A stretch of 64,000 bases of DNA from assembly GCA_046052125.1 (NCBI GenBank), contig JBJOMY010000001.1, positions 726,431 through 790,430 of the forward strand, written 5' to 3'. Source of the stretch: Cyanobacteriota bacterium. GTDB lineage: Bacteria > Cyanobacteriota > Cyanobacteriia > PCC-6307 > Cyanobiaceae. A program made the translations under genes and the position numbers. The notes beneath the pieces were generated by a model that worked only from the letters and a program-made list of their open reading frames with translations, was not told the DNA's origin and ran no database searches. How positions within the stretch are numbered: position 1 is the first letter of the stretch; the number at the start of each line of letters is the position of its first letter. Below are positions 1 through 64,000 of the stretch, in pieces.

Positions 1-208
1 GCAACATGATCAACATCACGTTGCTGAACTGATCCCAGAGGATCTGCCAGTTGCTGCGGCCCGCCGAAAGTTCCAATCGGTTGGGGCCGCCGTCGGCCAG
101 GCGACGCGCGCTCTCAGCGGTCGACAGGCCCTCGGGACTGCAGCTCAGCTGCTTCAGGGCATCGGGAACCGCCAGCGCATGCCAAGGCGTTGTGCGTTGC
201 GGGTCCAA
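1..208 (-). CDS. Cation-transporting P-type ATPase, N-terminal part (runs off window; not in ORF track)
   Basis: Manual minus-strand translation gives ...TTPWHALAVPDALKQLSCSPEGLSTAESARRLADGGPNRLELSAGRSNWQILWDQFSNVMLIML. This fits the Cation_ATPase_N pattern (GLS..EA..RL...GPN..., W.IL..QF). The TTG start at 208 is tentative. Confidence 0.8.
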   Translation of the reverse strand, partial: MDPQRTTPWHALAVPDALKQLSCSPEGLSTAESARRLADGGPNRLELSAGRSNWQILWDQFSNVMLIML

Positions 209-450
209 GGCTCGGTGGGCAAACGGGCGAGACCCTAAGGCAATCGACACGCTGTTTTGGCCGAAAGCGTCTGCTGGAGAGAGCGGACGGGCGGACTTCG
301 GCAGCAGGCGTTAACGATCGGTGCTCCGCTTCTGATCGTGCAACCAGGCGTGGACGCCCAGGCTTGTGAGTGCTTGGCCGGTTGGCCACCGCAGTAACCC
401 AACCCGGCCGAACGGCGCAAGGGTGAAACCACGGGGAATGCTCCCGGCAG

Positions 451-1398
451 ATGCCGCCCGTCCCCATGCCCCCTCGTCACGCCCCCGTTGCCTCCACCGT
501 GAAGACCTGGCTGAACACCAGCAGTGCCCATCGCCCGCTGTGCGAACGCACGGTGATGGAGCTCTCGCGCCGGATTCAGCGTTGGCAACAACACCCCGAT
601 GGCCCAAGCCATGCCCCCAAGCCCGTGCGCCGCAGTGCCCTGCGGGCCCGTGAGCAGTTGGTGCGCCACAACCTGGGCCTGGTGGCCCACACCTGGGGCC
701 GCCACCGCTGCAGCCTGCCCGCCCATGACGACACCACCGCCGATGCGCTGCAGGAAGCGGCGCTGAATCTGGTGCGCGCAGCAGAAAAGTTTGATCCAGC
801 CAAGGGTTACCGGTTCTCCACTTACGCCACCTTCTGGGTGCGGCGGGGGTTCGCGGAGTTTGAACAACGCGCCAAACGCGCGATTCGCTTCCCGGCGGAG
901 AAGGCAGCGGTGGTGCTCAAAGCGCTGCGCCTGAGTCAGCAACACCAGAGCAGCACGGGCGATGAACCGGAACTGGAGTGGTTAGCGGCTCAGCTCAAGT
1001 TCGATGGCAAAGCCATGAACACCAAGCAGCTGGCGGAGTTCATCCGCCAGTGGGATGCCACCCGCACCGGATCCCTCGATGGCGCCGAGGAGGACGGCGA
1101 CGAGAGGGGCACTTCCACCCGACTGGATCAGGCGTCTCTGCAGCATGCGAGTGCTCAGGAGCAAGCATCAGAAGCCGACCCACAACACGCGGCCCTGCCG
1201 CAGTTGATGAACTGCCTGGATGAGCAGGAGTACCGCATGATCCGCAACCGATACCTGCGCCGCCCGCCCCTGAGCCCCTGTCAGTTGCGCCGCTCCATGG
1301 GCGGAATGGAGCCGCACCAGATGCAGCAGTTGGAAGCAACGGCCCTGGGCAAATTGCGCCAAGCGGCCACAGAGCACGACCTCAAGATTCAGGACTGA
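451..1398 (+). CDS. Sigma-70 family RNA polymerase sigma factor (RpoD/SigA-like, divergent)
   Basis: Region 2 motifs REQLVRHNLGLV, LQEAALNLVRAAEKFDPAKGYRFSTYATFWVR. Region 3 is AIRFP. The region 4-like C-terminus ends QLEATALGKLR. Confidence 0.88.
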   Translation: MPPVPMPPRHAPVASTVKTWLNTSSAHRPLCERTVMELSRRIQRWQQHPDGPSHAPKPVRRSALRAREQLVRHNLGLVAHTWGRHRCSLPAHDDTTADALQEAALNLVRAAEKFDPAKGYRFSTYATFWVRRGFAEFEQRAKRAIRFPAEKAAVVLKALRLSQQHQSSTGDEPELEWLAAQLKFDGKAMNTKQLAEFIRQWDATRTGSLDGAEEDGDERGTSTRLDQASLQHASAQEQASEADPQHAALPQLMNCLDEQEYRMIRNRYLRRPPLSPCQLRRSMGGMEPHQMQQLEATALGKLRQAATEHDLKIQD

Positions 1399-1518
1399 TC
1401 CATCCCCAGCCAGCGGTTGGCCGTACAACGCCCGGGGGCCAGTTGTCCTCAGGCGTTTGTGGTATGTGGCGCAGATCTGGGCTGCGTGGCTACAGCGAGG
1501 GGGTTGCCGATTGGCGGC

Positions 1519-2265
1519 ATGACTCCTGGTGAAATCTGCACCACCCTGCTCACCCACAAGCAACGGGTGGCAGAGGCGGCTCACGGGTGGACGGTGGTGA
1601 TTTGCAGCGCCGACAACGAACTCGTTGCCATGGCGGCCCTACTGGTGCCCCACTGCTCTCTGGCGGCGGGTTCCATTGCAGACCTGCTCGCCGGCTTGCC
1701 CGCGGGGAGCGAGCGATTGCTGGTGATCTGCGACGACGCGCTCCCCGATGGCGGTGCGACAGAGCTGATGGAGCAGCTGCGGGCGGCTCAGCCCCAAGCC
1801 ACCTGCCGCTTTCTGGCCTATCTCCCCAGGACCATGGCGCCCGAGAGGCTCGAGCAAATGCTCGCCCATGGCTGCGATGCAATCTGTTGCCGCAGCAGCG
1901 GCGGAACGGGCACGGTGCTCAGCACCTTGGTGCAGGCGCTCCACGGGCAGCAGAGCGTCGATGAAGTCTTTCGCCGGCGTCTGCGGCGCGGGTCTTGCGG
2001 CCATCGCCAGCCGCTGCTCAAGCCCGCTGAACAGGAGTTGGTGCTGCTCGTTGCTCGCGGGCACAAGGCACCGCAAATTGCGGCCCTGCGGCAGAGACGC
2101 TGCGACACCATCCGGCGTCAGCTGAGCGCCATCTACCGCAAGACCGGGGTGCGTGATCAACGCGGGCTGATCGCCTGGGCACTGGCCCATGGCGTGATCA
2201 GGCCACTGGATCTCGACTCAGGAATCCATCAAGCCAGGATCACTGAGATCAGGCAACGGCCTTAG
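1519..2265 (+). CDS. NarL/LuxR-family response regulator-like transcription factor
   Basis: Receiver-like LLVICDDALPDGG and C-terminal LuxR HTH (LKPAEQELVLLVARGHKAPQIA...TIRRQLSAIYRKTGV). ATG at 1519 chosen over TTG at 1417. Confidence 0.8.
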   Translation: MTPGEICTTLLTHKQRVAEAAHGWTVVICSADNELVAMAALLVPHCSLAAGSIADLLAGLPAGSERLLVICDDALPDGGATELMEQLRAAQPQATCRFLAYLPRTMAPERLEQMLAHGCDAICCRSSGGTGTVLSTLVQALHGQQSVDEVFRRRLRRGSCGHRQPLLKPAEQELVLLVARGHKAPQIAALRQRRCDTIRRQLSAIYRKTGVRDQRGLIAWALAHGVIRPLDLDSGIHQARITEIRQRP

Positions 2266-2274
2266 CGTGGAGTC

Positions 2275-2505
2275 ATGGATCTGCTTGATCGCATCACCGT
2301 CGACCCAGCCATCCGGTTTGGGAAGCCCTGCGTGCGGGGGACCCGACTCACGGTTGGTGATGTTCTGGGCACCCTGGCTGCCGGCTGCAGTGAGACCGAG
2401 CTGCTTGAGGACTTCCCACAGCTCAGCCATGAGGATGTGTTGGCTTGCATGGCCTTTGCCGCTGAACGTGAACGCACCTTGATGGTGTCCACGGGGGTGG
2501 GTTGA
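2275..2505 (+). CDS. DUF433-family antitoxin
   Basis: RITVDPAIRFGKPCVRGTRLTVGDVLGTLAAG..E.ELLEDFPQLSHEDVLACMAFAA is the typical DUF433 pattern. Confidence 0.92.
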   Translation: MDLLDRITVDPAIRFGKPCVRGTRLTVGDVLGTLAAGCSETELLEDFPQLSHEDVLACMAFAAERERTLMVSTGVG

Positions 2506-2852
2506 GCCTCAAGCTGCTTCTCGACGAGAACCTTTCTGAGCGTTTGCTTCCGCTGCTCAGCGAAGCGTTTCCAGATTCGAGCCACATCCGCTTACTCGGT
2601 CTCGGCGGTGTCGATGACCGCTCCGTCTGGGAGGAGGCCCGTGCTGGTGGCTATCTGCTGCTGACCAAGGACGACGATTTCCTTGGAATGAGCCTGAGCC
2701 TCGGCTGGCCACCAAAGGTGGTCTGTCTGGCCATTGGCAATGCCTCGAATGCAGCCACAGCCCGGCTGATCCTTTCAAGGCTGGAGGAGATTCGCTACTT
2801 CAACGACCATCCAGAAGCCGGCTTCCTCCTCCTCAAGCCAGCCTCTGGATGA
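2502..2852 (+). CDS. DUF5615-type PIN-like toxin
   Basis: KLLLDENLS, DD..VW..A, LLTKDDDF and PPKVV motifs. Overlaps the antitoxin stop by 4 nt. Confidence 0.9.
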   Translation: MSLKLLLDENLSERLLPLLSEAFPDSSHIRLLGLGGVDDRSVWEEARAGGYLLLTKDDDFLGMSLSLGWPPKVVCLAIGNASNAATARLILSRLEEIRYFNDHPEAGFLLLKPASG

Positions 2853-2885
2853 TCCAGTGTTGAACGCTGATCAGCGTCAATGGTT

Positions 2886-3341
2886 TCAGGCCGCCGCTCC
2901 TGAACGGTGCACTGCTGCTGAAACGGAAACCAACGCGTTCCGCCGCGGCAGATGGCAACAGGCACCGGAGCCAACCAACACATCACTGAGCCGCTTGGCC
3001 GCCAGGAGTGCATCGAGCTCGATGAGTTGCACCGCCTCGCGCTGACGCGGAAGCCAACCGGCGAGCAAGCCGCGATCACCCAGGGGCAGGGGTTTGGGTA
3101 GCTCGAGTCGTTGGCCGAGGAACGGCAACCAGCGCTCAACGCCATCGGCCTCACGCCACGGTTCAAAGCTGGCCACCTCCACCAGCTGCTTGAGCGTGGA
3201 CTCGCCGTAGCTGAGGGACGTCAAATACATCACGTCCTTGAGCTGTTCAGCCTCAAGGGCAAGGGGCATCCAGAAGCCGCGATCGGCGGCGTTCTCGATC
3301 GCATCACGGTGGTGATGGGTGAGCAGAACCTTGGTGGTCAT
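2886..3341 (-). CDS. Hypothetical protein (151 aa)
   Basis: ATG-started ORF with globular composition and host-like codon usage; no family recognised. Confidence 0.6.
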   Translation of the reverse strand: MTTKVLLTHHHRDAIENAADRGFWMPLALEAEQLKDVMYLTSLSYGESTLKQLVEVASFEPWREADGVERWLPFLGQRLELPKPLPLGDRGLLAGWLPRQREAVQLIELDALLAAKRLSDVLVGSGACCHLPRRNALVSVSAAVHRSGAAA

Positions 3342-3395
3342 GGCAGCGAGGAATCACTGCACCGGTTCTGGCTTTGCGGTCCTCAGTGACACCGC

Positions 3396-3455
3396 CCACA
3401 GGTGTGGCATCACCAGCGCCACAGACGTGGGATCCACAGGCCACAGGTGTGGCAT
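3396..3455. repeat. Three phased CCACA-N2-TGTGG palindromes (operator/iteron-like)
   Basis: CCACAGGTGTGG at 3396-3407, CCACAGACGTGG at 3419-3430 and CCACAGGTGTGG at 3441-3452 (spacing 23 and 22 bp). Confidence 0.75.
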
Positions 3456-3607
3456 GGCTGTCTCTGGTGGAACAACACCAGCCAGTCGGGATCGGTGATT
3501 CCACGCACAGCGGGGGGCCAGCGAGCAGCCATTCCGTCAGCCTTTCTTCCAGCCAGATCGCCCCAACCGCAGCCCCAGCACCACCGCAACGGGGGCCCTG
3601 CCCCCCT

Positions 3608-3638
3608 CGGAACCCTATGGGGCGTTGCTTGTTGTTCA
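3608..3638 (+). promoter_or_regulatory. Element motif A copy 1 (CGGAACCCTATGGGG...TTGTTCA)
   Basis: Near-identical copies at 4287 and 9295. Function is inferred only. Confidence 0.55.
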
Positions 3639-3798
3639 TGCCTGTTGAGTTCCGAGGTGCCGCCATTGGCGGGGTGATGGCACTGGTGGTGCAGGCGTGT
3701 GGGCCGACACCGCTCGGGGCGGTGGTGCGTGGGGCGTTGGTGCAGCCCATGCATGCCCGCCAATCCATTGCAGCGCAAGGAGTTCAAGGCAAGGCCAA

Positions 3799-3816
3799 TA
3801 GCCTCCCGCACCTGCA
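3799..3816 (+). repeat. Element motif B copy 1 (TAGCCTCCCGCACCTGCA)
   Basis: Identical 18-mer at 4330-4347. Lies 8 nt upstream of the ATG at 3825. Confidence 0.75.
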
Positions 3817-3824
3817 AACCACGC

Positions 3825-4265
3825 ATGCCCAAACGCTGTCTGCGCCGGCCGATGACCAGTGAGCAGCGGGCGTTTGCCTGCAAGCACCTGGGCCTGGCGC
3901 ATCAACAGGCGCACCGCTTTGCGCGCCGTTGGTCGATGGCCGTCGACGACCTGATTGGCCCCGCCTACGAGGGTCTTTGTAAGGGTGCGATTGGCTTTGA
4001 TCCCACGCTGGGGCATCGCCCCTCCAGCTATCTCGTCCCGAAGGTGAAAGGCGAGTTGCTGCACTACCTGCGCGACACGGGCTTCTCGCTGCGCATCAGC
4101 CACCGGCTGCGGGAGCTGTGGATCAAAGCGCGCCGATACGTCGCCCAGGGCCTCAGCGATCAGCAGATCGCCGATCAACTCCAAGTGCCCCTGGAGCGCT
4201 GGCTGGATTGTCGCCGCGCCTGCGGACAACGGCCGATTCCGCTGCATGAACTCCAGCGCGATTAA
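3825..4265 (+). CDS. Short SigF/SigB-like sigma-70 family protein (regions 2-3, no region 4)
   Basis: HLGLAHQQAHRF...DDLIGPAYEGLCKGAIGFDPTLGHRPSSYLVPKVKGELLHYLRD is group-3 region 2. LRISHRLRE...DQQIADQLQV is region 3. The protein ends after 146 aa. The start could be 3852. Confidence 0.8.
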   Translation: MPKRCLRRPMTSEQRAFACKHLGLAHQQAHRFARRWSMAVDDLIGPAYEGLCKGAIGFDPTLGHRPSSYLVPKVKGELLHYLRDTGFSLRISHRLRELWIKARRYVAQGLSDQQIADQLQVPLERWLDCRRACGQRPIPLHELQRD

Positions 4266-4286
4266 GCGCTGAGCTGCACACCACTC

Positions 4287-4347
4287 CGGAACCCTTTGGG
4301 GTCTCAGCAGCTTGTTCAACCACCCCCAGTAGCCTCCCGCACCTGCA
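4287..4347 (+). promoter_or_regulatory. Motif A copy 2 plus motif B copy 2 upstream of the phosphoesterase gene
   Basis: CGGAACCCTTTGGGG at 4287-4301, TTGTTCA at 4312-4318 and TAGCCTCCCGCACCTGCA at 4330-4347; ATG at 4355. Confidence 0.6.
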
Positions 4348-4354
4348 TCTCTCT

Positions 4355-5527
4355 ATGGGTTCAGCCAAACACCGCCACCAACCAGCCCGTCATCTCCCTG
4401 GACGGGGAGCACAACCGGCCAGCAACACTGATCAAGACCGCGAACTGCTGCAGTTCAACGTGCGCCTGGCCAAGGCACGTCAGGCCCAGGCCGACACCAA
4501 CCGGATTGAGCGCAAGGCCTTCCGCGAACACGCCCGCATCGAGAACGCCGTCACCGCCTACACCCGCGAGCTGTGCTCGCTTCTGGATGAACGGGGCTTT
4601 ACGCAAGGCGTGACGCTCTCCCGCATCCCGGACGGCGGGGATGCAGTGCTGATCGTGCAACTGAGCGATCTGCACTTCAACGAGCGGGTTGAACTGCCCT
4701 CCAACCGCTACGACTTCACCGTGGCCGCGCAGCGTCTGGCCAAGCTCGCCCAACGCGTCAAGCAACTGGGCCAGAGCTATGGCGCCCGCAAGGTGGTGGT
4801 GGCCTGCCTGGGGGATTTCCTCAACAGCGACCGGCGCCTCGATGAGCTGCTCTCCAACAGCACCAACCGTTCCAGAGCAACCCTGCTTGCCGTCGACATC
4901 CTGCGGGCGTTTCTGCTCGATCTACGCGAGCAGTTCGAGCTCGAGGTCTATGGCATCACCGGCAATGAAAGCCGCGTGAACAAAGAGCTGGGCTGGAGCG
5001 ATGAGCTCGCCACCGACAGCTACGACCTGATGATCTACGAGATCCTCAAGCGCGGCTTTGCCGGCACAGAAGGGATCAACTTCTGCGGCTTCCGGGCCAA
5101 TGAGCTCTTGTTTGAGGTGATGGGCCGCACCTTCCTCTGCCTGCACGGCCACCAGATCGGCGCGAACGTGCAGAAATCGGTGCAAGAGATCACCGGTAAG
5201 TACGCCGCCCAAGGCATCACGGTGGACTACACCCTGTTCGGCCACCTACACGCCAGCGCCATCGGCGACTACCACGCCCGCAATGCCTCGCTGGTGGGCA
5301 GCAACGCCTACTCAGAAGCAGGGCTGAACTTCTGCAGCAAGGCGGCGCAGAACATCCACATCGTGTCTGGCTCCAAGGGCACGGGCGCTATCGATGGCGT
5401 GAAGGTTGACCTCCAGGACATCAGCGGGATCGAGCCCTACCCCTTTGCCGCCGAATGGGAGGCCTACTGCCCCAAGAGCGAGCGCAAGCTCCACACCCCC
5501 TCTGTCGTTTACCAGGTTGTTGTCTGA
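4355..5527 (+). CDS. Calcineurin-like metallophosphoesterase (Mre11/SbcD/DP1-like, phage-type) with N-terminal coiled coil
   Basis: All five motifs are present: SDLH, LGD, GNE, LHGH and FGHLH. The N-terminal segment is helical (RLAKARQAQADTNRIERKAFREHARIENAV). Confidence 0.82.
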   Translation: MGSAKHRHQPARHLPGRGAQPASNTDQDRELLQFNVRLAKARQAQADTNRIERKAFREHARIENAVTAYTRELCSLLDERGFTQGVTLSRIPDGGDAVLIVQLSDLHFNERVELPSNRYDFTVAAQRLAKLAQRVKQLGQSYGARKVVVACLGDFLNSDRRLDELLSNSTNRSRATLLAVDILRAFLLDLREQFELEVYGITGNESRVNKELGWSDELATDSYDLMIYEILKRGFAGTEGINFCGFRANELLFEVMGRTFLCLHGHQIGANVQKSVQEITGKYAAQGITVDYTLFGHLHASAIGDYHARNASLVGSNAYSEAGLNFCSKAAQNIHIVSGSKGTGAIDGVKVDLQDISGIEPYPFAAEWEAYCPKSERKLHTPSVVYQVVV

Positions 5528-5907
5528 TGACTGTTTCCACTCCTTCCCGCACCTGCGCCTGCGCTAGGGGCGCCAGCGGCAACACGGCGCTTGAGCTGCA
5601 GAGCGCGCTGCTCCAGGCGATCACTGGGCTCACGCAACTGGTGAGTCAGCTCAGCCAACAGTTCCCGATCACCCAGCCGACTGCTCCTGCAGCAGAGCCC
5701 TGGATGGAGGAGCGCCCCAGCCAGGCAACCAAGCCGACATGCGTGCCCAACCTCTCAACCCTCTGGGATGAGCTGTCGGTGGTGGAACTGCGCTCGCTCT
5801 TGCGCAGCTATCCGATTGATCGCTCCTCCCTGCCAGCCCCGATCGAACTGCTGCGCCGCAGCGAGCTCATCGAAGCCCTCAACCAAATCCAAGCCCTCGG
5901 TGCTTAA
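5527..5907 (+). CDS. Hypothetical protein with C-terminal Rho_N/HeH-like helix pair
   Basis: TGATG coupling to the upstream gene. C-terminus DELSVVELRSLLRSY...LLRRSELIEAL resembles helix-extension-helix nucleic-acid-binding motifs. Confidence 0.55.
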   Translation: MTVSTPSRTCACARGASGNTALELQSALLQAITGLTQLVSQLSQQFPITQPTAPAAEPWMEERPSQATKPTCVPNLSTLWDELSVVELRSLLRSYPIDRSSLPAPIELLRRSELIEALNQIQALGA

Positions 5908-5960
5908 GGGGCGAAAGGCCCCTCGCGAATCAGACCCGTTCACCCATTCCACACACGCCT

Positions 5961-6437
5961 ATGACCACAACCCTCACCACCGCCAATCCCGCCGCTCTCG
6001 GCGAACCCATCCCCGGATCACCGGAAGCGCTGTTGCTCTTGGCCAACGCGGGAATACTGCCCGCCAGTGCCGGCGCCGACGATCCCCGCTTCTCAGCCGA
6101 CGCCATCACCACCTGCGTCACCCGACTGCTCGAGGTGAAACAGCAGAAGGAACTCCTGGCCAATGAACAGAAGGAACTGAACGAACAGCTGCGCCTGGCG
6201 CACTTACGCGGTGACCTGCTCACCCTGTTGCCAGCCGGCAAGGACGGCAACGGCTATCAGATCACCCCGGATCTCGTGCTCAACCGCCGCCCCGGCCGCA
6301 AGCAGTGGAGCTACTCGATCGACTGCAAAGAGATCGAATGCCAGCTCAAGGCACGCCAGAGCTATGAGCAGCAGAGCGGCCTCGCCAGCTACAGCCTCGG
6401 TGCAGCGTTCTGGGAGGTGCGGGCGAGCAAGGGCTGA
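5961..6437 (+). CDS. Hypothetical phage-like protein (coiled coil plus basic C-terminus)
   Basis: Clean ATG ORF with high GC3, followed by a terminator; no family securely recognised. Confidence 0.7.
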   Translation: MTTTLTTANPAALGEPIPGSPEALLLLANAGILPASAGADDPRFSADAITTCVTRLLEVKQQKELLANEQKELNEQLRLAHLRGDLLTLLPAGKDGNGYQITPDLVLNRRPGRKQWSYSIDCKEIECQLKARQSYEQQSGLASYSLGAAFWEVRASKG

Positions 6438-6463
6438 GTCCGCACATCACGGCGCAAGTGATC

Positions 6464-6495
6464 AAAAGCCCTGGGTTACGGCCCGGGGCTTTTTG
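6464..6495 (+). terminator. Rho-independent (probably bidirectional) terminator
   Basis: AAAAGCCCTGGGT-TACG-GCCCGGGGCTTTTT. Confidence 0.8.
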
Positions 6496-7010
6496 GCATC
6501 CAGTGTTCAGCTCCAATCAAAAACCCCCGAGCAGCGCCCGAGGGTCATTGGCTAATCACGTCGAATGAAGCGTTTGGTCTGGATCGAAGCTGCTGGCGTT
6601 GGCGCCTGGGGCCGAACGTTCCAGATGTGGGTTGGTTGGTTCTCCTGGGGCACCTATGGCGGTGCAAACGGAGTGTCGACGGTTCAGACGCACCATTCAG
6701 TGTCCGAACTGACGACCCGCCCACGGTTGGGTGAAGACTGTTGGAGCAGGGGCCTGCAGTCAGCTTGCTTCTGGCGGGTAGCGGGGTGGCGTGTCGTCCA
6801 TCTGGGCGCCTCCTTGGTTGATGGACACACCATCGCGCCGCCGCTGACGCCAGGCAATCGGGATTTACACGCATTGCCTTTGCAGCCAAGCGGGAGCAGG
6901 GTGGGTTGTTTGGTGCGTTCAGCGCAGGCAGCCGGATTTCGGGCTACACCCGTTGCCCCTCGCTCGCCACCCTGGAGGTTCATCTCTAGGTGCAGAAACC
7001 ACCCGGTTCC

Positions 7011-8099
7011 TCAGCTGGAGATGCGGAAGCCCTGCTTGAGCCATAGCGACACATACACCAAGGACACCAACACCGGCACCTCGATCAACGGGCCAATCAC
7101 ACCGGCCAGGGCCTGTTGGGAACTGATTCCCCAGATGCTGATACAGACAGCAATCGCCAGCTCAAAGTTATTGCCAGCTGCGGTGAAAGCCAAAGCGGAT
7201 GTGCGCGTGTAATCCAAGCCGCTTCTCTTGCCTAGGGCAAATGCGGTGCTCCACATGATCACGAAGTAGAGAAGCAGAGGCAAGGCCACCCGCAAAACCT
7301 GGCCTGGATTCGCAGTGATCGCCTTGCCCTGGAGAGCAAACATCACCACGATAGTGAAGAGCAAGCCGTATAAAGCGAAGGGAGCAATCCTGGGAATGAA
7401 TCGCTCTTCGTACCAGCGGATGCCTTTGGAACGTACGCCAATCTGACGGGTCAGGAACCCAGCCACCAGAGGAATCCCAAGAAAGACCAGTACGGCTTTT
7501 GCAATCTCCCAGAAGGAGAAGCTCAGAACTTGGCTTTCAAGCCCAAGCCAGCCAGGAAGCACCTGCAGATAGAAGGTGCCCAACAAGGCATAAATAAGGA
7601 CCTGCAGAATGGAATTAATCGCAACCAGCACTGCAGCCACTTCACGGTTTCCCTTGGCCAGATCAATCCAGATCAGCACCATCGCAATGCAAGGCGCAAT
7701 ACCAATCAGGATCAATCCAGTCCGAAAGGCAGGTTGATCTGGAAGGAACAACCAAGCCAAAGCGAACATCAACAGTGGCCCCAACCCCCAAACCAACCCA
7801 AGGGCCAGCTTCAGCAGGCGGGGATCACGGGCAGCGTGGCCCAGTTCGCCGTAGCGCACTTTGGCCAGCACTGGATACATCATCAACAACAAACCGATGG
7901 CGATCGGCAAAGAGGTGTGATCCACCTGCACCGCAGTGAGCGCAGCCTGTATGCCAGGCACCAGCCGTCCGAGCAGGAGACCACTGGCCATCGCCAACAG
8001 GATCCAGAGCGGTAGGAGCCGATCGAGCACAGGCAGCGAGGCCAACACAGTGGCCTCTTTGGACGACGGCTGCGCTGAGTGGAGAGCGTCGTCTCTCAT
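7011..8099 (-). CDS. acr3: Acr3-family arsenite efflux transporter
   Basis: LDRLLPLWILLAM, GLLLMMYPVLAKV, GIAPCIAMVLIW, AAGNNFELAIAV and GPLIEVPVL motifs. The ATG at 8099 overlaps the upstream stop (ATGA). Confidence 0.93.
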   Translation of the reverse strand: MRDDALHSAQPSSKEATVLASLPVLDRLLPLWILLAMASGLLLGRLVPGIQAALTAVQVDHTSLPIAIGLLLMMYPVLAKVRYGELGHAARDPRLLKLALGLVWGLGPLLMFALAWLFLPDQPAFRTGLILIGIAPCIAMVLIWIDLAKGNREVAAVLVAINSILQVLIYALLGTFYLQVLPGWLGLESQVLSFSFWEIAKAVLVFLGIPLVAGFLTRQIGVRSKGIRWYEERFIPRIAPFALYGLLFTIVVMFALQGKAITANPGQVLRVALPLLLYFVIMWSTAFALGKRSGLDYTRTSALAFTAAGNNFELAIAVCISIWGISSQQALAGVIGPLIEVPVLVSLVYVSLWLKQGFRISS

Positions 8100-8809
8100 G
8101 GCATGTGGGGCGCTGCGATTTGTAGTCGGGCCTCCGTTCCGTCGGGGCCTAGGCAGCAAGGCAGATGCCCTGTCTTCACCCAGATCGTGCAACCCGGTTC
8201 ACTGCAAGGTCGATGCACACTGCCCGGTGGATTGCGCAGCCAGCTGCCAGCGGGATAGGTGCCGTGCTCGTCCTGGAACACACCAGACAACACATAAATC
8301 TCCTCGCCGCTTGGATGGCTGTGGGGCTGAAACACCGTGCCAGGCGCCCAGCGCACCAGCGCCACGTGCTCCGAGCCGTAGCCGTGTAGGGGCATGACCT
8401 CGAGCCCATTCACAAGCCCAGGAACCCAAACACCGGAGCTGGTATCGATCACCAGCCGCTGCTGATCTCCCGGGTGCATCTGATACAGCTTCACCAGAAT
8501 CGTGCAGCCAGCCTTGCTGAACGGGGTATGGCTCGATCCCACCGGATTACGCAGGTAGCTGCCGGCGGGGTAGTCCCCGTGCTCATCCGAGAACGTGCCC
8601 TCGAGAACAAGGATTTCTTCTCCACCGGGATGGCCATGGGGCTCGAAGTGACTGCCGGGGGCGTAGCGCACGATTGAGGTGGCACGGGCCACCTCTTCCC
8701 CGCGGCGATCCAGAAGGCGGCGTTCCACGCCAGCCATTGGTGAGGGCTGCCAGGCCAAAGCATGGGTGTCGAGCACCACGCGTTCGCTGAGGTCGGCATG
8801 CAGGTCCAT
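8096..8809 (-). CDS. ChrR-like double cupin protein (anti-ECF-sigma factor-like)
   Basis: MDLHADLSERVVLDT..., ARATSIVRYAPGS.F..H.H.GGEEILVLEGTFSDEHGDYPAGSYLRNP, with the motif repeated in the C-terminal half. Confidence 0.88.
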   Translation of the reverse strand: MDLHADLSERVVLDTHALAWQPSPMAGVERRLLDRRGEEVARATSIVRYAPGSHFEPHGHPGGEEILVLEGTFSDEHGDYPAGSYLRNPVGSSHTPFSKAGCTILVKLYQMHPGDQQRLVIDTSSGVWVPGLVNGLEVMPLHGYGSEHVALVRWAPGTVFQPHSHPSGEEIYVLSGVFQDEHGTYPAGSWLRNPPGSVHRPCSEPGCTIWVKTGHLPCCLGPDGTEARLQIAAPHMP

Positions 8810-8823
8810 TCAGCTGATTCTGA

Positions 8824-9102
8824 TCAGCTCACTTCCGGCGCCCAGCCCCGTTGGCGGACCATGTCATCCGTCCAGCCCTGACAGCGCCTGACCAGATGCT
8901 CACCCTGGGCAATCAGTCCGTGGTGAAGCTGGCAGGTGAGCAAAGGGATGCAGTCAGCACCGGGGTGGTACCTGAACCAATGGCAGGTCATGCAGACCTT
9001 GCGGCTGCGACTGGGACGCAGCACGTCCTCATCCAGATAGGGCCAGGCTTCGCAGTCGCTGCCTGCAGCCACTGAGGTGGCCCGGATTCGAGAAGCAGTC
9101 AT
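8824..9102 (-). CDS. Small Cys/His-rich picocyanobacterial protein (CMTC...CQLH...C, C-terminal GWAPE)
   Basis: 92-aa ORF from ATG 9102 with an AGGGG SD. The CxxC plus C/H residues suggest metal binding. Confidence 0.7.
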   Translation of the reverse strand: MTASRIRATSVAAGSDCEAWPYLDEDVLRPSRSRKVCMTCHWFRYHPGADCIPLLTCQLHHGLIAQGEHLVRRCQGWTDDMVRQRGWAPEVS

Positions 9103-9115
9103 CAACCCCTCTATG

Positions 9116-9130
9116 CATACACTTGTACTA
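9116..9130. promoter_or_regulatory. Candidate LexA (SOS) box
   Basis: CATACACTTGTACTA has a perfect TGTACT half and a degenerate other half relative to the cyanobacterial AGTAC-N4-GTACT consensus. It lies about 14 nt upstream of the 9102 start. Confidence 0.5.
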
Positions 9131-9191
9131 GCAGGGATTGGCTGGGTTGGCGCGGGTCGTGCTGATCGGTTCCGGATTCCTCCAACAAAGG

Positions 9192-9223
9192 AGCCCCGGG
9201 CCATGGGCGCCCGGGGCTTTTTG
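9192..9223 (+). terminator. Rho-independent terminator
   Basis: AGCCCCGGGC-N7-GCCCGGGGCT followed by TTTT. Confidence 0.75.
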
Positions 9224-9294
9224 AGCCAGTGGGTTGTTGGTCTCCCACCGCCTCTTGGTCATGGCTCAGGTCTGCGGCGGAGCGCAAGGCCTGT

Positions 9295-9309
9295 CGGAAC
9301 TCTTTGGGG
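9295..9309 (+). promoter_or_regulatory. Motif A copy 3 (CGGAACTCTTTGGGG)
   Basis: Matches the copies at 3608 and 4287; followed by TTGTTCAAC at 9326. Confidence 0.55.
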
Positions 9310-9325
9310 CCTTTCCCCATGTCCT

Positions 9326-9649
9326 TTGTTCAACTCTTTTCCGCGCTTCTTCTCCTGGCTGCGCTCGTTGCTGCAGCGACCTCAGACCTGCTCCAGCAGC
9401 GAGCTCGGGCCCTTTGAGCTCGACCACGCCTTTGCTGCCTTTGAGCAGGGTGATTGGTTGGCAGAACTGGACCTCCTGCAACTGGGTGTTGCCCTGCAGC
9501 GCGGCGCCATCGCCCGCGGCGGCTACGACGGCCGCTCCTTTGACCTGATGGTCGCCATCGCCGATGTCCTGCAAAGCGATCACGGCTGGAGCTTTGAGCA
9601 GTCCGATGCCTGGCTCGAGCGCATGGGGCTCTGGGAGGAGGAGTTCTGA
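9326..9649 (+). CDS. Hypothetical acidic protein (~107 aa, TTG start)
   Basis: The frame from TTG 9326 (FNSFPRFFSWLRSLL...LERMGLWEEEF) has strong GC3 bias. The start is uncertain. Confidence 0.6.
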   Translation: MFNSFPRFFSWLRSLLQRPQTCSSSELGPFELDHAFAAFEQGDWLAELDLLQLGVALQRGAIARGGYDGRSFDLMVAIADVLQSDHGWSFEQSDAWLERMGLWEEEF

Positions 9650-9719
9650 GGGTTCAGGCCACCGCCGGTAGCCTCCCTCGCGGCCAAGTCCGGTCGCAGC
9701 GTCGTCTGCCTGGCTGCCG

Positions 9720-9917
9720 ATGAGTGAACACCTCTGGCTGACCACTGCCGAGCTCTGCTCCCATCTGGCTATCAGCCGCTCCACGCTGTTTGCCATTCGC
9801 CGCTCGGGCCTGCTCAAGGACGGGCGGCATCTGGTGGCCAAGAACCCAACCAGCGCTCGCTCGCACCTGCTCTGGCACCGTCAGCGCTGTGAGTTGGCCC
9901 TCGGGAGGATCAGCTGA
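9720..9917 (+). CDS. Excisionase/AlpA-MerR-like HTH protein 1
   Basis: WLTTAELCSHLAISRSTL...RR.G.LK.GRH is a small basic winged-HTH next to the integrase. Confidence 0.78.
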   Translation: MSEHLWLTTAELCSHLAISRSTLFAIRRSGLLKDGRHLVAKNPTSARSHLLWHRQRCELALGRIS

Positions 9918-10135
9918 TGGCTTCCATCGGCAGCTCCAACAGCGCCTGGGTCACCACCAGCGAGCTCTGCGCTGCCCTTGCCATCAGCCGCTCCAAGCTC
10001 TGCCGTCTGCAACAGCGCAAGGTGTTCCGCCAAGGGCTGCACTGGGTGCGCAAAAACCCAACCGCGGCACGTTCCGATCAGCTCTGGAGCCTGGAGGCGT
10101 GTCGTTCACTGCTTGAGAATCAACACCGTTTCTAG
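9917..10135 (+). CDS. Excisionase/AlpA-MerR-like HTH protein 2 (paralog of 9720-9917)
   Basis: WVTTSELCAALAISRSKL...GLHWVRKNPTAARS aligns with protein 1; TGATG coupling. Confidence 0.78.
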   Translation: MASIGSSNSAWVTTSELCAALAISRSKLCRLQQRKVFRQGLHWVRKNPTAARSDQLWSLEACRSLLENQHRF

Positions 10136-10165
10136 AGGCTCCTCCTCCGCCACCAACAAGCCATC

Positions 10166-10192
10166 AAAAAAAGGGGGCCTCAGGCCCCCTTT
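10166..10192 (-). terminator. Terminator between convergent xis-like genes and integrase
   Basis: AAAAAAA-GGGGGCC-TCA-GGCCCCC-TTT, which gives a U7 tail on the minus strand. Confidence 0.85.
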
Positions 10193-10216
10193 CTGCTGTC
10201 CGCTATCCGTTCAGGG

Positions 10217-11584
10217 CTAGGCACCCGCCCCGGGTTCAGGGAGCATCCGACGCGCCAGGGAGGCCTTGGTTTGCTCCTCCGTGATCTCGCTCAGGTACGT
10301 GCGCCGGTGTACCTCCGGGCTATGGCCCATCACCGCTGCCACATCCGCGTAGTTCCAGGTTGTGGTTTCCCGAGCCCGAATCGCGTAGGCGTGGCGCAGG
10401 TCATAAGGCACGCAGCGCTCCTTGCGTTTCTGCGCTTTCTTCTTGCCCTGGGCTGGCGCTGTTTCTACCCAGGCATACAGCTTGGTCTTGAGTTCAAACT
10501 CCGCCTTGGCATCGGAGCTGCGCAACTTGTGGCAGCACACCGCGCCCAGGCGTTCGTTGTTATCGCAGCGCTTCACGAGGTCACGCTCGGGATCAAAGGG
10601 CTGGCCCTCCTCATTCACGAACTTGGGCACGTAGCGGCTGCGCAGCTGCTCGAGCCGTTGCTCCCCATTCACACCGCCCAGCTGGTAGCGCTCCACCCAT
10701 TCGGCAGGCAGCGGTAGTGCGACGCGGAAACCAGTCTTCGTGACCTTGATGTGGCGGGCCGCCACGCTGATGCTCACCATCCCCTGCTCATCGGGGAGTT
10801 CAGCGATATGCCACACCTCATGGGGCCTGAGCCCATAGGTGGCCACCATCGCGAACACCCACCCCCAGAGCGGGTCCTCGTCCATCACCTGATCCAGCCA
10901 CTCCTGAATTGCTGCGGTGCTCGGAATACGGCGCCTGGATTCACCCGCCGAAAGGAGCGCCACCTTCTTCTTATTGACCATTCCCTTGAGCTCCTCGCTC
11001 AGGCTCTCCGGTGCAATCGCCCCGTAGCCGGCCCGCCGGAGCAACGACACCACCTCCCGCTTCTGGCGGAACCCCTGGCGGTGGGTGGCCATCGGCAGCA
11101 GCGTGGCCGTTGCGTCCTCCAGCCGTGCCTTGAGGCTTTCGCTGGTATGCAACGCAAAGCGGCGCACATCCTCCTCAGTAGCCGGGCGATCCGCCGGCAG
11201 CAGACAGAAGTAGCCCTTGCCTTTGAACGGACCCACCAGGTTCATGTTCACCCCCTGGGCTCGCTGGAACGCCACCACGGCGGCGCAGATGGCAGGCCAG
11301 CAAGGGTTGTTTGCGTTGGCGGCGTCGAGGTCTTCCTGGCCGTCGGGGAGAACAGCGGGCTTGCCACTGCGGGTCGCCTCGATCAGCAGGTCCTGGAGGT
11401 TTTCGATCGCCTCTGGGTCAGCGGCTGCATAGCCCTTGATGGTGTGCTCGCGGGTTTTGCCACCCTCGCCGAGCTGGTACACCGTGATCCATGGGCTGCG
11501 GCGGTGCTCCCGCAGCCGGTATCGGGCGCCGAAGGCGCGCAGCACGGCATTACAGCGCTGCATGGGGCTCTGAATCGTGGCCAT
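10217..11584 (-). CDS. Tyrosine recombinase / phage-type integrase
   Basis: Catalytic motifs YGLRPHE (R), TKTG (K), YDLRHAYA (xxLRH) and MGHSPEVHRRTY (H, Y). Adjacent to the tRNA 3' end. Confidence 0.92.
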   Translation of the reverse strand: MATIQSPMQRCNAVLRAFGARYRLREHRRSPWITVYQLGEGGKTREHTIKGYAAADPEAIENLQDLLIEATRSGKPAVLPDGQEDLDAANANNPCWPAICAAVVAFQRAQGVNMNLVGPFKGKGYFCLLPADRPATEEDVRRFALHTSESLKARLEDATATLLPMATHRQGFRQKREVVSLLRRAGYGAIAPESLSEELKGMVNKKKVALLSAGESRRRIPSTAAIQEWLDQVMDEDPLWGWVFAMVATYGLRPHEVWHIAELPDEQGMVSISVAARHIKVTKTGFRVALPLPAEWVERYQLGGVNGEQRLEQLRSRYVPKFVNEEGQPFDPERDLVKRCDNNERLGAVCCHKLRSSDAKAEFELKTKLYAWVETAPAQGKKKAQKRKERCVPYDLRHAYAIRARETTTWNYADVAAVMGHSPEVHRRTYLSEITEEQTKASLARRMLPEPGAGA

Positions 11585-11817
11585 GGGGAACGCATCTCTG
11601 GATGGAGTGTTCCCACCGATCCGGACCCAGAACCCCAACCAATCTCACGCGGTGAGACGAGCCGGATTCCTTGGGACTTGTCCCAAGGAAATGACACAAC
11701 TACGGTTTTCGGCGATCTCCCCCGGACTCATTCCGCCCGGGGGAAACCGCCTTCTGAAACCCTGAGAACCCTTGCGTTGCAGGGTAAAACCCTTGCAGTC
11801 CAAGCGATCTCAAAACA

Positions 11818-11889
11818 TGGGTCGTCTGAGATTCGAACTCAGGACCAATCGGTTAAAAGCCGAGTGCTCTACCGCTGAGCTAACGACCC
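11818..11889 (-). tRNA. trnK: tRNA-Lys (anticodon UUU)
   Basis: Reverse complement GGGTCGTTAGCTCAGCGGTAGAGCACTCGGCTTTTAACCGATTGGTCCTGAGTTCGAATCTCAGACGACCCA folds as a full cloverleaf with a TTT anticodon and TTCGAAT T-loop. Confidence 0.97.
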
Positions 11890-12005
11890 GCCCGGTACCT
11901 GGAAATCCAAGCGCGGGGGTGGCCCTTGCGGGCACCCAGTGAACGTATCACCCAGAGGGTCCCGCCTCCAACCGCGCCGAGAATGGCTGGAGCGCACCCC
12001 CAGCC

Positions 12006-12533
12006 ATGCCTGTTACGCCCTGGCCCCAGCCTTCCGTGCACCCGGATGCCTGGGTGGCTGATTCAGCGGTGTTGATCGGCGACGTGCGCCTGGCGGCCGG
12101 GGCGAGTGTCTGGCCCACTGCAGTGGCCCGCGGCGATGTGTGCAGCATCGAGATCGGCGAGGGCAGCAACGTGCAAGACGGCGCAGTGCTCCACGGCGAC
12201 CCGGGCCAGCCGGTGCGGATCGGGGCCGACGTGACCATCGGACACCGGGCCGTGGTGCATGGCGCCACCCTGGAAGACGGCTGCCTGATCGGGATCGGGG
12301 CCGTGGTGCTCAACGGCGTCACCGTGGGGGCCGGAGCGCTGGTGGCCGCAGGAGCGGTGGTGACCAAAAACGTGGCGCCTCGCGCCCTGGTGATGGGGGC
12401 CCCGGCCCAGCTCAAGCGTGAGCTCAGCCCTGAGCAAGCCGAGGAGCAGCGGCAACACGCCCGCCGCTACCGCCAGCTGGCCATGGCCCACGCCGGCCGC
12501 TCGAGCGATCTGGGCTTCCACGCAGCCAGCTGA
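12006..12533 (+). CDS. Gamma carbonic anhydrase family protein
   Basis: Hexapeptide repeats, [12 protein letters not shown] and [10 protein letters not shown]. Confidence 0.92.
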
Positions 12534-12625
12534 ATTGCTGCGAATTCAGTCGATTGCCGGCCCTAGCCGCTGCGCTTGGCGCGTGGCCCGTAGGATCAGC
12601 ACACGCTTCGACACATTTCCCAGCC

Positions 12626-12748
12626 ATGGATGCACGGCTTCTGCTTGTAGTCACCCCGGTTCTTCTGGCCGCCGGCTGGGCCGTGTTCAACATCGGCCGC
12701 GCTGCCGTGGGCCAGCTGCAGCTGATGCTCAAGCGCGCCAACGGCTGA
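12626..12748 (+). CDS. psbY: Photosystem II protein Y
   Basis: MDARLLLVVTPVLLAAGWAVFNIGRAAVGQLQ. Confidence 0.92.
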   Translation: MDARLLLVVTPVLLAAGWAVFNIGRAAVGQLQLMLKRANG

Positions 12749-12773
12749 TCGGCTTCGAGCCCGTTTGAATCCC

Positions 12774-12802
12774 AGAGCCTCCGCTGCGGCGGGGGCTTTG
12801 TT
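12774..12802 (+). terminator. Rho-independent terminator after psbY
   Basis: AGAGCCTCCGC-TGCG-GCGGGGGCTTTGTT. Confidence 0.7.
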
Positions 12803-12862
12803 GTGTCGAGCCACCAAGGGCGCCCCGTAGGGTGAAACCTCGGAGCAGATCGGGGCCCCACG

Positions 12863-14242
12863 GTGCAGACACACAGCCCAACCACCCCAAACGAGGTGCT
12901 GGTGATCGGTGCCGGCCTGGCGGGCACTGAGGCGGCCTGGCAGATCGCCGCAGCCGGCGTACCGGTGCGCCTGGTGGAGATGCGCCCCGTGCGCCGATCA
13001 CCCGCCCACCACAGCAGTGAATTTGCCGAGCTGGTGTGCAGTAACAGCTTCGGGGCGCTAAGCAGCGACCGCGCCGCGGGCCTGTTGCAGGAGGAGCTGC
13101 GCCGCCTCGGTTCCCTGGTGATCGGCACCGCCGACCGCCACGCCGTACCCGCCGGTGGCGCCCTGGCGGTGGACCGCGGCCGCTACAGCGCCGCCCTCAC
13201 CGAAGCGCTCGAGCAGCACCCGCTGGTGACGGTGGAGCGCCGCGAGCAGACCGAGCTGCCTGGCCCCGAGCAGATCACGGTGCTGGCCACCGGTCCGCTC
13301 ACCAGTGAGCCACTGGCCGATCAGCTGCGCGCCTTCACCGGCCGGGCCGATTGCCACTTCTTTGATGCCGCAAGCCCGATCGTGGAGGGCGAGAGCATCG
13401 ATCTCTCGGTGGCCTTCCGCGCCTCCCGCTACGACAAGGGCGACGCCGACTACATCAACTGCCCGATGAACAAGGAGCAGTTCCTCGCCTTCCGCGAGGC
13501 GTTGCTGGCGGCCGAGCAGGCCGAGCTCAAGGATTTCGAAAAGGAGAACGCCACCTTCTTCGAGGGCTGCCTGCCAATTGAGGAGCTCGCCCGCCGCGGC
13601 GAAGACACGATGCGCTACGGCCCGCTCAAGCCGATCGGCCTCTGGGATCCCCGCTGGGGCGATGTGAACGACCGCGACGTGCGCCGCGCCAACCGCGCCT
13701 ATGCCGTGGTGCAACTGCGCCAGGAAGACAAGGACGGCCGTCTCTGGAACCTGGTGGGCTTCCAGACCAACCTCAAATGGGGGGAGCAGAAGCGCGTGCT
13801 GCGGATGATCCCAGGGCTGGAGAACGCCGAGTTCGTGCGCTTCGGGGTGATGCACCGCAACACCTTCCTGGAGGCCCCGCAGCTGCTCGATCCCACCCTG
13901 CAGTTCCGCCAGAGGCCCTCCCTGCTCGCCGCCGGCCAGATCACCGGTACCGAGGGCTACGCGGCGGCGGTGGCTGGCGGCTGGCTGGCTGGCACCAACG
14001 CCGCCAGGCTGGCCCTCGGCCATGAACCGCTGCAGCTGCCCGCCACCTCAATGATCGGCGCTCTCACCCACTTCATCGCCGAAGCCCCGAGCGAGAAGTT
14101 TCAGCCGATGCCGCCGAACTTCGGCCTTTTGCCCGAACTGCCCGAGCGGATCCGCGACAAGCGCCGCCGCTACGGGGCTTACCGCGATCGGGCCTTGGAG
14201 GATCTGGCGCCCTTCTGCGCAGCACTGGCGGTCGCCGCCTGA
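12863..14242 (+). CDS. trmFO: tRNA (uracil-5-)-methyltransferase TrmFO (Gid)
   Basis: [40 protein letters not shown] and FQPMPPNFG. Confidence 0.96.
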
Positions 14243-14278
14243 AGGCCTGGCTAGCAAGGGGGTAACAGCGGCTGCTGG

Positions 14279-15216
14279 ATGCCCCAAGCCCCACCCGGCG
14301 CCCGCCAGATCGAACGCCGCTCGCTGCAGATCGGTGTGGCCGCAAGCCTGGTGATGGCGGCGATGGGCATCAGCGTCTACGCCCTCTCCGGCTCGGAGGC
14401 GCTACTGCTCGATGGCCTCTATTCCGGCGTGGGGCGGCCTCGAGCTTCATTGCCGCCCGCATCGGAGCCAACGTGGTGCGTCCCCCGGATCGCGCCTACC
14501 CCTACGGCTACGACGGCCAGGAGGCTCTCTATGTGCTCTTACGCTCACTGGTGTTGATCGGGATCCTCAGCGTGGCGGTGATCACGGCGGGCACCACGAT
14601 CGTGAACCACCTGGGCGGCCAAGCGGTGGAGGCGGTGCAGCTGCGGCCGGTGGCGGGCTATGCCGGCTTGATGGTGGTGCTCTGCCTGGCCTTGGCCTGG
14701 CGCCACGAGCACGACTGGGAGCGCAGCGGCCGCTGCAGTGAATTGCTGCGCACCGAAGCCCACGCCGCCCGCGTCGACGGGCTGATCAGCGCGGTGGCCG
14801 GGGCGGCTCTATTGGGAGCACCGCTGCTGGAGCGCACACCCCTACGGCCGCTGGTGCCGGTGGCCGATTCGGTGCTCGTGTTGTTGCTGGCCCTGGTGGT
14901 GTTGCCCGAGCCCCTGCAGCAGTTCTGGCGGGCCCTGCGCCAGAGCGCCGGCGCCGCCTGTGATCCCGGCCTGATCGCCCGCACCCGCGATGCCGTGCAG
15001 GAGCTGCTCAGCGGCATGTCCACCTGGCTGCTCGACCTCACGGTGATGAAGGTGGGCCGCACCACGTTCGTGGTGGCCTATCTCAACCCCGCGATGCCGG
15101 TGGATGGCCCCTGGATCGATCGGTTGCGGGAGCGCATCGACGCGCGCTGCGCCGAACTCCTAGGCCCCGTGCGAACCGAAGTGATCCTCACGGGGCAGGC
15201 GCCGTTTGCGGCGTGA
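14279..15216 (+). pseudogene. Cation diffusion facilitator-like transporter, frameshifted at ~14,432
   Basis: SGSEALLLDGLYSGV in one frame continues as AASSFIAARIGANVVRPPDRAYPYGY in another. One base is missing in the G run at 14431-14434; a sequencing error is possible. Confidence 0.75.
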
Positions 15217-15380
15217 GCCGATGACAGGCCCATCTGAATGATCGGTGCCCTCACCCACTCATCGCCGAGGCCCCGAGCGCAAAATCAGCCAATGACCCCG
15301 GACTTCGGCCTGCACCCGAACTACCCAATAGCATCCACAAAAAGCGGAGAGGCTATGGGTTTCACCACAATCGGGGCCTA

Positions 15381-16148
15381 CTAGCGAGCCTCGCCTACCT
15401 TCACTGAATCCACAATCCAGCTTTGAATGCCAGTGCGCTCTAACACCTGCTCGGCATCAAAATGAGCCTTGATCCGATCCCAGTCGATGTCATGCACATC
15501 CGCAGGGGGATCGCGGTTGATTGCCTGGTACGCCCAGCTGTAGTGGGCTGTGAACATCACCGTGGGCTGATCACACCACGCAATCTGCAGACCCATCTGC
15601 TGCACGGCGGTGAACACAAAGCGATCACACACCGGACCTAAATAAGGCGGCATCATCCCCCATAGTGCTAAAGCTCGGAAGCTACGGGGATAGAAAACAA
15701 AACAGGATGTGTCCGCGTGGATGCGGAGTACATCCTCCTCAGGCACACCGGGCACTTCAGTGCCGTCCGGCAACACCACCCGGCGCCCCATCACAAGCAC
15801 ATCAGCTGTTGGCTGTCGCCGTTTGAGCTCAAAGGCGAGTGCCAGATGCTGAGGCTCAAACCAGTTGTCGGCATCGAGCATCAGAATCGGCCAGTAACCG
15901 CGGTTGATCGCTGAAATAGCTCCGAGGCAACGGGGTGTGTTGCCGTTGTCGCCATGGCGAAACGGCAAGATCAGGTGGTCGCAGTCCCAGCCATCAATCT
16001 GCGAGCGCGCTTCACCATCTGCCACCATCACGTGTCGAACCGGGACCGTCTGGCGGAGACAACTCATGTGGCAGCGCTCCAGCACCTCCAGCGACTCGCT
16101 GCAATAGGGAGTGATCACGGCAGCCCCGCGACCTGACACAACCCCCAT
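15381..16148 (-). CDS. Glycosyltransferase family 2-like protein
   Basis: AVITPY, HVMVADG, GNTPRCLG, MLDADNW (DxD) and DTSCF. GC is lower than the flanking genes. Confidence 0.75.
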   Translation of the reverse strand: MGVVSGRGAAVITPYCSESLEVLERCHMSCLRQTVPVRHVMVADGEARSQIDGWDCDHLILPFRHGDNGNTPRCLGAISAINRGYWPILMLDADNWFEPQHLALAFELKRRQPTADVLVMGRRVVLPDGTEVPGVPEEDVLRIHADTSCFVFYPRSFRALALWGMMPPYLGPVCDRFVFTAVQQMGLQIAWCDQPTVMFTAHYSWAYQAINRDPPADVHDIDWDRIKAHFDAEQVLERTGIQSWIVDSVKVGEAR

Positions 16149-16231
16149 GAGCCCCTATGCAGTGGAGCGATTGAACCACGACTTGCGAATCGCTGCCGCT
16201 TAGGGTCGCCCCAACCCACCTCCAAGCCCCG

Positions 16232-17803
16232 GTGACCACAAGCCCTGCCCCCACCTGGGATGTGATCGTGATCGGCTCGGGCATTGGCGGCCTGGTCACC
16301 GCCTCGCAGCTGGCGGCCAAGGGGGCGAAAACTCTGGTGCTGGAGCGCTACCTGATCCCGGGTGGCTCGGGAGGCAGCTTCCGGCGCGAGGGCTACACCT
16401 TTGATGTGGGCGCCTCGATGATCTTCGGGTTCGGCACCCAGGGGCACACCAACCTGCTCACCCGCGCCCTGGCGGATGTGGGCCAACACTGCGACACGGT
16501 GCCCGATCCGGCCCAGCTCGAATACCACCTGCCCGGCGGGCTCAACGTGGCGGTGGACCGCGACTACGAGGCCTTCATCGCCAGGCTCTCGGCGCTGTTC
16601 CCCCACGAGGCCAAGGGGATCCGGGCGTTTTATGACACCTGCTGGCAGGTGTTCAACTGCCTCGATGCGATGCCGCTGCTCTCGCTCGAGGATCCGGCCT
16701 ATCTGGCCAAGGTGTTCTTCCGCGCGCCGCTGGCATGCCTGGGGCTGGCGCGCTGGCTGCCATTCAACGTGGGTGATGTAGCGCGCAAGCACATCCGCGA
16801 CGAACAGCTGCTCAAGCTGATCGACATGGAGTGCTTCTGCTGGTCGGTGATGCCTGCCGATCTCACGCCGATGATCAATGCGGGGATGGTGTTCTCCGAT
16901 CGCCATGCCGGCGGCATCAACTACCCCAAGGGAGGCGTCGGCGTGATCGCCGAAAAGCTTGTAGCCGGCCTGGAGAGCCATGGCGGCGAGATCCGCTACA
17001 AGGCCCGCGTCACCCAGGTGCTGATCGAGAACGATCAGGCCGTGGGCGTGCGGCTGGCCGATGGCGAGGAAATCCGCGCCCGCCGAGTGGTGAGCAACGC
17101 CACCCGCTGGGACACGTTTGAAACCGAGCAGGAAAGCGCCGACGTGCAGCGCCCGAGAACCGCCGCCCTCGTGGATGCCGCGCATACCCCCAAAGCCGAA
17201 ACCACCTGGCGCCGCCGCTACAAGCCTTCGCCCTCCTTCCTGTCGCTGCACCTGGGTGTGGAGGCCTCCGTGATTCCGGAGGGCTTTCACTGCCACCACC
17301 TACTGCTTGAAGACTGGAGCGAGATGGAGGGCGAGCAGGGGGTGATCTTCGTATCGATCCCCACGCTGCTCGATCCCTCCCTGGCACCGGAAGGCCGACA
17401 CATCGTGCACACCTTCACCCCCAGCGACATCAAGCACTGGAATCAGCTCAGCCCCTCGGACTACAAGGCCAAGAAAGCCGCCGATGCCGCCCGGCTGGTG
17501 CAGCGACTGGAGGCAATCCTGCCGGGGCTCGGCAGCGCGATTCTCCACCAGGAGATCGGCACACCACGCACCCACCGCCGCTTCCTCGGCCGCATGGGCG
17601 GCAGCTACGGGCCGATCCCAGCCCTGCGGCTTCCGGGCCTGCTGCCGATGCCCTTCAACCGCACCGGACTGCAAAACCTTTACTGCGTGGGCGATTCCTG
17701 CTTCCCAGGGCAGGGCCTGAACGCCGTGGCCTTCAGCGGCTTCGCCTGCGCGCACCGCATCGGCGCTGATCTGGGGCTCAACCCCTGGGCGTTGCCGGCC
17801 TGA
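16232..17803 (+). CDS. crtH: Carotenoid isomerase
   Basis: VIGSGIGGLVTA, YTFDVGASMIFG, GGINYPKGGVG and CVGDSCFPGQGLNAVAFSG. Confidence 0.93.
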   Translation: MTTSPAPTWDVIVIGSGIGGLVTASQLAAKGAKTLVLERYLIPGGSGGSFRREGYTFDVGASMIFGFGTQGHTNLLTRALADVGQHCDTVPDPAQLEYHLPGGLNVAVDRDYEAFIARLSALFPHEAKGIRAFYDTCWQVFNCLDAMPLLSLEDPAYLAKVFFRAPLACLGLARWLPFNVGDVARKHIRDEQLLKLIDMECFCWSVMPADLTPMINAGMVFSDRHAGGINYPKGGVGVIAEKLVAGLESHGGEIRYKARVTQVLIENDQAVGVRLADGEEIRARRVVSNATRWDTFETEQESADVQRPRTAALVDAAHTPKAETTWRRRYKPSPSFLSLHLGVEASVIPEGFHCHHLLLEDWSEMEGEQGVIFVSIPTLLDPSLAPEGRHIVHTFTPSDIKHWNQLSPSDYKAKKAADAARLVQRLEAILPGLGSAILHQEIGTPRTHRRFLGRMGGSYGPIPALRLPGLLPMPFNRTGLQNLYCVGDSCFPGQGLNAVAFSGFACAHRIGADLGLNPWALPA

Positions 17804-17849
17804 TCAACTGCGCTGCCTCCCACACGCTCAACGTTCCGGGTTTGCACGG

Positions 17850-18320
17850 ATGCCGGAGCACCCCCGCCGCCATGACGCTGAAGGTTCGATTGCAGTGGCT
17901 ACGGTCGTTCTGGGATTTGATCGTCAGGGCTGGATCACCGTCATCGCGGCTGTTCTGCTCGCCCTGATCACTCTGTATGGCCTCCGGCCGACTGCGTCTA
18001 CACCAGTGACGACTATGTCTCAGTCCTGGGAAGCACTGCCATCGATTTACCGCAGCAAGCAGGACTTCCTTGCATCGCTGCCGCCCTGGCGGCGGCCATA
18101 GAACAGCAAGTTGGCATCCAACGATCGACAAGAAAGTGCAGCGATACGCGCTGGAGCAGAACATCGAGCAGCTGAGGAGAGAGAACGCGCGGCTCGCAGC
18201 GATCGAGTCCAGGCTCGCGCACTTCGAGCGGGAGCACTTGTCTGGCTCAACCCCACACCCCTCAACCCGCGATTCCTCGAACTTGTAGCCACTGAGCTCG
18301 CTGAAGTCGCCCAGCCATGA
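17850..18320 (+). pseudogene. Degraded membrane-anchored coiled-coil protein
   Basis: ORFs 17850-18101 and 18111-18320 share one frame and are separated by an in-frame TAG at 18099-18101. A TM segment is followed by an E/R/A-rich coil. Confidence 0.45.
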
Positions 18321-18396
18321 GCGCCCCCCGGAGATCCGAACTCACAGCAGCAGCGCGCCTCTCCATAGGGTGGCTCATTCCTGCGCTCAGAGCTCC

Positions 18397-18693
18397 ATGG
18401 CCGCCCCCACCCCCGGCGATGCCAACCTCAGCTCCGTTGAACTGGCCCGCTACCTCGAGCAGCGCGGCGAGCTGAGCAAGCCCTGGATGCTGCAGCTGCT
18501 GCGGCTCACCAAGCTAAAGGAGGAGCGCGCCTCCATGGATCCGCAGGACTACATGGACAAACTCCAGGAAGCCCACGCCGACCTGATGCGTTTGGGTGAG
18601 TTCTGGAAGGGGCGCGAGCAGGAAGTATTCGGCGGGCGTTACCAGCCCTCAGAGTTGCTCGAACCCCTGCCAGGTTCCCCAGAGGATCGATGA
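18397..18693 (+). CDS. Conserved cyanobacterial hypothetical protein
   Basis: LSSVELARYLE...LMRLGEFWKGRE; strong codon bias. Confidence 0.8.
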   Translation: MAAPTPGDANLSSVELARYLEQRGELSKPWMLQLLRLTKLKEERASMDPQDYMDKLQEAHADLMRLGEFWKGREQEVFGGRYQPSELLEPLPGSPEDR

Positions 18694-19211
18694 CGGCCCA
18701 CCGCTACCCAATGGCGCCGCTGATCCGCTTCACCCTGATCAGTCTCTATCTGGCGCTGGTATTGCCCCTGCCCCTGCTCGCTCCCGCGGAGCTACAGCCG
18801 TGGCTGTGGGCAGCCCTGCCTCTGGGGCTGGCCGTGGTCCTCGCCCTGGTAAGCGAGCAGGTGGAGCTCGATGAGAGCGGCATCCGCGTCGGCCATCCAG
18901 CCTGGTGCCACTGGCTGCTGCGGCGCGGCTGGCAGCTCAACTGGGATCAGATCAGCGGCCTCACCCCCGTGGCCACCAGCCAGGGCGGGCGCGTGTTTTA
19001 CGTGCGCACAGCAGACGGCTCGGCCTACCTGCTCCCCCAGCGGGTGCAAGCCTTCGAGGATTTCCTGAGCCGCTTTAGCCAACACAGTGACTTAGACACC
19101 AGCTCCATCGGCCGAATCAGCCCCCCCTGGACCTACCAACTCCTGGCCATCCTCTGCACCCTGGGCCTGGCAGGCGAAGCGCTCACCGGCCTGCTGCAGC
19201 TGCAGCGCTGA
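18690..19211 (+). CDS. Hypothetical membrane protein (PH-domain-like central part)
   Basis: Two N-terminal TM helices, then LNWDQI...TSQGGRVFY...YLLPQRV. Overlaps the upstream stop. Confidence 0.75.
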   Translation: MTAHRYPMAPLIRFTLISLYLALVLPLPLLAPAELQPWLWAALPLGLAVVLALVSEQVELDESGIRVGHPAWCHWLLRRGWQLNWDQISGLTPVATSQGGRVFYVRTADGSAYLLPQRVQAFEDFLSRFSQHSDLDTSSIGRISPPWTYQLLAILCTLGLAGEALTGLLQLQR

Positions 19212-20003
19212 TCAGGGCAACGCCGGCAGAGCGGCTCGGTTGGGATCGGGCGTTCCTGAATCGACCGGAATCGTATCCAAGCTGAAGCGATAGCCCTGCT
19301 GGCGCACGGTTTCGATGCCGCCACCCTCGCCGAGGCCGGCCTGCTCGAGCTTGCGGCGCAGGGTGAGCACCTGGGTGTCCACCGAGCGGGGGCCACCGCT
19401 GAACGGGGGCCAGGCCATGCGCAGCAGTTCGCTGCGGTTGCGCACCACCCCAGGCGGCATCAACAGGGCACACAACAGCGCAAACTCCCGCGGGCTGAGC
19501 TCCACCGGCTGATCGCGCAGCGTCACCTGGCGCAGCAGCAGGTGTACCTCCAGCGGCCCCACACACACCCGCTCCTGCAGGCCACTGCGGCTGCGGCGCA
19601 GCAAGGAGCGGCTGCGGGCGGCCAGCTCCTCGAGGCCAAAGGGCTTGCGCAACACATCGTCGGCGCCGGCATCGAGCAGCGACACCACCGGTTCGGAGCC
19701 GGAGCGGGCCGTGAGCACCATCACCGGGCAGCGCAACTGGGCGGCGAGCTTGAGGGCGGTGGTTTCCTCTAGCAGTTCGGCCGCCACGAGCAGATCGGGC
19801 GTGAGGTCGTCGCAGAGGGCCACCGCTTCGGCGGCGCTGGCCACGGCGGCGGCCAAGTAGCCGTCCTGACGCAGCCTCTGGGCCAGCACGGTGCGAAGCG
19901 TGGGGTGCGGATCCACCACCAGCACACGCTTCAGGGAACTTTCAGCTCCGGAGAGGGAGCTGGTTGTGGAGCTGTCAGCGGAGGAATCCACCTGCGTCTC
20001 CAA
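19212..20003 (-). CDS. OmpR-family response regulator with atypical receiver
   Basis: Receiver (VLVVD...VLTAR...GADDVLRKPF) plus winged HTH (ELSPREFALL...RSVDTQVLTLRRKLE...IETVRQQGYRF). Confidence 0.9.
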   Translation of the reverse strand: METQVDSSADSSTTSSLSGAESSLKRVLVVDPHPTLRTVLAQRLRQDGYLAAAVASAAEAVALCDDLTPDLLVAAELLEETTALKLAAQLRCPVMVLTARSGSEPVVSLLDAGADDVLRKPFGLEELAARSRSLLRRSRSGLQERVCVGPLEVHLLLRQVTLRDQPVELSPREFALLCALLMPPGVVRNRSELLRMAWPPFSGGPRSVDTQVLTLRRKLEQAGLGEGGGIETVRQQGYRFSLDTIPVDSGTPDPNRAALPALP

Positions 20004-20084
20004 GGTTCTGCCTACGCTATCTCTGTTTCTGTGGCCAGAGTGGTATCAGGCGATGCCTTGCCAGCTGTCCCCTCCGGTCCTGTC

Positions 20085-20351
20085 ATGACCGCTCTGCAAC
20101 ACCCCGACGCGATCCGCCACTTCCAGTCGCTGTGTGACGCCTGCCAGTCACTGGCGAGCCGCTACCACAGCCCCGCGGAGCTGCGCCTCTACGCCGACGG
20201 CTACCTGCACGCCCTACGCAAAACCGCGGTGCTCGATGCGCTCACCCAGCGGCGCCTGGAAGAGTTGGTGGATCGCTGGATCATGGACCCCTCCAGCTTC
20301 ATCGGCCCAGGCGATGACATGAGCACCCTCTACGAAACGGGCCGGAACTGA
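20085..20351 (+). CDS. Conserved cyanobacterial small protein (DUF6761-like)
   Basis: LQHPDAIRHFQSLCDA...ELRLYADGYLHALR...RWIMDPSSF. Confidence 0.75.
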   Translation: MTALQHPDAIRHFQSLCDACQSLASRYHSPAELRLYADGYLHALRKTAVLDALTQRRLEELVDRWIMDPSSFIGPGDDMSTLYETGRN

Positions 20352-20370
20352 TCCGGCCCCGCGGGCGACC

Positions 20371-20691
20371 TCAGGCCAGAGCAACAGCCAGCTTTTCGCG
20401 CAGTTCGCCGGAGTTGTACATCTCGATCAGGATGTCGGATCCGCCCATGAACTCCCCGTTCACATAAACCTGGGGAATGGTGGGCCAATCGGAAAACTCC
20501 TTGATCCCCTGACGCACCTCCGGGTCGGAGAGCACATCGAAGGTTTCAAACGGCACCGCCAGGGCGTTGAGGATCTGCACCACGTTGTTGCTGAAGCCGC
20601 ACTGGGGCATCAACTTGCTGCCCTTCATGAACACGAACACCGGGCTGCTGCCGATCAGCTGTTCGATGCGTTGCTTGGTGGAGGCGTCCAT
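20371..20691 (-). CDS. grxD: Monothiol glutaredoxin (CGFS)
   Basis: [12 protein letters not shown] and [19 protein letters not shown]. Confidence 0.96.
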
Positions 20692-20694
20692 GGA

Positions 20695-20931
20695 TCAGGC
20701 GGTGGGAGTGGAGGTCTGCAGAGCCAGGGCGTGAATGGCCTCGCTGGCCAGTTCACTGCGCAGGGCGCCGTACACGAGCTGGTGCTGCTTCACGCGGCTC
20801 AGGCCGTCGAAGGCGGTGGAGACCACCGTCACCTGCAGGTGATCGCCGCCGCCGGTGAGGTCTTCCACCTCAACGCGGGCATCCGGCAGGGCCTGGGTGA
20901 TGGCAGCTCTCACCTGGTCGGGATGGACCAT
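20695..20931 (-). CDS. bolA: BolA family protein
   Basis: [31 protein letters not shown]...IHALAL; adjacent to grxD. Confidence 0.93.
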
Positions 20932-20980
20932 GGGCTGGAGAGACGAGACGCGTGCTGAGCAGGGAATGTAAGCGCCGCGC

Positions 20981-21517
20981 TTACTGGGCTGGCGGCGTGG
21001 CGCCGGCTGCGGTGTAAGGCGTGCCCACAAAGCCCAGCTCCACCAAGCTCTGGTAGGCCTTTTGGCCCTGGGGGCTGGTGGGCGACATGCGCTGCACCAC
21101 CCGCACCAGCAGGGGTACGGCCACCTGGGGCTGGTTCATGCGGCGCAGCAGAGCCGCCAGGCGCAGCTCGATGTTCGCTTGCAGTTCGGTGGCCTCGCGG
21201 CCCTTCTGGTCCATCTCGCGGGGGATGCGGGCATCAAGGCCGCGGAAGGCACCGGAGAGATTGCGGTAGGCGCTCACCAGATAGGTGGCGGCCTCCAGAG
21301 CCTGGTCGTAATCGGTTTTGGCCTGGCTGAGCTTGCCGGCCGCCGCGGCCGCATCACCCTGGGCCACCTTGGCCTGCACCGCCGCCAGGTTCAGACCGGA
21401 GCTGGGCGACTCGAGCACCTTGAGGGGCTCCTGTTGGGCCCGGGCCGGCAGCTGCGCTAGGGAGGGTGTCACAAGCGCCAGGGCGCTGAGGGCAAAAGCA
21501 GCAATCGGCCGGCGCAC
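20981..21517 (-). CDS. Exported helical (TPR-like) conserved protein
   Basis: Signal peptide, [13 protein letters not shown] and [10 protein letters not shown]. Confidence 0.75.
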
Positions 21518-21526
21518 GGCAACAAG

Positions 21527-22372
21527 TCAGACGTTGGAAAACTCTACGGGCGTTGCAAAGCCGCCCTCGGCGGCGCTGCGGCCCACGGCCTCGAGGGCCT
21601 GCGCTTCAGCGGCAGCCATCGCCGCGGCCAACTGCTCACTGAAGTGCTGCGCCGCCTCGCGGCCATGGCCCTGCACGCGTAGCGGCGGCCCGAAGGCCAG
21701 GGCGGCGCGATCGCCGAAGCGGGGAATGGCCCGGCCGTAGGCGATGCCGATCGGCAACACCGGCACCGAGAGTCCGTGGGCCGAGGCGAGCAGCGCCAAG
21801 CGCGAGAGCCCCTGCATCAAGCGGATCGGACCGCGCTCGCGCATGATCCGGCCCTCCGGAAACACCACCAGCTGCTGGCCGGCTTCGAGCAGATCCACGG
21901 CATAGCGCAGGCTGGCGGTCTGGGGCTTGAGCTGATTCACCGGGAAGCAGCCCAGGCGATGCAGGAACCAGCCCTGCACACCCTTCATCTCATCGAGGGT
22001 GACCATGAAGCGGCAATCGCGGCCGCTCACCCGCCGCCCCGCTGCGTAGGGGAGCATCAGCGCATCCCAGCGGGCCCGGTGCGTGGGCGCCATCAGCACC
22101 GGGCCGCTCAGGGGGAGATGCTCGCGGCCAAGCACGTGCAGACGGCGAAAAAAGCCCTTGAGGGCGAGATCCTGGGTGACCACCATCGCCAGAGGCGACA
22201 GCCAGGGGCTGATGCCATTGCAGAGGCTCTGCTCGCGCTTGATCAGTTGGCTGGAAGCCGTCGCCACCCTGTCGTCGCCTGATCGGCCATCCCTCAAGCT
22301 CCAACGTAGGGGCCGCTTGGCGAGCTCACCGCCAGCGGCAGGCACTTCCCCCTGCGGCCGTTCAAACCGCAA
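21527..22372 (-). CDS. plsC: 1-acyl-sn-glycerol-3-phosphate acyltransferase
   Basis: PTHRARWD (HX4D) and VVFPEGRI. The true start is probably downstream of 22372. Confidence 0.85.
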
Positions 22373-22428
22373 CCGAATCCGGTGGCCACAGCCGAATCCA
22401 TAGGATCCGGCCAGACGCCTCCGATGCC

Positions 22429-23178
22429 ATGGCCAGCCTTGGCGTGAACATTGATCACATCGCCAACGTGCGCCAGGCCCGCCGCACCGTGGAGCCCGAT
22501 CCGGTGAGCTACGCGCTGCTAGCGGAACTGGGCGGAGCCGATGGCATCACCGTGCACCTGCGCGAAGATCGCCGCCACATCCAGGACCGCGACGTGGAGC
22601 TGCTGCGCCAGACCGTGCGCAGCCGCCTCAACCTGGAGATGGCCGCCACCGCAGAAATGGAGGCGATCGCCCTGCGCATCCGGCCCGACATGGTGACCCT
22701 GGTGCCAGAGAAGCGCGAAGAGGTGACCACCGAAGGCGGCCTCGATGTGGCCGGCCAGCTGGAGCCCCTCACAGGTCTGGTGGGCCGGCTGCAGGAGACC
22801 GGGATCGGCGTGAGCCTGTTTGTGGATGCCGAAGCGAGCCAGCTCGAGGCCTGCCGCGCCACCGGCGCCCGCTGGGTGGAGCTGCACACGGGCACCTACG
22901 CCGAAGCCAACTGGCAACAGCAACATCTGGAGCTGGCCCGCCTCACCGAGGGCAGCTTCATCGCCCGCAGCCTCGGCCTGCGCGTGAATGCCGGCCACGG
23001 CCTCACCTATCAGAACGTGGAACCGGTGGCGGCGATCGAGGGGATGGAGGAGCTCAACATCGGCCACACGATCGTGGCCCGCGCCCTAGCGGTGGGCCTG
23101 GAGGAGGCGGTGCGGCAGATGAAGGCTTTAGTTCAGAATCCCCGCCGGGAACCCCTGTTCGGCAGCACCAGTTCATGA
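22429..23178 (+). CDS. pdxJ: Pyridoxine 5'-phosphate synthase
   Basis: [33 protein letters not shown] and ELNIGH. Confidence 0.97.
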
Positions 23179-23495
23179 CCCACTACCACTTCGTGGCCGC
23201 CAGCGAGACCTTCCTCACGGTGGAGGAGCCCCTCGATGAGGTGCTGCGCGAGCGGGTGCGCAACTACGGCGAACAGGGCAAAGAGATCGACTTCTGGCTG
23301 GTGAAGCGGCCGGCGTTCCTGAACGCTCCCGAACTGAAGGCCGTGGCGGATCGGGTGCCCCAACCGGCGGCTGCAGTGGTGTCCACCGACGCCAAGTTCA
23401 TCGAGTTCATGAAGCTGCGCCTTGAGTTTGTTGCGAAGGGCAGCTTTGAGGCCCCCAGCGCCTCGATCCCTGACGCCCTGGCCAGCGCCGCCTGA
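23175..23495 (+). CDS. ycf54: Mg-protoporphyrin IX monomethyl ester cyclase accessory protein Ycf54
   Basis: [32 protein letters not shown] and MKLRLEFV. Confidence 0.92.
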
Positions 23496-23669
23496 GCAGG
23501 GCAGGGCACGGCGGGAACAGCCAACAACACGCTCCCGCCACCCTCAAGGATTCCGTCCGGTCTTTACGGAATCCCGGAGGCAGATCGGGTCGATTCATAA
23601 ACCCGGGCAACCCAATGAGAAGAAGGGCCCTCCTGCGCGTCGAGGAGAAGCAACCGTGTGGCTTGCAGC

Positions 23670-24029
23670 TCAGAACAGGCCCAGAAACTTCTTGCGCTCG
23701 GGTTCAGCTGACGAGGAAGGCTGGGCGCCGGGGCGGGCCTGATCGCTGTCCTGCTGGTAGCGAGGCTTGGCATCGCCGATGGTGAGCAGCGCCTCCTTGT
23801 TCTTCCACCAGATCCAGTCGCGAATGGGTGGGGTGCGGGTCAATTCAGCCCGGGTGAGGCCCAGGCCGAGCTTGCGGGAGGCATCGAGCAGCACCTCCAC
23901 CATCTGATCGCCATTGCTGCAGTTGGCCAGCGCCTCGTTGGTGCGCTTGGCGCCATCGAGGGCTTTCACCAGGATCGAAACCCGCTGGCCCACCGAGAGC
24001 GTGCGGGGATCCGTGGGCTGGCTCTCCAT
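23670..24029 (-). CDS. Conserved hypothetical protein
   Basis: ATG at 24029, TPPIRDWIWWK and C-terminal KKFLGLF; strong codon bias. Confidence 0.75.
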   Translation of the reverse strand: MESQPTDPRTLSVGQRVSILVKALDGAKRTNEALANCSNGDQMVEVLLDASRKLGLGLTRAELTRTPPIRDWIWWKNKEALLTIGDAKPRYQQDSDQARPGAQPSSSAEPERKKFLGLF

Positions 24030-24121
24030 CAGCGCAAAGGCAGGTGGTGGCAGGTTAGTGGCGTTGCAGGGATGACAGATCCGCCAACCGGAGGCAAGAC
24101 TGGAGCCAACGCGCCGTCTGC

Positions 24122-24799
24122 ATGACGTCCTCCCAGCGCCGAGCACACCATTGGGTGATCGGTGACGTTCATGGTTGCGCCGATGCGCTGGATCAGCTGC
24201 TGCTGCAGCTTCCGCCTGCTGATCGACTGATCTTCTGCGGCGATGCGATCAACCGCGGTCCGGGGATCGAGGCGAGCATGCAGCGGATCTGGCGTCTGGT
24301 GGAGTCGGGCCGGGCCGTGTGGCTGCGGGGCAACCACGAGCAGGATCTGATCCAGGGGCTCCAGGGCCATGACAGCGAGGCCGAGCGCCGCCTGGCCGGC
24401 TGCGACACCTACCGCCAACTGGGCGACACCCAGTGCCGGCAATGGCTCGATCGGCTGCAGCATCTGCCCCTCGCCTACTGGGGTGAGGGCTGGGTGGCGA
24501 CCCACGCCGGCTTCGATCCGAGCACCTGGCAGCCCGATCTGCGGGTGCGGCTCGATTTCTGGCAGAACTACGACGGCCGCTTCGGTGATGTGGTGATCGG
24601 CCACACCCCCGGCCCGCACGTGCGCCGGATGCGCCACATCGTGATGGTGGACACCGGTGCCTGCTACGGCGGCGATCTCAGCGCCTACTGCCCGGAAACC
24701 GAAGCGGTGATCGCGGTGCCTGGGCTGCTCAGCGAACAGGCCAGGCCGTTGCCGGGCGTGAGGCCCGCCGCCCCCCAGCCGGCCGCTGCCCGCAGCTGA
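24122..24799 (+). CDS. Ser/Thr protein phosphatase (PPP-type metallophosphoesterase)
   Basis: IGDVHG, CGDAINRG, RGNHE, THAG, IGHTP and VDTGA. Confidence 0.9.
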   Translation: MTSSQRRAHHWVIGDVHGCADALDQLLLQLPPADRLIFCGDAINRGPGIEASMQRIWRLVESGRAVWLRGNHEQDLIQGLQGHDSEAERRLAGCDTYRQLGDTQCRQWLDRLQHLPLAYWGEGWVATHAGFDPSTWQPDLRVRLDFWQNYDGRFGDVVIGHTPGPHVRRMRHIVMVDTGACYGGDLSAYCPETEAVIAVPGLLSEQARPLPGVRPAAPQPAAARS

Positions 24800-24802
24800 G
24801 CC

Positions 24803-27800
24803 TTGCTCACCCTTTACCGCAGCAACCGGGCTGAACTGCTGGCGCAGGTTCTGGCCACGCAGCTGCGCCTCGATCCCCCTGGCCCGCTCGAGCAGATCCA
24901 GGTGGTGGTGAACACCTGGCCTACCAGCCGCTGGCTGGGGGAGCAGATCGCCACGGGCAACGGCGCCGGCATCGCCGCCAACCTGCGCTTTCCCTTTCCC
25001 ACCAGCCTGCTGCGCCAACTGGTGGATCAGCTGCTCGCCGAGCCCGAGCTCGAGCTGGAAACTCCCGTTTCAGGACCTGACCCCTGGCGCGCCCAAAACC
25101 TGGTGTGGCCCCTGCTCGAGCAGCTCCCGGCCCTGCTCGCGGAGCCAGAAGCCGCCCCGTTGCAGCGCTGGCTGCAGCAGCGCCAGGGCGATCAGCAACT
25201 GCGCCAACTGGATCGGCCCCTCTGGCAGCTCACGCGGGCCATTGCCGATGCCATCGACGACTACGGCCTCTACCGGCCCGCCATGCTCGAGGCCTGGCTG
25301 CGGGGCCAGGCGGTGGATGGCCGGGGCCAACCCCTGGCGGAAGCGCTGCACTGGCAGCCGCTTCTGGTGCGTCGCCTGGCCGAGCAACTGCAGGGCCAGC
25401 CGTTTGGGCTACGGGCGCTGGAGTTGATCCGCCGCCTGCAGCAGGGCTGGCGGCCAGATCCCACCAGCTCCAGCGAGCAGCCGCTGCGGTTGTTCGGCCT
25501 GAGCAGCCTGGCGCCGGTGCAGGTGGAGCTGCTGCAGGCGCTCTCGGCTGTTCAGGCTGTGGAGCTCTACCTGCTCACCCCCTGCCGGGATCTCTGGCAG
25601 CGGCGGGATGGGGCGGGGAGTCGCGATCCCCTGAGCAGCGATTGGCTCCTGGAGGTGCCGGGGCTCGAGGCCCGCTTCGGGCGGTTGGGGGCTGAATTCC
25701 AGCAATTGCTCGAAGGCAGCGGCGAGAACCAACTGGGGGAATGGCGCGAAGGGGATCTGTTCTTTGCACCGGCGCGGGTGGCATCCGAACAGGGCCGCCC
25801 CGCTTCGCTGCTGGAGCAACTCCAGGAGCGGCTGGCCAGCGGTGCGGCCGATGGCGAGGGGGGGGAACCGCTGGAGGCAGCGGCTGGCGACACCTCCCTG
25901 GAATTCCATGCCTGCCCGGGGCGGCTGCGCCAGCTGCAGGTGGTGCGCGATCGGCTGTTGCAGCTGCTGGCCGCCGATCCCGAGCTGGAGCCCCGCGACA
26001 TCCTGGTGATGACCCCCCAGGTGGAAGCGTTCGCGCCACTGGTGGGGGCTGTGTTTGGCGACAGCGGCGCCACCGGCGTGACGCTGCCCTGGCGGCTCAC
26101 CGACCGCAGCCAGCAGAGCGAGGCGGGCATCAGCCAGGGGCTGCTCGAGCTGCTGCAGCTGGGGGGCGAACGGTTCACCGCCTCAGCCCTGGAGCGCCTG
26201 TTGGCCTGCGCGCCGCTGCTGGAGGCCCAGGCGCTCGCCTCAGACGATGCGGCCGCCATCAGCCGCACCTTGCAGGAGGCGGGCTTCCGCTGGGGGCTCG
26301 ATGGACGAGATCGCGGCGGCGACGACAGCCACAGCCTCGAGTGGGCGATCGATCGGCTGGTGCTCGGGCTGGTGTTGCCCGAGTGGCCGGGGCTGGCTCC
26401 CGGCGGCTGCGCGCCGCTGGCCCTCGAGCCGAGCCTGGAGCAACAGGAGCGCTGGATCGCATTGCTGCGGGCCCTGTTGCGCTGGCTGCGCTGGCTCGGC
26501 CAAGCCCGCACCCCGGCGCAGTGGCTGCAGGGCCTGCGCACCTTGCTGACCGAGCTGTTTGGCGATGGCGGCGAGCGGGCCTGGGAGCTGCAAAGCATCC
26601 ACGCCGCCCTGGCGGACTGGAAGGCGGTGGCGGAGTCGAGCGATCTCGAGCTGGCGGCGCCGGTGGTGGCCGAGCTGCTCGGCGAGCGCCTCAGCGAGGG
26701 CAGCGGCCGCTTCGGGCACCGCTCCGGCGCCCTCACGATCAGCGCCCTGGAGCCGATGCGCGCCATCCCCCACAAGGTGGTGGTGCTGATGGGTCTCGAC
26801 GCCGGCGCGTTCCCGCGCCAGAAGCAACGCCCTGGCTTCCACCTACTGGAACAACAGCGCCAACTGGGCGATCCCAACAGCGGCGACCAGGACCGCTACG
26901 TGCTGCTCGAGAGCCTGCTCTCAGCGCGCCAACACCTGTTGATCAGCTGGAGCAACCGCGATGAGCGCACGGGCGAGCGACTGGAGGCCTCCACGCCGGT
27001 GCGGCAATGGCTGGAGTGGCTCAGCCGCGAGCTGCCAGAGCTGCCGGTGCGCGAGCACTACGCCAACCCCCTGGAGCGCGGCAATTTCCTGAGCGATCCC
27101 CCCTGGCCGCCCGCTAGCTGCGATCGCCGGTTGCTGCAGGCGCGTAGGCAGCTGGAGCAGGGCAGCGCCGAGCCGGCGCAGCGGGGCCTGGCCTTCAGTG
27201 CGATCCCGCCCCAGCCACTGCAACCGCCGGCACTCACACCCCAACAGGCCTGGATCAACCTGCGCCAATGGCTGGAGCACCCGCAGCGCCAGTGGCTGGA
27301 GGGGCTGGGCCTGCGCCCGCGGGAGTTCGACAACCCGGTGTTGGATCGCGATGCCCTGGAGCTGCAGGAGCGCGAGCGGGCGGCCCTGCTGCGCGGGCAA
27401 CTGGATCCCCTCCCCAACGCCCTGCCCGACTGGCAATGGCTAGAGCAGGGCACAGGCCTGCTGCCGCCCCAGGCCGCCGGCGAGCTGGAGGTGCAGCAGC
27501 TGCAACAGCGCTGGCTGGCCCTGCGCGATTGCCTCGAGCAACTGGGGGAGGCCACAACCCGCAGCACTCGCTGGCAAAACCTGGAGGGAGACCTGCACTG
27601 GCGAGGCCGCCAGCTGGTGGTGGTGCACACCGCCAAACCGCGCCCTGCGCAGCGCATGGCCCTGTGGCTGGAGCTGCTGTTGGCTTGCGCCGCCGGTGAG
27701 GCCCCCACTGGAGCTGCCCTGGTGGGGCGCGATGGCCAGCGCTTCCGGGTGCTCGAGCGGCTGGAGGCCCTGCCCGCCGCCGCGGCCGCAGACCATTTGG

Positions 27801-28084
27801 AGCAGCTGCGCCAATGGCACGGGCACTACAGCCAGCGCTGTTGGCCCCTGCCGCCAGACACCGGCTGGGCCTTGGCCTCTGCGGCGGAGCCGCGCCGCTG
27901 GAGCGCCGCCCAGAGCGCCTGGGAGGGCAACGCGATGCTGCGGGGCGAACGGCGCGATCCCGTTCAGGCGGTGTGTTTCGGGGCGGATCTGCCGGCGGCG
28001 GAGCTGCTCACCCCTGAACTGCAACAGCTGGCCCTTGCGCTGCACGGGCCGCTCCTGGAGCGGCGCCAGGAGGTGAAGGGATGA
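24803..28084 (+). CDS. recC: Exodeoxyribonuclease V gamma subunit
   Basis: LYRSNRAELL, LEPRDILVMTP, PMRAIPHKVVVLMGL and DRYVLLESLLSAR. Confidence 0.93.
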   Translation: MLTLYRSNRAELLAQVLATQLRLDPPGPLEQIQVVVNTWPTSRWLGEQIATGNGAGIAANLRFPFPTSLLRQLVDQLLAEPELELETPVSGPDPWRAQNLVWPLLEQLPALLAEPEAAPLQRWLQQRQGDQQLRQLDRPLWQLTRAIADAIDDYGLYRPAMLEAWLRGQAVDGRGQPLAEALHWQPLLVRRLAEQLQGQPFGLRALELIRRLQQGWRPDPTSSSEQPLRLFGLSSLAPVQVELLQALSAVQAVELYLLTPCRDLWQRRDGAGSRDPLSSDWLLEVPGLEARFGRLGAEFQQLLEGSGENQLGEWREGDLFFAPARVASEQGRPASLLEQLQERLASGAADGEGGEPLEAAAGDTSLEFHACPGRLRQLQVVRDRLLQLLAADPELEPRDILVMTPQVEAFAPLVGAVFGDSGATGVTLPWRLTDRSQQSEAGISQGLLELLQLGGERFTASALERLLACAPLLEAQALASDDAAAISRTLQEAGFRWGLDGRDRGGDDSHSLEWAIDRLVLGLVLPEWPGLAPGGCAPLALEPSLEQQERWIALLRALLRWLRWLGQARTPAQWLQGLRTLLTELFGDGGERAWELQSIHAALADWKAVAESSDLELAAPVVAELLGERLSEGSGRFGHRSGALTISALEPMRAIPHKVVVLMGLDAGAFPRQKQRPGFHLLEQQRQLGDPNSGDQDRYVLLESLLSARQHLLISWSNRDERTGERLEASTPVRQWLEWLSRELPELPVREHYANPLERGNFLSDPPWPPASCDRRLLQARRQLEQGSAEPAQRGLAFSAIPPQPLQPPALTPQQAWINLRQWLEHPQRQWLEGLGLRPREFDNPVLDRDALELQERERAALLRGQLDPLPNALPDWQWLEQGTGLLPPQAAGELEVQQLQQRWLALRDCLEQLGEATTRSTRWQNLEGDLHWRGRQLVVVHTAKPRPAQRMALWLELLLACAAGEAPTGAALVGRDGQRFRVLERLEALPAAAAADHLEQLRQWHGHYSQRCWPLPPDTGWALASAAEPRRWSAAQSAWEGNAMLRGERRDPVQAVCFGADLPAAELLTPELQQLALALHGPLLERRQEVKG

Positions 28085-31000
28085 GCACCCTGGCCCGCTT
28101 CGATGCCAATGCCATGCCCCTGAGCCCGGGCATCCGCCTCCTGGAGGCCAGCGCCGGCACCGGCAAAACCTTCGCCCTGGCCCATCTGGTGCTGCGCCTG
28201 CTCAGCGAGGGAGCAAAGCCGCTCAGCGTGGAGCAACTGCTGGTGGTCACCTTCACCGATGCGGCGGCGGCGGAACTGCGCGATCGCATCGCCCGCCGGC
28301 TCCAGGAGGCCCTGCAGTTGCTGGAGCCAGGCTGCAGCACACCCCCAGGCGATGAGCCGCTGGCGGCCTGGCACGCGGCCCTCGCCCCTGCGGCGCCGGG
28401 CTTGCTGCGGGGCCGCCTGCTCCTGGCGCTCGAGCAGCTTGATCGCGCCGACATCACCACCATCCATGGCTTCTGCCGGCGCACCTTGCAGCGCCAGGCC
28501 CTGGAGGCAGGCCTGGGCCCGGCGGTGAGCCTCGAGAACGAAGGGCGCGAACGCCGCGCCGAGCTGGTGCACGACTACTGGAGCAGGCAGGTGTTGCCCC
28601 TACCCGCGGGCTACCTGGCCGGCTTGCGTCAGCGGCACATCACCCCCGATCAGCTCTCTGGCCTGCTCGGCAGCCTCGATGGAGACCCGGCCCTCAGCCT
28701 CGAGCCCCTGCCAGAGCCGCTGAGCGCCAATGCGCCTCTGGCACCGCAACTGGAGGCGATCTGGCAGGAGCGCTGGCAGGTGTTCCGGCAGGAGTGGCAG
28801 GAGCGCAGCGAAACCCTGGAAACCGATCTGGCGGCTGCAGCCGCAGAGCTCAAGAGCCTCCAGCTGCCCTACAAGCCCTACCGGCTCAAAGCCAAGCCCG
28901 ACAAGCTGCAACGCGTGCAGGCCTGGCTGGATGGCCTCAGCGATCCCGAACAAGCCCCCAGCTACCAGGAGGTGCTGAGCCAGAGCGATCTGCTCGGCTA
29001 CTTCCACCCCGGCAGCTTCTGCAAGGTGGCGGCCCAGGCCCATGGCGATGGGGTGTCGCTCCCGCAACGGCCTTTGCTGGAGGCGATCGCAGCCCTGGCG
29101 GATGGCCCGGCGGAGCTGCTGCTGCTCCATTTCGCCCACTGGGGCCGCGCTGAGCTGGCGCGGCGGCGTGAGCGCAGCGGCCAGATGGGCTTCGCGCAAC
29201 TGCTCGAGCAACTTGATCCAGGCCCCGAGCCCGCCATTCCCTCGCCGCTGCTGGAGGCGGTGGCCCGGCGCTACCGCGCCGCCTTGATCGATGAATTTCA
29301 GGACACCGATCCGCTGCAGTGGCGGATCCTGCAGCGGGCCTTCACCGGCAGGGAGCCTGGGCATCTGCTGGTGATGGTGGGTGACCCCAAGCAGGCGATC
29401 TACCGCTTCCGCGGCGGCGAGCTGGCCACCTACCGACTGGCGGCGCAAGCCGCCAGCGAGCGCTACGGGCTCACCGAAAACCGCCGCTCCAGCGCTGCCT
29501 TGGTGGAGGGGCTCAATGCCCTGATGCAGCCCGGACTGGTGCGCTCCGAGCTGGAGGTGCCGGCAGTACAGGCCAAGGCCCAAAAGGGCACGTTGCAGCT
29601 AGCTGAAGGCGAAGCGCCCCTAAAGGTTCTTCCCCTCGAGCCCGCTCAACTTGAGAGCCAGATGGCCGCGCTCTGCCAGCAGTTGCTCGAGCGGCGACTG
29701 GTGTTGCGGCAAGGGGATCAGGAGCGCAGGCTGCGGCCAGGGGATCTCTGCCTACTGGTGGGGCGCCACAGCCAGGCGGAGAGCCTGCGGGCGGCGTTGG
29801 AGCGGCGTCAGCTGCCCAGCCGGCTGGTGAGCCGCGGGGATGTGTTCGAAAGCCTGGGCGCCACCGCCCTGCAGCGGCTGCTCGATGCCCTCGCCAACCC
29901 AGGCGATCCAGGCCGGCAGCGGCTCCTGGCGGCTTCGCCGCTGTTGGGCTGGTCGGCGGCCGAGCTGCAGAGCCGCCCTCCCGAGCGCTGGGATCAGCTG
30001 GCGGCCGAGCTGAGCCAGTGGGCGCAGCAACTGCCGCGGCTGGGGCTCACCGGCGTGCTCGCAGAGCTGCTCGCAGCCGATGGGCTGGCGCGGTTGTCGC
30101 TGCGGGGGCGGGCCCTGGCGGATCTGCAGCAGGCAGCCGAGCTGGTGCAGGAGCAGATGCACAGCCAGGGGTTGGGGGCCGTGGCGGCGGCGGATTGGCT
30201 GCGCAACCTGAGGCTGCAGGAAGAGCGCGACCCACCCGAGGAGCACCTCTGCCGCAGCGATGCCGCCGAATCAGCGATCGCCGTGGTGACGGTGCACCGC
30301 AGCAAGGGCCTGGAGTACCCGGTGGTGATCTGCCCCTATCTCTGGAAGGCACCCGCCCCGGCCAAAGCAGGCAGCCAGCGGCTGGGCCGGCGCTGGTTGC
30401 CGCCCGGCGCCAGCCAACCGCAGCTCGATCTGCACCTCAATCCCTACTGGGGCCGCGGCCGCCAAGCCGCTTTCCAAGACCACCACGCCCAGCTGCAGGA
30501 GGCGGAACGCCTGGCCTATGTGGCGTGCACCCGGGCGCAACACCTGCTGGTGCTCGGCTGGCCGGGGGCGGAGCTGGCCGAAGCGGGCAACCCCTTGAGC
30601 CCCTGGCTGGAGCACCGCAACCTCACGGCACTGCAGCCCATCGATCTGGCCCAGCTGCCACCGCTGGAGCGGCGCTGGAGCCCGGAGCCCGAAAGCGGTG
30701 AGCTGGAGCTGGGCCCCACCCCCAGCCGCTCGCTCGATAGCCGCTGGGGCCGGGCCAGCTATTCCGCCTGGACCCACAGCGACGCCGCCCTGCCCCCCCA
30801 GGCCCGCGACGAAGGCCGCGACAACGATGCCCTCACCCCAAGCGACGACAGCAGCGAATTAGTCCCAGCGGAGGACGGCACGCGCTGGCCGGTGTTGGGG
30901 CCCCTGGCCCACTTCCCCCGCGGCGCCGGTCCGGGTGATGCCCTGCACCGGATGCTCGAGCAGGTGGAGTTCCGCCAACTGGCGGACAACCCCGAAGCCA

Positions 31001-31722
31001 GCCGCGCGCTGTTGCTGCAGGAGCTGGAGCGGGCGGCTCTCGATCCCGAGCAGATCGAACCGCTGCTCGAGGGGCTGCAGCTGGTGGCGAGCAGTCCTCT
31101 GGGGGGAGCCTTGGGCCGCTGCCGGCTGGCGGATCTGGAGAGCGGCAGCTGGTTGAGCGAGCTCAACTTCGATCTGCCTCTGGCCCACAGGGATCGCGAT
31201 CGGCTCGTGCGCAGCAGCGGCCTGGCGGCAGCCTTCGAGCAACACCCCGGGGGCCGCTTCGGGGCCGCCTACGCCGAGCAGCTGCGCGGCCTGCAGGTGG
31301 CCAGCCGCGGCTTCCTCACCGGCTCGATCGACCTGGTGTTCCAGTGGCAGGAGCGCTGGTGGGTGGCCGATTGGAAGAGCAACTGGCTGGGGCGGCGCGA
31401 CAGCCAGGGCCAGGTGGTGGCCTGCGGCCCCGCCGATTACAACCAGCCAGCCATGGCCGAGCTGATGGCCCGCAGCCACTACCCCCTGCAGGCGCATTTG
31501 TATTTGGTGGCCCTGCACCGCTACCTGCACTGGCGCCTGCCCGGCTACGACCCCGCCCAACACCTGGGCGGCTACGCCTACGTGTTCTTGCGTGGTGTGG
31601 CCGGTCCGGCGGCAGAGGCTGAGGCCCAACAGGGGGCGGGCGTTCCCGGTGTGCTGGTGGACACCCCCCCGCTGAGCCGCTTGCTGACCCTCGATGCGCT
31701 GTTGCGGGAGGGGCAGCCATGA
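28081..31722 (+). CDS. recB: Exodeoxyribonuclease V beta subunit
   Basis: EASAGTGKT, LIDEFQDTD, VGDPKQAIYRFRG, TVHRSKGLEY and nuclease motif GSIDLVF...ADWKSN. Confidence 0.96.
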   Translation: MSTLARFDANAMPLSPGIRLLEASAGTGKTFALAHLVLRLLSEGAKPLSVEQLLVVTFTDAAAAELRDRIARRLQEALQLLEPGCSTPPGDEPLAAWHAALAPAAPGLLRGRLLLALEQLDRADITTIHGFCRRTLQRQALEAGLGPAVSLENEGRERRAELVHDYWSRQVLPLPAGYLAGLRQRHITPDQLSGLLGSLDGDPALSLEPLPEPLSANAPLAPQLEAIWQERWQVFRQEWQERSETLETDLAAAAAELKSLQLPYKPYRLKAKPDKLQRVQAWLDGLSDPEQAPSYQEVLSQSDLLGYFHPGSFCKVAAQAHGDGVSLPQRPLLEAIAALADGPAELLLLHFAHWGRAELARRRERSGQMGFAQLLEQLDPGPEPAIPSPLLEAVARRYRAALIDEFQDTDPLQWRILQRAFTGREPGHLLVMVGDPKQAIYRFRGGELATYRLAAQAASERYGLTENRRSSAALVEGLNALMQPGLVRSELEVPAVQAKAQKGTLQLAEGEAPLKVLPLEPAQLESQMAALCQQLLERRLVLRQGDQERRLRPGDLCLLVGRHSQAESLRAALERRQLPSRLVSRGDVFESLGATALQRLLDALANPGDPGRQRLLAASPLLGWSAAELQSRPPERWDQLAAELSQWAQQLPRLGLTGVLAELLAADGLARLSLRGRALADLQQAAELVQEQMHSQGLGAVAAADWLRNLRLQEERDPPEEHLCRSDAAESAIAVVTVHRSKGLEYPVVICPYLWKAPAPAKAGSQRLGRRWLPPGASQPQLDLHLNPYWGRGRQAAFQDHHAQLQEAERLAYVACTRAQHLLVLGWPGAELAEAGNPLSPWLEHRNLTALQPIDLAQLPPLERRWSPEPESGELELGPTPSRSLDSRWGRASYSAWTHSDAALPPQARDEGRDNDALTPSDDSSELVPAEDGTRWPVLGPLAHFPRGAGPGDALHRMLEQVEFRQLADNPEASRALLLQELERAALDPEQIEPLLEGLQLVASSPLGGALGRCRLADLESGSWLSELNFDLPLAHRDRDRLVRSSGLAAAFEQHPGGRFGAAYAEQLRGLQVASRGFLTGSIDLVFQWQERWWVADWKSNWLGRRDSQGQVVACGPADYNQPAMAELMARSHYPLQAHLYLVALHRYLHWRLPGYDPAQHLGGYAYVFLRGVAGPAAEAEAQQGAGVPGVLVDTPPLSRLLTLDALLREGQP

Positions 31723-33356
31723 ACCAGCTCGCCTCCGCCCTGGGCGACACCCTGTTGCGCCGGCTTCCCCCTGCGGCCACCAGTGATCCGGCCCTACTGC
31801 TGCAGGCCAGCCGCGCCCTGATCGCCGCTTTGGAGCAGGGCGAACTGGGGCTCGATCTCGAAGGCCCACCCCCGGAGGGCGTGGAGGCGAGCAGCTGGCC
31901 GGAGGCCACCTTGCAGGCACTGGCCGCCAGCGGCTGGATGGCGGAAGCTGATCAGCTGGCAGCGAACTCGAGCGCCGAAGCCAGCTCCGCCAGCCACGCC
32001 GTGATCATGCGCGATGGGCGCTGGCTGCGCTGGCGCCGCTGGCATGAGCAGAGGCTCCTGTGCCTGGACGACCTGATCCAGCGGGCTCAAGCCTCGCTGC
32101 AGCCGGCTCCCACCGCTCAAGCGATCGCCGCCGCCACCGCCAGCGCTGCCGCAGCAGGGCTCGACCCTCAGCAACAGGCCGCAGTGGCAGCACTCCTGAA
32201 GCACCAGCTGGTGTTGCTGCTCGGAGGCCCGGGCACCGGCAAAACCTCCACCGTGGCCCAGATGCTCCAGGCCGCCCTAGCCCTCGATCCGCAGCTGCGG
32301 GTGCAACTGGCAGCGCCCACGGGCAAAGCGGCGGCCCGCCTCAGCGCAGCGCTGGACGCCGTGCACCCACTGCCCTGCTCCACCCTGCACCGGCTGCTCG
32401 AAGCGCGGGGCAACGGCCGCTTCGCCCGCAACGCAAAGCAGCCGCTGGAGCTCGATCTGCTGGTGGTGGATGAACTCTCGATGGTGGATCTGCCCCTGAT
32501 GCGCGCCCTGTTGGAGGCAATGCCCGCCCAGGCACGCCTCTTGCTCGTGGGGGATGCAGGGCAGCTGCCACCGGTGGGCACCGGTGCGGTGTTGGAGGAA
32601 CTGTCGCGAGCGGAGCTGCGAGAGCGATTGGGAGCAGCGGTGGTGGAGCTCACCACCACCTACCGCAACAACGGCGCCATCGCCGCATTGGCCTCGGCCC
32701 TGCGCCAGGCCCCCGAGCGAACCTCCGATCCCCTGCCAGCGCTGCGGCCATTGCTCAGCCAACTCACCAGCGAAGACAACCTGCGCTGGCTGGAATGCCC
32801 CCTGCAGCAACTCCCGCCGGAGGTGCTCCAGCCCCTGCGGGAGCACCAACAGCGTTTGCGGCAGCTGAGCCTGGCCCTGCGCTGGCAGGGCGGTGAGGTG
32901 GAGCCCAGCGGCAGCGCCGCCCTGCTCAGCGAACTGGAGCAGCTGATGGCCCTGAGCCCCCTGCGGCAGGGGCCCTGGGGCGTGGCAGCGCTGCACCGCG
33001 CCTTGCTGGGGCCGGCGGCCACGGGCCCGCTGGAGCGCTGGCCCCTGGGCACACCGGTGCTCAACCGCCGCAACCATCCCGAGCAAAACCTGGCCAACGG
33101 TGAAATCGGCGTGCTGGTGGAGCGCAACGGGCAGCGGCTGGTGTTGATGGCCGGCGATCGGCTGCTCCATCCCGCCCGGCTGGCGGGGGCCGAACCGGCC
33201 CTGGCGCTCACGGTGCACAAAGCCCAGGGCAGCCAGTACAGGCAGGTGCTTTTGCTGGTGCCCCCGAGCCGTCACGGCGATCCACGCCTGCTCTACACGG
33301 GACTCACCCGCGCCCGCCAGGCGGTGCTGCTGGTCACCCCGGCCCAGGCTGCCTAG
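31719..33356 (+). CDS. recD: Exodeoxyribonuclease V alpha subunit
   Basis: GGPGTGKT, AAPTGKAA, VVDELSMVD, TVHKAQGSQY and LYTGLTRAR. Confidence 0.94.
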   Translation: MNQLASALGDTLLRRLPPAATSDPALLLQASRALIAALEQGELGLDLEGPPPEGVEASSWPEATLQALAASGWMAEADQLAANSSAEASSASHAVIMRDGRWLRWRRWHEQRLLCLDDLIQRAQASLQPAPTAQAIAAATASAAAAGLDPQQQAAVAALLKHQLVLLLGGPGTGKTSTVAQMLQAALALDPQLRVQLAAPTGKAAARLSAALDAVHPLPCSTLHRLLEARGNGRFARNAKQPLELDLLVVDELSMVDLPLMRALLEAMPAQARLLLVGDAGQLPPVGTGAVLEELSRAELRERLGAAVVELTTTYRNNGAIAALASALRQAPERTSDPLPALRPLLSQLTSEDNLRWLECPLQQLPPEVLQPLREHQQRLRQLSLALRWQGGEVEPSGSAALLSELEQLMALSPLRQGPWGVAALHRALLGPAATGPLERWPLGTPVLNRRNHPEQNLANGEIGVLVERNGQRLVLMAGDRLLHPARLAGAEPALALTVHKAQGSQYRQVLLLVPPSRHGDPRLLYTGLTRARQAVLLVTPAQAA

Positions 33357-33366
33357 CCTCAGCCCC

Positions 33367-33732
33367 ATGGCCAACGTTGTGGAGCGCCCCTGGGGCTGGT
33401 TTGAACCGCTGGGCGGCGGCGAGGGCTACCTGGTAAAACGCCTTTGCATCCGCGCCCAGCAGCGCATCAGCCTGCAGCGCCACCGCCACCGGAGCGAGCA
33501 CTGGGTGGTGGTGGCCGGATCGGGCACGCTCCAGTGCAACAACGACACGCTCACGGCCGAGCCGGGCACGAGCCTGTTCATTCCCTGCGGTGCCCTGCAC
33601 CGCGCCAGCGCGGGCGAGCACGACCTACTGATCGTGGAGGTGCAGCGCGGAGAGCAGCTCAGCGAAGACGACATCGAACGCATCGCCGACGACTATCAGC
33701 GCCTCGGCGAGGGCAGTTCCATCGAGTGTTAA
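33367..33732 (+). CDS. Mannose-6-phosphate isomerase type II C-terminal cupin
   Basis: RPWGWF, SLQRHRHRSEHWVVV and EVQRGEQLSEDDIERIADDY. Confidence 0.9.
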   Translation: MANVVERPWGWFEPLGGGEGYLVKRLCIRAQQRISLQRHRHRSEHWVVVAGSGTLQCNNDTLTAEPGTSLFIPCGALHRASAGEHDLLIVEVQRGEQLSEDDIERIADDYQRLGEGSSIEC

Positions 33733-33837
33733 GTTGAGTTCGAGACCCTTTGTGTAAGGGCAAGGCAGTTATTCGAAGCTCAAACGCAGCTCAGCGCCGC
33801 ACAACGGCACTCTTCGCGTGATCGCTTCATCTCCAGG

Positions 33838-35778
33838 GTGTCTGCCGGCCTGTCGACGAAGGACATTTCAGGCCCAGCGATTTACAACGTGACCCAAAGC
33901 ATTTGCGAGAGCCTCAACAGCTCATCGGACGAACGCGCCACAACATCTTCTCTGCAGAACGATTCATCTCCTGAACAGACCATCCCAGCGGTGGATCTGA
34001 GCGCTGCTGTTGATCTGAGCGCCATCGATCTCCCCACCACCAGCAGCGATGCCCCTGTGGAGGTGAGCACCACTGTGATCCCGGCCAAGCCCCAGGGCTT
34101 CGCCAGCTTCGGCTTCGCTCCTGAACTGCTCGATGCGCTCACGGCGATCGGCTACCAGGAACCCTCCCCGATCCAGAAAGCCGCCATCCCCGAGCTGCTG
34201 CTCGGCCGCGACCTGGTGGGGCAGGCCCAGACCGGCACGGGCAAAACCGCGGCGTTCGCCCTACCGATGCTGGCGGCCCTCGATGCGGAGCAGCGCACCC
34301 CCCAGGTGCTCGTGCTCACCCCCACCCGGGAACTGGCGATCCAGGTGGCCGATGCCTTCAAGAGCTACGCGGCCAACATGCCGCACCTGCGCGTGCTGCC
34401 GCTCTACGGCGGCTCCGACTTCCGCGATCAGATCGTGCGCCTCAAGCGCGGCGTGCAGATCGTGGTGGGCACCCCCGGTCGGGTGATGGACCACATGCGT
34501 CAGGGCACTCTCGATCTCTCAGGCCTGCGCAGCCTGGTGCTCGATGAGGCCGATGAAATGCTGCGCATGGGCTTCATCGACGACGTGGAATGGGTGCTCG
34601 AGCAGCTCCCCAGCCAGCGTCAGGTGGTGCTGTTCTCAGCGACGATGCCCCCGGAGATCCGGCGCATCTCCCACAAGTATCTGAACGATCCCGCCGAGAT
34701 CACGATCAAGACCAAAGGGTCGGATTCGAGCCGGATTCGTCAGCGCTTCATCACGGTGAACGGGCCCCAGAAGCTCGAGGCCCTCACCCGCGTGCTGGAA
34801 GCGGAAACCAAGGAAGGGGTGATCATCTTCGCCCGCACCAAGGCGATCACCGTCACCGTGGCCGAGGCCCTGGAAGCCAAGGGTTACGATGTGGCCGTGC
34901 TCAACGGCGACGTAGCCCAGAGCCAGCGTGAACGCACGATCGAACGGCTCAAGAACGGCACCGTGGATGTGCTGGTGGCCACCGATGTGGCGGCCCGCGG
35001 CCTCGATGTGGACCGCATCACCCTGGTGGTGAACTACGACATCCCCTTCGATTCCGAGGCCTACGTGCACCGCATCGGTCGCACCGGCCGGGCCGGCCGC
35101 ACCGGCGACGCGATCCTGTTTGTCACCCCGCGGGAGCGGCGTTTCCTCGGCGGACTGGAGCGGGCGGTGGGCCGGCCGATCGAGGCCATGGAGATCCCCA
35201 GCAACGCCACCATCAACCAGAGCCGTCTCGATCGGCTGCGCCAACGCCTCTGCGACGGTTTGAGCAGCGAAGGCCGCGAGGAGGAGCGGGCGCTGCTTTC
35301 CGAGATCCTGCAGCGGGTGGGCCAGGAAAGCGGCGCCAGCCCCGAGCAACTCGCCCTGGCCGCCCTGCAGCTGGCGGTGGGCGCCCAGCCCCTGCTGGTG
35401 CAGGGCGATGAGAGCTGGATTCGCCAGAACAGCGGCGGCCGCGATGCCCGCGACAGCCGCGATGGCCGCCGCCAGGAGCGACCCGGCCCCGGTGGTCAAC
35501 TGCGCCGCGGCCCCCGCGAGCAGTCCGGCCCGCCGGAATCCGGCATGGAGCGCTTCCGCATCGAGGTGGGCTGGCGCGATCGCGTGAAGCCCGGAAACAT
35601 CGTGGGCGCCATCGCCAATGAAGCCGGCCTCAACGGCCGCAGCATCGGCCGCATCCAGATCTTCGATGCCCACAGCCTGGTGGATCTACCCCAGGGCATG
35701 CCCGAAGACGTGTTCCAGGGTCTGCGGCGACTGAAGGTGATGAACCGCGAACTGCAGATCAGCCGCTCCCGCGACTGA
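33838..35778 (+). CDS. deaD: DEAD-box RNA helicase (DeaD/CsdA-like, with DbpA-type C-terminal RNA-binding domain)
   Basis: AQTGTGKT, PTRELA, LDEADEML, SAT, HRIGRTGRAG and RFRIEVG..D.VKPGNIVGAIANE. The start is uncertain. Confidence 0.93.
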   Translation: MSAGLSTKDISGPAIYNVTQSICESLNSSSDERATTSSLQNDSSPEQTIPAVDLSAAVDLSAIDLPTTSSDAPVEVSTTVIPAKPQGFASFGFAPELLDALTAIGYQEPSPIQKAAIPELLLGRDLVGQAQTGTGKTAAFALPMLAALDAEQRTPQVLVLTPTRELAIQVADAFKSYAANMPHLRVLPLYGGSDFRDQIVRLKRGVQIVVGTPGRVMDHMRQGTLDLSGLRSLVLDEADEMLRMGFIDDVEWVLEQLPSQRQVVLFSATMPPEIRRISHKYLNDPAEITIKTKGSDSSRIRQRFITVNGPQKLEALTRVLEAETKEGVIIFARTKAITVTVAEALEAKGYDVAVLNGDVAQSQRERTIERLKNGTVDVLVATDVAARGLDVDRITLVVNYDIPFDSEAYVHRIGRTGRAGRTGDAILFVTPRERRFLGGLERAVGRPIEAMEIPSNATINQSRLDRLRQRLCDGLSSEGREEERALLSEILQRVGQESGASPEQLALAALQLAVGAQPLLVQGDESWIRQNSGGRDARDSRDGRRQERPGPGGQLRRGPREQSGPPESGMERFRIEVGWRDRVKPGNIVGAIANEAGLNGRSIGRIQIFDAHSLVDLPQGMPEDVFQGLRRLKVMNRELQISRSRD

Positions 35779-35804
35779 TCCGGCTGATCAGGCTCAAGCG
35801 GGGC

Positions 35805-36017
35805 TCAGGCACACAGGCCGGTGAGCCCCTCGGTGGAGAGCTCGGTGGACAGCAACGTCAGCTGCTCCACACCGAGGCGCTCCACCGCCACCACCAGACT
35901 GGGCTGGGCGCTTTCACTCTCACTGGCCACAAGGCTCTGCAGCAGATCAAAGCGATCCTGGGGAGCCAGTTCGCCGTTATCACTCCAGGCCAGACTCCAG
36001 GGCACGGGTGCCGTCAT
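35805..36017 (-). CDS. Small hypothetical protein
   Basis: 70-aa ORF (WSLAWSDNGELAPQDRFDLL) with a plausible start. Confidence 0.55.
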   Translation of the reverse strand: MTAPVPWSLAWSDNGELAPQDRFDLLQSLVASESESAQPSLVVAVERLGVEQLTLLSTELSTEGLTGLCA

Positions 36018-36289
36018 GGGAGGCGCTCGCTACGAGTGTGGGTTCACTGACAATCGGACAATAGTTGGGGATCGCTGCGTTTCTTCCGCTTCCCTTCGCT
36101 GTTGCTTCAAGCCTCTTCACCTGGATGACCCGGTGGCATCCCGGGTGGCAGTCCAGGCCCGCAGCATCGCTGCAGCAGCCCGCAAGTGTCCGGAGCATGC
36201 CCCTGTAGGCTGACAGAGATTCAAAGGCTTACTGCCTCCTTCAGGAACCGCAGCACCCACGGATCAGTTTTCAGGTTCCGCATCAAGGA

Positions 36290-36712
36290 ATGACCATTTA
36301 CATCGGCAACCTCTCGTTTCAGGCCGAACAAGAGGATTTGCTTGACCTCTTCAGCCAGTACGGCGAAGTGGCCAAGTGCAGCCTTCCCCTCGACCGCGAG
36401 ACCGGCCGTAAGCGCGGTTTCGCCTTCGTCGAAATGGCCAATGAGGCCGACGAACAGAAAGCCGTCGACGATCTCCAGAACGTCGAGTGGATGGGTCGCA
36501 TGATCCGCGTGAACAAGGCCACTCCCCGCCAAGGCGGCGGCGGTGGTGGCGGCGGCTACGGCGGTGGTGGTGGCGGCGGCGGCCGTGGCGGCTACGGCGG
36601 TGGCGGTGGTGGCCGCGGCGGCTATGGCGGTGGCGGTGGTCGCGGTGGCGACGGCGGCTACGGCGGTGGTGGTGGCGGCGGCTATGACGGCGGCGGCGGC
36701 AACCGCTGGTGA
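36290..36712 (+). CDS. rbp: RRM RNA-binding protein with Gly-rich tail
   Basis: RNP2 IYIGNL, RNP1 RGFAFVEM and C-terminal GGGGY repeats. Confidence 0.95.
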   Translation: MTIYIGNLSFQAEQEDLLDLFSQYGEVAKCSLPLDRETGRKRGFAFVEMANEADEQKAVDDLQNVEWMGRMIRVNKATPRQGGGGGGGGYGGGGGGGGRGGYGGGGGGRGGYGGGGGRGGDGGYGGGGGGGYDGGGGNRW

Positions 36713-36745
36713 TCACGCGCTGATCGAGGCTTGAGCCTCCATCAG

Positions 36746-36789
36746 AAAAGCCCTGGGTGCTGGCAGATTCGCCGGCCCCAGGGCTTTTT
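36746..36789 (+). terminator. Rho-independent (bidirectional) terminator after rbp
   Basis: AAAAGCCCTGGG...CCCAGGGCTTTTT. Confidence 0.8.
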
Positions 36790-36838
36790 GCTGGCCAGGG
36801 CCCTGATCACAGGCCCTGGCCGAGATCACCAACGCACC

Positions 36839-37039
36839 TCAGGCGATGGCTTCGCTCTCGTCGAGCTCGATCAGATCGTGCAGCTGATCCCGTTGCCATT
36901 CGCGGCAGCGCACTTCGGTGGCCGGATGGGTGGGCTGGAGTTCGCCCTCGCGGGGTTCAGGCAGCGCATTGCGCAGGCTGCGGCGACGCAACTTCGCTGT
37001 CCAGCGATGGAAACGATGGAAGTCTCGGGTCCGTGTCAT
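36839..37039 (-). CDS. Small hypothetical protein (66 aa)
   Basis: ATG at 37039 preceded by a strong GGAGGT SD. Confidence 0.6.
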   Translation of the reverse strand: MTRTRDFHRFHRWTAKLRRRSLRNALPEPREGELQPTHPATEVRCREWQRDQLHDLIELDESEAIA

Positions 37040-37158
37040 GAACACCTCCAGGTGGTGACACCACTGGTCTAACGCGGCCATCGCCCACCGCAATGTCCGC
37101 GGGAAACAGATTCACAGAGGCAGCTTCACAGTGGCTGCACAGCCGGGGATTCGGCTCG

Positions 37159-38046
37159 TTAAACCTCGCCGCTCTCCTTCAGCAGGGCGTCGTAGCGATC
37201 GAAGCCCACCAGCTCACGCAGCTCAGCGAACTCCAACATTCGCTCCGGCGTACGGCCGGCCTTCAGCGCCGCAAGCGCGCCCTGCATCGCCGCCGCCGCG
37301 CACGACAACAAGGTGAGCGGGTAGGCCGCCAGCCGCACACCCATCTCCCCCAGAACATCCGGCGGCAGCAGGGGCGTGATCCCTCCCTCGAGCATGTTGG
37401 CCATCCGCCAGCCCGGCACCTCCTGGCAGAAGCGGCGCAGTTCGGCCTCTGAGCGCGGGGCCTCCAGAAACAGCACATCGGCCCCGAGTTCAGCGAAGGC
37501 ATTGAGGCGCCAGAGGGCCTCATCCAGCGCCGCCGCCTCGCCATGGCTCGCCGCCAGGGCGGAGCGGGCATCGGTGCGGGCCACGATCACCAGATCAGCG
37601 CCTTCGGCGCGGGCCGCCACAGCCGCTCGGATCCGGGAGAGGGCCTCCTCACGCCCCACCACCTCCTTGACGCCGGTGTGGCCGCAGCGCTTCGGGGCCA
37701 GCTGGTCTTCAAGCATGATCCCGGCGAATCCAGCGCGGGCGAATTGCTGCACGGTGCGACGCACGTTGAGCGGATTGCCGTGGCCGGTGTCGCCATCGCC
37801 GATCACCGGGATCTGCACCGCCTCACAGATCGAGCGCCCCTGATCGAGCATCTCCGACACGGTGAGTAAGCCCGTATCCGGCAACGCAGCCCGGGCCGCG
37901 GCCACGGAGAAGCCGCTCATGAACGTGAGCGGAAACCCGGCGCGCTCCACCAGCCGCGCCGAAAGTGCGTCAAAGCAGCAGGGCATCACCAGACAACCCT
38001 CACGCTCAAGCAAGGCGCGCAACCGCTGAGCAGGAGGAATGGTCAT
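37159..38046 (-). CDS. Isocitrate lyase / PEP mutase family protein (PrpB-like)
   Basis: FDALSARL, GDGDTGHG, LEDQLAPKRCGH and VARTDA. Confidence 0.9.
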   Translation of the reverse strand: MTIPPAQRLRALLEREGCLVMPCCFDALSARLVERAGFPLTFMSGFSVAAARAALPDTGLLTVSEMLDQGRSICEAVQIPVIGDGDTGHGNPLNVRRTVQQFARAGFAGIMLEDQLAPKRCGHTGVKEVVGREEALSRIRAAVAARAEGADLVIVARTDARSALAASHGEAAALDEALWRLNAFAELGADVLFLEAPRSEAELRRFCQEVPGWRMANMLEGGITPLLPPDVLGEMGVRLAAYPLTLLSCAAAAMQGALAALKAGRTPERMLEFAELRELVGFDRYDALLKESGEV

Positions 38047-38105
38047 GGCCGGACAGCGATCAAGCTCCATGACCCTCGCGCAGAGGCCTGCCCTTGAATG
38101 CAGCG

Positions 38106-39896
38106 ATGGCTTCCCCTCAACCGCCCCTGCAGCGTCTGCTGCGCAGCCTGCGCCCCCATCGCCGCCTGGTGTGGCTGGCGGCCAGCTGCTCGGTGCTCAA
38201 CAAGCTCTTCGATCTAGCACCGCCGGTGCTGATCGGCCTGGCGGTGGATGTGGTGGTGCAACAGAACACCTCCTGGCTGGCAGCGCTGGGGGTGCGTTCG
38301 GTGCCCGGCCAGCTGGGGGTGTTGGCGCTGCTCTCCTTTGTGATCTGGAGCGCCGAATCGCTGTTCGAATATCTCTATGCCCTGCTCTGGCGCAATCTCG
38401 CCCAAACAGTGCAACACGAGCTGCGCCTCGAGGCCTACAGCCATCTGCAGCAGTTGGAGATGGGCTTCTTTGAGGCCAGCAGCAGCGGCCGCCTGCTGGC
38501 GATCCTCAACGACGACATCAATCAGCTCGAGCGCTTCCTCGACCACGGCGCCAACGAGCTCCTGCAACTGATCACCACCGTGCTGGCGGTGGGCGGCGCC
38601 ATGGTGTGGCTCTCCCCCACGGTGGCGGGGGTGTCGTTCATACCGATCCCGGTGATCCTGTGGGGATCGCTCACCTTCCAGAAGCGGCTGCAGCCCCGCT
38701 ACCGCGAGGTGCGTGAGAGGGCCGGTGATCTGGCCAGCCGCCTCGCCAACAACCTCGGCGGCATGCTCACGATCAAGAGCTACGCCGCCGAGCCGTGGGA
38801 GAACCAACGGCTCGCCGAGCAGAGCCAGGCCTACCGGGAGAGCAACGCCCGGGCGATCCGCTTCTCGGCGGCGTTCATCCCGCTGATCCGCTTCGCGATC
38901 CTGTTCGCGTTCCTGGCGATCCTGGTGATCGGCGGCTTGCAGGCCTGGAGCGGTGCCATCGCCGTGGGCACCTATTCCTTCCTGGTGTTCATCACCCAGC
39001 GGCTGCTGTGGCCGCTCACCAGCCTCGGCCGCACCCTCGACGACTACCAGCGCGCCATGGCCTCGAGCCAGCGGGTGCTGGATCTGATCGACACCCCGAT
39101 CGCCATCCCCAGCGGCCATCGCCCCCTGCCCCTGAGCCAGGTGCGCGGATCCCTGAGCTTCCGGGCTGTGGATTTCGCCTACAGCGGCCGCTCCCCCCTG
39201 CTCCACCACTTCAACCTGGAGGTACCCGCCGGCAGCACCATCGGCATCGTGGGCGCCACCGGCTCGGGCAAGAGCACGATCGTGAAGCTGCTGCTGCGGC
39301 TCTACGAGATCCAGGGCGGCGAAATCCTGCTCGATGGCCTGCCGATTGATCAGCTGGAGCTGGCCGATCTGCGCCGCGCCATCGGCCTGGTGAGCCAGGA
39401 GGTGTTCCTCTTCCACGGCACGGTGGCCGAGAACATCGCCTACGGCAGCTTCGAGGCACCCCGCGCCGCGATCGAACGGGCCGCCCAGCTCGCTGAAGCC
39501 TCACGCTTCATCGAAGCGCTGCCCCAGGGGTACGACACGGTGGTGGGGGAGCGGGGCCAGCGCCTCTCTGGCGGTCAGCGCCAGCGCATCGCCCTGGCCC
39601 GCGCCATCCTCAAGAACCCGCCGGTGCTGATCCTCGATGAGGCCACGGCCGCGGTGGATAACGAAACCGAAGCGGCGATCCAGCGCTCGCTCGATCTGAT
39701 CACGGCCGAGCGCACCACCCTGGTGATCGCCCACCGCCTCTCCACCGTGCGCCACGCCGATCAGATCGTGGTGATGGATCAGGGGCGGATCGTGGAGCAG
39801 GGCAGCCATGACAGCCTGATCGCCGCCGGCGGGGCCTACGTGAACCTCTGGCGGGTGCAGGCCGGCCTGCGGGCCGATGAAGCGCTGCGCCTCTGA
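38106..39896 (+). CDS. ABC exporter, fused permease/ATPase
   Basis: TM domain, [24 protein letters not shown] and IAHRLST. Confidence 0.93.
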
Positions 39897-39989
39897 TCGC
39901 TCACGCCCAGCAGCCGGCCAGCCCAAAAACTGACCGCTAGTTAGTCAATGCCAAAGGGATGGTCAAGAGGCGTGAAATAAGTTGTGAGA

Positions 39990-40910
39990 ATGAAGAGTCC
40001 AGGCCTGAAGAGCATCGGCACGCACCCCCGCGATGAGCGCGGCCCGATCCTGATGGCCATCGCCTTGGGCCTGGGTGGAGGCCTGCTGCTAGCGGCGCCG
40101 CTCAACCAACTGCTCAATGGGCCGCCCCTGGGCAGCAATCACCAGGTGGTGAATCCGTTCAGCAGCTGGACGGGCATGGGCGAGAAGGAGGTGGTGATCC
40201 TCGGCACCGATGTGGGCGGCGGCAACACCGATGTGATGTACACGCTGAGGGTGGACAACGGCGTGACCAAGCTCACCCAGGTGCCGCGCGACACCTACAT
40301 CGACTCCAGCCGTTTCGGCCCGCTCAAAGCCAACGCCCTCTACGCCTTCGGCGGCCCCGATGCGGTGAAGCAAGAGCTCACCAAGCACCTGGGGCGTCCG
40401 GTGCAGCACCACATCCTGGTGAACCTCTCGGTGATCCGGCGCCTCGGCGATGCCCTCGGCGGCCTCCAGGTGAACGTGCCAAAGAGGATGTACTACAACG
40501 ACAACACCCAGGGCCTGCACATCGATCTGCAGCCAGGCCCCCAGGTGCTGCGCGGCCGCGACATCGAGGGCTTCCTGCGCTTCCGCCACGACGAGCTGGG
40601 TGACATCGGCCGACTGGATCGCCAACGGCTGCTGCTCAAGGCCCTGTTCGATCAGATCACCAAGCCCGAAAACCTGGTGCGCATGCCCGCCCTGCTCGCC
40701 GCGGCCGGCAAAGACATGAAGACCGACCTGGGCCCGATGGAGATCGGCGGCCTAATCACGGCCATGGGCGGCACCAAGCTCGATGCCGAGCGACTGGGCG
40801 GCCGGCCATTCATGCGCGATGGCATCAGCTACTGGGAAGCCGAGTGGCCCAAGGCCACTGACACCAGCGCCGCCAATAGCTCCACCGACCGCTACGGCTC
40901 CGTGTTCTGA
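39990..40910 (+). CDS. LCP (LytR-CpsA-Psr) family protein
   Basis: ILGTD...NTDV, VPRDTY and LRFRHDELGDIGRLDRQ. Confidence 0.9.
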   Translation: MKSPGLKSIGTHPRDERGPILMAIALGLGGGLLLAAPLNQLLNGPPLGSNHQVVNPFSSWTGMGEKEVVILGTDVGGGNTDVMYTLRVDNGVTKLTQVPRDTYIDSSRFGPLKANALYAFGGPDAVKQELTKHLGRPVQHHILVNLSVIRRLGDALGGLQVNVPKRMYYNDNTQGLHIDLQPGPQVLRGRDIEGFLRFRHDELGDIGRLDRQRLLLKALFDQITKPENLVRMPALLAAAGKDMKTDLGPMEIGGLITAMGGTKLDAERLGGRPFMRDGISYWEAEWPKATDTSAANSSTDRYGSVF

Positions 40911-41128
40911 GGCGTGTCCTCAGCGGTGCCCTGCAACTCGGCCTCGTAGGCCGCCGGCACCACCACCAAAAACAGCCACCACCACAGCACCACCGCCAGC
41001 GCCACGGGCGCTGTGATCCACCAGCGCTGCAGCAACCACCAGCTCCCGGCCACGGCCAGGACGCCCGTGAGCAGGATCGACCAGGGCTGGCACCACCAGG
41101 GCTTGTGGCTCCAGATGCTCTCAGCCAT
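40892..41128 (-). CDS. Small membrane protein (DUF6737-like)
   Basis: WSHKPWWCQPWSILLTG. Confidence 0.75.
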   Translation of the reverse strand: MAESIWSHKPWWCQPWSILLTGVLAVAGSWWLLQRWWITAPVALAVVLWWWLFLVVVPAAYEAELQGTAEDTPQNTEP

Positions 41129-41567
41129 GGGGATGCCCCGAGCGCGACAACACGAGTAGAGCCAACAACAGCGCCACCACGGCCAGCACGGGGCTAGCGG
41201 CCGCCACCGTCACTCCCAGAGCAGCGGTGAACCAGATCGAGGCCGCACTGGTGAGGCCATGCACTTGAGGGGTGGGATCGTCGTGGCCGTTGCCGCGGCG
41301 ATCCACCAGGATCTCGCCAGCCCCAAGGAAGCCCACGCCTGTGGCCACCCCCTGAATCACGCGGCTGCGCGCCTCTGGATCTGGCCCGGCCGCCAGCACC
41401 ATCAGGCAGGCACTGAGCCCCACCAACACGTGCATGCGCAGGCGACTGGGCTGGGGATGGCGGAAATGCTGGGCCCGGTTCACCCCCACCGCCATGCCGC
41501 AGAGCACGGAGAGGCCGAGGCGCAACAGCACCTCAAGGTCGGGGGAGACAGCGGGAATCCAGGTCAC
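41121..41567 (-). CDS. MgtC/SapB family protein
   Basis: LRMHVLVGL, RVIQGVATGVGFLGAG and VHGLTSAASIW. Confidence 0.9.
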   Translation of the reverse strand: MTWIPAVSPDLEVLLRLGLSVLCGMAVGVNRAQHFRHPQPSRLRMHVLVGLSACLMVLAAGPDPEARSRVIQGVATGVGFLGAGEILVDRRGNGHDDPTPQVHGLTSAASIWFTAALGVTVAAASPVLAVVALLLALLVLSRSGHPHG

Positions 41568-41630
41568 AGAAGGGAAGCACTCAGCAAAACCCGGCCATAA
41601 GCTCCACCCAAGCGCCCTCTACCGCGGCCT

Positions 41631-42587
41631 GTGTCCAACGAGTTGGTGCGCAACAGCCTCAAGTTGTCCGTGGCGGTGTTTCTCACGGCAACCATTGCCG
41701 TCTGGACCGAACGAATCGAGTTTGTCTGGTATCCCGTGCTGGCGGCGATCATCGTTGTAGATGACAACGACGATCTCACCATCAACGCCGCCGCGGCCCG
41801 GATCCTGGGCACGGTGATGGGAGGACTGATCGTCTTTTTGGTGCACACCATCCTCTCGGGCTGGATGGGAGTGCTCGTGTCGTTGGTGTTGATGATCCCG
41901 ATCCTGCAGGCCCTCGGCTGGCAGAGCGCCTTGGGTACAGCCGGGATCACCAGCATCATGTTTTTGATGATCCCGAGCCACGTGGCTCTCAACTGGAACT
42001 ACGTGTTCAACCGCGCGCTCGACACCGTGGCGGGCTGCGTTGTGGCGATCCTGGTGGGCCTGCTGTTCTGGCCCCGCAACAGCTACCAGGAGCTGAACGC
42101 CGCCGACCAACGCCTGCGGGCCAGCCTGCAACAGCAGCTCAAGCGCTACATCACCTGGCTGTCGGAGCAGAGCCATCGCCCCACCCCGCTGAACCCGGCG
42201 CCGCTCACAACCGACCTGATCCGGATGGAGCAGCTGGTGGGGCGCGAGCGCAGCGGTCCCCGCCACCAGGTGCTGCGCCGCTCGCAGTGGGAGCAGCGCC
42301 TGCGGCTCTGGCAGCTGGCCCACGCCCACTGGATCAGCTGGGAGCAGCTGATGCACAGCCTCCCCGAGCAGAAGGCCCTGCACGCTGAGCTGATCCGCCA
42401 ATCGGTGCTGGGGTTGCAACAGCAGCTTCAAGCGATTCCCAGGCCCACACCGCAGCGCAACCCCAAGGCCTGGCAGGCCTTGGCCGAGCGGGATCAGCTG
42501 CCGCTGTTGCCGCTGTTGGCCCTGGCGGAGGAACTGCGGCCCCTGCACGCCTGCCTGGGGGGCCTCCAACGGCTGGCGCCCCAGTGA
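41631..42587 (+). CDS. FUSC / aromatic acid exporter-like membrane protein (type A)
   Basis: ARILGTVMGG and RALDTVAGCVVAILVGLLFWP, plus a helical cytoplasmic C-terminus. Confidence 0.8.
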   Translation: MSNELVRNSLKLSVAVFLTATIAVWTERIEFVWYPVLAAIIVVDDNDDLTINAAAARILGTVMGGLIVFLVHTILSGWMGVLVSLVLMIPILQALGWQSALGTAGITSIMFLMIPSHVALNWNYVFNRALDTVAGCVVAILVGLLFWPRNSYQELNAADQRLRASLQQQLKRYITWLSEQSHRPTPLNPAPLTTDLIRMEQLVGRERSGPRHQVLRRSQWEQRLRLWQLAHAHWISWEQLMHSLPEQKALHAELIRQSVLGLQQQLQAIPRPTPQRNPKAWQALAERDQLPLLPLLALAEELRPLHACLGGLQRLAPQ

Positions 42588-43630
42588 TCAACCGCAACAA
42601 CCTCCGCACGGCGCTGACGGCCGGACTGGGCAACGGCTTCGCCCACATGAGCGGCCTGCCTGACGCTCAATACGTCGCCCTGGCGGTGCTCTCCGTGTCG
42701 AGCGGCACCTATGGCGGTGCGATTGAACTGGGCCGACAACGGCTGCTCGGCACCGTGCTCGGCTCGCTCTTATTGCTGGTTGGCTACGAGTGCCTGCATC
42801 GCTTGCCCCTGGCGGTGGGGCTGGCGATCACCCTGGGCAGCCTGCGCCTACTGGGTGGCCTTCTCAATTTGAAGGTGGGCTACAAGGTGGGCGGCATGAT
42901 CGTGGTGATGGGCTGGCTGGTGCATGAGGGCAACCTCGCCAGCTGGATTCCGCTGCGCTTCTTCTGGACGGCCCTGGGGGTGTTGATCACCCTGCTGAGC
43001 TTGCGGCTCTTTTGGCCGGCGCGGGGCGTGAGCCTGTGTTTGAACCGCTACGCCGATCTGCTCCACCAGCTCAGCGACAGCTTCACCAGCCTGTCGGCAC
43101 GACTGCAACAGAACACGGAGGGGGCCGGTTCGCGCTCCAACAGCTACCGGCAGCTCCGTTCAGTGCTGCAAAGCGCTCGCAGCCTCAAGCCAGCGCTACT
43201 GCAAGAACTGGGCAGCCAACCGCTCCGCCATCCCGCCTACCTGCTGATCACCACCCTCGACAGCACGGCCTCACGGCTGGTGACGATGGTGGGCGGCATG
43301 GAGCGGGCGGCGCCCACCCGCCGCGATCCCCAACTAGTGGAGCGTCTGCACCAAGCCGAAGCCGAGCTACTGGAGCGCATGGCCGCTCAGGTTCTGCTCT
43401 GGGAGCAGCAGCTCCGCAGCCAGCGCGGCTTACCCAGCCCCCCTGCCATGGGGTTGCAGCTGCCGCAGAGTTGGCTGCAGCTCAGCGCCGAACTCAACGA
43501 CCCCGTGGCCAACTCCGCCTCGCTGCAGCGACTGGAGCGCATCGCCTCCCGCCTGCTGCTCTGCCGTCAGGCCGAGCAGGCGCTCCGTGAGGGCGAGACG
43601 AGCTGGGGCTCGATCGTGGCCAGGAGCTGA
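42584..43630 (+). CDS. FUSC-like membrane protein (type B)
   Basis: ELGRQRLLGT and WIPLRFFWTALG...LFWP. Confidence 0.8.
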   Translation: MINRNNLRTALTAGLGNGFAHMSGLPDAQYVALAVLSVSSGTYGGAIELGRQRLLGTVLGSLLLLVGYECLHRLPLAVGLAITLGSLRLLGGLLNLKVGYKVGGMIVVMGWLVHEGNLASWIPLRFFWTALGVLITLLSLRLFWPARGVSLCLNRYADLLHQLSDSFTSLSARLQQNTEGAGSRSNSYRQLRSVLQSARSLKPALLQELGSQPLRHPAYLLITTLDSTASRLVTMVGGMERAAPTRRDPQLVERLHQAEAELLERMAAQVLLWEQQLRSQRGLPSPPAMGLQLPQSWLQLSAELNDPVANSASLQRLERIASRLLLCRQAEQALREGETSWGSIVARS

Positions 43631-43650
43631 ACCTTGATGCGGAGCACGCC

Positions 43651-44487
43651 ATGACGGTGATCCACGCCCTGCTGCGGCAGCGCCATCGCTACTACCGCAA
43701 CCTGCTGATCGTGGAGGTGATCGCCCTGATCGGCTTGCGGGCGCTGCAACAGGCCCCGCAGCTGGTGAGCCTGGTGTATCTGGTGATCAGTGGTGTGGGC
43801 GTGCTCGCCGACACACCCTTGCTGCCCGGCAACCGGCTGACCCCCCAGCTCAACCGCAACCCCTTGCCCGTGCGTAGCCAAGAGCGGTTGCACCGGATCT
43901 TCCAACGGCGGCTCTGGCTCGCGAAGGGCTGGCTGATCGCAGCAGTTGTGGAGCTGGGGTGGCAGGCCTCCCTGGTGCTGTCACCGGCCGTGGCCGTGCA
44001 GCTGAGCGTGCTCCACATCGTGGTGTGGCTCGGCCTGCTGCTCTATGTGCTCTGGGCGCTGATGAACGCCCTGGCTGAAGAACCCACCTTCAGCGGCGCG
44101 ATGCTGATGGGTGCGGCCGCGGGCTACCTGCTGATCGGCTTCACCGGTGGAATCATGCTCAATTCACTGCTGGTGTTGGATCCAGCGGCCTTCCACCTGC
44201 CCGCCAGCGTCCATCCGCAACTCCCCGTGGGCATCGCCCATGCCCCGCAGATGCTCGGGGCCGCCTTCGGGAGCCTCACCACCTTGGGCAGCGCCGTGCT
44301 CAACCCTGAGAGCCTCACCAGCGTGAGCGCCAGCGTGGGCATCACGATCGTCGGCCAGCTGTATGTGGCAATCCTGATTGCCGGCGTACTGGGCAAACCG
44401 AGGCAGCTGGCTGCCGTCCGCAAGGCTGCACACCGCCGTCAGCAAGCCGAGGGCACATCCCCCAGACTGCGGCGCATCAGGCGCTGA
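43651..44487 (+). CDS. Membrane protein with ion-channel (Ion_trans_2-like) C-terminal region
   Basis: Multiple TM helices, LMGAAAGYLLIG and SLTTLGS...P...VGQLYVAILIA. Confidence 0.65.
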   Translation: MTVIHALLRQRHRYYRNLLIVEVIALIGLRALQQAPQLVSLVYLVISGVGVLADTPLLPGNRLTPQLNRNPLPVRSQERLHRIFQRRLWLAKGWLIAAVVELGWQASLVLSPAVAVQLSVLHIVVWLGLLLYVLWALMNALAEEPTFSGAMLMGAAAGYLLIGFTGGIMLNSLLVLDPAAFHLPASVHPQLPVGIAHAPQMLGAAFGSLTTLGSAVLNPESLTSVSASVGITIVGQLYVAILIAGVLGKPRQLAAVRKAAHRRQQAEGTSPRLRRIRR

Positions 44488-44498
44488 TCGGCAACACG

Positions 44499-46343
44499 TT
44501 GGCATTGCGACAGCCGGTCCTGCTTGCACTCGCCCTGGCCATGGCGCCGGCGATGGCCGCGCCGCAACTGGCAGCGCCGCAAGGCGCCAACCCGCTGGCG
44601 GGCGCCGTTTCCGCCCCCCTCAGCCGGCCCGACAACGCCGAGCTGCTCGAGCGCAGCTGGCAGCAACTCGATGCGGAGCTCCGGGCTCTGGATCAACTGC
44701 TGCCGCTAGAGCCCGAACCGCCGGTGCGCGATGTGCTCAGCACCCCGCAGCTGCCTCCCAACCTGCTGCGCGCCAATCAACCAGCCCAGGGCGCGCTCCA
44801 ACCCGCCCAAAGCAGCCCGGCCCCACCCCTGGATCTGCCCAGCCCGCAGCAGCTGGCGGAGGGCCCGATCGCCGGCCTCAGCCTGGAGCAGGCCCTGGCC
44901 ATCGCCTTCGCCAACAGCGCCAGCCTCCAGGCCCAGCGGGAGCAGGTGGCCTCGGCCCTGGCCAGCCTTCAGGCAGCGCTTGGCACCTACTGGCCCACGA
45001 TCAGCGCCTTTGCCTCGGGCGGCTACGAGCGCAGCCGCAGCACCGAAACATCGCTGGCGCCCAACGACAACCTTGGCTTCGGGCCCCTGTTCAGCGGCAC
45101 TGGCCTACTAACGCCAAGCAACCCCAGCCTGCCCTCCACCCAACCGCAACAGGGACTGCCAATCGCAGGGCCGTTCTACGTGCCCGAGGGCGGCTGGGTG
45201 AAAGCCAATTCCGGCACCAGCGCCTTCGAAGGCGGGCTCCAGCTCAATTACGCCCTGCTCGACTTCGCCCGCACCCCGAACGTGCGCGCCGCCCGCGCCA
45301 ACCTCGAGCAACAACGCAACACCTACGCCAACCAGCTGCGCACGCTGCAGCTGCAGGTGAGCGAGGCCTACTACCAGCTGCAACAGCAGGATCAGCTGGT
45401 GCGCGTCTACGACGCCAACGTGCGCAACGACCTGGTGATCCTCCAGGACAGCTTCGACCTCAAGCAGGCGGGCTTGGTGCCCCGCCTGGATGTGCTGCGG
45501 CGCCGCTCAATCCAGGCCTCCGATGAAGAAACCCTGATTCAAACCCTGGCCGATCGAGCCGTGGCGCGCCGGCAACTGGCGGTGCTGCTCAACCTGCCTC
45601 CGGCGGTGACCCCCAGCGCCAGTGATCCAATCGTGGTGCAGCCGCGCTGGCCGCTCGATCTCGAGCAAAGCCTTCTGGCCGCCTACCGGGGCAATCCAGA
45701 GCTGGAGGCCATCCTGGCCACCCGCTCCGCCCTGGCCCAACAGAAACAGGCCACCGCCGCCGGCCTCCTCCCCAAGCTCTCGCTCTTCGCCAACGGCGGC
45801 GGCAGCAGCAACCTCTCCAGCCTGGGCAACTTCGAGCTGGGTGGCGGCGGCTGCTGCGGCTCCACCGCCCTGCCGCTCACCTCCACCAATGGCTGGGACT
45901 GGTCGGTGGGGCTGACGATGACCTGGTTGCTCTTCGACGCCGGCACCACCGCCGGCCAGGCCCGCGCCCTGGCCAAACGCGAAGCGGCGGCGGCCCAGCA
46001 GTACGCGGCCACCCGCAACGACATTCGCCTCCGCCTCGAGCAGGCGTTCTTCAATCACGAAGCCAGCCTGGCCAAGCTCAGCTCGGCGCGGCGCGGGGTC
46101 GCCGCTGCCCTGGAGGCGTTCCGCGATGTACGCCTCCGCTACCTCACGGGCCTCTCGAGCGAGGTCGATCTCTCGATCACCCAGGAGCGGCTGATCGGCA
46201 GCCTGGTGCAGCGGCTCAACGCCACGGTGAACGTCAACGTCAGCTATGCCCGCCTGTTGCGCGAACTGCTGCCGATGCCCCGCGATCCCGATCAACGGAT
46301 CCAACCGCAACTGCAATTGCCGCTCCCCACCACCTCCCGCTGA
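44499..46343 (+). CDS. TolC family outer-membrane efflux protein
   Basis: Signal peptide, LSLEQALAIA, VSEAYYQLQ and two OEP repeats. Confidence 0.9.
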   Translation: MALRQPVLLALALAMAPAMAAPQLAAPQGANPLAGAVSAPLSRPDNAELLERSWQQLDAELRALDQLLPLEPEPPVRDVLSTPQLPPNLLRANQPAQGALQPAQSSPAPPLDLPSPQQLAEGPIAGLSLEQALAIAFANSASLQAQREQVASALASLQAALGTYWPTISAFASGGYERSRSTETSLAPNDNLGFGPLFSGTGLLTPSNPSLPSTQPQQGLPIAGPFYVPEGGWVKANSGTSAFEGGLQLNYALLDFARTPNVRAARANLEQQRNTYANQLRTLQLQVSEAYYQLQQQDQLVRVYDANVRNDLVILQDSFDLKQAGLVPRLDVLRRRSIQASDEETLIQTLADRAVARRQLAVLLNLPPAVTPSASDPIVVQPRWPLDLEQSLLAAYRGNPELEAILATRSALAQQKQATAAGLLPKLSLFANGGGSSNLSSLGNFELGGGGCCGSTALPLTSTNGWDWSVGLTMTWLLFDAGTTAGQARALAKREAAAAQQYAATRNDIRLRLEQAFFNHEASLAKLSSARRGVAAALEAFRDVRLRYLTGLSSEVDLSITQERLIGSLVQRLNATVNVNVSYARLLRELLPMPRDPDQRIQPQLQLPLPTTSR

Positions 46344-46357
46344 GGGCGGCCCAACCG

Positions 46358-47359
46358 ATGGCCACCGCCCTGCCCGCCCTCAGCCCGCTCTGGCGCAACA
46401 GCCTGCGCACCTGGCTGGCGGCCACCCTCACGATCGGGATCATGCTCTGGTCGGGCCGGGGCAGCGTGATGCTGCTCGGGTTGTTGGTGGCGGTGTTGTT
46501 CATCAACGACAACGAGCTCACGCCGCTGCGCTTTGTGAGCCAGATGGTGGGTGGGGCCCTGATCGGCATCCTCACGGCCGTGGTGCTTCACCAGATCACC
46601 AGCGGCTGGCTGATCACCGCCATCGGCCTGCTGATCACCGGCGCCCTGGTGCGAGGCCTCGGACTGCTCAAGGGACTGAGCATGGGCTACATGGGCTGCT
46701 GGGCCCTGGAGGTGATCGGCTACGGCAAGCACTTCAACTGGGCCCTGATCTTTGATCTGGCCTTCACGGTGGTGGTGGGGATTGGCATGGCCCAGCTCGC
46801 CACCTGGGCCTTCTGGCCGAAGCGCCCCCTCCAGCAACTGCCGCTGTTGGAGCGCGAACTCTGTGAGCAACTCAGCGGGCAGATGGGCTTGATGCGGCAG
46901 TGGCTGAACGATGGCGGCACGCCACCGGCCTCGCTGCGCTCCCAGGAGCTGCTGCCGCAGATCCTGGTGCTCCAGCAACTGCGGGATCAACGCCGCCAGA
47001 GTCCAACGCCGGCGCGGGTGCGACGGCTGAGTGCCCGTTGGGCGCAAACCGGCAGCATCTGGCGCCAGCTGCTGCGCCAGTGGATGCTCCTGGAGCCCCT
47101 GCTGATGCAACTGGCCGCGCCCCTGCACCCCGGTGGGCTGCTGCAAGAGAGGCTCCAGAAGCTCGAGCACAGCCTCCAGACTCCGGTGAGTGGGCCACAG
47201 CCGCTGCAGCGGAGCGGAGCGGAGCTCTGGCTCGGAGAAGCCCGCACCAGCCAGAGCTCCGCACCCTTGCTGCTAGCCATCGCCCAACAGCTCGATCAGT
47301 TGGAGCAGCTGCTCCACAGCCGCGCGCTGATCCGGCAGGCGATCGAGCACACCCGATGA
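46358..47359 (+). CDS. FUSC-like membrane protein (type A paralog)
   Basis: RNSLRTWLAATLT resembles RNSLKLSVAVFLT of the 41631 protein; also WAFWP. Confidence 0.75.
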   Translation: MATALPALSPLWRNSLRTWLAATLTIGIMLWSGRGSVMLLGLLVAVLFINDNELTPLRFVSQMVGGALIGILTAVVLHQITSGWLITAIGLLITGALVRGLGLLKGLSMGYMGCWALEVIGYGKHFNWALIFDLAFTVVVGIGMAQLATWAFWPKRPLQQLPLLERELCEQLSGQMGLMRQWLNDGGTPPASLRSQELLPQILVLQQLRDQRRQSPTPARVRRLSARWAQTGSIWRQLLRQWMLLEPLLMQLAAPLHPGGLLQERLQKLEHSLQTPVSGPQPLQRSGAELWLGEARTSQSSAPLLLAIAQQLDQLEQLLHSRALIRQAIEHTR

Positions 47360-48432
47360 GTAGCCCAACCAGCCCAGCCAGCCCAGCCCTACGTGACACC
47401 CTGCGCCTGGCCCTCACCGTGGCGGTGGTGAACGGCTTCGCCACCCTGACCGGGCTGGCCTTTGCCATGTATGCCTCCCTGGCCGTGCTCAGCGTCACGG
47501 TGGGGACCTACGGCAACACGCTCGAGCTGGGGCGCCAGCGCCTGATCGGCACCACGATCGGAGCCATCGTGGTGTTCTTCGGCTACCGGGCCTGGGGCCA
47601 GCTACCGGTGTTAGTGGCGTTGCCCCTGGCCCTGCTGCTGGCGCGGCTGATCGCCGGCTCGCTAAGGCTCACTGTGGGTTACACCGTGTGCTGCTTCGTG
47701 GTGATCACCGGCTGGCTCACCCACGAGCATCAGCTCGGCAGCTGGATTCCTTTGCGCCTCTTCTGGACGGCCTTCGGCATCATCATGGCGCTGCTCAGCC
47801 TGCGGCTGTTCTGGCCCTCACAGGCGCGGATGCAGCAACGCCAGGGCCTGTTGCAGCTCCTGGTGGATTTAGGGCACACCCTGCAGGAGCACCTGCAACT
47901 GCAGACCACACAGACCACGCCGAGCGAGTCGAGGCGACACCTCACCAAGCGGCTGCGCGAGCTGCGCACCCACCTGCTCGGCCTGCGGGATCAGCGGGTG
48001 AACGCCCTGCGGGAGCTCGGCCCCCTGGCGGCGCAGCATCCAGTGGCCCAACTGTGGGAGCTGCTGGATCACGCCTGCGAAAGCCTGATCCTCGATCTAG
48101 ATGAACTGCGTCGGCTGCCCGCCCCCCTCTGGCAGGCCTGGGGGCTGGAGCCGCAGCACGCAGCGGCGCTGGCCTACAGCGGCGCCGTCGCCGAACGGCT
48201 GTTGGCCTGGCAGGCCGTTCTGCGGCGTTCGCTGGAGCTGCAGCCACCGCCCCAGGAGCCTGCGCCCGCGCTGCCGCTCGAGAGTGTGCAAAGCGCCGCT
48301 GCGGCAACAGCCTTCGCCCAGCTCAGCCCCGAACAGCTGCAATGCGTCGCCAGCCGGCTGGTGGTGCTCAATCGCATCCACCACGTGATGGAGAGCACGG
48401 AGCAGCGCTGGCAGGCCCTGCTGCGCGGCTGA
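47356..48432 (+). CDS. FUSC-like membrane protein (type B paralog)
   Basis: LAVLSV..GTYG..LELGRQRLIGT and SWIPLRLFWTAFG are shared with the 42584 protein. The ATG at 47356 overlaps the upstream stop. Confidence 0.8.
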   Translation: MSSPTSPASPALRDTLRLALTVAVVNGFATLTGLAFAMYASLAVLSVTVGTYGNTLELGRQRLIGTTIGAIVVFFGYRAWGQLPVLVALPLALLLARLIAGSLRLTVGYTVCCFVVITGWLTHEHQLGSWIPLRLFWTAFGIIMALLSLRLFWPSQARMQQRQGLLQLLVDLGHTLQEHLQLQTTQTTPSESRRHLTKRLRELRTHLLGLRDQRVNALRELGPLAAQHPVAQLWELLDHACESLILDLDELRRLPAPLWQAWGLEPQHAAALAYSGAVAERLLAWQAVLRRSLELQPPPQEPAPALPLESVQSAAAATAFAQLSPEQLQCVASRLVVLNRIHHVMESTEQRWQALLRG

Positions 48433-48624
48433 TCAGGCGTTCGGGCGCGACGACCACCAGCGCTCGATCCGGTAGAGCAACACCACCAGCAACACCACCA
48501 GCCAGAACCACAATTCCGGTGGGTTGGCGTTGAACAGGATCAGCAGCAGCACCACCTCACTCACCAGCCAGGGCAGTTCCTGACGGAGCAGCTGATTGCG
48601 AATGGGCGGTAGGCGTGGGGTCAT
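48433..48624 (-). CDS. Small two-TM protein
   Basis: 63 aa (QELPWLVSEVVLLLILFNANPPELWFWLVV), coupled to the HlyD gene stop. Confidence 0.7.
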   Translation of the reverse strand: MTPRLPPIRNQLLRQELPWLVSEVVLLLILFNANPPELWFWLVVLLVVLLYRIERWWSSRPNA

Positions 48625-49961
48625 TGGATGGTGTTGGGCTGACGCAGGAACGGCAAGTTCCAGCGCAGGTCGATCGCGGGGGTGCGGTAGCCGCCGGTGA
48701 GGGAGCGCAGGCCGGGGATCACGTAGGTGATCGGTGAGCGCCACTCCACGTAGGCGTGGGTGGAGATGGTGAGGCCATCGCGGATCGGGAACACGCCGCT
48801 GCCGCCCGAGAGAGTCCAGCGGTAGCCATCCACGCTGGAGGCGTCATGTTCCAACTCGATCTCGCTGCGCATCACCGGACCGTTCTTGGTGAGCGACTGG
48901 GCCAGCTGCGGGTTGCCGATGGTGGTGGAGATGTCGTCCTCCGTGGCGGGCAGGGTGAGCACCTGGGTCACCCGGCCGACGATCCCGCCGAAGCGCCCCC
49001 GCTGGTTCCACAGAGGCACCACCTCCACCGGCAAGCCCAAGGGCAGGCGACGGGCATCGGCGGGGGAGAAGTAGGCCACAGCCTTGAGGGGGCGATCTTT
49101 GGCGTTCGGCTCTTCTGGCCTGCCGATCGTGCCCAGGCGCTGGCCGGTGCTCACCGTCTGGCCGCGGATCACCTGCAGATCGAGCACCGTGCCATCGCGC
49201 TCCGCCTGCACCTTGCCGTCGTAGGCGATCTTGGCCTGGGTCACCGCGATCTCCCGCTTCAGGTCGTCGATCTGATAGCGACGTTGCAGGGCCTGGGTCT
49301 CAATGTTGAGCTTCACCTGCTGGTAGTTGGTGACGACGTTGCGCTCGGAGATCTTTACGTCGTCGAGGTTGACGCTGGTATTGGTGAGCCCCTGCTCCGC
49401 CGACACCACCTCGGTGGAGAGCGGCGCCACCACCTCGCGCTTCGCCAGCCAATCGAGGTTGCGCAACTTGCTCGAATACGTCGACTGCAGCTGCCCGTAG
49501 CGGCGGCGATCGTCGGCGTACTTAGCGAGGGCTGTATCCAAGGCGCGCTTCTCGGTGAGCAGCCGCTGGGCATCGCGGTAGTCGAGCTTCTCGTTATGGC
49601 GCTCCAACTGGCGCAGATTGCCGCGCTGCTGCTCCAGCTGGCGCTCGAGCACCGGCAGATAGAGCTGCATCAACAGCTGCCCGCGCTTCACGCGCTGCCC
49701 CACCCGCGCGTACACCTCCTGCACTTGGCCGCCGGAGCGGGCGTTGAGGATGCCGGCGTTCTCGGGATAGATGAGCACACCCGTGCCCTGCACTTCGGTG
49801 GGCACCGGCCAGAACAGGGCCCAGAAGACCACCGCCCCGCTCACCCCAGCCAGGCAGACGCCCACCTGGTTGTGATCGCTGAGCCCCTGCCAGCGCTGCC
49901 GCAGCTGACGCGCCCGGCGCCGGTACCAGGGCTGATCAGCAGTGGGCGTGGCCTGGGTCAT
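48621..49961 (-). CDS. HlyD-family periplasmic adaptor (NHLP-bacteriocin-secretion type)
   Basis: N-terminal TM, VPTEVQGTGVLI, lipoyl halves, long coiled coil, RFGGIVGRV, GYRWTLSGG and SPITYVIPGLR. Confidence 0.85.
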   Translation of the reverse strand: MTQATPTADQPWYRRRARQLRQRWQGLSDHNQVGVCLAGVSGAVVFWALFWPVPTEVQGTGVLIYPENAGILNARSGGQVQEVYARVGQRVKRGQLLMQLYLPVLERQLEQQRGNLRQLERHNEKLDYRDAQRLLTEKRALDTALAKYADDRRRYGQLQSTYSSKLRNLDWLAKREVVAPLSTEVVSAEQGLTNTSVNLDDVKISERNVVTNYQQVKLNIETQALQRRYQIDDLKREIAVTQAKIAYDGKVQAERDGTVLDLQVIRGQTVSTGQRLGTIGRPEEPNAKDRPLKAVAYFSPADARRLPLGLPVEVVPLWNQRGRFGGIVGRVTQVLTLPATEDDISTTIGNPQLAQSLTKNGPVMRSEIELEHDASSVDGYRWTLSGGSGVFPIRDGLTISTHAYVEWRSPITYVIPGLRSLTGGYRTPAIDLRWNLPFLRQPNTIQ

Positions 49962-49993
49962 GGGGGCCAGCTTGCAGGAAGCACCAGCCCCTG

Positions 49994-51082
49994 TCAGCCC
50001 CCCGCAGGCCACACCCCCAGCTGTTGCAGCCGCCGCTCAGCCCGCGCAGCCGGCTCAGGAGCAGCCGCCAGCCGCTGGGCCAACAGCGGCGCCAACACCG
50101 GCACCTGAGCGAAGCCGGCGCTGAAGCCGCTGAACACCCAGAGCCCCTGAGCGTGCGGCACGGGCCCCACCAACGGGGCGCCGCCGCTGCAGAAAGCCAC
50201 CGGCGCCTGTCGCAGCCGCCCCGGTTGCCTGGCCCAGCCAGCGCCCCAAGGGTCGGCGGCCAAGCCCAAGCGCAACTGCTCCTTGCTTTGGACGGAGTGT
50301 GGCGGTTGCTCCAGAGCCCCCCCGGGCCGAATCAAACTCAGCTGCCCCAGCAGCGCTCCGGATCCCCGCGGCACCAGGCCTGGATCCACCACCCAATCCA
50401 GCTGCTCAAGCGTGGCCGCGCGGCGCTCCAACTCCACACGCGCAAACCGTTGGGGCAACCAGGCGGCGGAACGCCCGAGCCCAGCGGGAAACGCCGGCAA
50501 CTCGAGCACAGCCGCCCAACTAGAGCGCAAGCGCTCAGGCAACGCCGGCCAGAGGCTTCGGCAGGCTGCGCCCGCCGCCAACACCACACGATCCGCCTGG
50601 CAAGGGGCGCCATCGTCAACGCTGAGCTCCCAGCCCTCGGCAACCGGCGCCAGGCTCAGAACCCGAGCCGCGCGGAGCTGCACCCCCGCCGCGGCCAACA
50701 ACTCCGGCAGCCGCGCCACCAACACAGCGGTGTCCACCTGCGCGAAGGGCAGCACCCCCAAACGGCTGATGGCCGAGAGCGTGCGGCTGGGGCCATGCAA
50801 CCGCAGGGCGCGCGGCCGCCAGCCCAGATCACCGTGGCGCTGCTGCAGCGCACGCCAACGCTTGGAGGCCACGGCCGCCAGACGGCTCAAGGGCGTCGGA
50901 GCCAACGGCCAGCCGGGCAGAGCCCCGTAGCTGATGGCGGTGGCCGTGGTGTTGAGGTCGCCCGCTGCATCAGGCGGATCGATCAGCGTCACGGCCGCGC
51001 CTTGCTCCCGCAAGGCCAGCGCCAGGAGCGCTCCGGCGACACCCCCACCGACGATCACCACGCCGGCAGGGTCTAACGCCAT
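49994..51082 (-). CDS. FAD-dependent oxidoreductase (DAO family)
   Basis: VIVGGGVAG, VVLAAGA and PLVGPV...GLWVFSGF. Confidence 0.85.
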   Translation of the reverse strand: MALDPAGVVIVGGGVAGALLALALREQGAAVTLIDPPDAAGDLNTTATAISYGALPGWPLAPTPLSRLAAVASKRWRALQQRHGDLGWRPRALRLHGPSRTLSAISRLGVLPFAQVDTAVLVARLPELLAAAGVQLRAARVLSLAPVAEGWELSVDDGAPCQADRVVLAAGAACRSLWPALPERLRSSWAAVLELPAFPAGLGRSAAWLPQRFARVELERRAATLEQLDWVVDPGLVPRGSGALLGQLSLIRPGGALEQPPHSVQSKEQLRLGLAADPWGAGWARQPGRLRQAPVAFCSGGAPLVGPVPHAQGLWVFSGFSAGFAQVPVLAPLLAQRLAAAPEPAARAERRLQQLGVWPAGG

Positions 51083-51666
51083 CAGATCCGCAGGGTGAAG
51101 GAGCTAATCACCTGGTGGAACAGACCTTCCACCCGGGGCCAACGCAGCTCGTTGGTGCTTGCCGCAAAGGTGTACAGGCGGCCGCGATCCACCACCACCG
51201 TGGCGAGCTCGTGGCGGTCGCGATCGTTGAGGTGGACCGCATATTCGAGGTCGTAGAAGGTGCGGCCGCCGTCTTCACGCTCCGAGGCCTGCACCAGCTC
51301 AGCCTCACGGCCGCTGCCCTCAGGGGCGATCACCACGCGGCGCAGCTTTTCACCCACGGCCACCGCGCTGCCGAGATCGTCGAGGCTGTTGGTGCTGTTC
51401 ACATCCGACACCACCAGGCTCAGGGTCTCGTCGGCATTGATCAGGTCGTGGAACACCACCTGGGGGCCATCGCTCACCTGCACCCGGGTCCAGCCGGTGG
51501 GATAGAGGAAGGCGTAGCGCCCATCGGGGCTCTGGTAGGAGTTCAAACCAGCGGCGGCCGCACTGCAGGCGCTGAGCACCACCGCCAGCAGCAGGGCAAC
51601 CAAGGCCGAGAGCGAGGCTGAGCGCACAGCCGGGCGAGTGGTCGGGCGGGACACCGGATGCGACAT
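51082..51666 (-). CDS. psbP: Photosystem II PsbP-like lipoprotein (CyanoP)
   Basis: Lipobox LSAC, DGRYAFLYPTGW, VVFHDLI and RGRLYTF. Confidence 0.9.
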   Translation of the reverse strand: MSHPVSRPTTRPAVRSASLSALVALLLAVVLSACSAAAAGLNSYQSPDGRYAFLYPTGWTRVQVSDGPQVVFHDLINADETLSLVVSDVNSTNSLDDLGSAVAVGEKLRRVVIAPEGSGREAELVQASEREDGGRTFYDLEYAVHLNDRDRHELATVVVDRGRLYTFAASTNELRWPRVEGLFHQVISSFTLRI

Positions 51667-51753
51667 GCGGCTGGGCCAGGGCGCGGAGTGCCGCCATTCT
51701 GGACCGCTGGCCCGGGCTGCCCCGCCTAGATTCCCGCCAGACGAACCAGTGCC

Positions 51754-52353
51754 CTGAGCGGCTTCACCCGCCCCCTGGCCCGACTGATCGATCAGTTCGA
51801 GCGACTGCCAGGCATTGGTCCGCGCACGGCCCAGCGCCTGGCCCTGCATGTGCTGCGTCAGCCGAGCGAGCAGATCCAGGCCTTTGCCGATGCGCTGTTG
51901 GCAGCACGCAGTCAGGTGGGGCAGTGCAAGCGCTGTTTTCACCTCTCCGCCGAACCCCTCTGCGAGATCTGCCGCAACGAGGAGCGCAACACCGGCGTGC
52001 TCTGCGTAGTGGCCGACTCCCGCGACCTGCTGGCGCTGGAGCGCACCCGGGAGTTCCGGGGCGGTTACCACGTGCTTGGCGGCCTGATCTCACCGATGGA
52101 TGGGGTGGGCCCGGAGTTGCTGCAGATCCAACCCCTGGTGGAGCGGGTGGATCGTGACGGCATCAGCGAAGTGATCCTGGCGCTCACGCCATCTGTGGAA
52201 GGCGACACCACCAGCCTCTATCTGGCGCGATTGCTGAAACCGTTCACCCAGGTGAGCCGCATCGCCTACGGCCTGCCGGTGGGCAGCGAACTGGAATACG
52301 CCGATGAGGTCACCCTGGCGCGGGCGCTGGAAGGCCGGCGGCGGATGGAATAG
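51754..52353 (+). CDS. recR: Recombination mediator RecR (probable CTG start)
   Basis: [31 protein letters not shown] lies upstream of the ORF-track start. Also a C4 zinc finger, [10 protein letters not shown] and RIAYGLPVG. Confidence 0.93.
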
Positions 52354-52359
52354 CCAGCC

Positions 52360-53286
52360 ATGAGCCGATCGGTGCCCACCACCAGCCGCTACAGCAGCAT
52401 CGCCCCCACGGAACGCCTGCCGGAGTGGCTGCGCTCACCCATCGGCAACGCCAGTGATTTGGAGGCGGTGCAGGCGGTGGTGAAGCAGCAGCGCCTGCAC
52501 ACCATTTGCGAGGAGGGCCGCTGCCCGAACCGGGGTGAGTGCTACGCCGCAGGCACCGCCACCTTCCTGCTGGGCGGTCCGATCTGCACCCGCAGCTGCG
52601 CTTTTTGCCAGGTGGAGAAAGGCCAGGCCCCAACCCCCTACGACGCTGAAGAGGCGGAGCGGGTGGCCGAAGCCGTCCAGTCCATGGGCCTGCGTTACGT
52701 GGTGCTCACCGCCGTCGCCCGCGACGACCTCGCCGATCACGGCGCCTGCCTGTTCACCGCTGCCATGGCGGCCATCCGCCGCCGCAACCCCCTCATCGCC
52801 ATCGAAGTGCTCACCCCCGACTTCTGGGGCGGATACCGCGACGAAGCGGAGGCGATCGCAGCCCAACGCCAACGCCTGAGCGCTGTGCTCGCTGCAGAGC
52901 CGGTGTGCTTCAACCACAACCTGGAAACCGTGGAGCGCCTGCAGGGCGAGGTGCGCCGCGGCGCCACCTACCGCCGCTCCCTGGGGTTGCTGGCCGCGGC
53001 ACGGGAGCTGGCCCCCCAGATCCCCACCAAAAGCGGCTTGATGCTCGGGCTGGGAGAGCACTTCGACGAGGTGGTGGAGGCGATGAAGGACCTGCGCGCC
53101 GTTGACTGCCAACGCCTCACCCTCGGCCAATACCTGCGCCCCTCCCTGGCCCACATCCCGGTGGATCGCTACTGGACCCCGGGTGAATTCGAGCAGCTGG
53201 GGCAGATCGCCCGGGAGCTGGGCTTTGCCGATGTGCGCTCAGGTCCCCTGGTGCGCAGCAGCTATCACGCCGGCTCAGCGCACTGA
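52360..53286 (+). CDS. lipA: Lipoyl synthase
   Basis: [20 protein letters not shown] and VRSSYHA. Confidence 0.96.
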
Positions 53287-53777
53287 ACCGAGCGCCAGGC
53301 CCGCTCCAACCCCTCTGCACAATCGCCGCGCATCAACAAGCCGGCCCCACCCCACACCAGGCGCAGCGGCAGATCGGCAGCCGCGGCGCCCACCTCGCGA
53401 ATGGCGCTGAAGCCAAGCCGCCGGAAATACCGCACCAGGCGCCGGTGCTGCTGATCGTTGTCGCGGATGGCGAGCAGGCGGGCACGGCGGCAGGGAGTGG
53501 TCTCCAGCGCCCAGGCGAAGGTGGCTGACCAGATCAGGGCGCCCACCCCCTGGGTCTGCGGCCCCTGCACCCGCATCGTGTCGAGCTGCAGGCCATCGCG
53601 CAGGGGCAGGGTCCAGCCCTTCAGTTCCCCGAGCAGCAGCGGCGCCTGGCCCGGCCGTTGCCGTGCCACCACCACCCGCAGCGTGGTGATCGCCAGGATC
53701 TGCCGCACCTGCAAACGCAACAACAACCCCTGCGCTGCAGCCGCCTGTTCGATCTCAGGGAGTGTGGGCAGGGTCAT
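53265..53777 (-). CDS. Conserved GNAT-like hypothetical protein
   Basis: [16 protein letters not shown]...[13 protein letters not shown] and RLVWGGAG. Confidence 0.7.
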
Positions 53778-54748
53778 GGCGCAAACGGCTGGGCGAGCAA
53801 CACGGCCTGCAGCGGCAGCGCCCCATAGAGATGGGGGAACAACTCACCGCTCCCTGGCGCCGGCTCGTGAATCACGTTCAAGCCAGAGGCAACGAGACGC
53901 TGGGGATCGATGCTGAGCAGCACCAGCTCTCCGGGGGGAAGGTCGGCATAGAAGCGCTGGGCGGTGGCCTCCACTTGATGGGCTGCACTGAGGTGGATGA
54001 AGCCCACCTCCGCCAGGCTGCGCCCACGGGTGGAGCGGCGGTAGCTGCCATCCCGGCGGGCCTCGGCCCAGTCGCCCCGTAGGGCCAGGTGATAAAGCCA
54101 ACCGGGCGACCGCCAGGCGCTGCGCTCGGCCCAGGGGTGATCCATCACTGCCGCGAGTTCGCTGGAGTTGAGAAACCGGCCCAACCAGTGCTGCAGGGGC
54201 TCCAGTCCAGGCTCGGCATCAAAGCCATCGGGATCCGCAAGGCGGAACTGACGCACAAACGGCAACAGCGCCCAGTCCGCCAAGCAGGGGCGATCGCCGA
54301 GCAACCACCCAGCCCCCAAACGGCTGCTCCAGCGCTGCAGGATCACGAGGGCTGCGTGGCGATGGGGCGCAGACGTCTCCCCTGGGTAGCGATCCGGATA
54401 CTTGAAGCGATCGAGATGGTGCTTGAACGGCCCATCGTTCTCGGCGATCAGCGCGTCCATCACCGCCCGATCCGCATCACGCCAACCAGCCAGCCAGCCC
54501 TGGGGATCCGCCTGAGCCAGCGCCCAGCGCATGATCGCCAGGCTCTCTTCAATCACCGCGCCATCTGGCAACGTCAACACAGGCACGGTGCCCTTGGGCG
54601 AACACTGCAACAACTCCGGCGGCTTGGCCTTCAGCGCCACTTCCCGTAGATCAAGATCCCGGCCCGGCTGCAAACCCGCCGCCGCCAACGCCAGCCTGGC
54701 CCGCATTGCATAAGGGCAGCGGCGAAAGCTGTAGAGACAAGGCAACAC
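53774..54748 (-). CDS. Glutathione S-transferase fused to DUF952
   Basis: LYSFRRCPYAMRAR...KGTVPVL...ESLAIM...FKHHLDRFKY is the GST part. LYHLA...SLAEVGFIHLS...ELFPHLYGAL is the DUF952 part. Confidence 0.85.
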   Translation of the reverse strand: MLPCLYSFRRCPYAMRARLALAAAGLQPGRDLDLREVALKAKPPELLQCSPKGTVPVLTLPDGAVIEESLAIMRWALAQADPQGWLAGWRDADRAVMDALIAENDGPFKHHLDRFKYPDRYPGETSAPHRHAALVILQRWSSRLGAGWLLGDRPCLADWALLPFVRQFRLADPDGFDAEPGLEPLQHWLGRFLNSSELAAVMDHPWAERSAWRSPGWLYHLALRGDWAEARRDGSYRRSTRGRSLAEVGFIHLSAAHQVEATAQRFYADLPPGELVLLSIDPQRLVASGLNVIHEPAPGSGELFPHLYGALPLQAVLLAQPFAP

Positions 54749-54773
54749 GCCACCGATGGCGCCCACTCGGGCC

Positions 54774-55718
54774 TCAGCCACCCGCCGACCCAGCTGCCAC
54801 CTGCGCGCCGATGTGCTGCTGACCGCGCTCGCGGGCCAACTGCATCTGGCGCTGGCGCTCGGCGAAGCGAGCTCGATCCGCATCGCTGAAGCGGGTGATG
54901 CAGTGGGGGCAACTCACCCCCTGGCGGTAGGCGGGATGCTCCCGATCGGCCGGTGAGAGCGGCAAACCACAGGCATGGCAGAGGCTGTAGCTGCCCGGTT
55001 CGAGCTGGTGATTCACGCTCACCCGCTGATCAAACACGAAGCACTCGCCCTGCCAGCTGCTGTCCTGCTCGGGCATCTCCTCGAGATAGCGCAGGATGCC
55101 GCCCTGGAGGTGGTGCACGTTGGTGAAGCCCTGCTGGAGCAGATAGGCGGTGCTCTTCTCGCAGCGGATGCCGCCCGTGCAGAACATGGCGATCGCCTTC
55201 GGTTGGCGCTGCTCCACCAGGGGCCGCAGCTCGCGCTCCACCCAGCCGGGGAACTCGCGGAAGCTTTCGGTGCCGGGATCAATCGCGCCGGTGAAGCTGC
55301 CCACCGCCACCTCGTAGGCGTTGCGGGTGTCCACCACCAGCGTGTCTGGATCACTGATCAGGGCATCCCACTGCTGGGGTGGCACGTAGGTGCCCACCTG
55401 CTCGGCCGGCTTCACCGTGGGGCAGCCCATGGTCACGATCTCGCGCTTGATCCGCACCTTGAGCCGGTGAAACGCCTCATCCGGCGCCTCGCTGAACTTG
55501 GCCTCGAGGCCGCTCAGCCCAGGCAGCTTCCGTAGCCGAGCCAACACCGTTTGCACCCCAGGCTCCGGGCCGCTGATAGTGCCGTTCACACCCTCCTCGG
55601 CTAACAGAATCGTGCCGCGCACGGAGCCGGCCTCCGCCAGGGCCCGCAGCTCCGCCTGCAGTTCAGGGAGCGCCGCCATGGCCGTGAAGCCATAGAAGGC
55701 CGCCACCTGCACGCTCAT
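54774..55718 (-). CDS. trhO: Rhodanese-domain tRNA uridine(34) hydroxylase
   Basis: [31 protein letters not shown] and GECFVFDQR. Confidence 0.9.
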
Positions 55719-56707
55719 GCGGGCACGGCCTCCTGCCAGGGGGTCACGCCGGCGGCGGCCAACAGCTCCTGATCAGCTGCCACATCTGGATTGCCGGTGG
55801 TGAGCAGCGTGTCGCCGTAGAAGATCGAATCCGCCCCAGCCAACAGGCAAAGGACCTGGGCTTCCTGGCTCATCGTTTCGCGGCCGGCGCTCAGCCGCAC
55901 CCGGCTCTGGGGCATGAGGATGCGCGCCACCGCCACCATCCGCACCAAATCGAGCGGATCCACAGACGGCTGATCCTCCAGGGGCGTGCCCTCCACAGCC
56001 ACGAGCGCATTAATCGGCACGCTCTCGGGATGGGGGTTCATCGCGGCGAGCACCTGCAGCAGCGAAGCCCGATCGGTGAGGGTTTCGCCCATGCCGATAA
56101 TCCCGCCGCAGCACATCGAGATGCCCGCCTTGCGCACCCGCTGCAGCGTTTCCAAGCGTTCCTGGAAGGTGCGGGTGGTGATGATCCGGTCGTAGTGCTC
56201 GGGGCTGGTGTCGAGGTTGTGGTTGTAGGAGGTGAGTCCGGCCTCGGCTAGCCGCTCGGCCTGGCTGTCGGTGAGCATGCCGGCGGTCACGCAGGCCTCC
56301 ATTCCCAGCTCGCGCACACCACGCACCATCGCGAGCATGGCGTCGAAGGGGGCGCCATCGCGAATGTCGCGCCAGGCCCAGCCCATGCAGAAGCGATGGG
56401 CGCCGGCATCCCGCGCGGCCCGGGCCCGAGCCAGCACCGGCTCCACCTCGAGCTCCGGCCGGCCGGTCACATCGCTGCTGTTGTGCATCGACTGGGGGCA
56501 ATAGGCGCAGTCCTCCTCGCAGCCGCCTGTCTTCACGCTGAGCAGCGAGGCCAGTTGCACCCGGTAGCCCGGGTTGGCCTGCCGGTGCACCGCCTGGGCA
56601 CGCCAGAGCAAGTCCATCAGCGGCAGCTCCAGCAGGCTCTGAATCTCGGCCGTGCTCCAGTCGTGGCGCAGCTCGAGGGAAGGAAGGGTCACGGGGCTGG
56701 AACTCAT
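55715..56707 (-). CDS. bioB: Biotin synthase
   Basis: [30 protein letters not shown] and VRLSAGR. Confidence 0.97.
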
Positions 56708-57501
56708 CGGGACGCGTGGGGTTCAACGCCACCAAAGCGGCGCTGACGGCTCTGGTAATCGAGAAGGGCGGCGGTGAGCGCCGCTTCGTTGAAATCGGGC
56801 CAGAGCACATCGGTGATGTGGAGCTCGGCGTAGGCCAGCTGCCAGAGCAGGAAGTTGCTGATGCGCTGTTCGCCGCTGGTGCGGATCAGCAGGTCGGGAT
56901 CCCGCTCACCGGCCGTGAACAACTGCTCGGCGAAGTGCTGTTCATCGATCGCGGCTGGATCGAGCTCGCCACGGGCCACCCGTTCCGCCAACAGCCGCGC
57001 CGCGCGCACCAGTTCGCGGCGACCGCCGTAGTTGGTGCACACGTTGAAGTGAATGCCGGTGTTGGCAGCGGTGCGCTGCGTGGCATCGGCGATCAGCCGT
57101 TGCAGCCCCTCTGGAAGCTGCTCGAGATCCCCCAGAAAGCGGATCCGCACCTGCTCCTCCTCGAGAGCCTGCAGCTCCCGGGCCAGCACCCGCTCAAACA
57201 GGGTCATCAGGAAGCTCACCTCCTCACCGGGGCGGCTCCAGTTTTCGGTGGAGAAGGCGTAGGCGGTGAGGGCACCGATGCCCCAGTCGCTGCAGAGCCG
57301 GAGGGTGCGTTTGAGGGCCTCCACCCCCTCGCGGTGGCCCATTACCCGAGGCAATTTGCGCTGGCTGGCCCAGCGGCCGTTGCCGTCCATGATCACCGCC
57401 ACATGAGCGGGCAGCCGCGCCGGATCGAGGCTGGCGGGCAGCACGGAGCGGGAAGGATGGTTTCCCTGGATGGCAGTGGCGGTCGCCAGGGAGCGACTCA
57501 T
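56704..57501 (-). CDS. uppS: Undecaprenyl diphosphate synthase / isoprenyl transferase
   Basis: [20 protein letters not shown] and [19 protein letters not shown]. Confidence 0.96.
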
Positions 57502-58343
57502 GCGTTGGGCTCAGCCTTGTCCAAGGCCACGCTACGCCCAGCCCCCTTGCCGGCCGGCTTGGCGCTTTGCGCCAGGGATTCGCCCAACAGCTCCTGGAGG
57601 CGGCTGCTGGTGAGGGGACGCTCCAGCCGTCCTTGCCGCGCCATCGAGAGGGTGCCCGTTTCCTCCGACACCACGATGCAGAGGCAGCGATCGAAGCGTT
57701 CGGTGATCCCCAGAGCCGCCAAATGGCGGGTGCCATAACGGTTGAGGCCCTGGCGGGAGAGGGGCAGGATCACGCCCGCCGAGAGGATCCGATTGCCCTT
57801 AACCAGCACCGCCCCATCGTGAAGCGGCGTGTCAACGGCGAACAGATTGAGCAGCAGATCCGCCGAGAGCTGAGCGTCCAGGGCGATCCCGGGATTGAGG
57901 AAGTCTTCCGGGCGGAGATCACTGCCCAGATCCACCACGATCAGACCACCACGGCGCAGCTGCGAGAGGCGCCCAGCGGCTTCACTGAGCACCGCCGCCG
58001 AACCCGACGCGAGCTTGTCGGCGCGCTGACTGCCGAACAACACATCCAGCCGCCCGGTGCCAAGCAGCTCCATCAGCCGCCGCAGCTCCCCCTGCCAGAG
58101 GATCGCCAGCGCCAGGCTGCAAGCCATCACCAGGGCATCGACGAGCTTGCTAGTGAGCGGCAGGTTGGCGTAACGCTGGACCACCCAGGCCAGCGCCACC
58201 AAGGTGAGGTAGCCGCGCAATAACCAGAGGGTGCGCGGCTCGTTGACACGGGCCAACAACACCATGCCAAGGGCGGTGGCGAGGAGGAGATCCAGCACAC
58301 CTCCCAGCTGGATTCCGGCCACCGCCCCGAACACCCTCAACAC
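57498..58343 (-). CDS. cdaA: Diadenylate cyclase
   Basis: Three TM helices, PLHDGA, GTRHLAA and VVSEETG. Confidence 0.93.
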
Positions 58344-58359
58344 AGCACTTTGCTGGGGC

Positions 58360-59760
58360 TCAGGCTACCGGCCGCAGTCGCTCGGGCAGCACGTCGTAGC
58401 GCAGCAGTTCCTCCGGCTGTTCACGCCGCTGCACCAGCTCTGCCATTCCGTCGTGCACCATCACCGCCGCCGGCCGGGGGATGCGGTTGTAGTTCGACGA
58501 CATCGAAGCGTTGTACGCACCGGTGGCAAACACCGCCAACACATCACCACTGGTGGCGGGCGGCAGCTGGAGATCCTTCAGCAGCACATCACCGGATTCG
58601 CAGTGCTTACCGGCGAGGGTCACGGTGTCGGTAGCTTCGGCCTCTGGGCGATCAGCCAGAACAGCGGTGTAGAGCGATTGATAGGTGATGGGCCGGGGGT
58701 TATCGCTCATGCCGCCATCCACAGATACATAGGTGCGGATGCCAGGGATCTCCTTGCGGCTGCCCACGCTGTAGAGCGTCACCCCAGCCGTGGCCACCAG
58801 CGAACGCCCCGGCTCACACAGCAGGCGCGGCAGATCGAGGCCCCGCTCCTGGCAGGCGCCAGCCACAGCTTCCGCCACGGTGCGCACCCAGGCATCGATC
58901 GACGGGGGATCATCACTCTCCACGTAGCGGATGCCCAGGCCACCGCCCACGTTGAGGTCACTCACGGGATGACCCAGCTCGCGGGCCAACTTGAGGGCAT
59001 CGGCCATCACACCGGCGAGATCGCGGTGGGGCTGGAGCTCAAAGATCTGAGAGCCGATGTGGGCATGCAGGCCAGTGAGCTGGGCCCAAGCGCAGCCTTT
59101 GAGGTGCGCCAACACCGCCTCCAGCTGGTCGGGGTCAAACCCGAACTTGCTATCGAGGTGGCCGGTGCGGATGTATTCGTGAGTGTGGCACTCGATGCCG
59201 GGGGTGAAGCGCAGCATCAGCCGCACCGGCTGGCTGGGCGCCAGCGCCGCCAGCTGCTCGAGATCGAGCCAGTTATCCGCCACCACGGTCACGCCCAGAT
59301 CAACAGCTAGCCGCAGTTCATCGGCGCTTTTGTTGTTGCCGTGGAACACGATCCGCTCCGGCGGCATGCCCCCCTGTACGGCCGTGAGCAACTCACCGGC
59401 AGACACCGCATCCAGACCCAGGCCTTCAGAGGCCACCACCGCCGTGATCGCCAGGCTGCTGTTCGCCTTGGAGGCGTAGAGCGCCAGGGCCGAGCCGGGG
59501 TAGTGGGACGCCAGCGCCTTGCGATAGGCCTGGGCCGTGCCCCGCAGGCTGCCTTCATCGAGCACATACAAGGGTGTGCCGTAGCGGCGAGCCAGATCGC
59601 TCAGCACGCAGCCGCCCACCACGAGGCGCCCTTCGGCATCCACAGCGGTGGTGACGGGCGTGAGATTGCGGTTGGGGCTGGCGGCATCACGCGCCGCCTC
59701 GTAGGGCCGCAGGGAGGAACGATCAACCGCTGCAGCAGCGGGTGCACTGGTACTAGTCAT
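58360..59760 (-). CDS. lysA: Diaminopimelate decarboxylase
   Basis: YASKAN, HIGSQI, EPGRSLV, HCESGD and TGAY. Confidence 0.96.
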   Translation of the reverse strand: MTSTSAPAAAAVDRSSLRPYEAARDAASPNRNLTPVTTAVDAEGRLVVGGCVLSDLARRYGTPLYVLDEGSLRGTAQAYRKALASHYPGSALALYASKANSSLAITAVVASEGLGLDAVSAGELLTAVQGGMPPERIVFHGNNKSADELRLAVDLGVTVVADNWLDLEQLAALAPSQPVRLMLRFTPGIECHTHEYIRTGHLDSKFGFDPDQLEAVLAHLKGCAWAQLTGLHAHIGSQIFELQPHRDLAGVMADALKLARELGHPVSDLNVGGGLGIRYVESDDPPSIDAWVRTVAEAVAGACQERGLDLPRLLCEPGRSLVATAGVTLYSVGSRKEIPGIRTYVSVDGGMSDNPRPITYQSLYTAVLADRPEAEATDTVTLAGKHCESGDVLLKDLQLPPATSGDVLAVFATGAYNASMSSNYNRIPRPAAVMVHDGMAELVQRREQPEELLRYDVLPERLRPVA

Positions 59761-59794
59761 CAGGCGATCCTATGAAGAGCCCCGCCTGCACCCG

Positions 59795-60298
59795 GTGTCT
59801 GCTGAGACAGAGTCGCCCCATCCAGCCGGTCAAACCGTTCGACTGCTGGATAGCGGCGATCTCGAGGCGTGTCTGAACCTGGATCAGGCAGCGCTGGGGG
59901 GGCTTTGGACCCGCGAGCAGTGGCTCATCGAGCTGGAGGAGCTGAAACGCCCCTGCCTCGGGGTGGTGGAGAGCGGGCAGTTGCTGGCCCTGGCCTGCGG
60001 CTGGTTGGTGGTGGATGAGCTGCACATCACCGCCGTTGCCACCAGCCCAGATCGGCAGCGCGAGGGCCTCGGGCAACGGGTGCTGCAAGCCCTCCTGGCG
60101 GAAGGAGCCCAGCAAGGAGCCAGGCACGCCACCCTTGAGGTGAGCGCCACCAACCAGGCCGCCAACGCCCTCTACGCCCGCTGCGGGTTTCGCACTGCGG
60201 GCATCCGTCACGGTTACTACTGCAACGGCGATGACGCTCTGATCCAATGGCTGCGCTTACAGGACACGGAAGAGGTTCGGATTGCCGGCCATTCCTGA
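59795..60298 (+). CDS. rimI: RimI-like GNAT acetyltransferase
   Basis: DELHITAVA...REGLG, LEVSATN.AA..LY..CGF and YY.NGDDA. Confidence 0.85.
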   Translation: MSAETESPHPAGQTVRLLDSGDLEACLNLDQAALGGLWTREQWLIELEELKRPCLGVVESGQLLALACGWLVVDELHITAVATSPDRQREGLGQRVLQALLAEGAQQGARHATLEVSATNQAANALYARCGFRTAGIRHGYYCNGDDALIQWLRLQDTEEVRIAGHS

Positions 60299-60448
60299 TG
60301 CGAACAACCGAATATTTGCGCGGCTTGAGTTGTTGAAACCGGGGCCAAAGATTCCAGTTGCCGCAGGCGGTTTCGCAGATGCCTGGCATGCACCACACCA
60401 CCCGGGCCAACCCTGATAAATTGGCTGTACACGCAACAGGCCCCGCCC

Positions 60449-62998
60449 ATGTTCGAGCGGTTTACCGAGAAGGCCATCAAGGTGATCATGCTGGCCCAGG
60501 AAGAGGCCCGCCGCCTGGGACACAACTTCGTGGGCACAGAGCAGATCCTCCTGGGCCTGATCGGCGAGGGCACCGGCGTGGCCGCCAAGGTGCTCAAGTC
60601 GATGGGGGTCAACCTCAAGGACGCTCGCGTTGAGGTGGAGAAAATCATTGGCCGCGGCTCCGGTTTCGTGGCCGTGGAAATTCCGTTTACGCCCAGGGCT
60701 AAACGGGTGCTGGAGCTCTCCCTTGAGGAAGCCCGCCAGCTGGGGCACAACTACATCGGTACCGAGCACCTGCTTCTGGGCTTGATCCGTGAAGGCGAAG
60801 GCGTGGCCGCACGGGTCCTCGAGAACCTCGGCGTCGACCTGGCCAAGGTGCGCACCCAGGTGATTCGCATGCTCGGCGAAACCGCTGAGGTGGCCAGCGG
60901 TGGCGGTGGCGGCAAGGGCTCCACAAAGACCCCAACGCTCGACGAATTCGGCAGCAACCTCACCCAACAAGCCGCTGACGGCAAGCTCGATCCGGTGGTG
61001 GGCCGCCAGCACGAGATCGAACGGGTCATCCAGATCCTCGGCCGCCGCACCAAAAACAACCCCGTTCTGATCGGCGAGCCCGGCGTCGGCAAAACCGCCA
61101 TTGCCGAAGGCCTGGCTCAGCGCATCAACTCGGGCGATGTGCCCGACATCCTCGAAGACAAGCGGGTCCTCACCCTCGACATCGGCCTGTTGGTGGCTGG
61201 CACCAAGTACCGCGGTGAGTTTGAGGAACGCCTCAAAAAGATCATGGAGGAGATCCGGGGCGCCGGAAACGTGATCCTCGTGATCGACGAAGTCCACACC
61301 CTGATCGGCGCCGGTGCAGCTGAAGGCGCCATCGATGCCGCCAACATCCTCAAGCCGGCCCTCGCCCGCGGCGAGCTGCAGTGCATCGGCGCCACCACGC
61401 TGGATGAATACCGCAAGCACATCGAGCGTGATGCCGCTCTTGAGCGCCGCTTCCAGCCGGTTCAGGTAGGTGAGCCCTCGGTGGACGACACCATCGAGAT
61501 CCTGCGGGGTTTGAAAGAGCGCTACGAAGCGCACCACCGCCTCACCATTGCCGATGAGGCACTGGTGGCCGCTGCCACCCTCGGCGATCGCTACATCTCC
61601 GATCGCTTCCTGCCCGACAAAGCGATCGACCTGATCGATGAAGCCGGCAGCCGTGTTCGCCTGATGAACTCCAAGCTGCCACCGGCAGCCAAGGAGGTTG
61701 ATAAGCAACTGCGGGCCATTCAGAAGGAGAAGGAAGACGCCGTTCGCGAGCAGGATTTCACCAAAGCCGGTGAACTGCGCGACAAGGAAGTGGAACTGCG
61801 CGAGCAGATCCGCTCGATCCTGCAGACCCGCAAGGACGAGGTTGAACCCAAAGCCGAAGGCGAGGCAGAACCTGCGGAAGCAGCCGTGAATGCCTTCGAA
61901 GCCGGCGGCGATGCCGAACGCACGCCTATGGTCACCGAGGAAGACATCGCCCAGATCGTGGCCTCCTGGACCGGCGTGCCGGTGCAGAAGCTCACCGAAA
62001 GCGAATCGGCGAAGCTGCTGAATATGGAGGAAACCCTCCACCAGCGCCTGATCGGTCAGGACGAAGCCGTCAAGGCTGTGTCCCGCGCCATCCGCCGTGC
62101 CCGCGTCGGCCTGAAGAACCCCAACCGTCCGATCGCCAGCTTCATCTTCTCCGGCCCCACCGGCGTCGGTAAGACCGAGCTCACCAAATCACTGGCCGCG
62201 TACTTCTTCGGCAGTGAAGAGGCGATGATCCGCCTCGACATGTCGGAGTTCATGGAGCGCCACACGGTCAGCAAGCTGATCGGTTCGCCTCCGGGTTACG
62301 TGGGCTTCAACGAGGGCGGCCAGCTCACCGAGGCCGTGCGTCGTCGCCCCTACACCGTGGTGCTGTTCGATGAGATCGAGAAGGCCCACCCCGATGTGTT
62401 CAACCTGCTGCTGCAGCTCCTGGAAGACGGCCGCCTGACCGACTCCAAGGGCCGCACGGTGGACTTCAAGAACACGCTGATCATCATGACCTCGAACATC
62501 GGTTCGAAGGTGATCGAGAAGGGTGGCGGCGGCCTCGGCTTCGAGTTCTCAGGCGCTGATGCGGAAGAGACCAACTACAACCGCATCCGTTCCTTGGTGA
62601 ACGAAGAGCTGAAGCAATACTTCCGCCCTGAGTTCCTCAACCGCCTCGACGAAATCATCGTCTTCCGTCAGCTCAGCCGCGATGAGGTGAAGGAAATCGC
62701 CGAGATCATGCTCAAGGAAGTGTTTGGTCGCATGAGTGAGAAGGGCATCCATCTCTCCGTCACCGATGGCTTCAAGGAGCGACTGGTGGAAGAGGGCTAC
62801 AACCCCAGCTACGGTGCTCGCCCCCTGCGCCGCGCCGTGATGCGTCTGCTCGAAGACTCCCTAGCCGAGGAATTCCTCTCCGGCCGGATCGGCGAAGGCG
62901 ACAGCGCCGTTGTCGACGTGGACGACAAGAAGCAGGTGGTGATCCGCAAGCTGAACGCCACAGCCCAAGAGCCAGCCCTTGCTACCGCAGGCGCCTGA
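60449..62998 (+). CDS. clpC: ATP-dependent Clp protease ATP-binding subunit ClpC
   Basis: [26 protein letters not shown] and two AAA+ domains ([16 protein letters not shown]). Confidence 0.98.
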
Positions 62999-63039
62999 GG
63001 CCTCATCCGGCGCCTAGCCTCACTGACAGCTCAATCTTG

Positions 63040-63070
63040 AAGCCCGACCTGTCTGCAGGCCGGGCTTTTT
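63040..63070 (+). terminator. Rho-independent terminator after clpC
   Basis: AAGCCCGACCTG-TCTG-CAGGCCGGGCTTTTT. Confidence 0.8.
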
Positions 63071-63137
63071 GTTGCGTTTCACTGGGAAGCTTAGAGCTAT
63101 GCCAATCTTCAAGGCATCAGGCTGAACAGCGGTTGGG

Positions 63138-63818
63138 ATGAACTCAGGCGAAACAAGGCGAATCGGGCAGCTCAAGGAATGGGGCGTGCTTGCTCTGCTT
63201 TATGGCCTGTCCAATTGCAATGCTGAGATGCTGAGGCGATCGGTGATGAATGATCGCGTTTTACATGCCTCAACAAGTCTGGTGGCGCAGGCGTCTCGCC
63301 TGATCAGCGACCAGCTGCACCCCGCAGTGATGACGATCGGTGCTGCTTGGTTAGCGGGCATGGCGCTGTGCATCGCCAAGGATCGATCATTGCCACGCTG
63401 GACTTTTGACGGGCCGGGGCTGTGGTTTTGCCTGCGCTTAGCGCTGGAGTTTTCAATCATCAGCGGGCTGATTTTCGAACCTTCACTGGTTCAACCAGGA
63501 GTTCTACTTGGGCAAATCGTCATCTTTCTGCCCTTTTTCGCAATCACCTGGGGATGGATCTTTTGTCGAGTGGACTGGGTTGGAGCAAACCAACCAGGCA
63601 GTGTCGTTCTACTAAACGACACTGGACACAGTGCAAGCTACAGCCGATTTGACTATTTCCATTCAACAATTCACACGCTCATCAACAAAGGAACGCCATC
63701 CATCTCCGGGGTGAGCCGACAGGGGCGCGTGCTCGTGCTGCTCTTCAACGTCATGGCGCTCAGCCTTTATGCCGTCGCAATCGCAAGGATCTTGCAACTC
63801 ACAAAAGCATCTCTATAG
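63138..63818 (+). CDS. Hypothetical multi-TM protein, lower GC
   Basis: 226-aa hydrophobic ORF; the C-terminus has an FDYF...RVLVLL...AIARIL pore-like segment. Confidence 0.55.
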   Translation: MNSGETRRIGQLKEWGVLALLYGLSNCNAEMLRRSVMNDRVLHASTSLVAQASRLISDQLHPAVMTIGAAWLAGMALCIAKDRSLPRWTFDGPGLWFCLRLALEFSIISGLIFEPSLVQPGVLLGQIVIFLPFFAITWGWIFCRVDWVGANQPGSVVLLNDTGHSASYSRFDYFHSTIHTLINKGTPSISGVSRQGRVLVLLFNVMALSLYAVAIARILQLTKASL

Positions 63819-63882
63819 AACCAAGCCTTTAGAGACAAAGCCCCCGCAGCCAGCCAAGAAACGAACCAAAAAACCAACCAAC

Positions 63883-63909
63883 AAAAAAGCCACCCTTATG
63901 GGTGGCTTT
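63883..63909 (-). terminator. rRNA operon terminator
   Basis: AAAAAAGCCACCC-TTAT-GGGTGGCTTT, giving a U tail on the minus strand downstream of the 5S rRNA. Confidence 0.8.
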
Positions 63910-63980
63910 CTCGTCTCCAGCTGTTGCGGTGATCAATTCACGCGGCAGCAGTTGGAGGATGGTGGAGCAAAGAATGTTTT

Positions 63981-64000
63981 ACCTGGCATCGACCTATTTT
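63981..64000 (-). rRNA. rrf: 5S rRNA, 3' end only (partial)
   Basis: Reverse complement AAAATAGGTCGATGCCAGGT matches the cyanobacterial 5S 3' end and is followed by a terminator. Only 20 nt are visible. Confidence 0.75.

Follow-up and report, generated by a model that had tools for sequence, protein, structure and literature searches.

Phage satellites proper usually carry terS, a capsid-remodelling gene and a master repressor. The tycheposons of Prochlorococcus have the size of PICIs (10-20 kb) and combine an integration module of about 1 kb, a replication module of 2-4 kb and cargo of up to 10 kb or more, according to the available text of the paper that describes them (Hackl et al., bioRxiv 10.1101/2020.12.28.424599), in which tRNA-Lys does not occur. 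For the cyanosiphovirus P-SS2, the accessible part of the published account lists two sigma factors, a helicase, a primase, an integrase and a tRNA-like att (PMC2784084). The "relic prophages" of marine Synechococcus carry siphovirus-like genes for a sigma factor, an integrase, a lysozyme and a RAD52-family protein, and are presented in the consulted portions of the two reports as degraded, transposase-rich single cases (Sullivan et al. 2009, PMC2784084; Flores-Uribe et al., 10.1101/325100).

The DNA analysed here (the window) is a stretch of 64,000 nt from a freshwater picocyanobacterium (GenBank assembly GCA_046052125.1), in which a first-pass annotation had placed an integrative element at positions 451-11889, next to tRNA-Lys. 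Integration at this tRNA is borne out, since the 473-aa ORF abuts the 3' end of the tRNA gene and att copies were found: the att core is repeated at C1 691728-691772 and 619348-619391. The proposed search upstream for a second tRNA 3' end thus located a 45-nt copy, 46.5 kb from tRNA-Lys and outside the window, so that 451-11889 is not the whole element. Direct copies of the tRNA 3' end on this contig number three (72/72 nt for the tRNA itself, 44/45 and 44/44), and a genome-wide search found no further ones. The genes that had been listed do exist, but the element has four times the proposed size, and the flagged 11.4 kb is the integrase-proximal, right-hand quarter of the 46.5-kb element A (Table 1).

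Table 1. Coordinates of element A, its genes and its neighbours (window positions unless a contig is named)
Feature	Position	Strand	Basis or remark
Element A, integrative island	contig C1 691773-738247		host a freshwater picocyanobacterium
Element B	neighbour of A, 72 kb		terminase, portal, scaffold and major capsid genes
P-type cation ATPase, 935 aa, N-terminal end	2-250	-	E1-E2_ATPase, Cation_ATPase_C and others (Pfam)
Sigma-70 family protein, 315 aa, group-2-like	451-1398	+	regions 2 to 4; backbone
282-aa protein, C-terminal LuxR/sigma-region-4-like HTH	1417-2265	+	backbone
DUF433/DUF5615 pair, putative toxin-antitoxin	2275-2852	+	variable cargo
Backbone protein, 151 aa, no assigned family	2886-3341	-	orthologues 43-92% identical, 6 loci
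Motif copy 1	3795-3816	+	core from 3799; 9 nt upstream of ATG 3825
Short sigma factor, 146 aa from ATG 3825	3825-4265 (ORF 3699-4265)	+	region 2 and part of region 3
Motif copy 2	4326-4347	+	core from 4330; 8 nt upstream of ATG 4355
Phage-type metallophosphoesterase/exonuclease, 390 aa	4355-5527	+	counterpart of S-CBS2 gp079
Two backbone ORFs, 150 aa and 158 aa, no assigned function	5455-5907, 5961-6437	+	orthologues, 6 loci
Conserved non-coding block, about 400 nt	6516-6925	-	alignment and alifold
ACR3 arsenite efflux transporter	7011-8192	-	TIGR00832 E 9.7e-124, above cut-off
ChrR-like double-cupin protein	8096-8809	-	Cupin_7 E 1.8e-70
Conserved Cys/His-rich protein, 126 aa	8824-9204	-	frame from third-position substitutions
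Conserved small acidic protein, upstream of xis	about 9367-9649	+	substitution periodicity; start codon uncertain
Motif copy 3	9659-9677	+	core from 9669; 42 nt upstream of xis ATG
Tandem paralogous excisionase-like HTH genes, 65 and 72 aa	9720-9917, 9917-10135	+	HTH_17/PHROG excisionase, mutual likeness
Divergent tyrosine recombinase (integrase A), 473-aa ORF	10217-11638	-	predicted fold and conserved residues
tRNA-Lys(ttt)	11818-11889	-	3' 45 nt (11818-11862) = att core

Both sigma-70 proteins of the annotation stand. The 315-aa protein matches Sigma70_r2 of Pfam (E 3.7e-10) and PHROG_351 (E 2.7e-29) and aligns with TIGR02997 over residues 42-303, below the cut-off; its orthologues in six loci are 51-90% identical (dN/dS 0.16-0.20). 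The short one matches Sigma70_r2 (Pfam, E 3.1e-07) and PHROG_36098 (E 4e-31), has no region 4 and is the counterpart of S-CBS2 gp077 (34% identical). It had been called truncated, but it is a conserved short form, with orthologues of about 145 aa and dN/dS of 0.09-0.11. The supposed LuxR regulator is the 282-aa protein, whose C-terminal HTH matches PHROG_3282 ("sigma factor", E 7e-08, residues 197-264) and, weakly, LuxR-type NCBIfam models; its orthologues are 33-58% identical. The phosphoesterase is indeed of phage type by PHROG_284 (E 1e-52), though Pfam Metallophos is below its cut-off. It is 50-53% identical to the proteins of S-CBS2 and S-CRES1-3 and 81-94% identical to those of the related loci, is found in 16 of 301 family genomes, and is the best marker of the backbone. 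No match in Pfam, PHROG or NCBIfam was obtained for the 151-aa protein (dN/dS 0.11-0.12), and the 158-aa ORF (dN/dS 0.06-0.09, against 0.26-0.43 for the 150-aa ORF) resembles phage hypothetical proteins (Atlas lead).

At the tRNA end, the position of the annotated integrase was right, but no Pfam, PHROG or NCBIfam model matched it, nor did any PDB sequence, and it is predicted to be a tyrosine recombinase solely by fold and conserved residues. R253, K283, R397, H421 and Y430 are invariant across 13 sequences, and Foldseek with the predicted model (pLDDT 70.6) places lambda Int, Tn1549 Int and Cre on top (prob 0.93-0.99), with a structural comparison (VIA) giving Z 7.1-7.6 over 229-243 residues at rmsd 3.9-4.5 Å. 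The gene likely starts at the ATG at 11584 and is present in 47 of 301 genomes. The two xis-like genes reported earlier are paralogous (48% identity over 56 aa, E 2e-17; 76% over 54 nt); the first protein matches HTH_17 and the PHROG excisionase weakly (E about 1e-3), and orthologues in all eight related loci are 73-96% and 50-83% identical, respectively. According to the codon periodicity of substitutions, the real genes between 8780 and 9720 are those of the Cys/His-rich protein (orthologues 66-80% identical) and of the acidic protein, whose paralogues adjoin the ends of the two other elements of this genome.

The repeated leader motifs of the annotation are real. A conserved motif with the core TAGCCTCCC lies ahead of the small-sigma, phosphoesterase, xis and replication operons. 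In the 2.64-Mb genome 33 occurrences of the core would be expected, and nine are found; eight of these nine sites are inside three related elements, upstream of the same operons, and the motif is kept at orthologous positions in seven other genomes. Read on the minus strand, the non-coding block has an SD with a mini-ORF (MxDTPP...), a core that is invariant, a single stem with covariation, and an intrinsic terminator; its substitutions are without codon periodicity, and no Rfam match was found. Four full copies exist in this genome, and 130 of 301 family genomes contain the block. An ORF at 6565-7212 probably does not represent a gene.

The annotation had seen no replication gene, which is correct within 451-11889, but a full replication and recombination module lies upstream in the same island. 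The gene for a 355-aa protein starts 3.7 kb, and that for DnaB 4.8 kb, before the first base of the window, and the primase gene ends 8.2 kb before it; Rad52, a Gam-like protein and an endolysin are also encoded there. PHROG and Pfam matches were obtained for the primase (PHROG_6444, E 9e-101), DnaB (PHROG_19, E 3e-37), Rad52 (E 5e-40) and the endolysin (E 4e-67). The 355-aa protein resembles phage HTH_36/replication proteins (Atlas lead) and is possibly a replication initiator. The reported lack of virion and relaxase genes holds for the entire element: Pfam and PHROG scans found no capsid, portal, terminase, tail or relaxase gene, a PHROG scan of 44 ORFs yielded no head, tail or packaging protein, and tblastn with S-CBS2 MCP, portal and terL returned nothing. 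ORFs were called by a GC3 heuristic, and the scans covered those that reach 45-75 aa and do not cross locus joins, to the exclusion of, among others, four large ones in the related genomes G236 and G264. Structural phage genes upstream, which had been named as the mark of an ordinary prophage, were not found inside element A and are present in the separately bounded element B.

Variable cargo, interspersed among the backbone blocks, makes up roughly half of element A and is of cellular type. The P-type ATPase gene, which continues upstream of the window, separates the replication operon from the sigma gene as inserted cargo; in the paralogous copies this gap is not so occupied. The annotated toxin-antitoxin pair is a DUF433/DUF5615 pair, a putative toxin-antitoxin system (DUF5615 E 1.2e-26; PHROG_11928 E 2.3e-13), found in only one of eight related loci (G168), and ACR3 is absent from all eight. 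GC is lowest (0.56) at the ACR3/cupin cargo (7011-8809). Further cargo comprises a type III restriction-modification system (PADLOC: REase_III E 0, MTase_III 5e-214) with SNF2/HKD and HNH proteins, MNT/HepT, HicB, Dps and Crp.

The backbone is syntenic in G168, G236, G264, G185, G202 and G209, each time at tRNA-Lys or an att copy. The suggested co-occurrence of the proteins encoded at 3825, 4355, 5961, 9720 and 10217 was recovered as synteny in six of eight related loci. In each of the bounded relatives (71.2, 80.7 and 92.3 kb), as in element A, the endolysin is encoded at the far end, and no structural PHROG was found in the unlabelled ORFs scanned, 98 from G236 and G264 and 48 from G185. In the present genome the backbone occurs three times, at tRNA-Lys, tRNA-Met and tRNA-Pro (about 46, 36 and 33 kb), without virion genes in any copy; the tRNA-Pro copy, on C3, lacks an integrase, whereas each of the other two has one of its own (29% identical to each other). 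All 13 backbone genes tested gave dN/dS of 0.06-0.43 (dS 0.3-1.2), and a single stop codon turned up, in one of the copies; the pattern indicates that the backbone genes are under purifying selection. The 98 IMG/VR relatives of the phosphoesterase (best 57% identical) include no A-type relative, and the cellular copies (76-97% identical to one another) form a clade apart from all of them; packaging of element A into particles is therefore unsupported. Literature searches found no description of such a family of capsid-less, siphophage-derived islands. The "undescribed element class" of the annotation thus survives as an apparently undescribed family, but its backbone combination is not unprecedented, since two sigma factors with phosphoesterase, helicase, primase and endolysin are what cyanosiphoviruses of the S-CBS2/P-SS2 type carry as their early module.

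The data demonstrate the boundaries of the island and its gene content, the homologies, the conservation across the family, the purifying selection and where the motif lies. The explanation that we hold to be probable is that element A is a capsid-less, replication-competent island of a family derived from such cyanosiphoviruses; we infer its activity, the pairing of sigma factor and promoter, and any dependence on a helper. Such an island would have kept the non-virion functions of a siphovirus (the divergent integrase, twin excisionases, two sigma factors, LuxR/r4-like protein, phosphoesterase and endolysin) together with the phage replication operon (355-aa protein, DnaB-type helicase, DnaG-type primase), Rad52, Gam-like and SLOG proteins. 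While integrated, it may provide its host with defence and metal resistance. A signal would switch on the 315-aa sigma factor, RNA polymerase would read TAGCCTCCC-type promoters before xis, the replication operon, the short sigma gene and the phosphoesterase gene, Int and Xis would excise the island at the 45-nt att, and it would replicate. Transfer to other cells would need the particles of a helper siphovirus or another vehicle.

The main rival, which we consider rather unlikely, sees in element A what is left, inert and domesticated, of an ordinary S-CBS2-like prophage after the loss of its virion genes; the remnant would be retained only for its defence and resistance cargo and a few co-opted genes, and would no longer excise, replicate or be transferred. 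The absence of structural and packaging genes fits this, as does the failure to find A-type sequences among viral contigs. Decay within the family, seen at this locus and in relatives, fits it too: left of the outermost att copy stand a stub of an integrase gene and a remnant of A type, the copy on C3 lacks an integrase, and genus members without the integrase still have sigma remnants (about 70% identical) beside tRNA-Lys. Relic prophages carrying P-SS2-like genes are known in a marine Synechococcus (PMC2784084), and a comparable verdict was left open for the island of another strain (10.1101/325100), as far as the parts of these papers at hand go. However, the same capsid-less architecture, with both ends kept, recurs at three tRNAs and in at least six other genomes, and the att repeats are still 44/45 and 44/44 nt identical. 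Purifying selection acts on the integrase, both xis genes, the entire replication operon and the two sigma genes, all of which are intact, and conservation of the motif before xis and replication genes across genomes is unexpected for idle genes. The selection seen between copies could possibly date from a time when the ancestors were complete phages.

Two other explanations fare worse. Elements A and B might be halves of one temperate phage, or B a resident helper of A as its dedicated satellite, hence the common att. A-type and B-type elements stand in tandem in two arrays (tRNA-Lys on C1, tRNA-Pro on C3), their integrases, 36% identical (E 4e-71), are homologues with a common 45-nt att, and jointly they cover most S-CBS2 functions. 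Yet each has its own att copies, integrase and xis, and B carries its own primase, helicase, recombination genes and sigma factor; B showed no recognisable gene for a tail or tape-measure protein, and the terL of the B-like copy on C3 contains two in-frame TGA codons. Of the 16 genomes that carry the A-type phosphoesterase, 10 yielded no B-type terminase at E 1e-20, and three of those 10 are single-contig. Either version is improbable. The other explanation, a unit of roughly 11 kb (451-11889) that lacks replication genes and forms an entirely new class, would agree with the absence of replication, capsid and relaxase genes from that segment, but it has next to no credibility and is refuted by two observations: no att copy lies near 451, the nearest being 46.5 kb from the tRNA, and synteny in every related locus crosses the window start into the helicase and primase genes. 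Its gene set is also that of known cyanosiphoviruses.

Compared with S-CBS2, S-CRES1-3 and P-SS2, element A shares the long and short sigma factors, a DnaG-type primase, a SLOG/DprA-like protein, a lysozyme-type endolysin, a DnaB-type helicase adjoining an opposite-strand gene of about 355 aa, and the gp079-type phosphoesterase followed by a small ORF. Its proteins are 24-53% identical to those of these phages, and the phage matches of its helicase are eight records only, all P-SS2, S-CRES or S-CBS2. It differs from them in being integrated, att-bounded and roughly half cargo, and in lacking terminase, portal, capsid, tail, ribonucleotide reductase and thymidylate synthase genes. In function, the best reading by analogy is that it resembles tycheposons and satellites. 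With PICIs and phage satellites it has in common integration, a (predicted) replication competence, the lack of a full virion module and co-residence with elements encoding capsid genes; on the other hand, it is far above the usual 10-20 kb, and no terS, capsid-size-redirection or other capsid-remodelling gene or recognisable master repressor was found in it. Tycheposons, in the available text, likewise have a tyrosine integrase beside a tRNA, a direct repeat of part of the tRNA at the opposite end, a primase/helicase module, an excisionase, niche-related cargo, tandem arrays at one tRNA, and no capsid or conjugation genes. By the same text, element A is set apart by its size (46.5 kb; relatives 33-92 kb) and by its siphoviral-type sigma factors, recombination genes and endolysin. 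The relic prophages of marine Synechococcus, as far as the portions of the reports consulted describe them, are also tRNA-bounded islands, 40-70 kb long, in which siphovirus-like genes lie scattered and a complete virion module is missing, whereas the backbone of element A is intact, ordered and under purifying selection, resides at three tRNAs, is common to several genomes and has a dedicated cis motif.

The genome under study (2.64 Mb, 64% GC, 10 contigs, with the window at 726431-790430 on contig C1) encodes phycobilisome proteins (8 matches to PF00502), and near-identical DNA is found mainly in freshwater and lake metagenomes; the host is therefore taken to be a freshwater picocyanobacterium. 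GC content is 0.56-0.66 over positions 1-12000 of the window and 0.67-0.72 past the tRNA-Lys gene. The last 44-45 nt at the 3' end of this tRNA recur in two further copies on C1, both oriented alike; the rest of the genome has none. The positions of these att copies delimit an island of 46.5 kb (C1 691773-738247), hereafter element A, so that the stretch 451..11889, which the first-pass annotation had put forward as the element, is only its right-hand quarter. All of the genes listed in that annotation do exist. The array at the tRNA-Lys gene is tandem, with a remnant followed by a second att-bounded element (element B) and then by element A. Left of the outer att lie a 356-bp stub of the integrase end of element A, at 85% identity, and further fragments of A type. 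Within this decayed remnant a 34-nt piece of the tRNA-Pro att (C1 615881-615914, 97% identical) hints at exchange between arrays. No clean empty tRNA-Lys site was found in three genomes of the same genus that lack the integrase (G125, G149, and G098), all of which have other island DNA there; G125 and G149 retain sigma factor remnants at the site.

Positions of the features discussed (plain numbers are window coordinates; C1, C3, and C4 are contigs)
Feature	Position	Strand	Remarks
Long sigma-70 protein	451-1398		Pfam region 2, 39.9 bits (cut-off 24)
LuxR/sigma-r4-like HTH protein	1417-2265		C-terminal HTH
DUF433/DUF5615 pair	2275-2852
Short sigma-70 protein	3699/3825-4265		Pfam region 2, 30.5 bits (cut-off 24), for 3825-4265
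Phosphoesterase	4355-5527		PHROG_284, E 1e-52
Conserved non-coding block, ~400 nt	6516-6925	read on -
Other full copies of the block	C1 151438-151863; C3 43796-44219; C4 331525-331916
xis-like genes	9720-9917; 9917-10135		paralogous, 48% identical, E 2e-17
Integrase A	10217-11638	-	473 aa, adjoins tRNA 3' end
tRNA-Lys(ttt)	11818-11889	-	ARAGORN and Rfam agree
Motif copy	core 3799		9 nt before short sigma ATG at 3825
Motif copy	core 4330		8 nt before phosphoesterase ATG at 4355
Motif copy	core 9669		42 nt before xis at 9720
Motif copy	C1 722779	-	before 355-aa/helicase/primase operon
Inner att copy	C1 691728-691772		one mismatch
Outer att copy	C1 619348-619391		exact
Element B	C1 619392-691727		72 kb, att-bounded, upstream of the window
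A-type copy 2	C1 about 146-182 kb		next to tRNA-Met(cat); integrase 29% identical to integrase A
A-type copy 3	C3 14.6-47.9 kb		between att copies of the tRNA-Pro array; without integrase

Ten groups of genes follow one another in element A from the far end to the tRNA: (1) MNT/HepT and HicB; (2) an endolysin with lysozyme and C39-like domains (PHROG, E 4e-67); (3) AbrB and an SNase nuclease; (4) a type III restriction-modification pair (PADLOC, E 0 and 5e-214) with DUF4391, an SNF2/HKD helicase and an HNH protein; (5) Nif11, Dps, and Crp; (6) Rad52 (E 5e-40), a Gp157/Gam-like protein and an SLOG protein; (7) a DUF429 protein; (8) a DnaG-type primase (PHROG_6444, E 9e-101), a DnaB-type helicase (E 3e-37) and a 355-aa protein, which according to a lead from Atlas resembles phage HTH_36 replication proteins; (9) a P-type ATPase; and (10) the genes within the window. 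The alignment of the long sigma protein to RpoD-type models extends through region 4; the short one stops short of region 4 and shares only part of what defines the sigma-70 family. A second type III restriction-modification/DUF4391/SNF2-HKD cluster, with 54-86% protein identity to that of element A, is situated at C1 290912-299849. Three candidate ORFs, 8851-9075 (+), 9266-9841 (-), and 6565-7212 (+), were ruled out as genes by their substitution periodicity. No head, tail or packaging protein was detected among the 44 ORFs of element A scanned with PHROGs, a scan restricted to the larger ORFs, and capsid, portal, and terminase proteins of the Synechococcus siphovirus S-CBS2 gave no tblastn match within the element. 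Element A does not qualify as a complete temperate prophage: no major capsid, portal, terminase or tail gene was detected in the att-bounded unit among the ORFs scanned.

What element A does possess is an early/replication module of the kind found in S-CBS2 and the Prochlorococcus siphovirus P-SS2, with homologous sigma factors (two), helicase, primase, gp079-type phosphoesterase, and endolysin. Proteins of the Synechococcus siphoviruses S-CRES1-3 and S-CBS2 share 50-53% identity with the phosphoesterase, and the helicase matched only 8 records in the phage collection, all of them from P-SS2, S-CRES or S-CBS2. The corresponding genes of S-CBS2 encode an endolysin (gp054), a helicase (gp056) with an adjacent 359-aa gene, two sigma factors (gp061 and gp077), a primase (gp078), gp079, and gp080. 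When S-CBS2 proteins were compared with the genome by tblastn, identities were 45% for gp054, 24% for gp056, 32% for gp061, 34% for gp077, 33% for gp078, and 51% for gp079. The backbone, at first sight an unprecedented combination, is the early module of this phage group. According to the P-SS2 description, that phage carries two sigma factors, a helicase, a primase, and an integrase, and "relic prophages" in a marine Synechococcus bear genes of this kind (PMC2784084).

Integrase A has no match to any Pfam, PHROG or NCBIfam family at E 0.01 or 0.001, and a search against PDB sequences returned no true match, only a chance nanobody at E 1.1. Five residues (R253, K283, R397, H421, and Y430) are invariant in a 13-sequence alignment that extends down to 35% identity; from comparison by eye with the lambda Int motifs, these are assigned to the catalytic pattern R...K...H-x-x-R...H/W...Y, with a Tyr at the position of the first His. 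An AlphaFold model built from the same alignment (pLDDT 70.6) has the catalytic-domain fold of lambda Int, Cre, and Xer. The top Foldseek matches of the model are all tyrosine recombinases, with probabilities of 0.93-0.99 but E values of only 5e-3 to 3e-2, and VIA-align superposed it on Tn1549 Int, lambda Int, and XerH with Z 7.1-7.6 over 229-243 residues (rmsd 3.9-4.5 A), where Z below 8 counts as moderate support. On this predicted fold and the conserved residues, integrase A is accepted as a putative tyrosine integrase of a divergent subfamily. Between the converging second xis gene and the integrase gene there is a GC-rich hairpin (10165-10200) flanked by an A-run and a T-run, which is probably a two-way terminator.

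Homologs of integrase A occur in 47 of the 301 genomes of the family and the phosphoesterase in 16, often in two or three copies; besides the genome under study, 11 of 17 genomes of the genus have the phosphoesterase. Eight related loci were fetched, and in six of them (G168, G236, G264, G185, G202, and G209) the order is kept: integrase, both xis genes, small ORFs, phosphoesterase, short sigma, a 151-aa ORF, the LuxR-type protein, long sigma, the 355-aa protein, helicase, and primase. Identity in these syntenic loci ranges from 33 to 94%, and each is situated at a tRNA-Lys gene or an att copy; the other two (G218 and G282) have the integration end alone in common with element A. Att-bounded relatives measure 71.2 kb (G236), 80.7 kb (G264), and 92.3 kb (G185), each with an endolysin at the far end. 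In G236 and G264 no structural PHROG protein turned up among 98 unlabelled ORFs with a length of 75 aa or more, nor among 48 in G185, for ORFs lying clear of the locus joins. The 92-kb element of G185 includes psbA, encoding the photosystem II D1 protein (L044:16004-17365; PHROG_182, E 6e-182).

Two further A-type copies reside in the genome under study itself; given their small size and how fully their content is accounted for, neither can conceal a virion module. For the copy at tRNA-Met no att repeat was found at E 0.01, and its far boundary is an estimate. The copy at tRNA-Pro belongs to a second tandem array (C3 14535-113301, tRNA-Pro(tgg), att copies at 14535-14591 and 47918-47960), in which the integrase-less A-type element is followed by a B-like element. 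When the three copies were compared, all 13 backbone genes tested gave dN/dS of 0.06-0.43 at dS of 0.3-1.2; a single stop codon turned up, in one copy. The genome contains three siphophage derivatives that are intact, ordered, and devoid of capsid genes, each at a different tRNA; at least 15 further genomes in the family have relatives.

These elements share a short cis motif, TAGCCTCCC, found at 9 places in the genome where 33 would be expected; 8 of the 9 are within the three A-type elements. At four sites in element A the core follows a GCC-purine-purine prefix. The placement is the same in G236, G264, G185, G168, and G202, and only the copy upstream of xis is present in G218 and G282. TAGCCT in the motif is compatible with a -10 box, and the part upstream of it lacks conservation. 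The motif is probably a promoter read by one of the sigma factors of the element; a shared promoter would tie excision, replication, and the second sigma factor into one regulon. With its position ahead of xis, replication, and sigma genes, the conserved motif offers a regulon on which a phage-type sigma factor can be tested directly.

A second shared feature is the non-coding block of about 400 nt, whose copies were sought by nhmmer and DNA search. Three of its four full copies in the genome are in A-type elements, diverged copies are present in both B-type elements, and the block occurs in 130 of the 301 family genomes, mostly within islands. Its substitutions lack codon periodicity (0.21, 0.195, and 0.232), and invariant stretches reach 36 columns. 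On the minus strand there is a strong Shine-Dalgarno sequence with an ORF of 7-14 codons beginning MxDTPP, which shows synonymous changes from copy to copy. The block also contains an intrinsic (rho-independent) terminator and one stem in which four pairs are altered on both sides in 6 of 12 copies; the folding energy is not significant (z -1.4 on the minus strand, -0.9 on the plus strand). Rfam returned nothing like the block at E 1 in 6350-7100, and only the tRNA in 1-13000. A limited literature search found no relevant description of it, which does not prove that it is unpublished.

Element B has its own integrase, left of the inner att, which is 36% identical to integrase A (E 4e-71), together with xis and genes for VRR-NUC, a helicase of SNF2 type, and a primase of 922 aa. 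It further encodes terminase, sigma, portal, scaffold, major capsid, Rad52, Gam, SSB, RecT, and exonuclease, and a complete class-1 DISARM system (DrmD, DrmMI, DrmA, DrmB, and DrmC); no tail or tape-measure gene was recognised in it. The terL of the B-like element on C3 has two in-frame TGA codons, and most B-type large-terminase homologs across the family have 1-3 of them in matches that are otherwise full-length, which may reflect decay, recoding or a split gene. The B-type terminase is present in 63 of 301 family genomes but in only 6 of the 16 with the A-type phosphoesterase. Element A therefore has no need of a resident B, and a functional coupling of the two is very improbable.

Whether element A still functions was approached through metagenome contigs over window positions 1-13500 (X3, X5, and X9 from DNA, X20 from an RNA library), a kind of evidence that is blind to excision, strand, and level. 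In three lake metagenomes, summed contig depth is far higher in the backbone bins than in the cargo bins 1351-2700 and 7201-8550. Short contigs from X20, with a likeness of 90-95%, map to the genes for sigma, TA, phosphoesterase, xis, and integrase, in a library that may contain DNA. A contig joint from 3729 to 9653 (side 25 nt) has similar motif contexts around it and was set aside as a probable repeat artefact. An intact, ordered architecture that recurs at three tRNAs, att repeats that are almost perfect, and conservation of the regulon suggest that element A is probably still functional: a siphophage-derived island without capsid genes, whose function resembles that of tycheposons and satellites. 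That it is instead an inert relic is somewhat unlikely; decayed A-type copies do exist, and A-type relatives are absent from viral contigs: IMG/VR yielded 98 relatives of the phosphoesterase, the best 57% identical, with no A-type relative among them, and a scan of IMG/VR with the single phosphoesterase gave one weak locus only (33% over 48 residues).

A bolder extension of the functional-island reading, speculative and on the whole unlikely, would place the A-type elements of freshwater picocyanobacteria in a new class of satellites, large in size (33-92 kb) and with P-SS2/S-CBS2-type cyanosiphoviruses as helpers. They would have shed all virion genes and kept a private two-sigma cascade, which would couple excision and replication, via TAGCCTCCC promoters, to a trigger such as helper infection. 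Travelling in capsids that the helper builds for genomes of 72-108 kb, they would carry defence systems and metal resistance from cell to cell, as well as psbA in one relative, and the MxDTPP block would be a further shared regulatory RNA.

In picocyanobacteria, prophages and satellites are regarded as rare, and the route by which flexible genes are acquired is an open question. No published description of the A-type family was found in searches on tycheposons, S-CBS2 prophages, relic prophages, and picocyanobacterial integrases, within the portions of those sources that are accessible. PICI-type satellites have packaging-hijack genes, whereas no terS or capsid family was detected among the scanned ORFs of element A, several conserved ORFs of which lack an assigned function. 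With tycheposons, as defined in their description, element A shares a tRNA integrase, a partial-tRNA repeat, xis, a primase/helicase module, cargo, tandem arrays, and the absence of capsid and conjugation genes (10.1101/2020.12.28.424599). Tycheposons are also united as one group by hallmark gene profiles; the likeness drawn here is one of functional definition. Element A differs in its siphoviral early module with sigma factors and endolysin. The same text gives tycheposons a size of about 10-20 kb, with compact integration and replication modules (10.1101/2020.12.28.424599); element A at 46.5 kb is several times larger, and its paralogs and relatives measure 33-92 kb. Even if the A-type elements are inert, an odd-looking combination of island genes has been traced to the early module of known cyanosiphoviruses. 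If they are active, they would be a vehicle for defence and resistance genes in lake picocyanobacteria, and would stretch the tycheposon idea from 10-20-kb to phage-sized elements.

Follow-up and report, generated by a model that had tools for sequence, protein, structure and literature searches.

How is an arsenite exporter controlled once it has been parted from the regulator that usually accompanies it? The question is raised by an acr3 gene in the 2.64-Mb cyanobacterial genome studied here (G000), which a preliminary description of the DNA placed behind a small Cys-rich gene and a ChrR-like cupin gene. All coordinates refer to the window, the 64-kb stretch of DNA that was analyzed, except those prefixed C1 or C4, which denote contigs of the same genome. 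The favored reading, given a probability of roughly 0.6 on sequence comparison, is that of an island-borne acr3 within a LexA-box unit, which would be induced by DNA damage rather than by the sensing of arsenic. No paper linking the genes of this unit was found in the literature.

The gene order proposed earlier can be read directly from the sequence. On the minus strand, from 5' to 3', the Cys-rich gene is followed after a 14-nt gap (8810-8823) by the cupin gene, whose TGA stop codon (8098-8096) overlaps the ATG of acr3 (8099-8097) as ATGA (Table 1). An alternative, longer ORF for the Cys-rich gene (8824-9204) would cross the conserved hairpin that separates it from a divergent gene. The inverted repeat forming this hairpin is terminator-like on both strands.

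Table 1. Features of the acr3 locus and the surrounding island, in window coordinates
Feature	Position	Strand	Remarks
Sigma-70-like gene	3699-4265	+	phrog_36098, Sigma70_r2
Exonuclease-like gene	4355-5527	+	phrog_284 exonuclease, E 1.1e-52
Two backbone ORFs	5455-5907, 5961-6437	+	No assigned family
Conserved island backbone (whole)	3699-6437	+	Convergent on the unit; same gene set in paralog islands 2 and 4
RNA-like non-coding element, ~400 nt, conserved	6514-6925	-	Closes the unit; terminator hairpin and T-run at 6519-6546
acr3, arsenite efflux permease, 362 aa	7011-8099	-	TIGR00832 equivalog and Pfam SBF
Bicupin, 237 aa	8096-8809	-	Two ChrR-type cupin domains; Cupin_7 in two stretches
Capture junction	8100-8126	-	No DNA homology to either cupin or acr3 loci
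Small Cys-rich gene, 92 aa	8824-9102	-	First gene of the unit; multicopy picocyanobacterial family
LexA-type box TAGTACAAGTGTATGC	9115-9130	-	12 nt 5' of the Cys-rich ATG
Inverted repeat, GC-rich, 10 pairs	9192-9218	.	Between the Cys-rich gene and the divergent ~100-aa gene; kept in paralog copies 1-4
Divergent conserved island gene, ~100 aa	9326-9649	+	Start uncertain: TTG at 9326 or 9368
Excisionase-like HTH gene	9720-9917	+	phrog_2907 excisionase, E 8.9e-4; HTH_17, E 1.1e-3, below cut-off
Integrase-like gene, 473 aa	10217-11638	-	Faces into the island; adjoins the tRNA
tRNA-Lys(UUU)	11818-11889	-	Island integration site; adjoins the integrase-like gene

The acr3 product matches TIGR00832 at 413.3 bits (cut-off 282.8) over model positions 2-326 of 327 and Pfam SBF at E 5.6e-51. 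The ORF is uninterrupted and of full length, and the gene is present as a single copy in the whole genome. Mutagenesis of Acr3 has pointed to a Cys of a central transmembrane helix, needed for catalysis, and to a conserved Glu close to the C terminus; candidates for these residues lie within ...GIAPCIAMV... and ...GPLIEVPV... of the translation. Distribution of the gene is patchy, with acr3 in 72 of 201 family genomes and in two of the seven other genomes of the same genus. The preliminary description found acr3 to be visibly AT-rich at third codon positions. This is true, but the contrast is smaller than described: acr3 has a GC3 of 0.675, the cupin gene 0.706 and the Cys-rich gene 0.720, versus 0.80-0.81 for the backbone genes of the island, and when all 1883 crude ORFs of the genome with 150 aa or more are ranked (mean 0.788, sd 0.064) the three genes fall at the 5th, 9th and 12th percentiles. 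Overall GC of acr3 is 0.563, and the dip lies mostly at codon positions 1 and 2 (0.59 and 0.42), as expected for a membrane protein.

The closest relatives of this acr3 are Cyanobium/Prochlorococcaceae records with 77-86% identity, and the next best after this type are actinobacterial (61-69%). A transfer from Actinomycetota is disfavored and a capture inside the clade is the more straightforward explanation, because the closest relatives are cyanobacterial and reside in native ars clusters. Normally acr3 belongs to ArsR-controlled ars operons, and the closest cyanobacterial relatives keep an arsR/GAPDH/arsJ context from which the acr3 studied here has been separated. Among 15 cyanobacterial-type acr3 loci, eight have GAPDH and MFS genes divergent from acr3, five have arsR directly upstream and one has the order arsR-arsP-thioredoxin-acr3. 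Cyanobacterial clusters of this kind, with arsR-acr3, divergent GAPDH (gap3) and arsJ (MFS), and often pstS, are described in a published account (PMC4284471). The present acr3 belongs to the same ACR3 family and has its closest relatives in clusters of this type, and its genome retains the arsR/GAPDH/arsJ half; it differs in having neither arsR nor the palindrome described below and in lying behind a cupin gene and a LexA-type box on a mobile island.

The reported absence of arsR and arsC holds locally, but it does not extend to an ArsR-type regulator elsewhere in the genome. While the window has no HTH_5 match, four are found outside it, and an ArsR/SmtB regulator (NF033788, 98 bits) is encoded 237 kb away at C1:498088-498489. 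The genome keeps arsR with the ArsJ-associated GAPDH (554 bits) and ArsJ (590 bits), and acr3 is missing from that locus. The genome yielded no canonical arsC; TIGR02691 reaches only 19.5 bits, and the one PF03960 member, at 41 bits against TIGR00014 (cut-off 106), fits TIGR01617 'arsC_related'. A missing neighboring arsR is not diagnostic, because arsBHC of Synechocystis is regulated by an unlinked arsR (PMC4284471). More telling is the loss of an operator-like palindrome. ATCAAC-N4-GTTGAT, inferred from conservation alone to be an ArsR operator, occurs in the intergenic regions of nine of nine such relatives and in the arsR/GAPDH region of this genome, and the 64-kb window has no match to it at up to three mismatches. 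A GTTGAT half-site at 9106-9101 overlies the Cys-rich start codon; its left half is mismatched, it was not noticed at this place in the other paralogs and, as an ArsR operator, it was taken as chance. The second genomic copy of the full palindrome (C4:238631) lies inside an ABC-ATPase ORF and was also taken as chance.

The earlier claim that acr3 was captured is upheld by its place on a tRNA-Lys island, its separation from arsR/GAPDH/arsJ and its junction with the 3' end of the cupin gene. DNA homology to cupin loci stops at 8126-8160, homology to acr3 loci begins at or below 8062, and at most 27 nt of non-cupin DNA precedes the acr3 ATG. Ten of 18 complete cupin orthologs are 227 aa long and end in a ...GPDGSEA-type sequence; the cupin gene here is 10 codons longer. 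Adjacency of cupin and acr3 was found at none of 80 acr3 loci and in none of 200 other family genomes, and the arrangement of all three genes in no other sampled genome, which may mean that it is young and that selection has yet to shape it. Pairs of the Cys-rich and cupin genes do occur elsewhere, directly adjacent at locus L132 and with a DUF1651 gene between them at L114. Because the pair is also found in other genera, it appears older than the joining of acr3; the pair would have come first, and acr3 would later have been attached to the cupin 3' end. Since acr3 would have brought along no more than 27 nt from upstream of its start codon, it would thereby have lost both arsR and the operator-like palindrome.

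A rival explanation is that acr3 still responds to arsenic, either through the unlinked ArsR acting in trans on a diverged operator or through an As(III)-responsive promoter inside the cupin gene. The ArsR/SmtB regulator is there to act, the Synechocystis system provides a documented precedent, and promoters could be hidden, since the scan for promoters does not work in this organism. These points are countered by the lack of the palindrome shared by the relatives and by the genome's own arsR promoter, and by the mere 27 nt or so of non-cupin DNA available to hold an operator. Cupin orthologs without acr3 share the coding sequence, so an internal arsenic promoter would have to be fortuitous, and we consider continued arsenic control unlikely.

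The cupin itself had suggested redox control by way of its likeness to ChrR, a suggestion for which closer comparison gives no support. The protein matches Pfam Cupin_7 (PF12973, 'ChrR cupin-like domain') in two stretches at 233.9 bits (E 1.8e-70), and its translation contains the His/Glu metal motifs HGHPGGEE and HSHPSGEE, as in a Cupin_7 bicupin. It aligns over its whole length with PDB 3o14, a 223-aa protein deposited as 'Anti-ECFsigma factor, ChrR' (chain A, residues 1-219, 193.5 bits). Its match to true ChrR (2q1z, 2z2s), in contrast, is through one cupin domain alone at 25 bits. Against TIGR02451, the profile of the ChrR anti-sigma-E factor, it scores 53.5 bits, below the cut-off of 124.5, and matches only the cupin part at model positions 109-190. 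Two cupin domains make up the protein, which lacks an anti-sigma domain.

The first gene of the unit belongs to a family with seven copies in this genome, matches in 167 of 201 family genomes and 450 representatives (50% clustering, E<=0.001). Cysteines C37, C40, C57 and C74 are each at least 90% conserved and are spaced C-x2-C-x16-C-x16-C, which may resemble the spacing of the four cluster-binding Cys of [4Fe-4S] HiPIPs. The protein has no match in Pfam, NCBIfam or PHROG, the family profile has none among PDB sequences at E<=10, and in the ESM Atlas it meets only its own clusters, which are unnamed or misnamed 'galactose oxidase'. An AlphaFold model built with 35 close homologs was unusable (pLDDT 47.7); with 57 diverse sequences the pLDDT rose to 72.3, and a Foldseek search with this model returned nothing at E<=0.001. 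Its best structural matches, far below significance, are small subunits of benzylsuccinate synthase (Z 2.8 and 2.6) and HiPIPs (Z 2.1 and 2.0). An identity with SYNW1659 was rejected. SYNW1659 ('DUF3387') and SYNW1658 (DUF1651) form a phage-responsive operon (PMC5490813); the forward primer for SYNW1659, searched in 401 family genomes, has an exact match in genome G322, where the published primer pair frames an unrelated gene on the opposite strand. A Cys-rich homolog with a GGTACAGGTGTATT box lies ~1.1 kb away within that locus.

The LexA-like box reported 5' of the first gene is present. Within it, the 14-mer AGTACAAGTGTATG (9129-9116, 13 nt before the ATG) agrees at 11 of 14 positions with the published cyanobacterial LexA consensus, the 14-bp palindrome AGTACWNWTGTACT (PMC3091678). 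The right half-site is GTAT rather than GTAC, as it also is in the box of lexA itself. The genome encodes LexA (178.2 bits, cut-off 110.95), and its lexA promoter carries GGTACAAATGTATT 34 nt before the ATG, identical to the published lexA boxes of marine picocyanobacteria. The promoter of recA (TIGR02012, 535 bits) carries CGTACGCCTGTACT, the complement of which is one base off the boxes of Cys-rich paralogs 2 and 4. A box precedes all seven Cys-rich paralogs of the genome. Of the 12 loci taken from other genomes (L003-L013 and L024), 10 have it as well and the remaining two carry one-base variants. Information content peaks at GCTAGTAC-N4-GTAC with unconserved flanks (15 of 19 rows used, 14 of them distinct). 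Over the whole genome the loose pattern RGTAC-N4-GTAY shows no enrichment (20 sites versus 29-43 in five shuffles), so the case for a LexA box rests on position and conservation, not on counts. Judged by these, the box is not a chance occurrence. That it was acquired for the sake of acr3 is not supported; it is part of the promoter of a multicopy Cys-rich gene family. As for SOS control, the motif evidence stands, with a box conserved across paralogs and genera that matches the lexA and recA operators, and motifs are the extent of the support.

The box could instead be the operator of another regulator, for example the Cys-rich protein, or the unit could be constitutive, with the likeness to LexA sites arising by mimicry or coincidence. 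The boxes of the Cys-rich family share a conserved extension, GCTAGTAC...GTACGCAT, that is lacking at lexA and recA, and islands account for about half of the genome's strong boxes. The core 14-mer is nearly identical to the recA operator of the same genome, however, and fits the cyanobacterial LexA consensus, the LexA protein scores above its cut-off, and mobile elements commonly make use of host LexA; both alternatives seem improbable. Known examples of resistance or cargo genes on mobile elements under LexA include qnrB and the integron integrases, which resemble the present case in placing such functions under the host SOS repressor on mobile DNA and differ in organism, gene and element type; here the regulation is a prediction. 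With LexA as the preferred regulator, the probable inducer of acr3 is DNA damage and not arsenic.

The cyanobacterial LexA (SOS) regulon (Li et al. 2010, PMC3091678; Tetu et al. 2013, PMC3744912) uses the same operator type, and the lexA and recA operators of this genome equal the published ones. The published regulon is centered on repair genes, whereas the operator here heads a multicopy island family and a metalloid pump. When marine Synechococcus is treated with mitomycin C, recA, lexA and umuC are induced, and genomic islands are over-represented among the locations of the induced genes (PMC3744912).

Cotranscription of the three genes, as proposed, is supported by their anatomy: the 14-nt gap, the ATGA overlap, the short junction and the absence of any strong hairpin between 9102 and 7011, where three short, weak terminator-like sites all lie inside acr3. 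A promoter scan, uninformative for this organism, gave no sigma-70-like promoter in 6700-9700, box included. Both junctions are covered in RNA libraries, the one between cupin and acr3 by metatranscriptome contigs X1 record 4 (7956-8272) and X4 record 16 (8053-8262), and that between the Cys-rich and cupin genes by X1 record 6 (8463-8886); these contigs come from relatives ~95% identical to the window and could be carried-over DNA, and a contig spanning two genes does not prove one transcript. The RNA runs cover at most 0.13 of the stretch, and parts without contigs are uninformative. It is very improbable that acr3 is a silent or decaying passenger, with arsenic defense left to the ArsJ/GAPDH arsenate pathway alone, as its patchy distribution and the missing canonical arsC, which would leave little As(III) made inside the cell, might suggest, given a full-length frame whose score greatly exceeds the equivalog cut-off, coverage of most of the gene by RNA-library contigs from near-identical relatives and a GC3 partly ameliorated towards that of its operon mates.

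The wider setting is that of an integrated element. A 46-bp repeat of the 3' half of the tRNA-Lys gene is found 46.5 kb away at C1:691727-691772 with 97.8% identity, followed by another integrase-like ORF, and a 102-bp repeat with 91% identity lies at C1:619290-619391; Rfam models at the gathering threshold match only the tRNA over positions 1-13000. The 473-aa ORF has no match in Pfam, PHROG or PDB sequences, its nearest ESM Atlas clusters are cyanobacterial site-specific integrases (XisAC, Phage_integrase; score 0.98), and a 474-aa homolog adjoins tRNA-Met in paralog island 4. The divergent ~100-aa gene has no family match, but homologs of it are found as ORFs next to paralog copies 2 and 4 and at locus L003. 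The acr3 and bicupin genes are cargo of a tycheposon-like island integrated at tRNA-Lys.

Tycheposons, integrative elements that carry cargo in Prochlorococcus islands (bioRxiv 10.1101/2020.12.28.424599), share with the present island integration next to a tRNA gene, a partial-tRNA repeat, an inward-facing integrase-like gene, an xis-like gene, niche-adaptive cargo and tandem islands. They differ in that tRNA-Lys is not among the seven tRNAs given in the preprint, and in that the integrase-like ORF here has no Pfam match. The words LexA, SOS, DUF1651 and arsen* are absent from the preprint, in which neither a LexA-boxed Cys-rich module nor a ~400-nt element is described.

Comparison of the paralogous copies points to a recurring arrangement. 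The ~400-nt element occurs in at least five copies in this genome and gives BLAST matches in 112 of 201 family genomes; it has no Rfam match at E<=1, and RNAalifold predicts 90 pairs from its alignment, seven of them with compensatory changes. It lies downstream on the same strand in Cys-rich copies 1-4. A DUF1651 gene follows the Cys-rich gene in copies 2, 4, 5 and 6, and the same module pair is seen at L003 and L114; in the unit studied here there is no DUF1651 and the cupin gene follows instead. Locus L003, from the same genus, has flanks homologous to window positions 9156-8824 and 6904-6514, between which a DUF1651 gene and two RHH genes take the place of cupin and acr3. On this sequence comparison the module is a LexA-type box, the Cys-rich gene, usually DUF1651, and the ~400-nt element, with cupin and acr3 filling its variable slot. 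A bolder proposal, tentative and given rather less than even odds, is that the Cys-rich gene, the optional DUF1651 and the ~400-nt element form an undescribed SOS-controlled island module that expresses whatever cargo its slot contains, and that the element represents a new widespread family of noncoding RNA. Were this so, the copy of the element at C4:331523-331973 would be driven directly by a LexA box, and damage signals would switch on island cargo, here the cupin and the sole arsenite pump of the genome.

In the mechanism proposed for the unit, LexA would repress a promoter at the box, and RecA-stimulated cleavage of LexA upon DNA damage would induce it. The three genes would be made as one transcript from this promoter, the ATGA overlap would couple translation of acr3 to that of cupin, and transcription would end at the terminator of the ~400-nt RNA-like element. 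Arsenite export would then follow the SOS state of the cell plus a basal leak and not the sensing of As(III) by ArsR.

Picocyanobacteria are major primary producers, and much about the regulation of the flexible genes in their tRNA-linked islands is poorly understood. If the favored reading is true, an island has turned a housekeeping-type resistance gene into damage-inducible cargo, which would have lost its own sensor and gained a ready-made LexA unit, at the core of which would stand the Cys-rich protein and the ~400-nt RNA-like element. It would also provide a sequence-level reason for the preferential induction of islands by DNA-damaging agents in marine Synechococcus (PMC3744912). As to arsenic biology, the prediction is that arsenite efflux in this strain ignores arsenic.

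The first gene of the unit encodes a Cys-rich protein, the second a bicupin and the third ACR3. Direct reading of the sequence bore out the gene order, the gap and the ATGA overlap claimed in the preliminary description, with the acr3 start ATG lying on the TGA stop of the cupin ORF. The transporter is an ordinary ACR3, matching TIGR00832 (equivalog) at 413.3 bits (cut-off 282.8) over model positions 2–326 of 327, and a whole-genome search found it single-copy in the genome under study (G000; 2.64 Mb, ~65% GC, 10 contigs). The window spans C1:726431–790430 of that genome, and picocyanobacteria of Cyanobium/Prochlorococcaceae type gave the best matches among public records. The bicupin has two Cupin_7 ("ChrR cupin-like") domains and aligns full-length with PDB 3o14_A at 193.5 bits. 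It lacks the anti-sigma domain, as TIGR02451 matched the cupin part only (53.5 bits versus a cut-off of 124.5), and the redox/ChrR control once proposed for the unit is not supported. GC3 is 0.675 in acr3, 0.706 in the cupin gene, and 0.720 in the Cys-rich gene. For acr3, to which AT-rich third positions had been ascribed, this value is low for the genome (5th percentile among 1883 crude ORFs, mean 0.788), yet only slightly below those of its two operon neighbours.

Features of the locus and of related sites in G000 (C1, C3 and C4 are its contigs; other positions are in the window)
Feature	Position	Strand	Remark
LexA-type box TAGTACAAGTGTATGC	9130-9115	minus	read from sequence
Cys-rich ORF, 92 aa	8824-9102	minus	read from sequence
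Gap between Cys-rich and cupin ORFs, 14 nt		minus	read from sequence
Cupin ORF, 237 aa	8096-8809	minus	read from sequence
acr3 ORF, 362 aa	7011-8099	minus	read from sequence
Conserved ~400-nt element	6514-6925	minus	same strand as Cys-rich gene, further 3'
Further element copies	C4:331523-331923, C3:43793-44220, C1:151436-151880, C1:177581-177804
tRNA-Lys(UUU)	11818-11889		right of the unit
Integrase-like ORF, 473 aa			beside tRNA-Lys, facing into island
Excisionase-like HTH ORF			right of the unit
Native ars locus	C1:498088-500788		ArsR/SmtB regulator, ArsJ-associated GAPDH, ArsJ
Cargo, island 2 (Cys-rich copy 2)			LigB dioxygenase, pirin, CDGSH protein, HxlR
Cargo, island 4 (Cys-rich copy 4)			alanine-racemase-like gene, DUF1611
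Cargo beside Cys-rich copy 3			Kelch-repeat protein

The box upstream of the first gene, earlier noted as LexA-like, is real, and it is a property of the Cys-rich gene family, not of acr3. All seven Cys-rich copies in G000 have TAGT(A/G)C-N4-GTA(C/T) 30–80 nt upstream, and the 12 loci from other genomes show the strict pattern (10) or one-base variants (2) within differing flanking sequence. An information-content profile of Cys-rich promoters peaks at GCTAGTAC-N4-GTAC (15 of 19 rows, 14 distinct; four were dropped because the 73-nt frame overran the extracted segment). The lexA gene of G000 (TIGR00498, 178.2 bits) has GGTACAAATGTATT 34 nt 5' of its ATG, and recA (TIGR02012, 535.4 bits) has CGTACGCCTGTACT ~148 nt upstream; both are letter-identical to boxes that Li et al. 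2010 tabulate (their Table 1) for marine picocyanobacteria, with AGTACWNWTGTACT as the LexA-box consensus (PMC3091678). Once complemented, the recA box is a single base away from those of paralogs 2 and 4. The putative operator appears to be the known cyanobacterial LexA box.

The case for the box does not follow from simple enrichment, the loose pattern RGTAC-N4-GTAY occurring 20 times in G000 versus 29–43 times in five shuffles; what stands out is site placement. Sites fall in six Cys-rich promoters, the lexA and recA promoters, and three identical YAcAr/SLOG-family gene promoters with a TACAAT hexamer just 3' of the box, and at C4:331960, immediately upstream of a copy of the RNA-like element. 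The YAcAr/SLOG promoters (C1:162241, C1:714407, C3:29930, minus strand) lie beyond the window, within islands or close to them; their three near-identical sequences read TAGTACG(C/T)CCGTACTGATACAAT, in which a −10-like hexamer accompanies a LexA-type box, ahead of a product of 162–184 aa (PF10686, 37 bits). These genes make up a second island-associated family with an SOS-type operator. RGTAC-N4-GTAY has fewer hits in G000 than in the shuffles; words containing GTAC may be avoided across the genome, with a restriction system as one potential cause.

The Cys-rich protein had no match in Pfam, NCBIfam or PHROG. The family was found in 167 of 201 sampled family genomes (58 of 64 genera), with 450 representatives at E ≤ 0.001 in a 50%-clustered protein library, and C37, C40, C57, and C74 are conserved at ≥90%. 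An AlphaFold model from a diverse alignment predicts a small beta-rich fold (pLDDT 72.3, pTM 0.59), for which Foldseek returned no structure at E ≤ 0.001. VIA-align gave no significant match; benzylsuccinate synthase small subunits scored best (Z 2.8, 2.6), ahead of HiPIPs (Z 2.1, 2.0), and a HiPIP-like Fe–S or metal site is no more than a lead. The NCBI name "galactose oxidase" borne by family members was unsupported by every scan run.

The view that acr3 was captured is supported by a homology junction, an island slot, and a departure from the native ars context. DNA homology to a same-genus genome (loci L003 and L004) covers 9156–8824 (promoter and Cys-rich gene) and again 6904–6514 (the element); between these flanks, L003 carries DUF1651 and two ribbon-helix-helix genes in place of cupin and acr3. 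A DUF1651 gene 3' of the Cys-rich gene (copies 2, 4, 5, and 6) is the usual arrangement within the islands, and DUF1651 genes are reported to respond to phage infection (PMC5490813). The cupin is present in 63 of 201 family genomes and acr3 in 72. A synteny search, suggested at the outset, found cupin–acr3 adjacency in none of the 200 other family genomes (contigs and coordinates compared by eye). Among 19 cupin loci fetched with 1.5-kb flanks, none had acr3; single loci showed the Cys-rich gene directly before the cupin, with homology extending through the intergenic spacer (L132), Cys-rich–DUF1651–cupin (L114), and DUF1651–cupin (L124). Conversely, none of 80 acr3 loci had the cupin; at one (L024) a Cys-rich gene lay 2.3 kb upstream, beyond intervening genes on the opposite strand. 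Ten of 18 complete cupin orthologs are 227 aa long with a ...GPDG(S/T)EA-type end; that of G000 runs 10 codons further, into the acr3 ATG. Cupin homology stops at 8126–8160 and acr3 homology starts at or below 8062, limits that imply that acr3 brought along at most ~27 nt of its upstream sequence. By protein identity, it is closest to Cyanobium/Prochlorococcaceae records (77–86%), then to Actinomycetota (61–69%).

The native context was sampled at 15 cyanobacterial-type acr3 loci (61 of 123 called ORFs scanned). GAPDH and MFS genes were divergent from acr3 at eight, arsR lay immediately 5' of it at five, and one had arsR–arsP–thioredoxin–acr3. G000 keeps the ArsJ-associated GAPDH (554 bits, cut-off 450) and ArsJ (590.2 bits, cut-off 400), and 3' of its arsR is an opposite-strand AdoMet decarboxylase gene, not acr3; it seems that G000 lost its native acr3 and kept the island copy. 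The claim that the exporter is without arsR and arsC holds locally: an ArsR/SmtB regulator persists elsewhere in the genome, and no canonical arsC was found in G000. The palindrome ATCAAC-N4-GTTGAT occurs in the arsR/GAPDH/acr3 intergenic region of 9/9 relatives tested and of G000, where its sole other copy is inside an ORF; the 64-kb window has zero matches at up to 3 mismatches. No acr3 severed from its ArsR context and wired into a LexA-boxed unit was found described in the literature consulted. At C1:497622-498489, outside the window, the AdoMet decarboxylase occupies acr3's usual post-arsR place, with pstS-like genes adjoining.

The element closing the unit has at least five copies in G000; of the 201 family genomes, BLAST matched it in 112, from 44 of 64 genera, and several copies per genome are common. 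It ends in a strong hairpin and T-run (6519–6546). Some blocks are the same in each of six aligned copies and show no codon-like pattern. RNAalifold predicts 90 pairs, and compensatory changes affect 7, including 4 within a single helix; a search of Rfam gave nothing at E ≤ 1. The element is apparently non-coding and structured, although a tiny ORF comes after its conserved AAGGAGG-ATG. When the coordinates from two family-wide searches were compared by eye, a Cys-rich gene preceded the element by 0.3–1.9 kb, in the same orientation, at no fewer than 11 sites in eight genomes (G069, G168 in three places, G185, G193, G113, G085, G139 in two, and G049). The C4 copy has a LexA-type box, AGTACACCTGTACT, ~45 nt upstream with no protein gene in between.

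The island is tycheposon-like. Its tRNA linkage, shared backbone, and differing cargo fit the published description, whereas tRNA-Lys is not one of the seven target tRNAs in that preprint, and the words LexA, SOS, DUF1651, and arsen* are absent from its text (bioRxiv 10.1101/2020.12.28.424599). The 473-aa ORF had no family match in scans, but the ESM-Atlas clusters closest to it are site-specific integrases of cyanobacteria. The tRNA-Lys 3' half is repeated over 46 bp at C1:691727-691772, 46.5 kb off and beside another integrase-like ORF, and a second repeat (102 bp) lies 119 kb distant, which suggests tandem islands. Outside the window, at C1:691594-691607, a perfect palindrome, TCTGTACCTAGGTACAGA, lies next to the distal partial-tRNA repeat and an integrase-like ORF of 511 aa; it may serve the adjacent island in recombination or regulation. 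The backbone of the acr3 island recurs in paralog islands 2 and 4, with a phrog_284 exonuclease-like gene, a gene for a sigma-70-like protein, two ORFs of unknown function, and, adjoining tRNA-Met, an integrase-like gene of 474 aa. The short sigma-70-like protein (188 aa, 3699–4265, plus strand; Sigma70_r2; phrog_36098, E 4e-31) may direct island gene transcription. A GC-rich inverted repeat of 10 pairs (9192–9218), conserved in four paralog islands, separates the divergent Cys-rich gene and a conserved ~100-aa gene, yet resembles a two-strand terminator. In L029 (CANEWU010000129.1, Synechococcaceae, 926–4645), acr3 adjoins the alanine-racemase-like and DUF1611 pair of island 4, so more than one arrangement may carry acr3 together with island cargo.

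RNA evidence comes from four metatranscriptome runs holding parts of the stretch, in contigs 90–99% identical to the window and thus from relatives, not the strain itself. The cupin/acr3 junction is bridged by X1 record 4 (7956–8272) and X4 record 16 (8053–8262), extending >31 nt on either side, and the Cys-rich/cupin junction by X1 record 6 (8463–8886); other X1 contigs diverge precisely at 8824–8830, the cargo slot boundary. These contigs show that environmental relatives share the arrangement and that it turns up in RNA libraries; they fall short of proving a single transcript, and carried-over DNA may be their source.

The more novel leads from this locus are the Cys-rich module, which is multicopy, LexA-boxed and provided with a cargo slot, and the ~400-nt RNA-like element; neither was found described in the literature consulted. 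For acr3, the best-supported reading is one LexA-controlled transcription unit; capture and probable co-transcription survive from the original interpretation, with SOS control suggested by the motif. Mitomycin C treatment of marine Synechococcus induces recA, lexA, and umuC, with a preference for island genes (PMC3744912). Sequence comparison establishes the gene order, the junction, the departure from the ArsR context, and the conservation of the box. LexA would bind here and make the unit inducible, with transcription starting at a promoter near 9115–9130, running through the Cys-rich gene, cupin, and acr3, and ending at the terminator of the RNA-like element. Translation of acr3 would be coupled to that of the cupin, and arsenite export would depend on the SOS state, not on ArsR.
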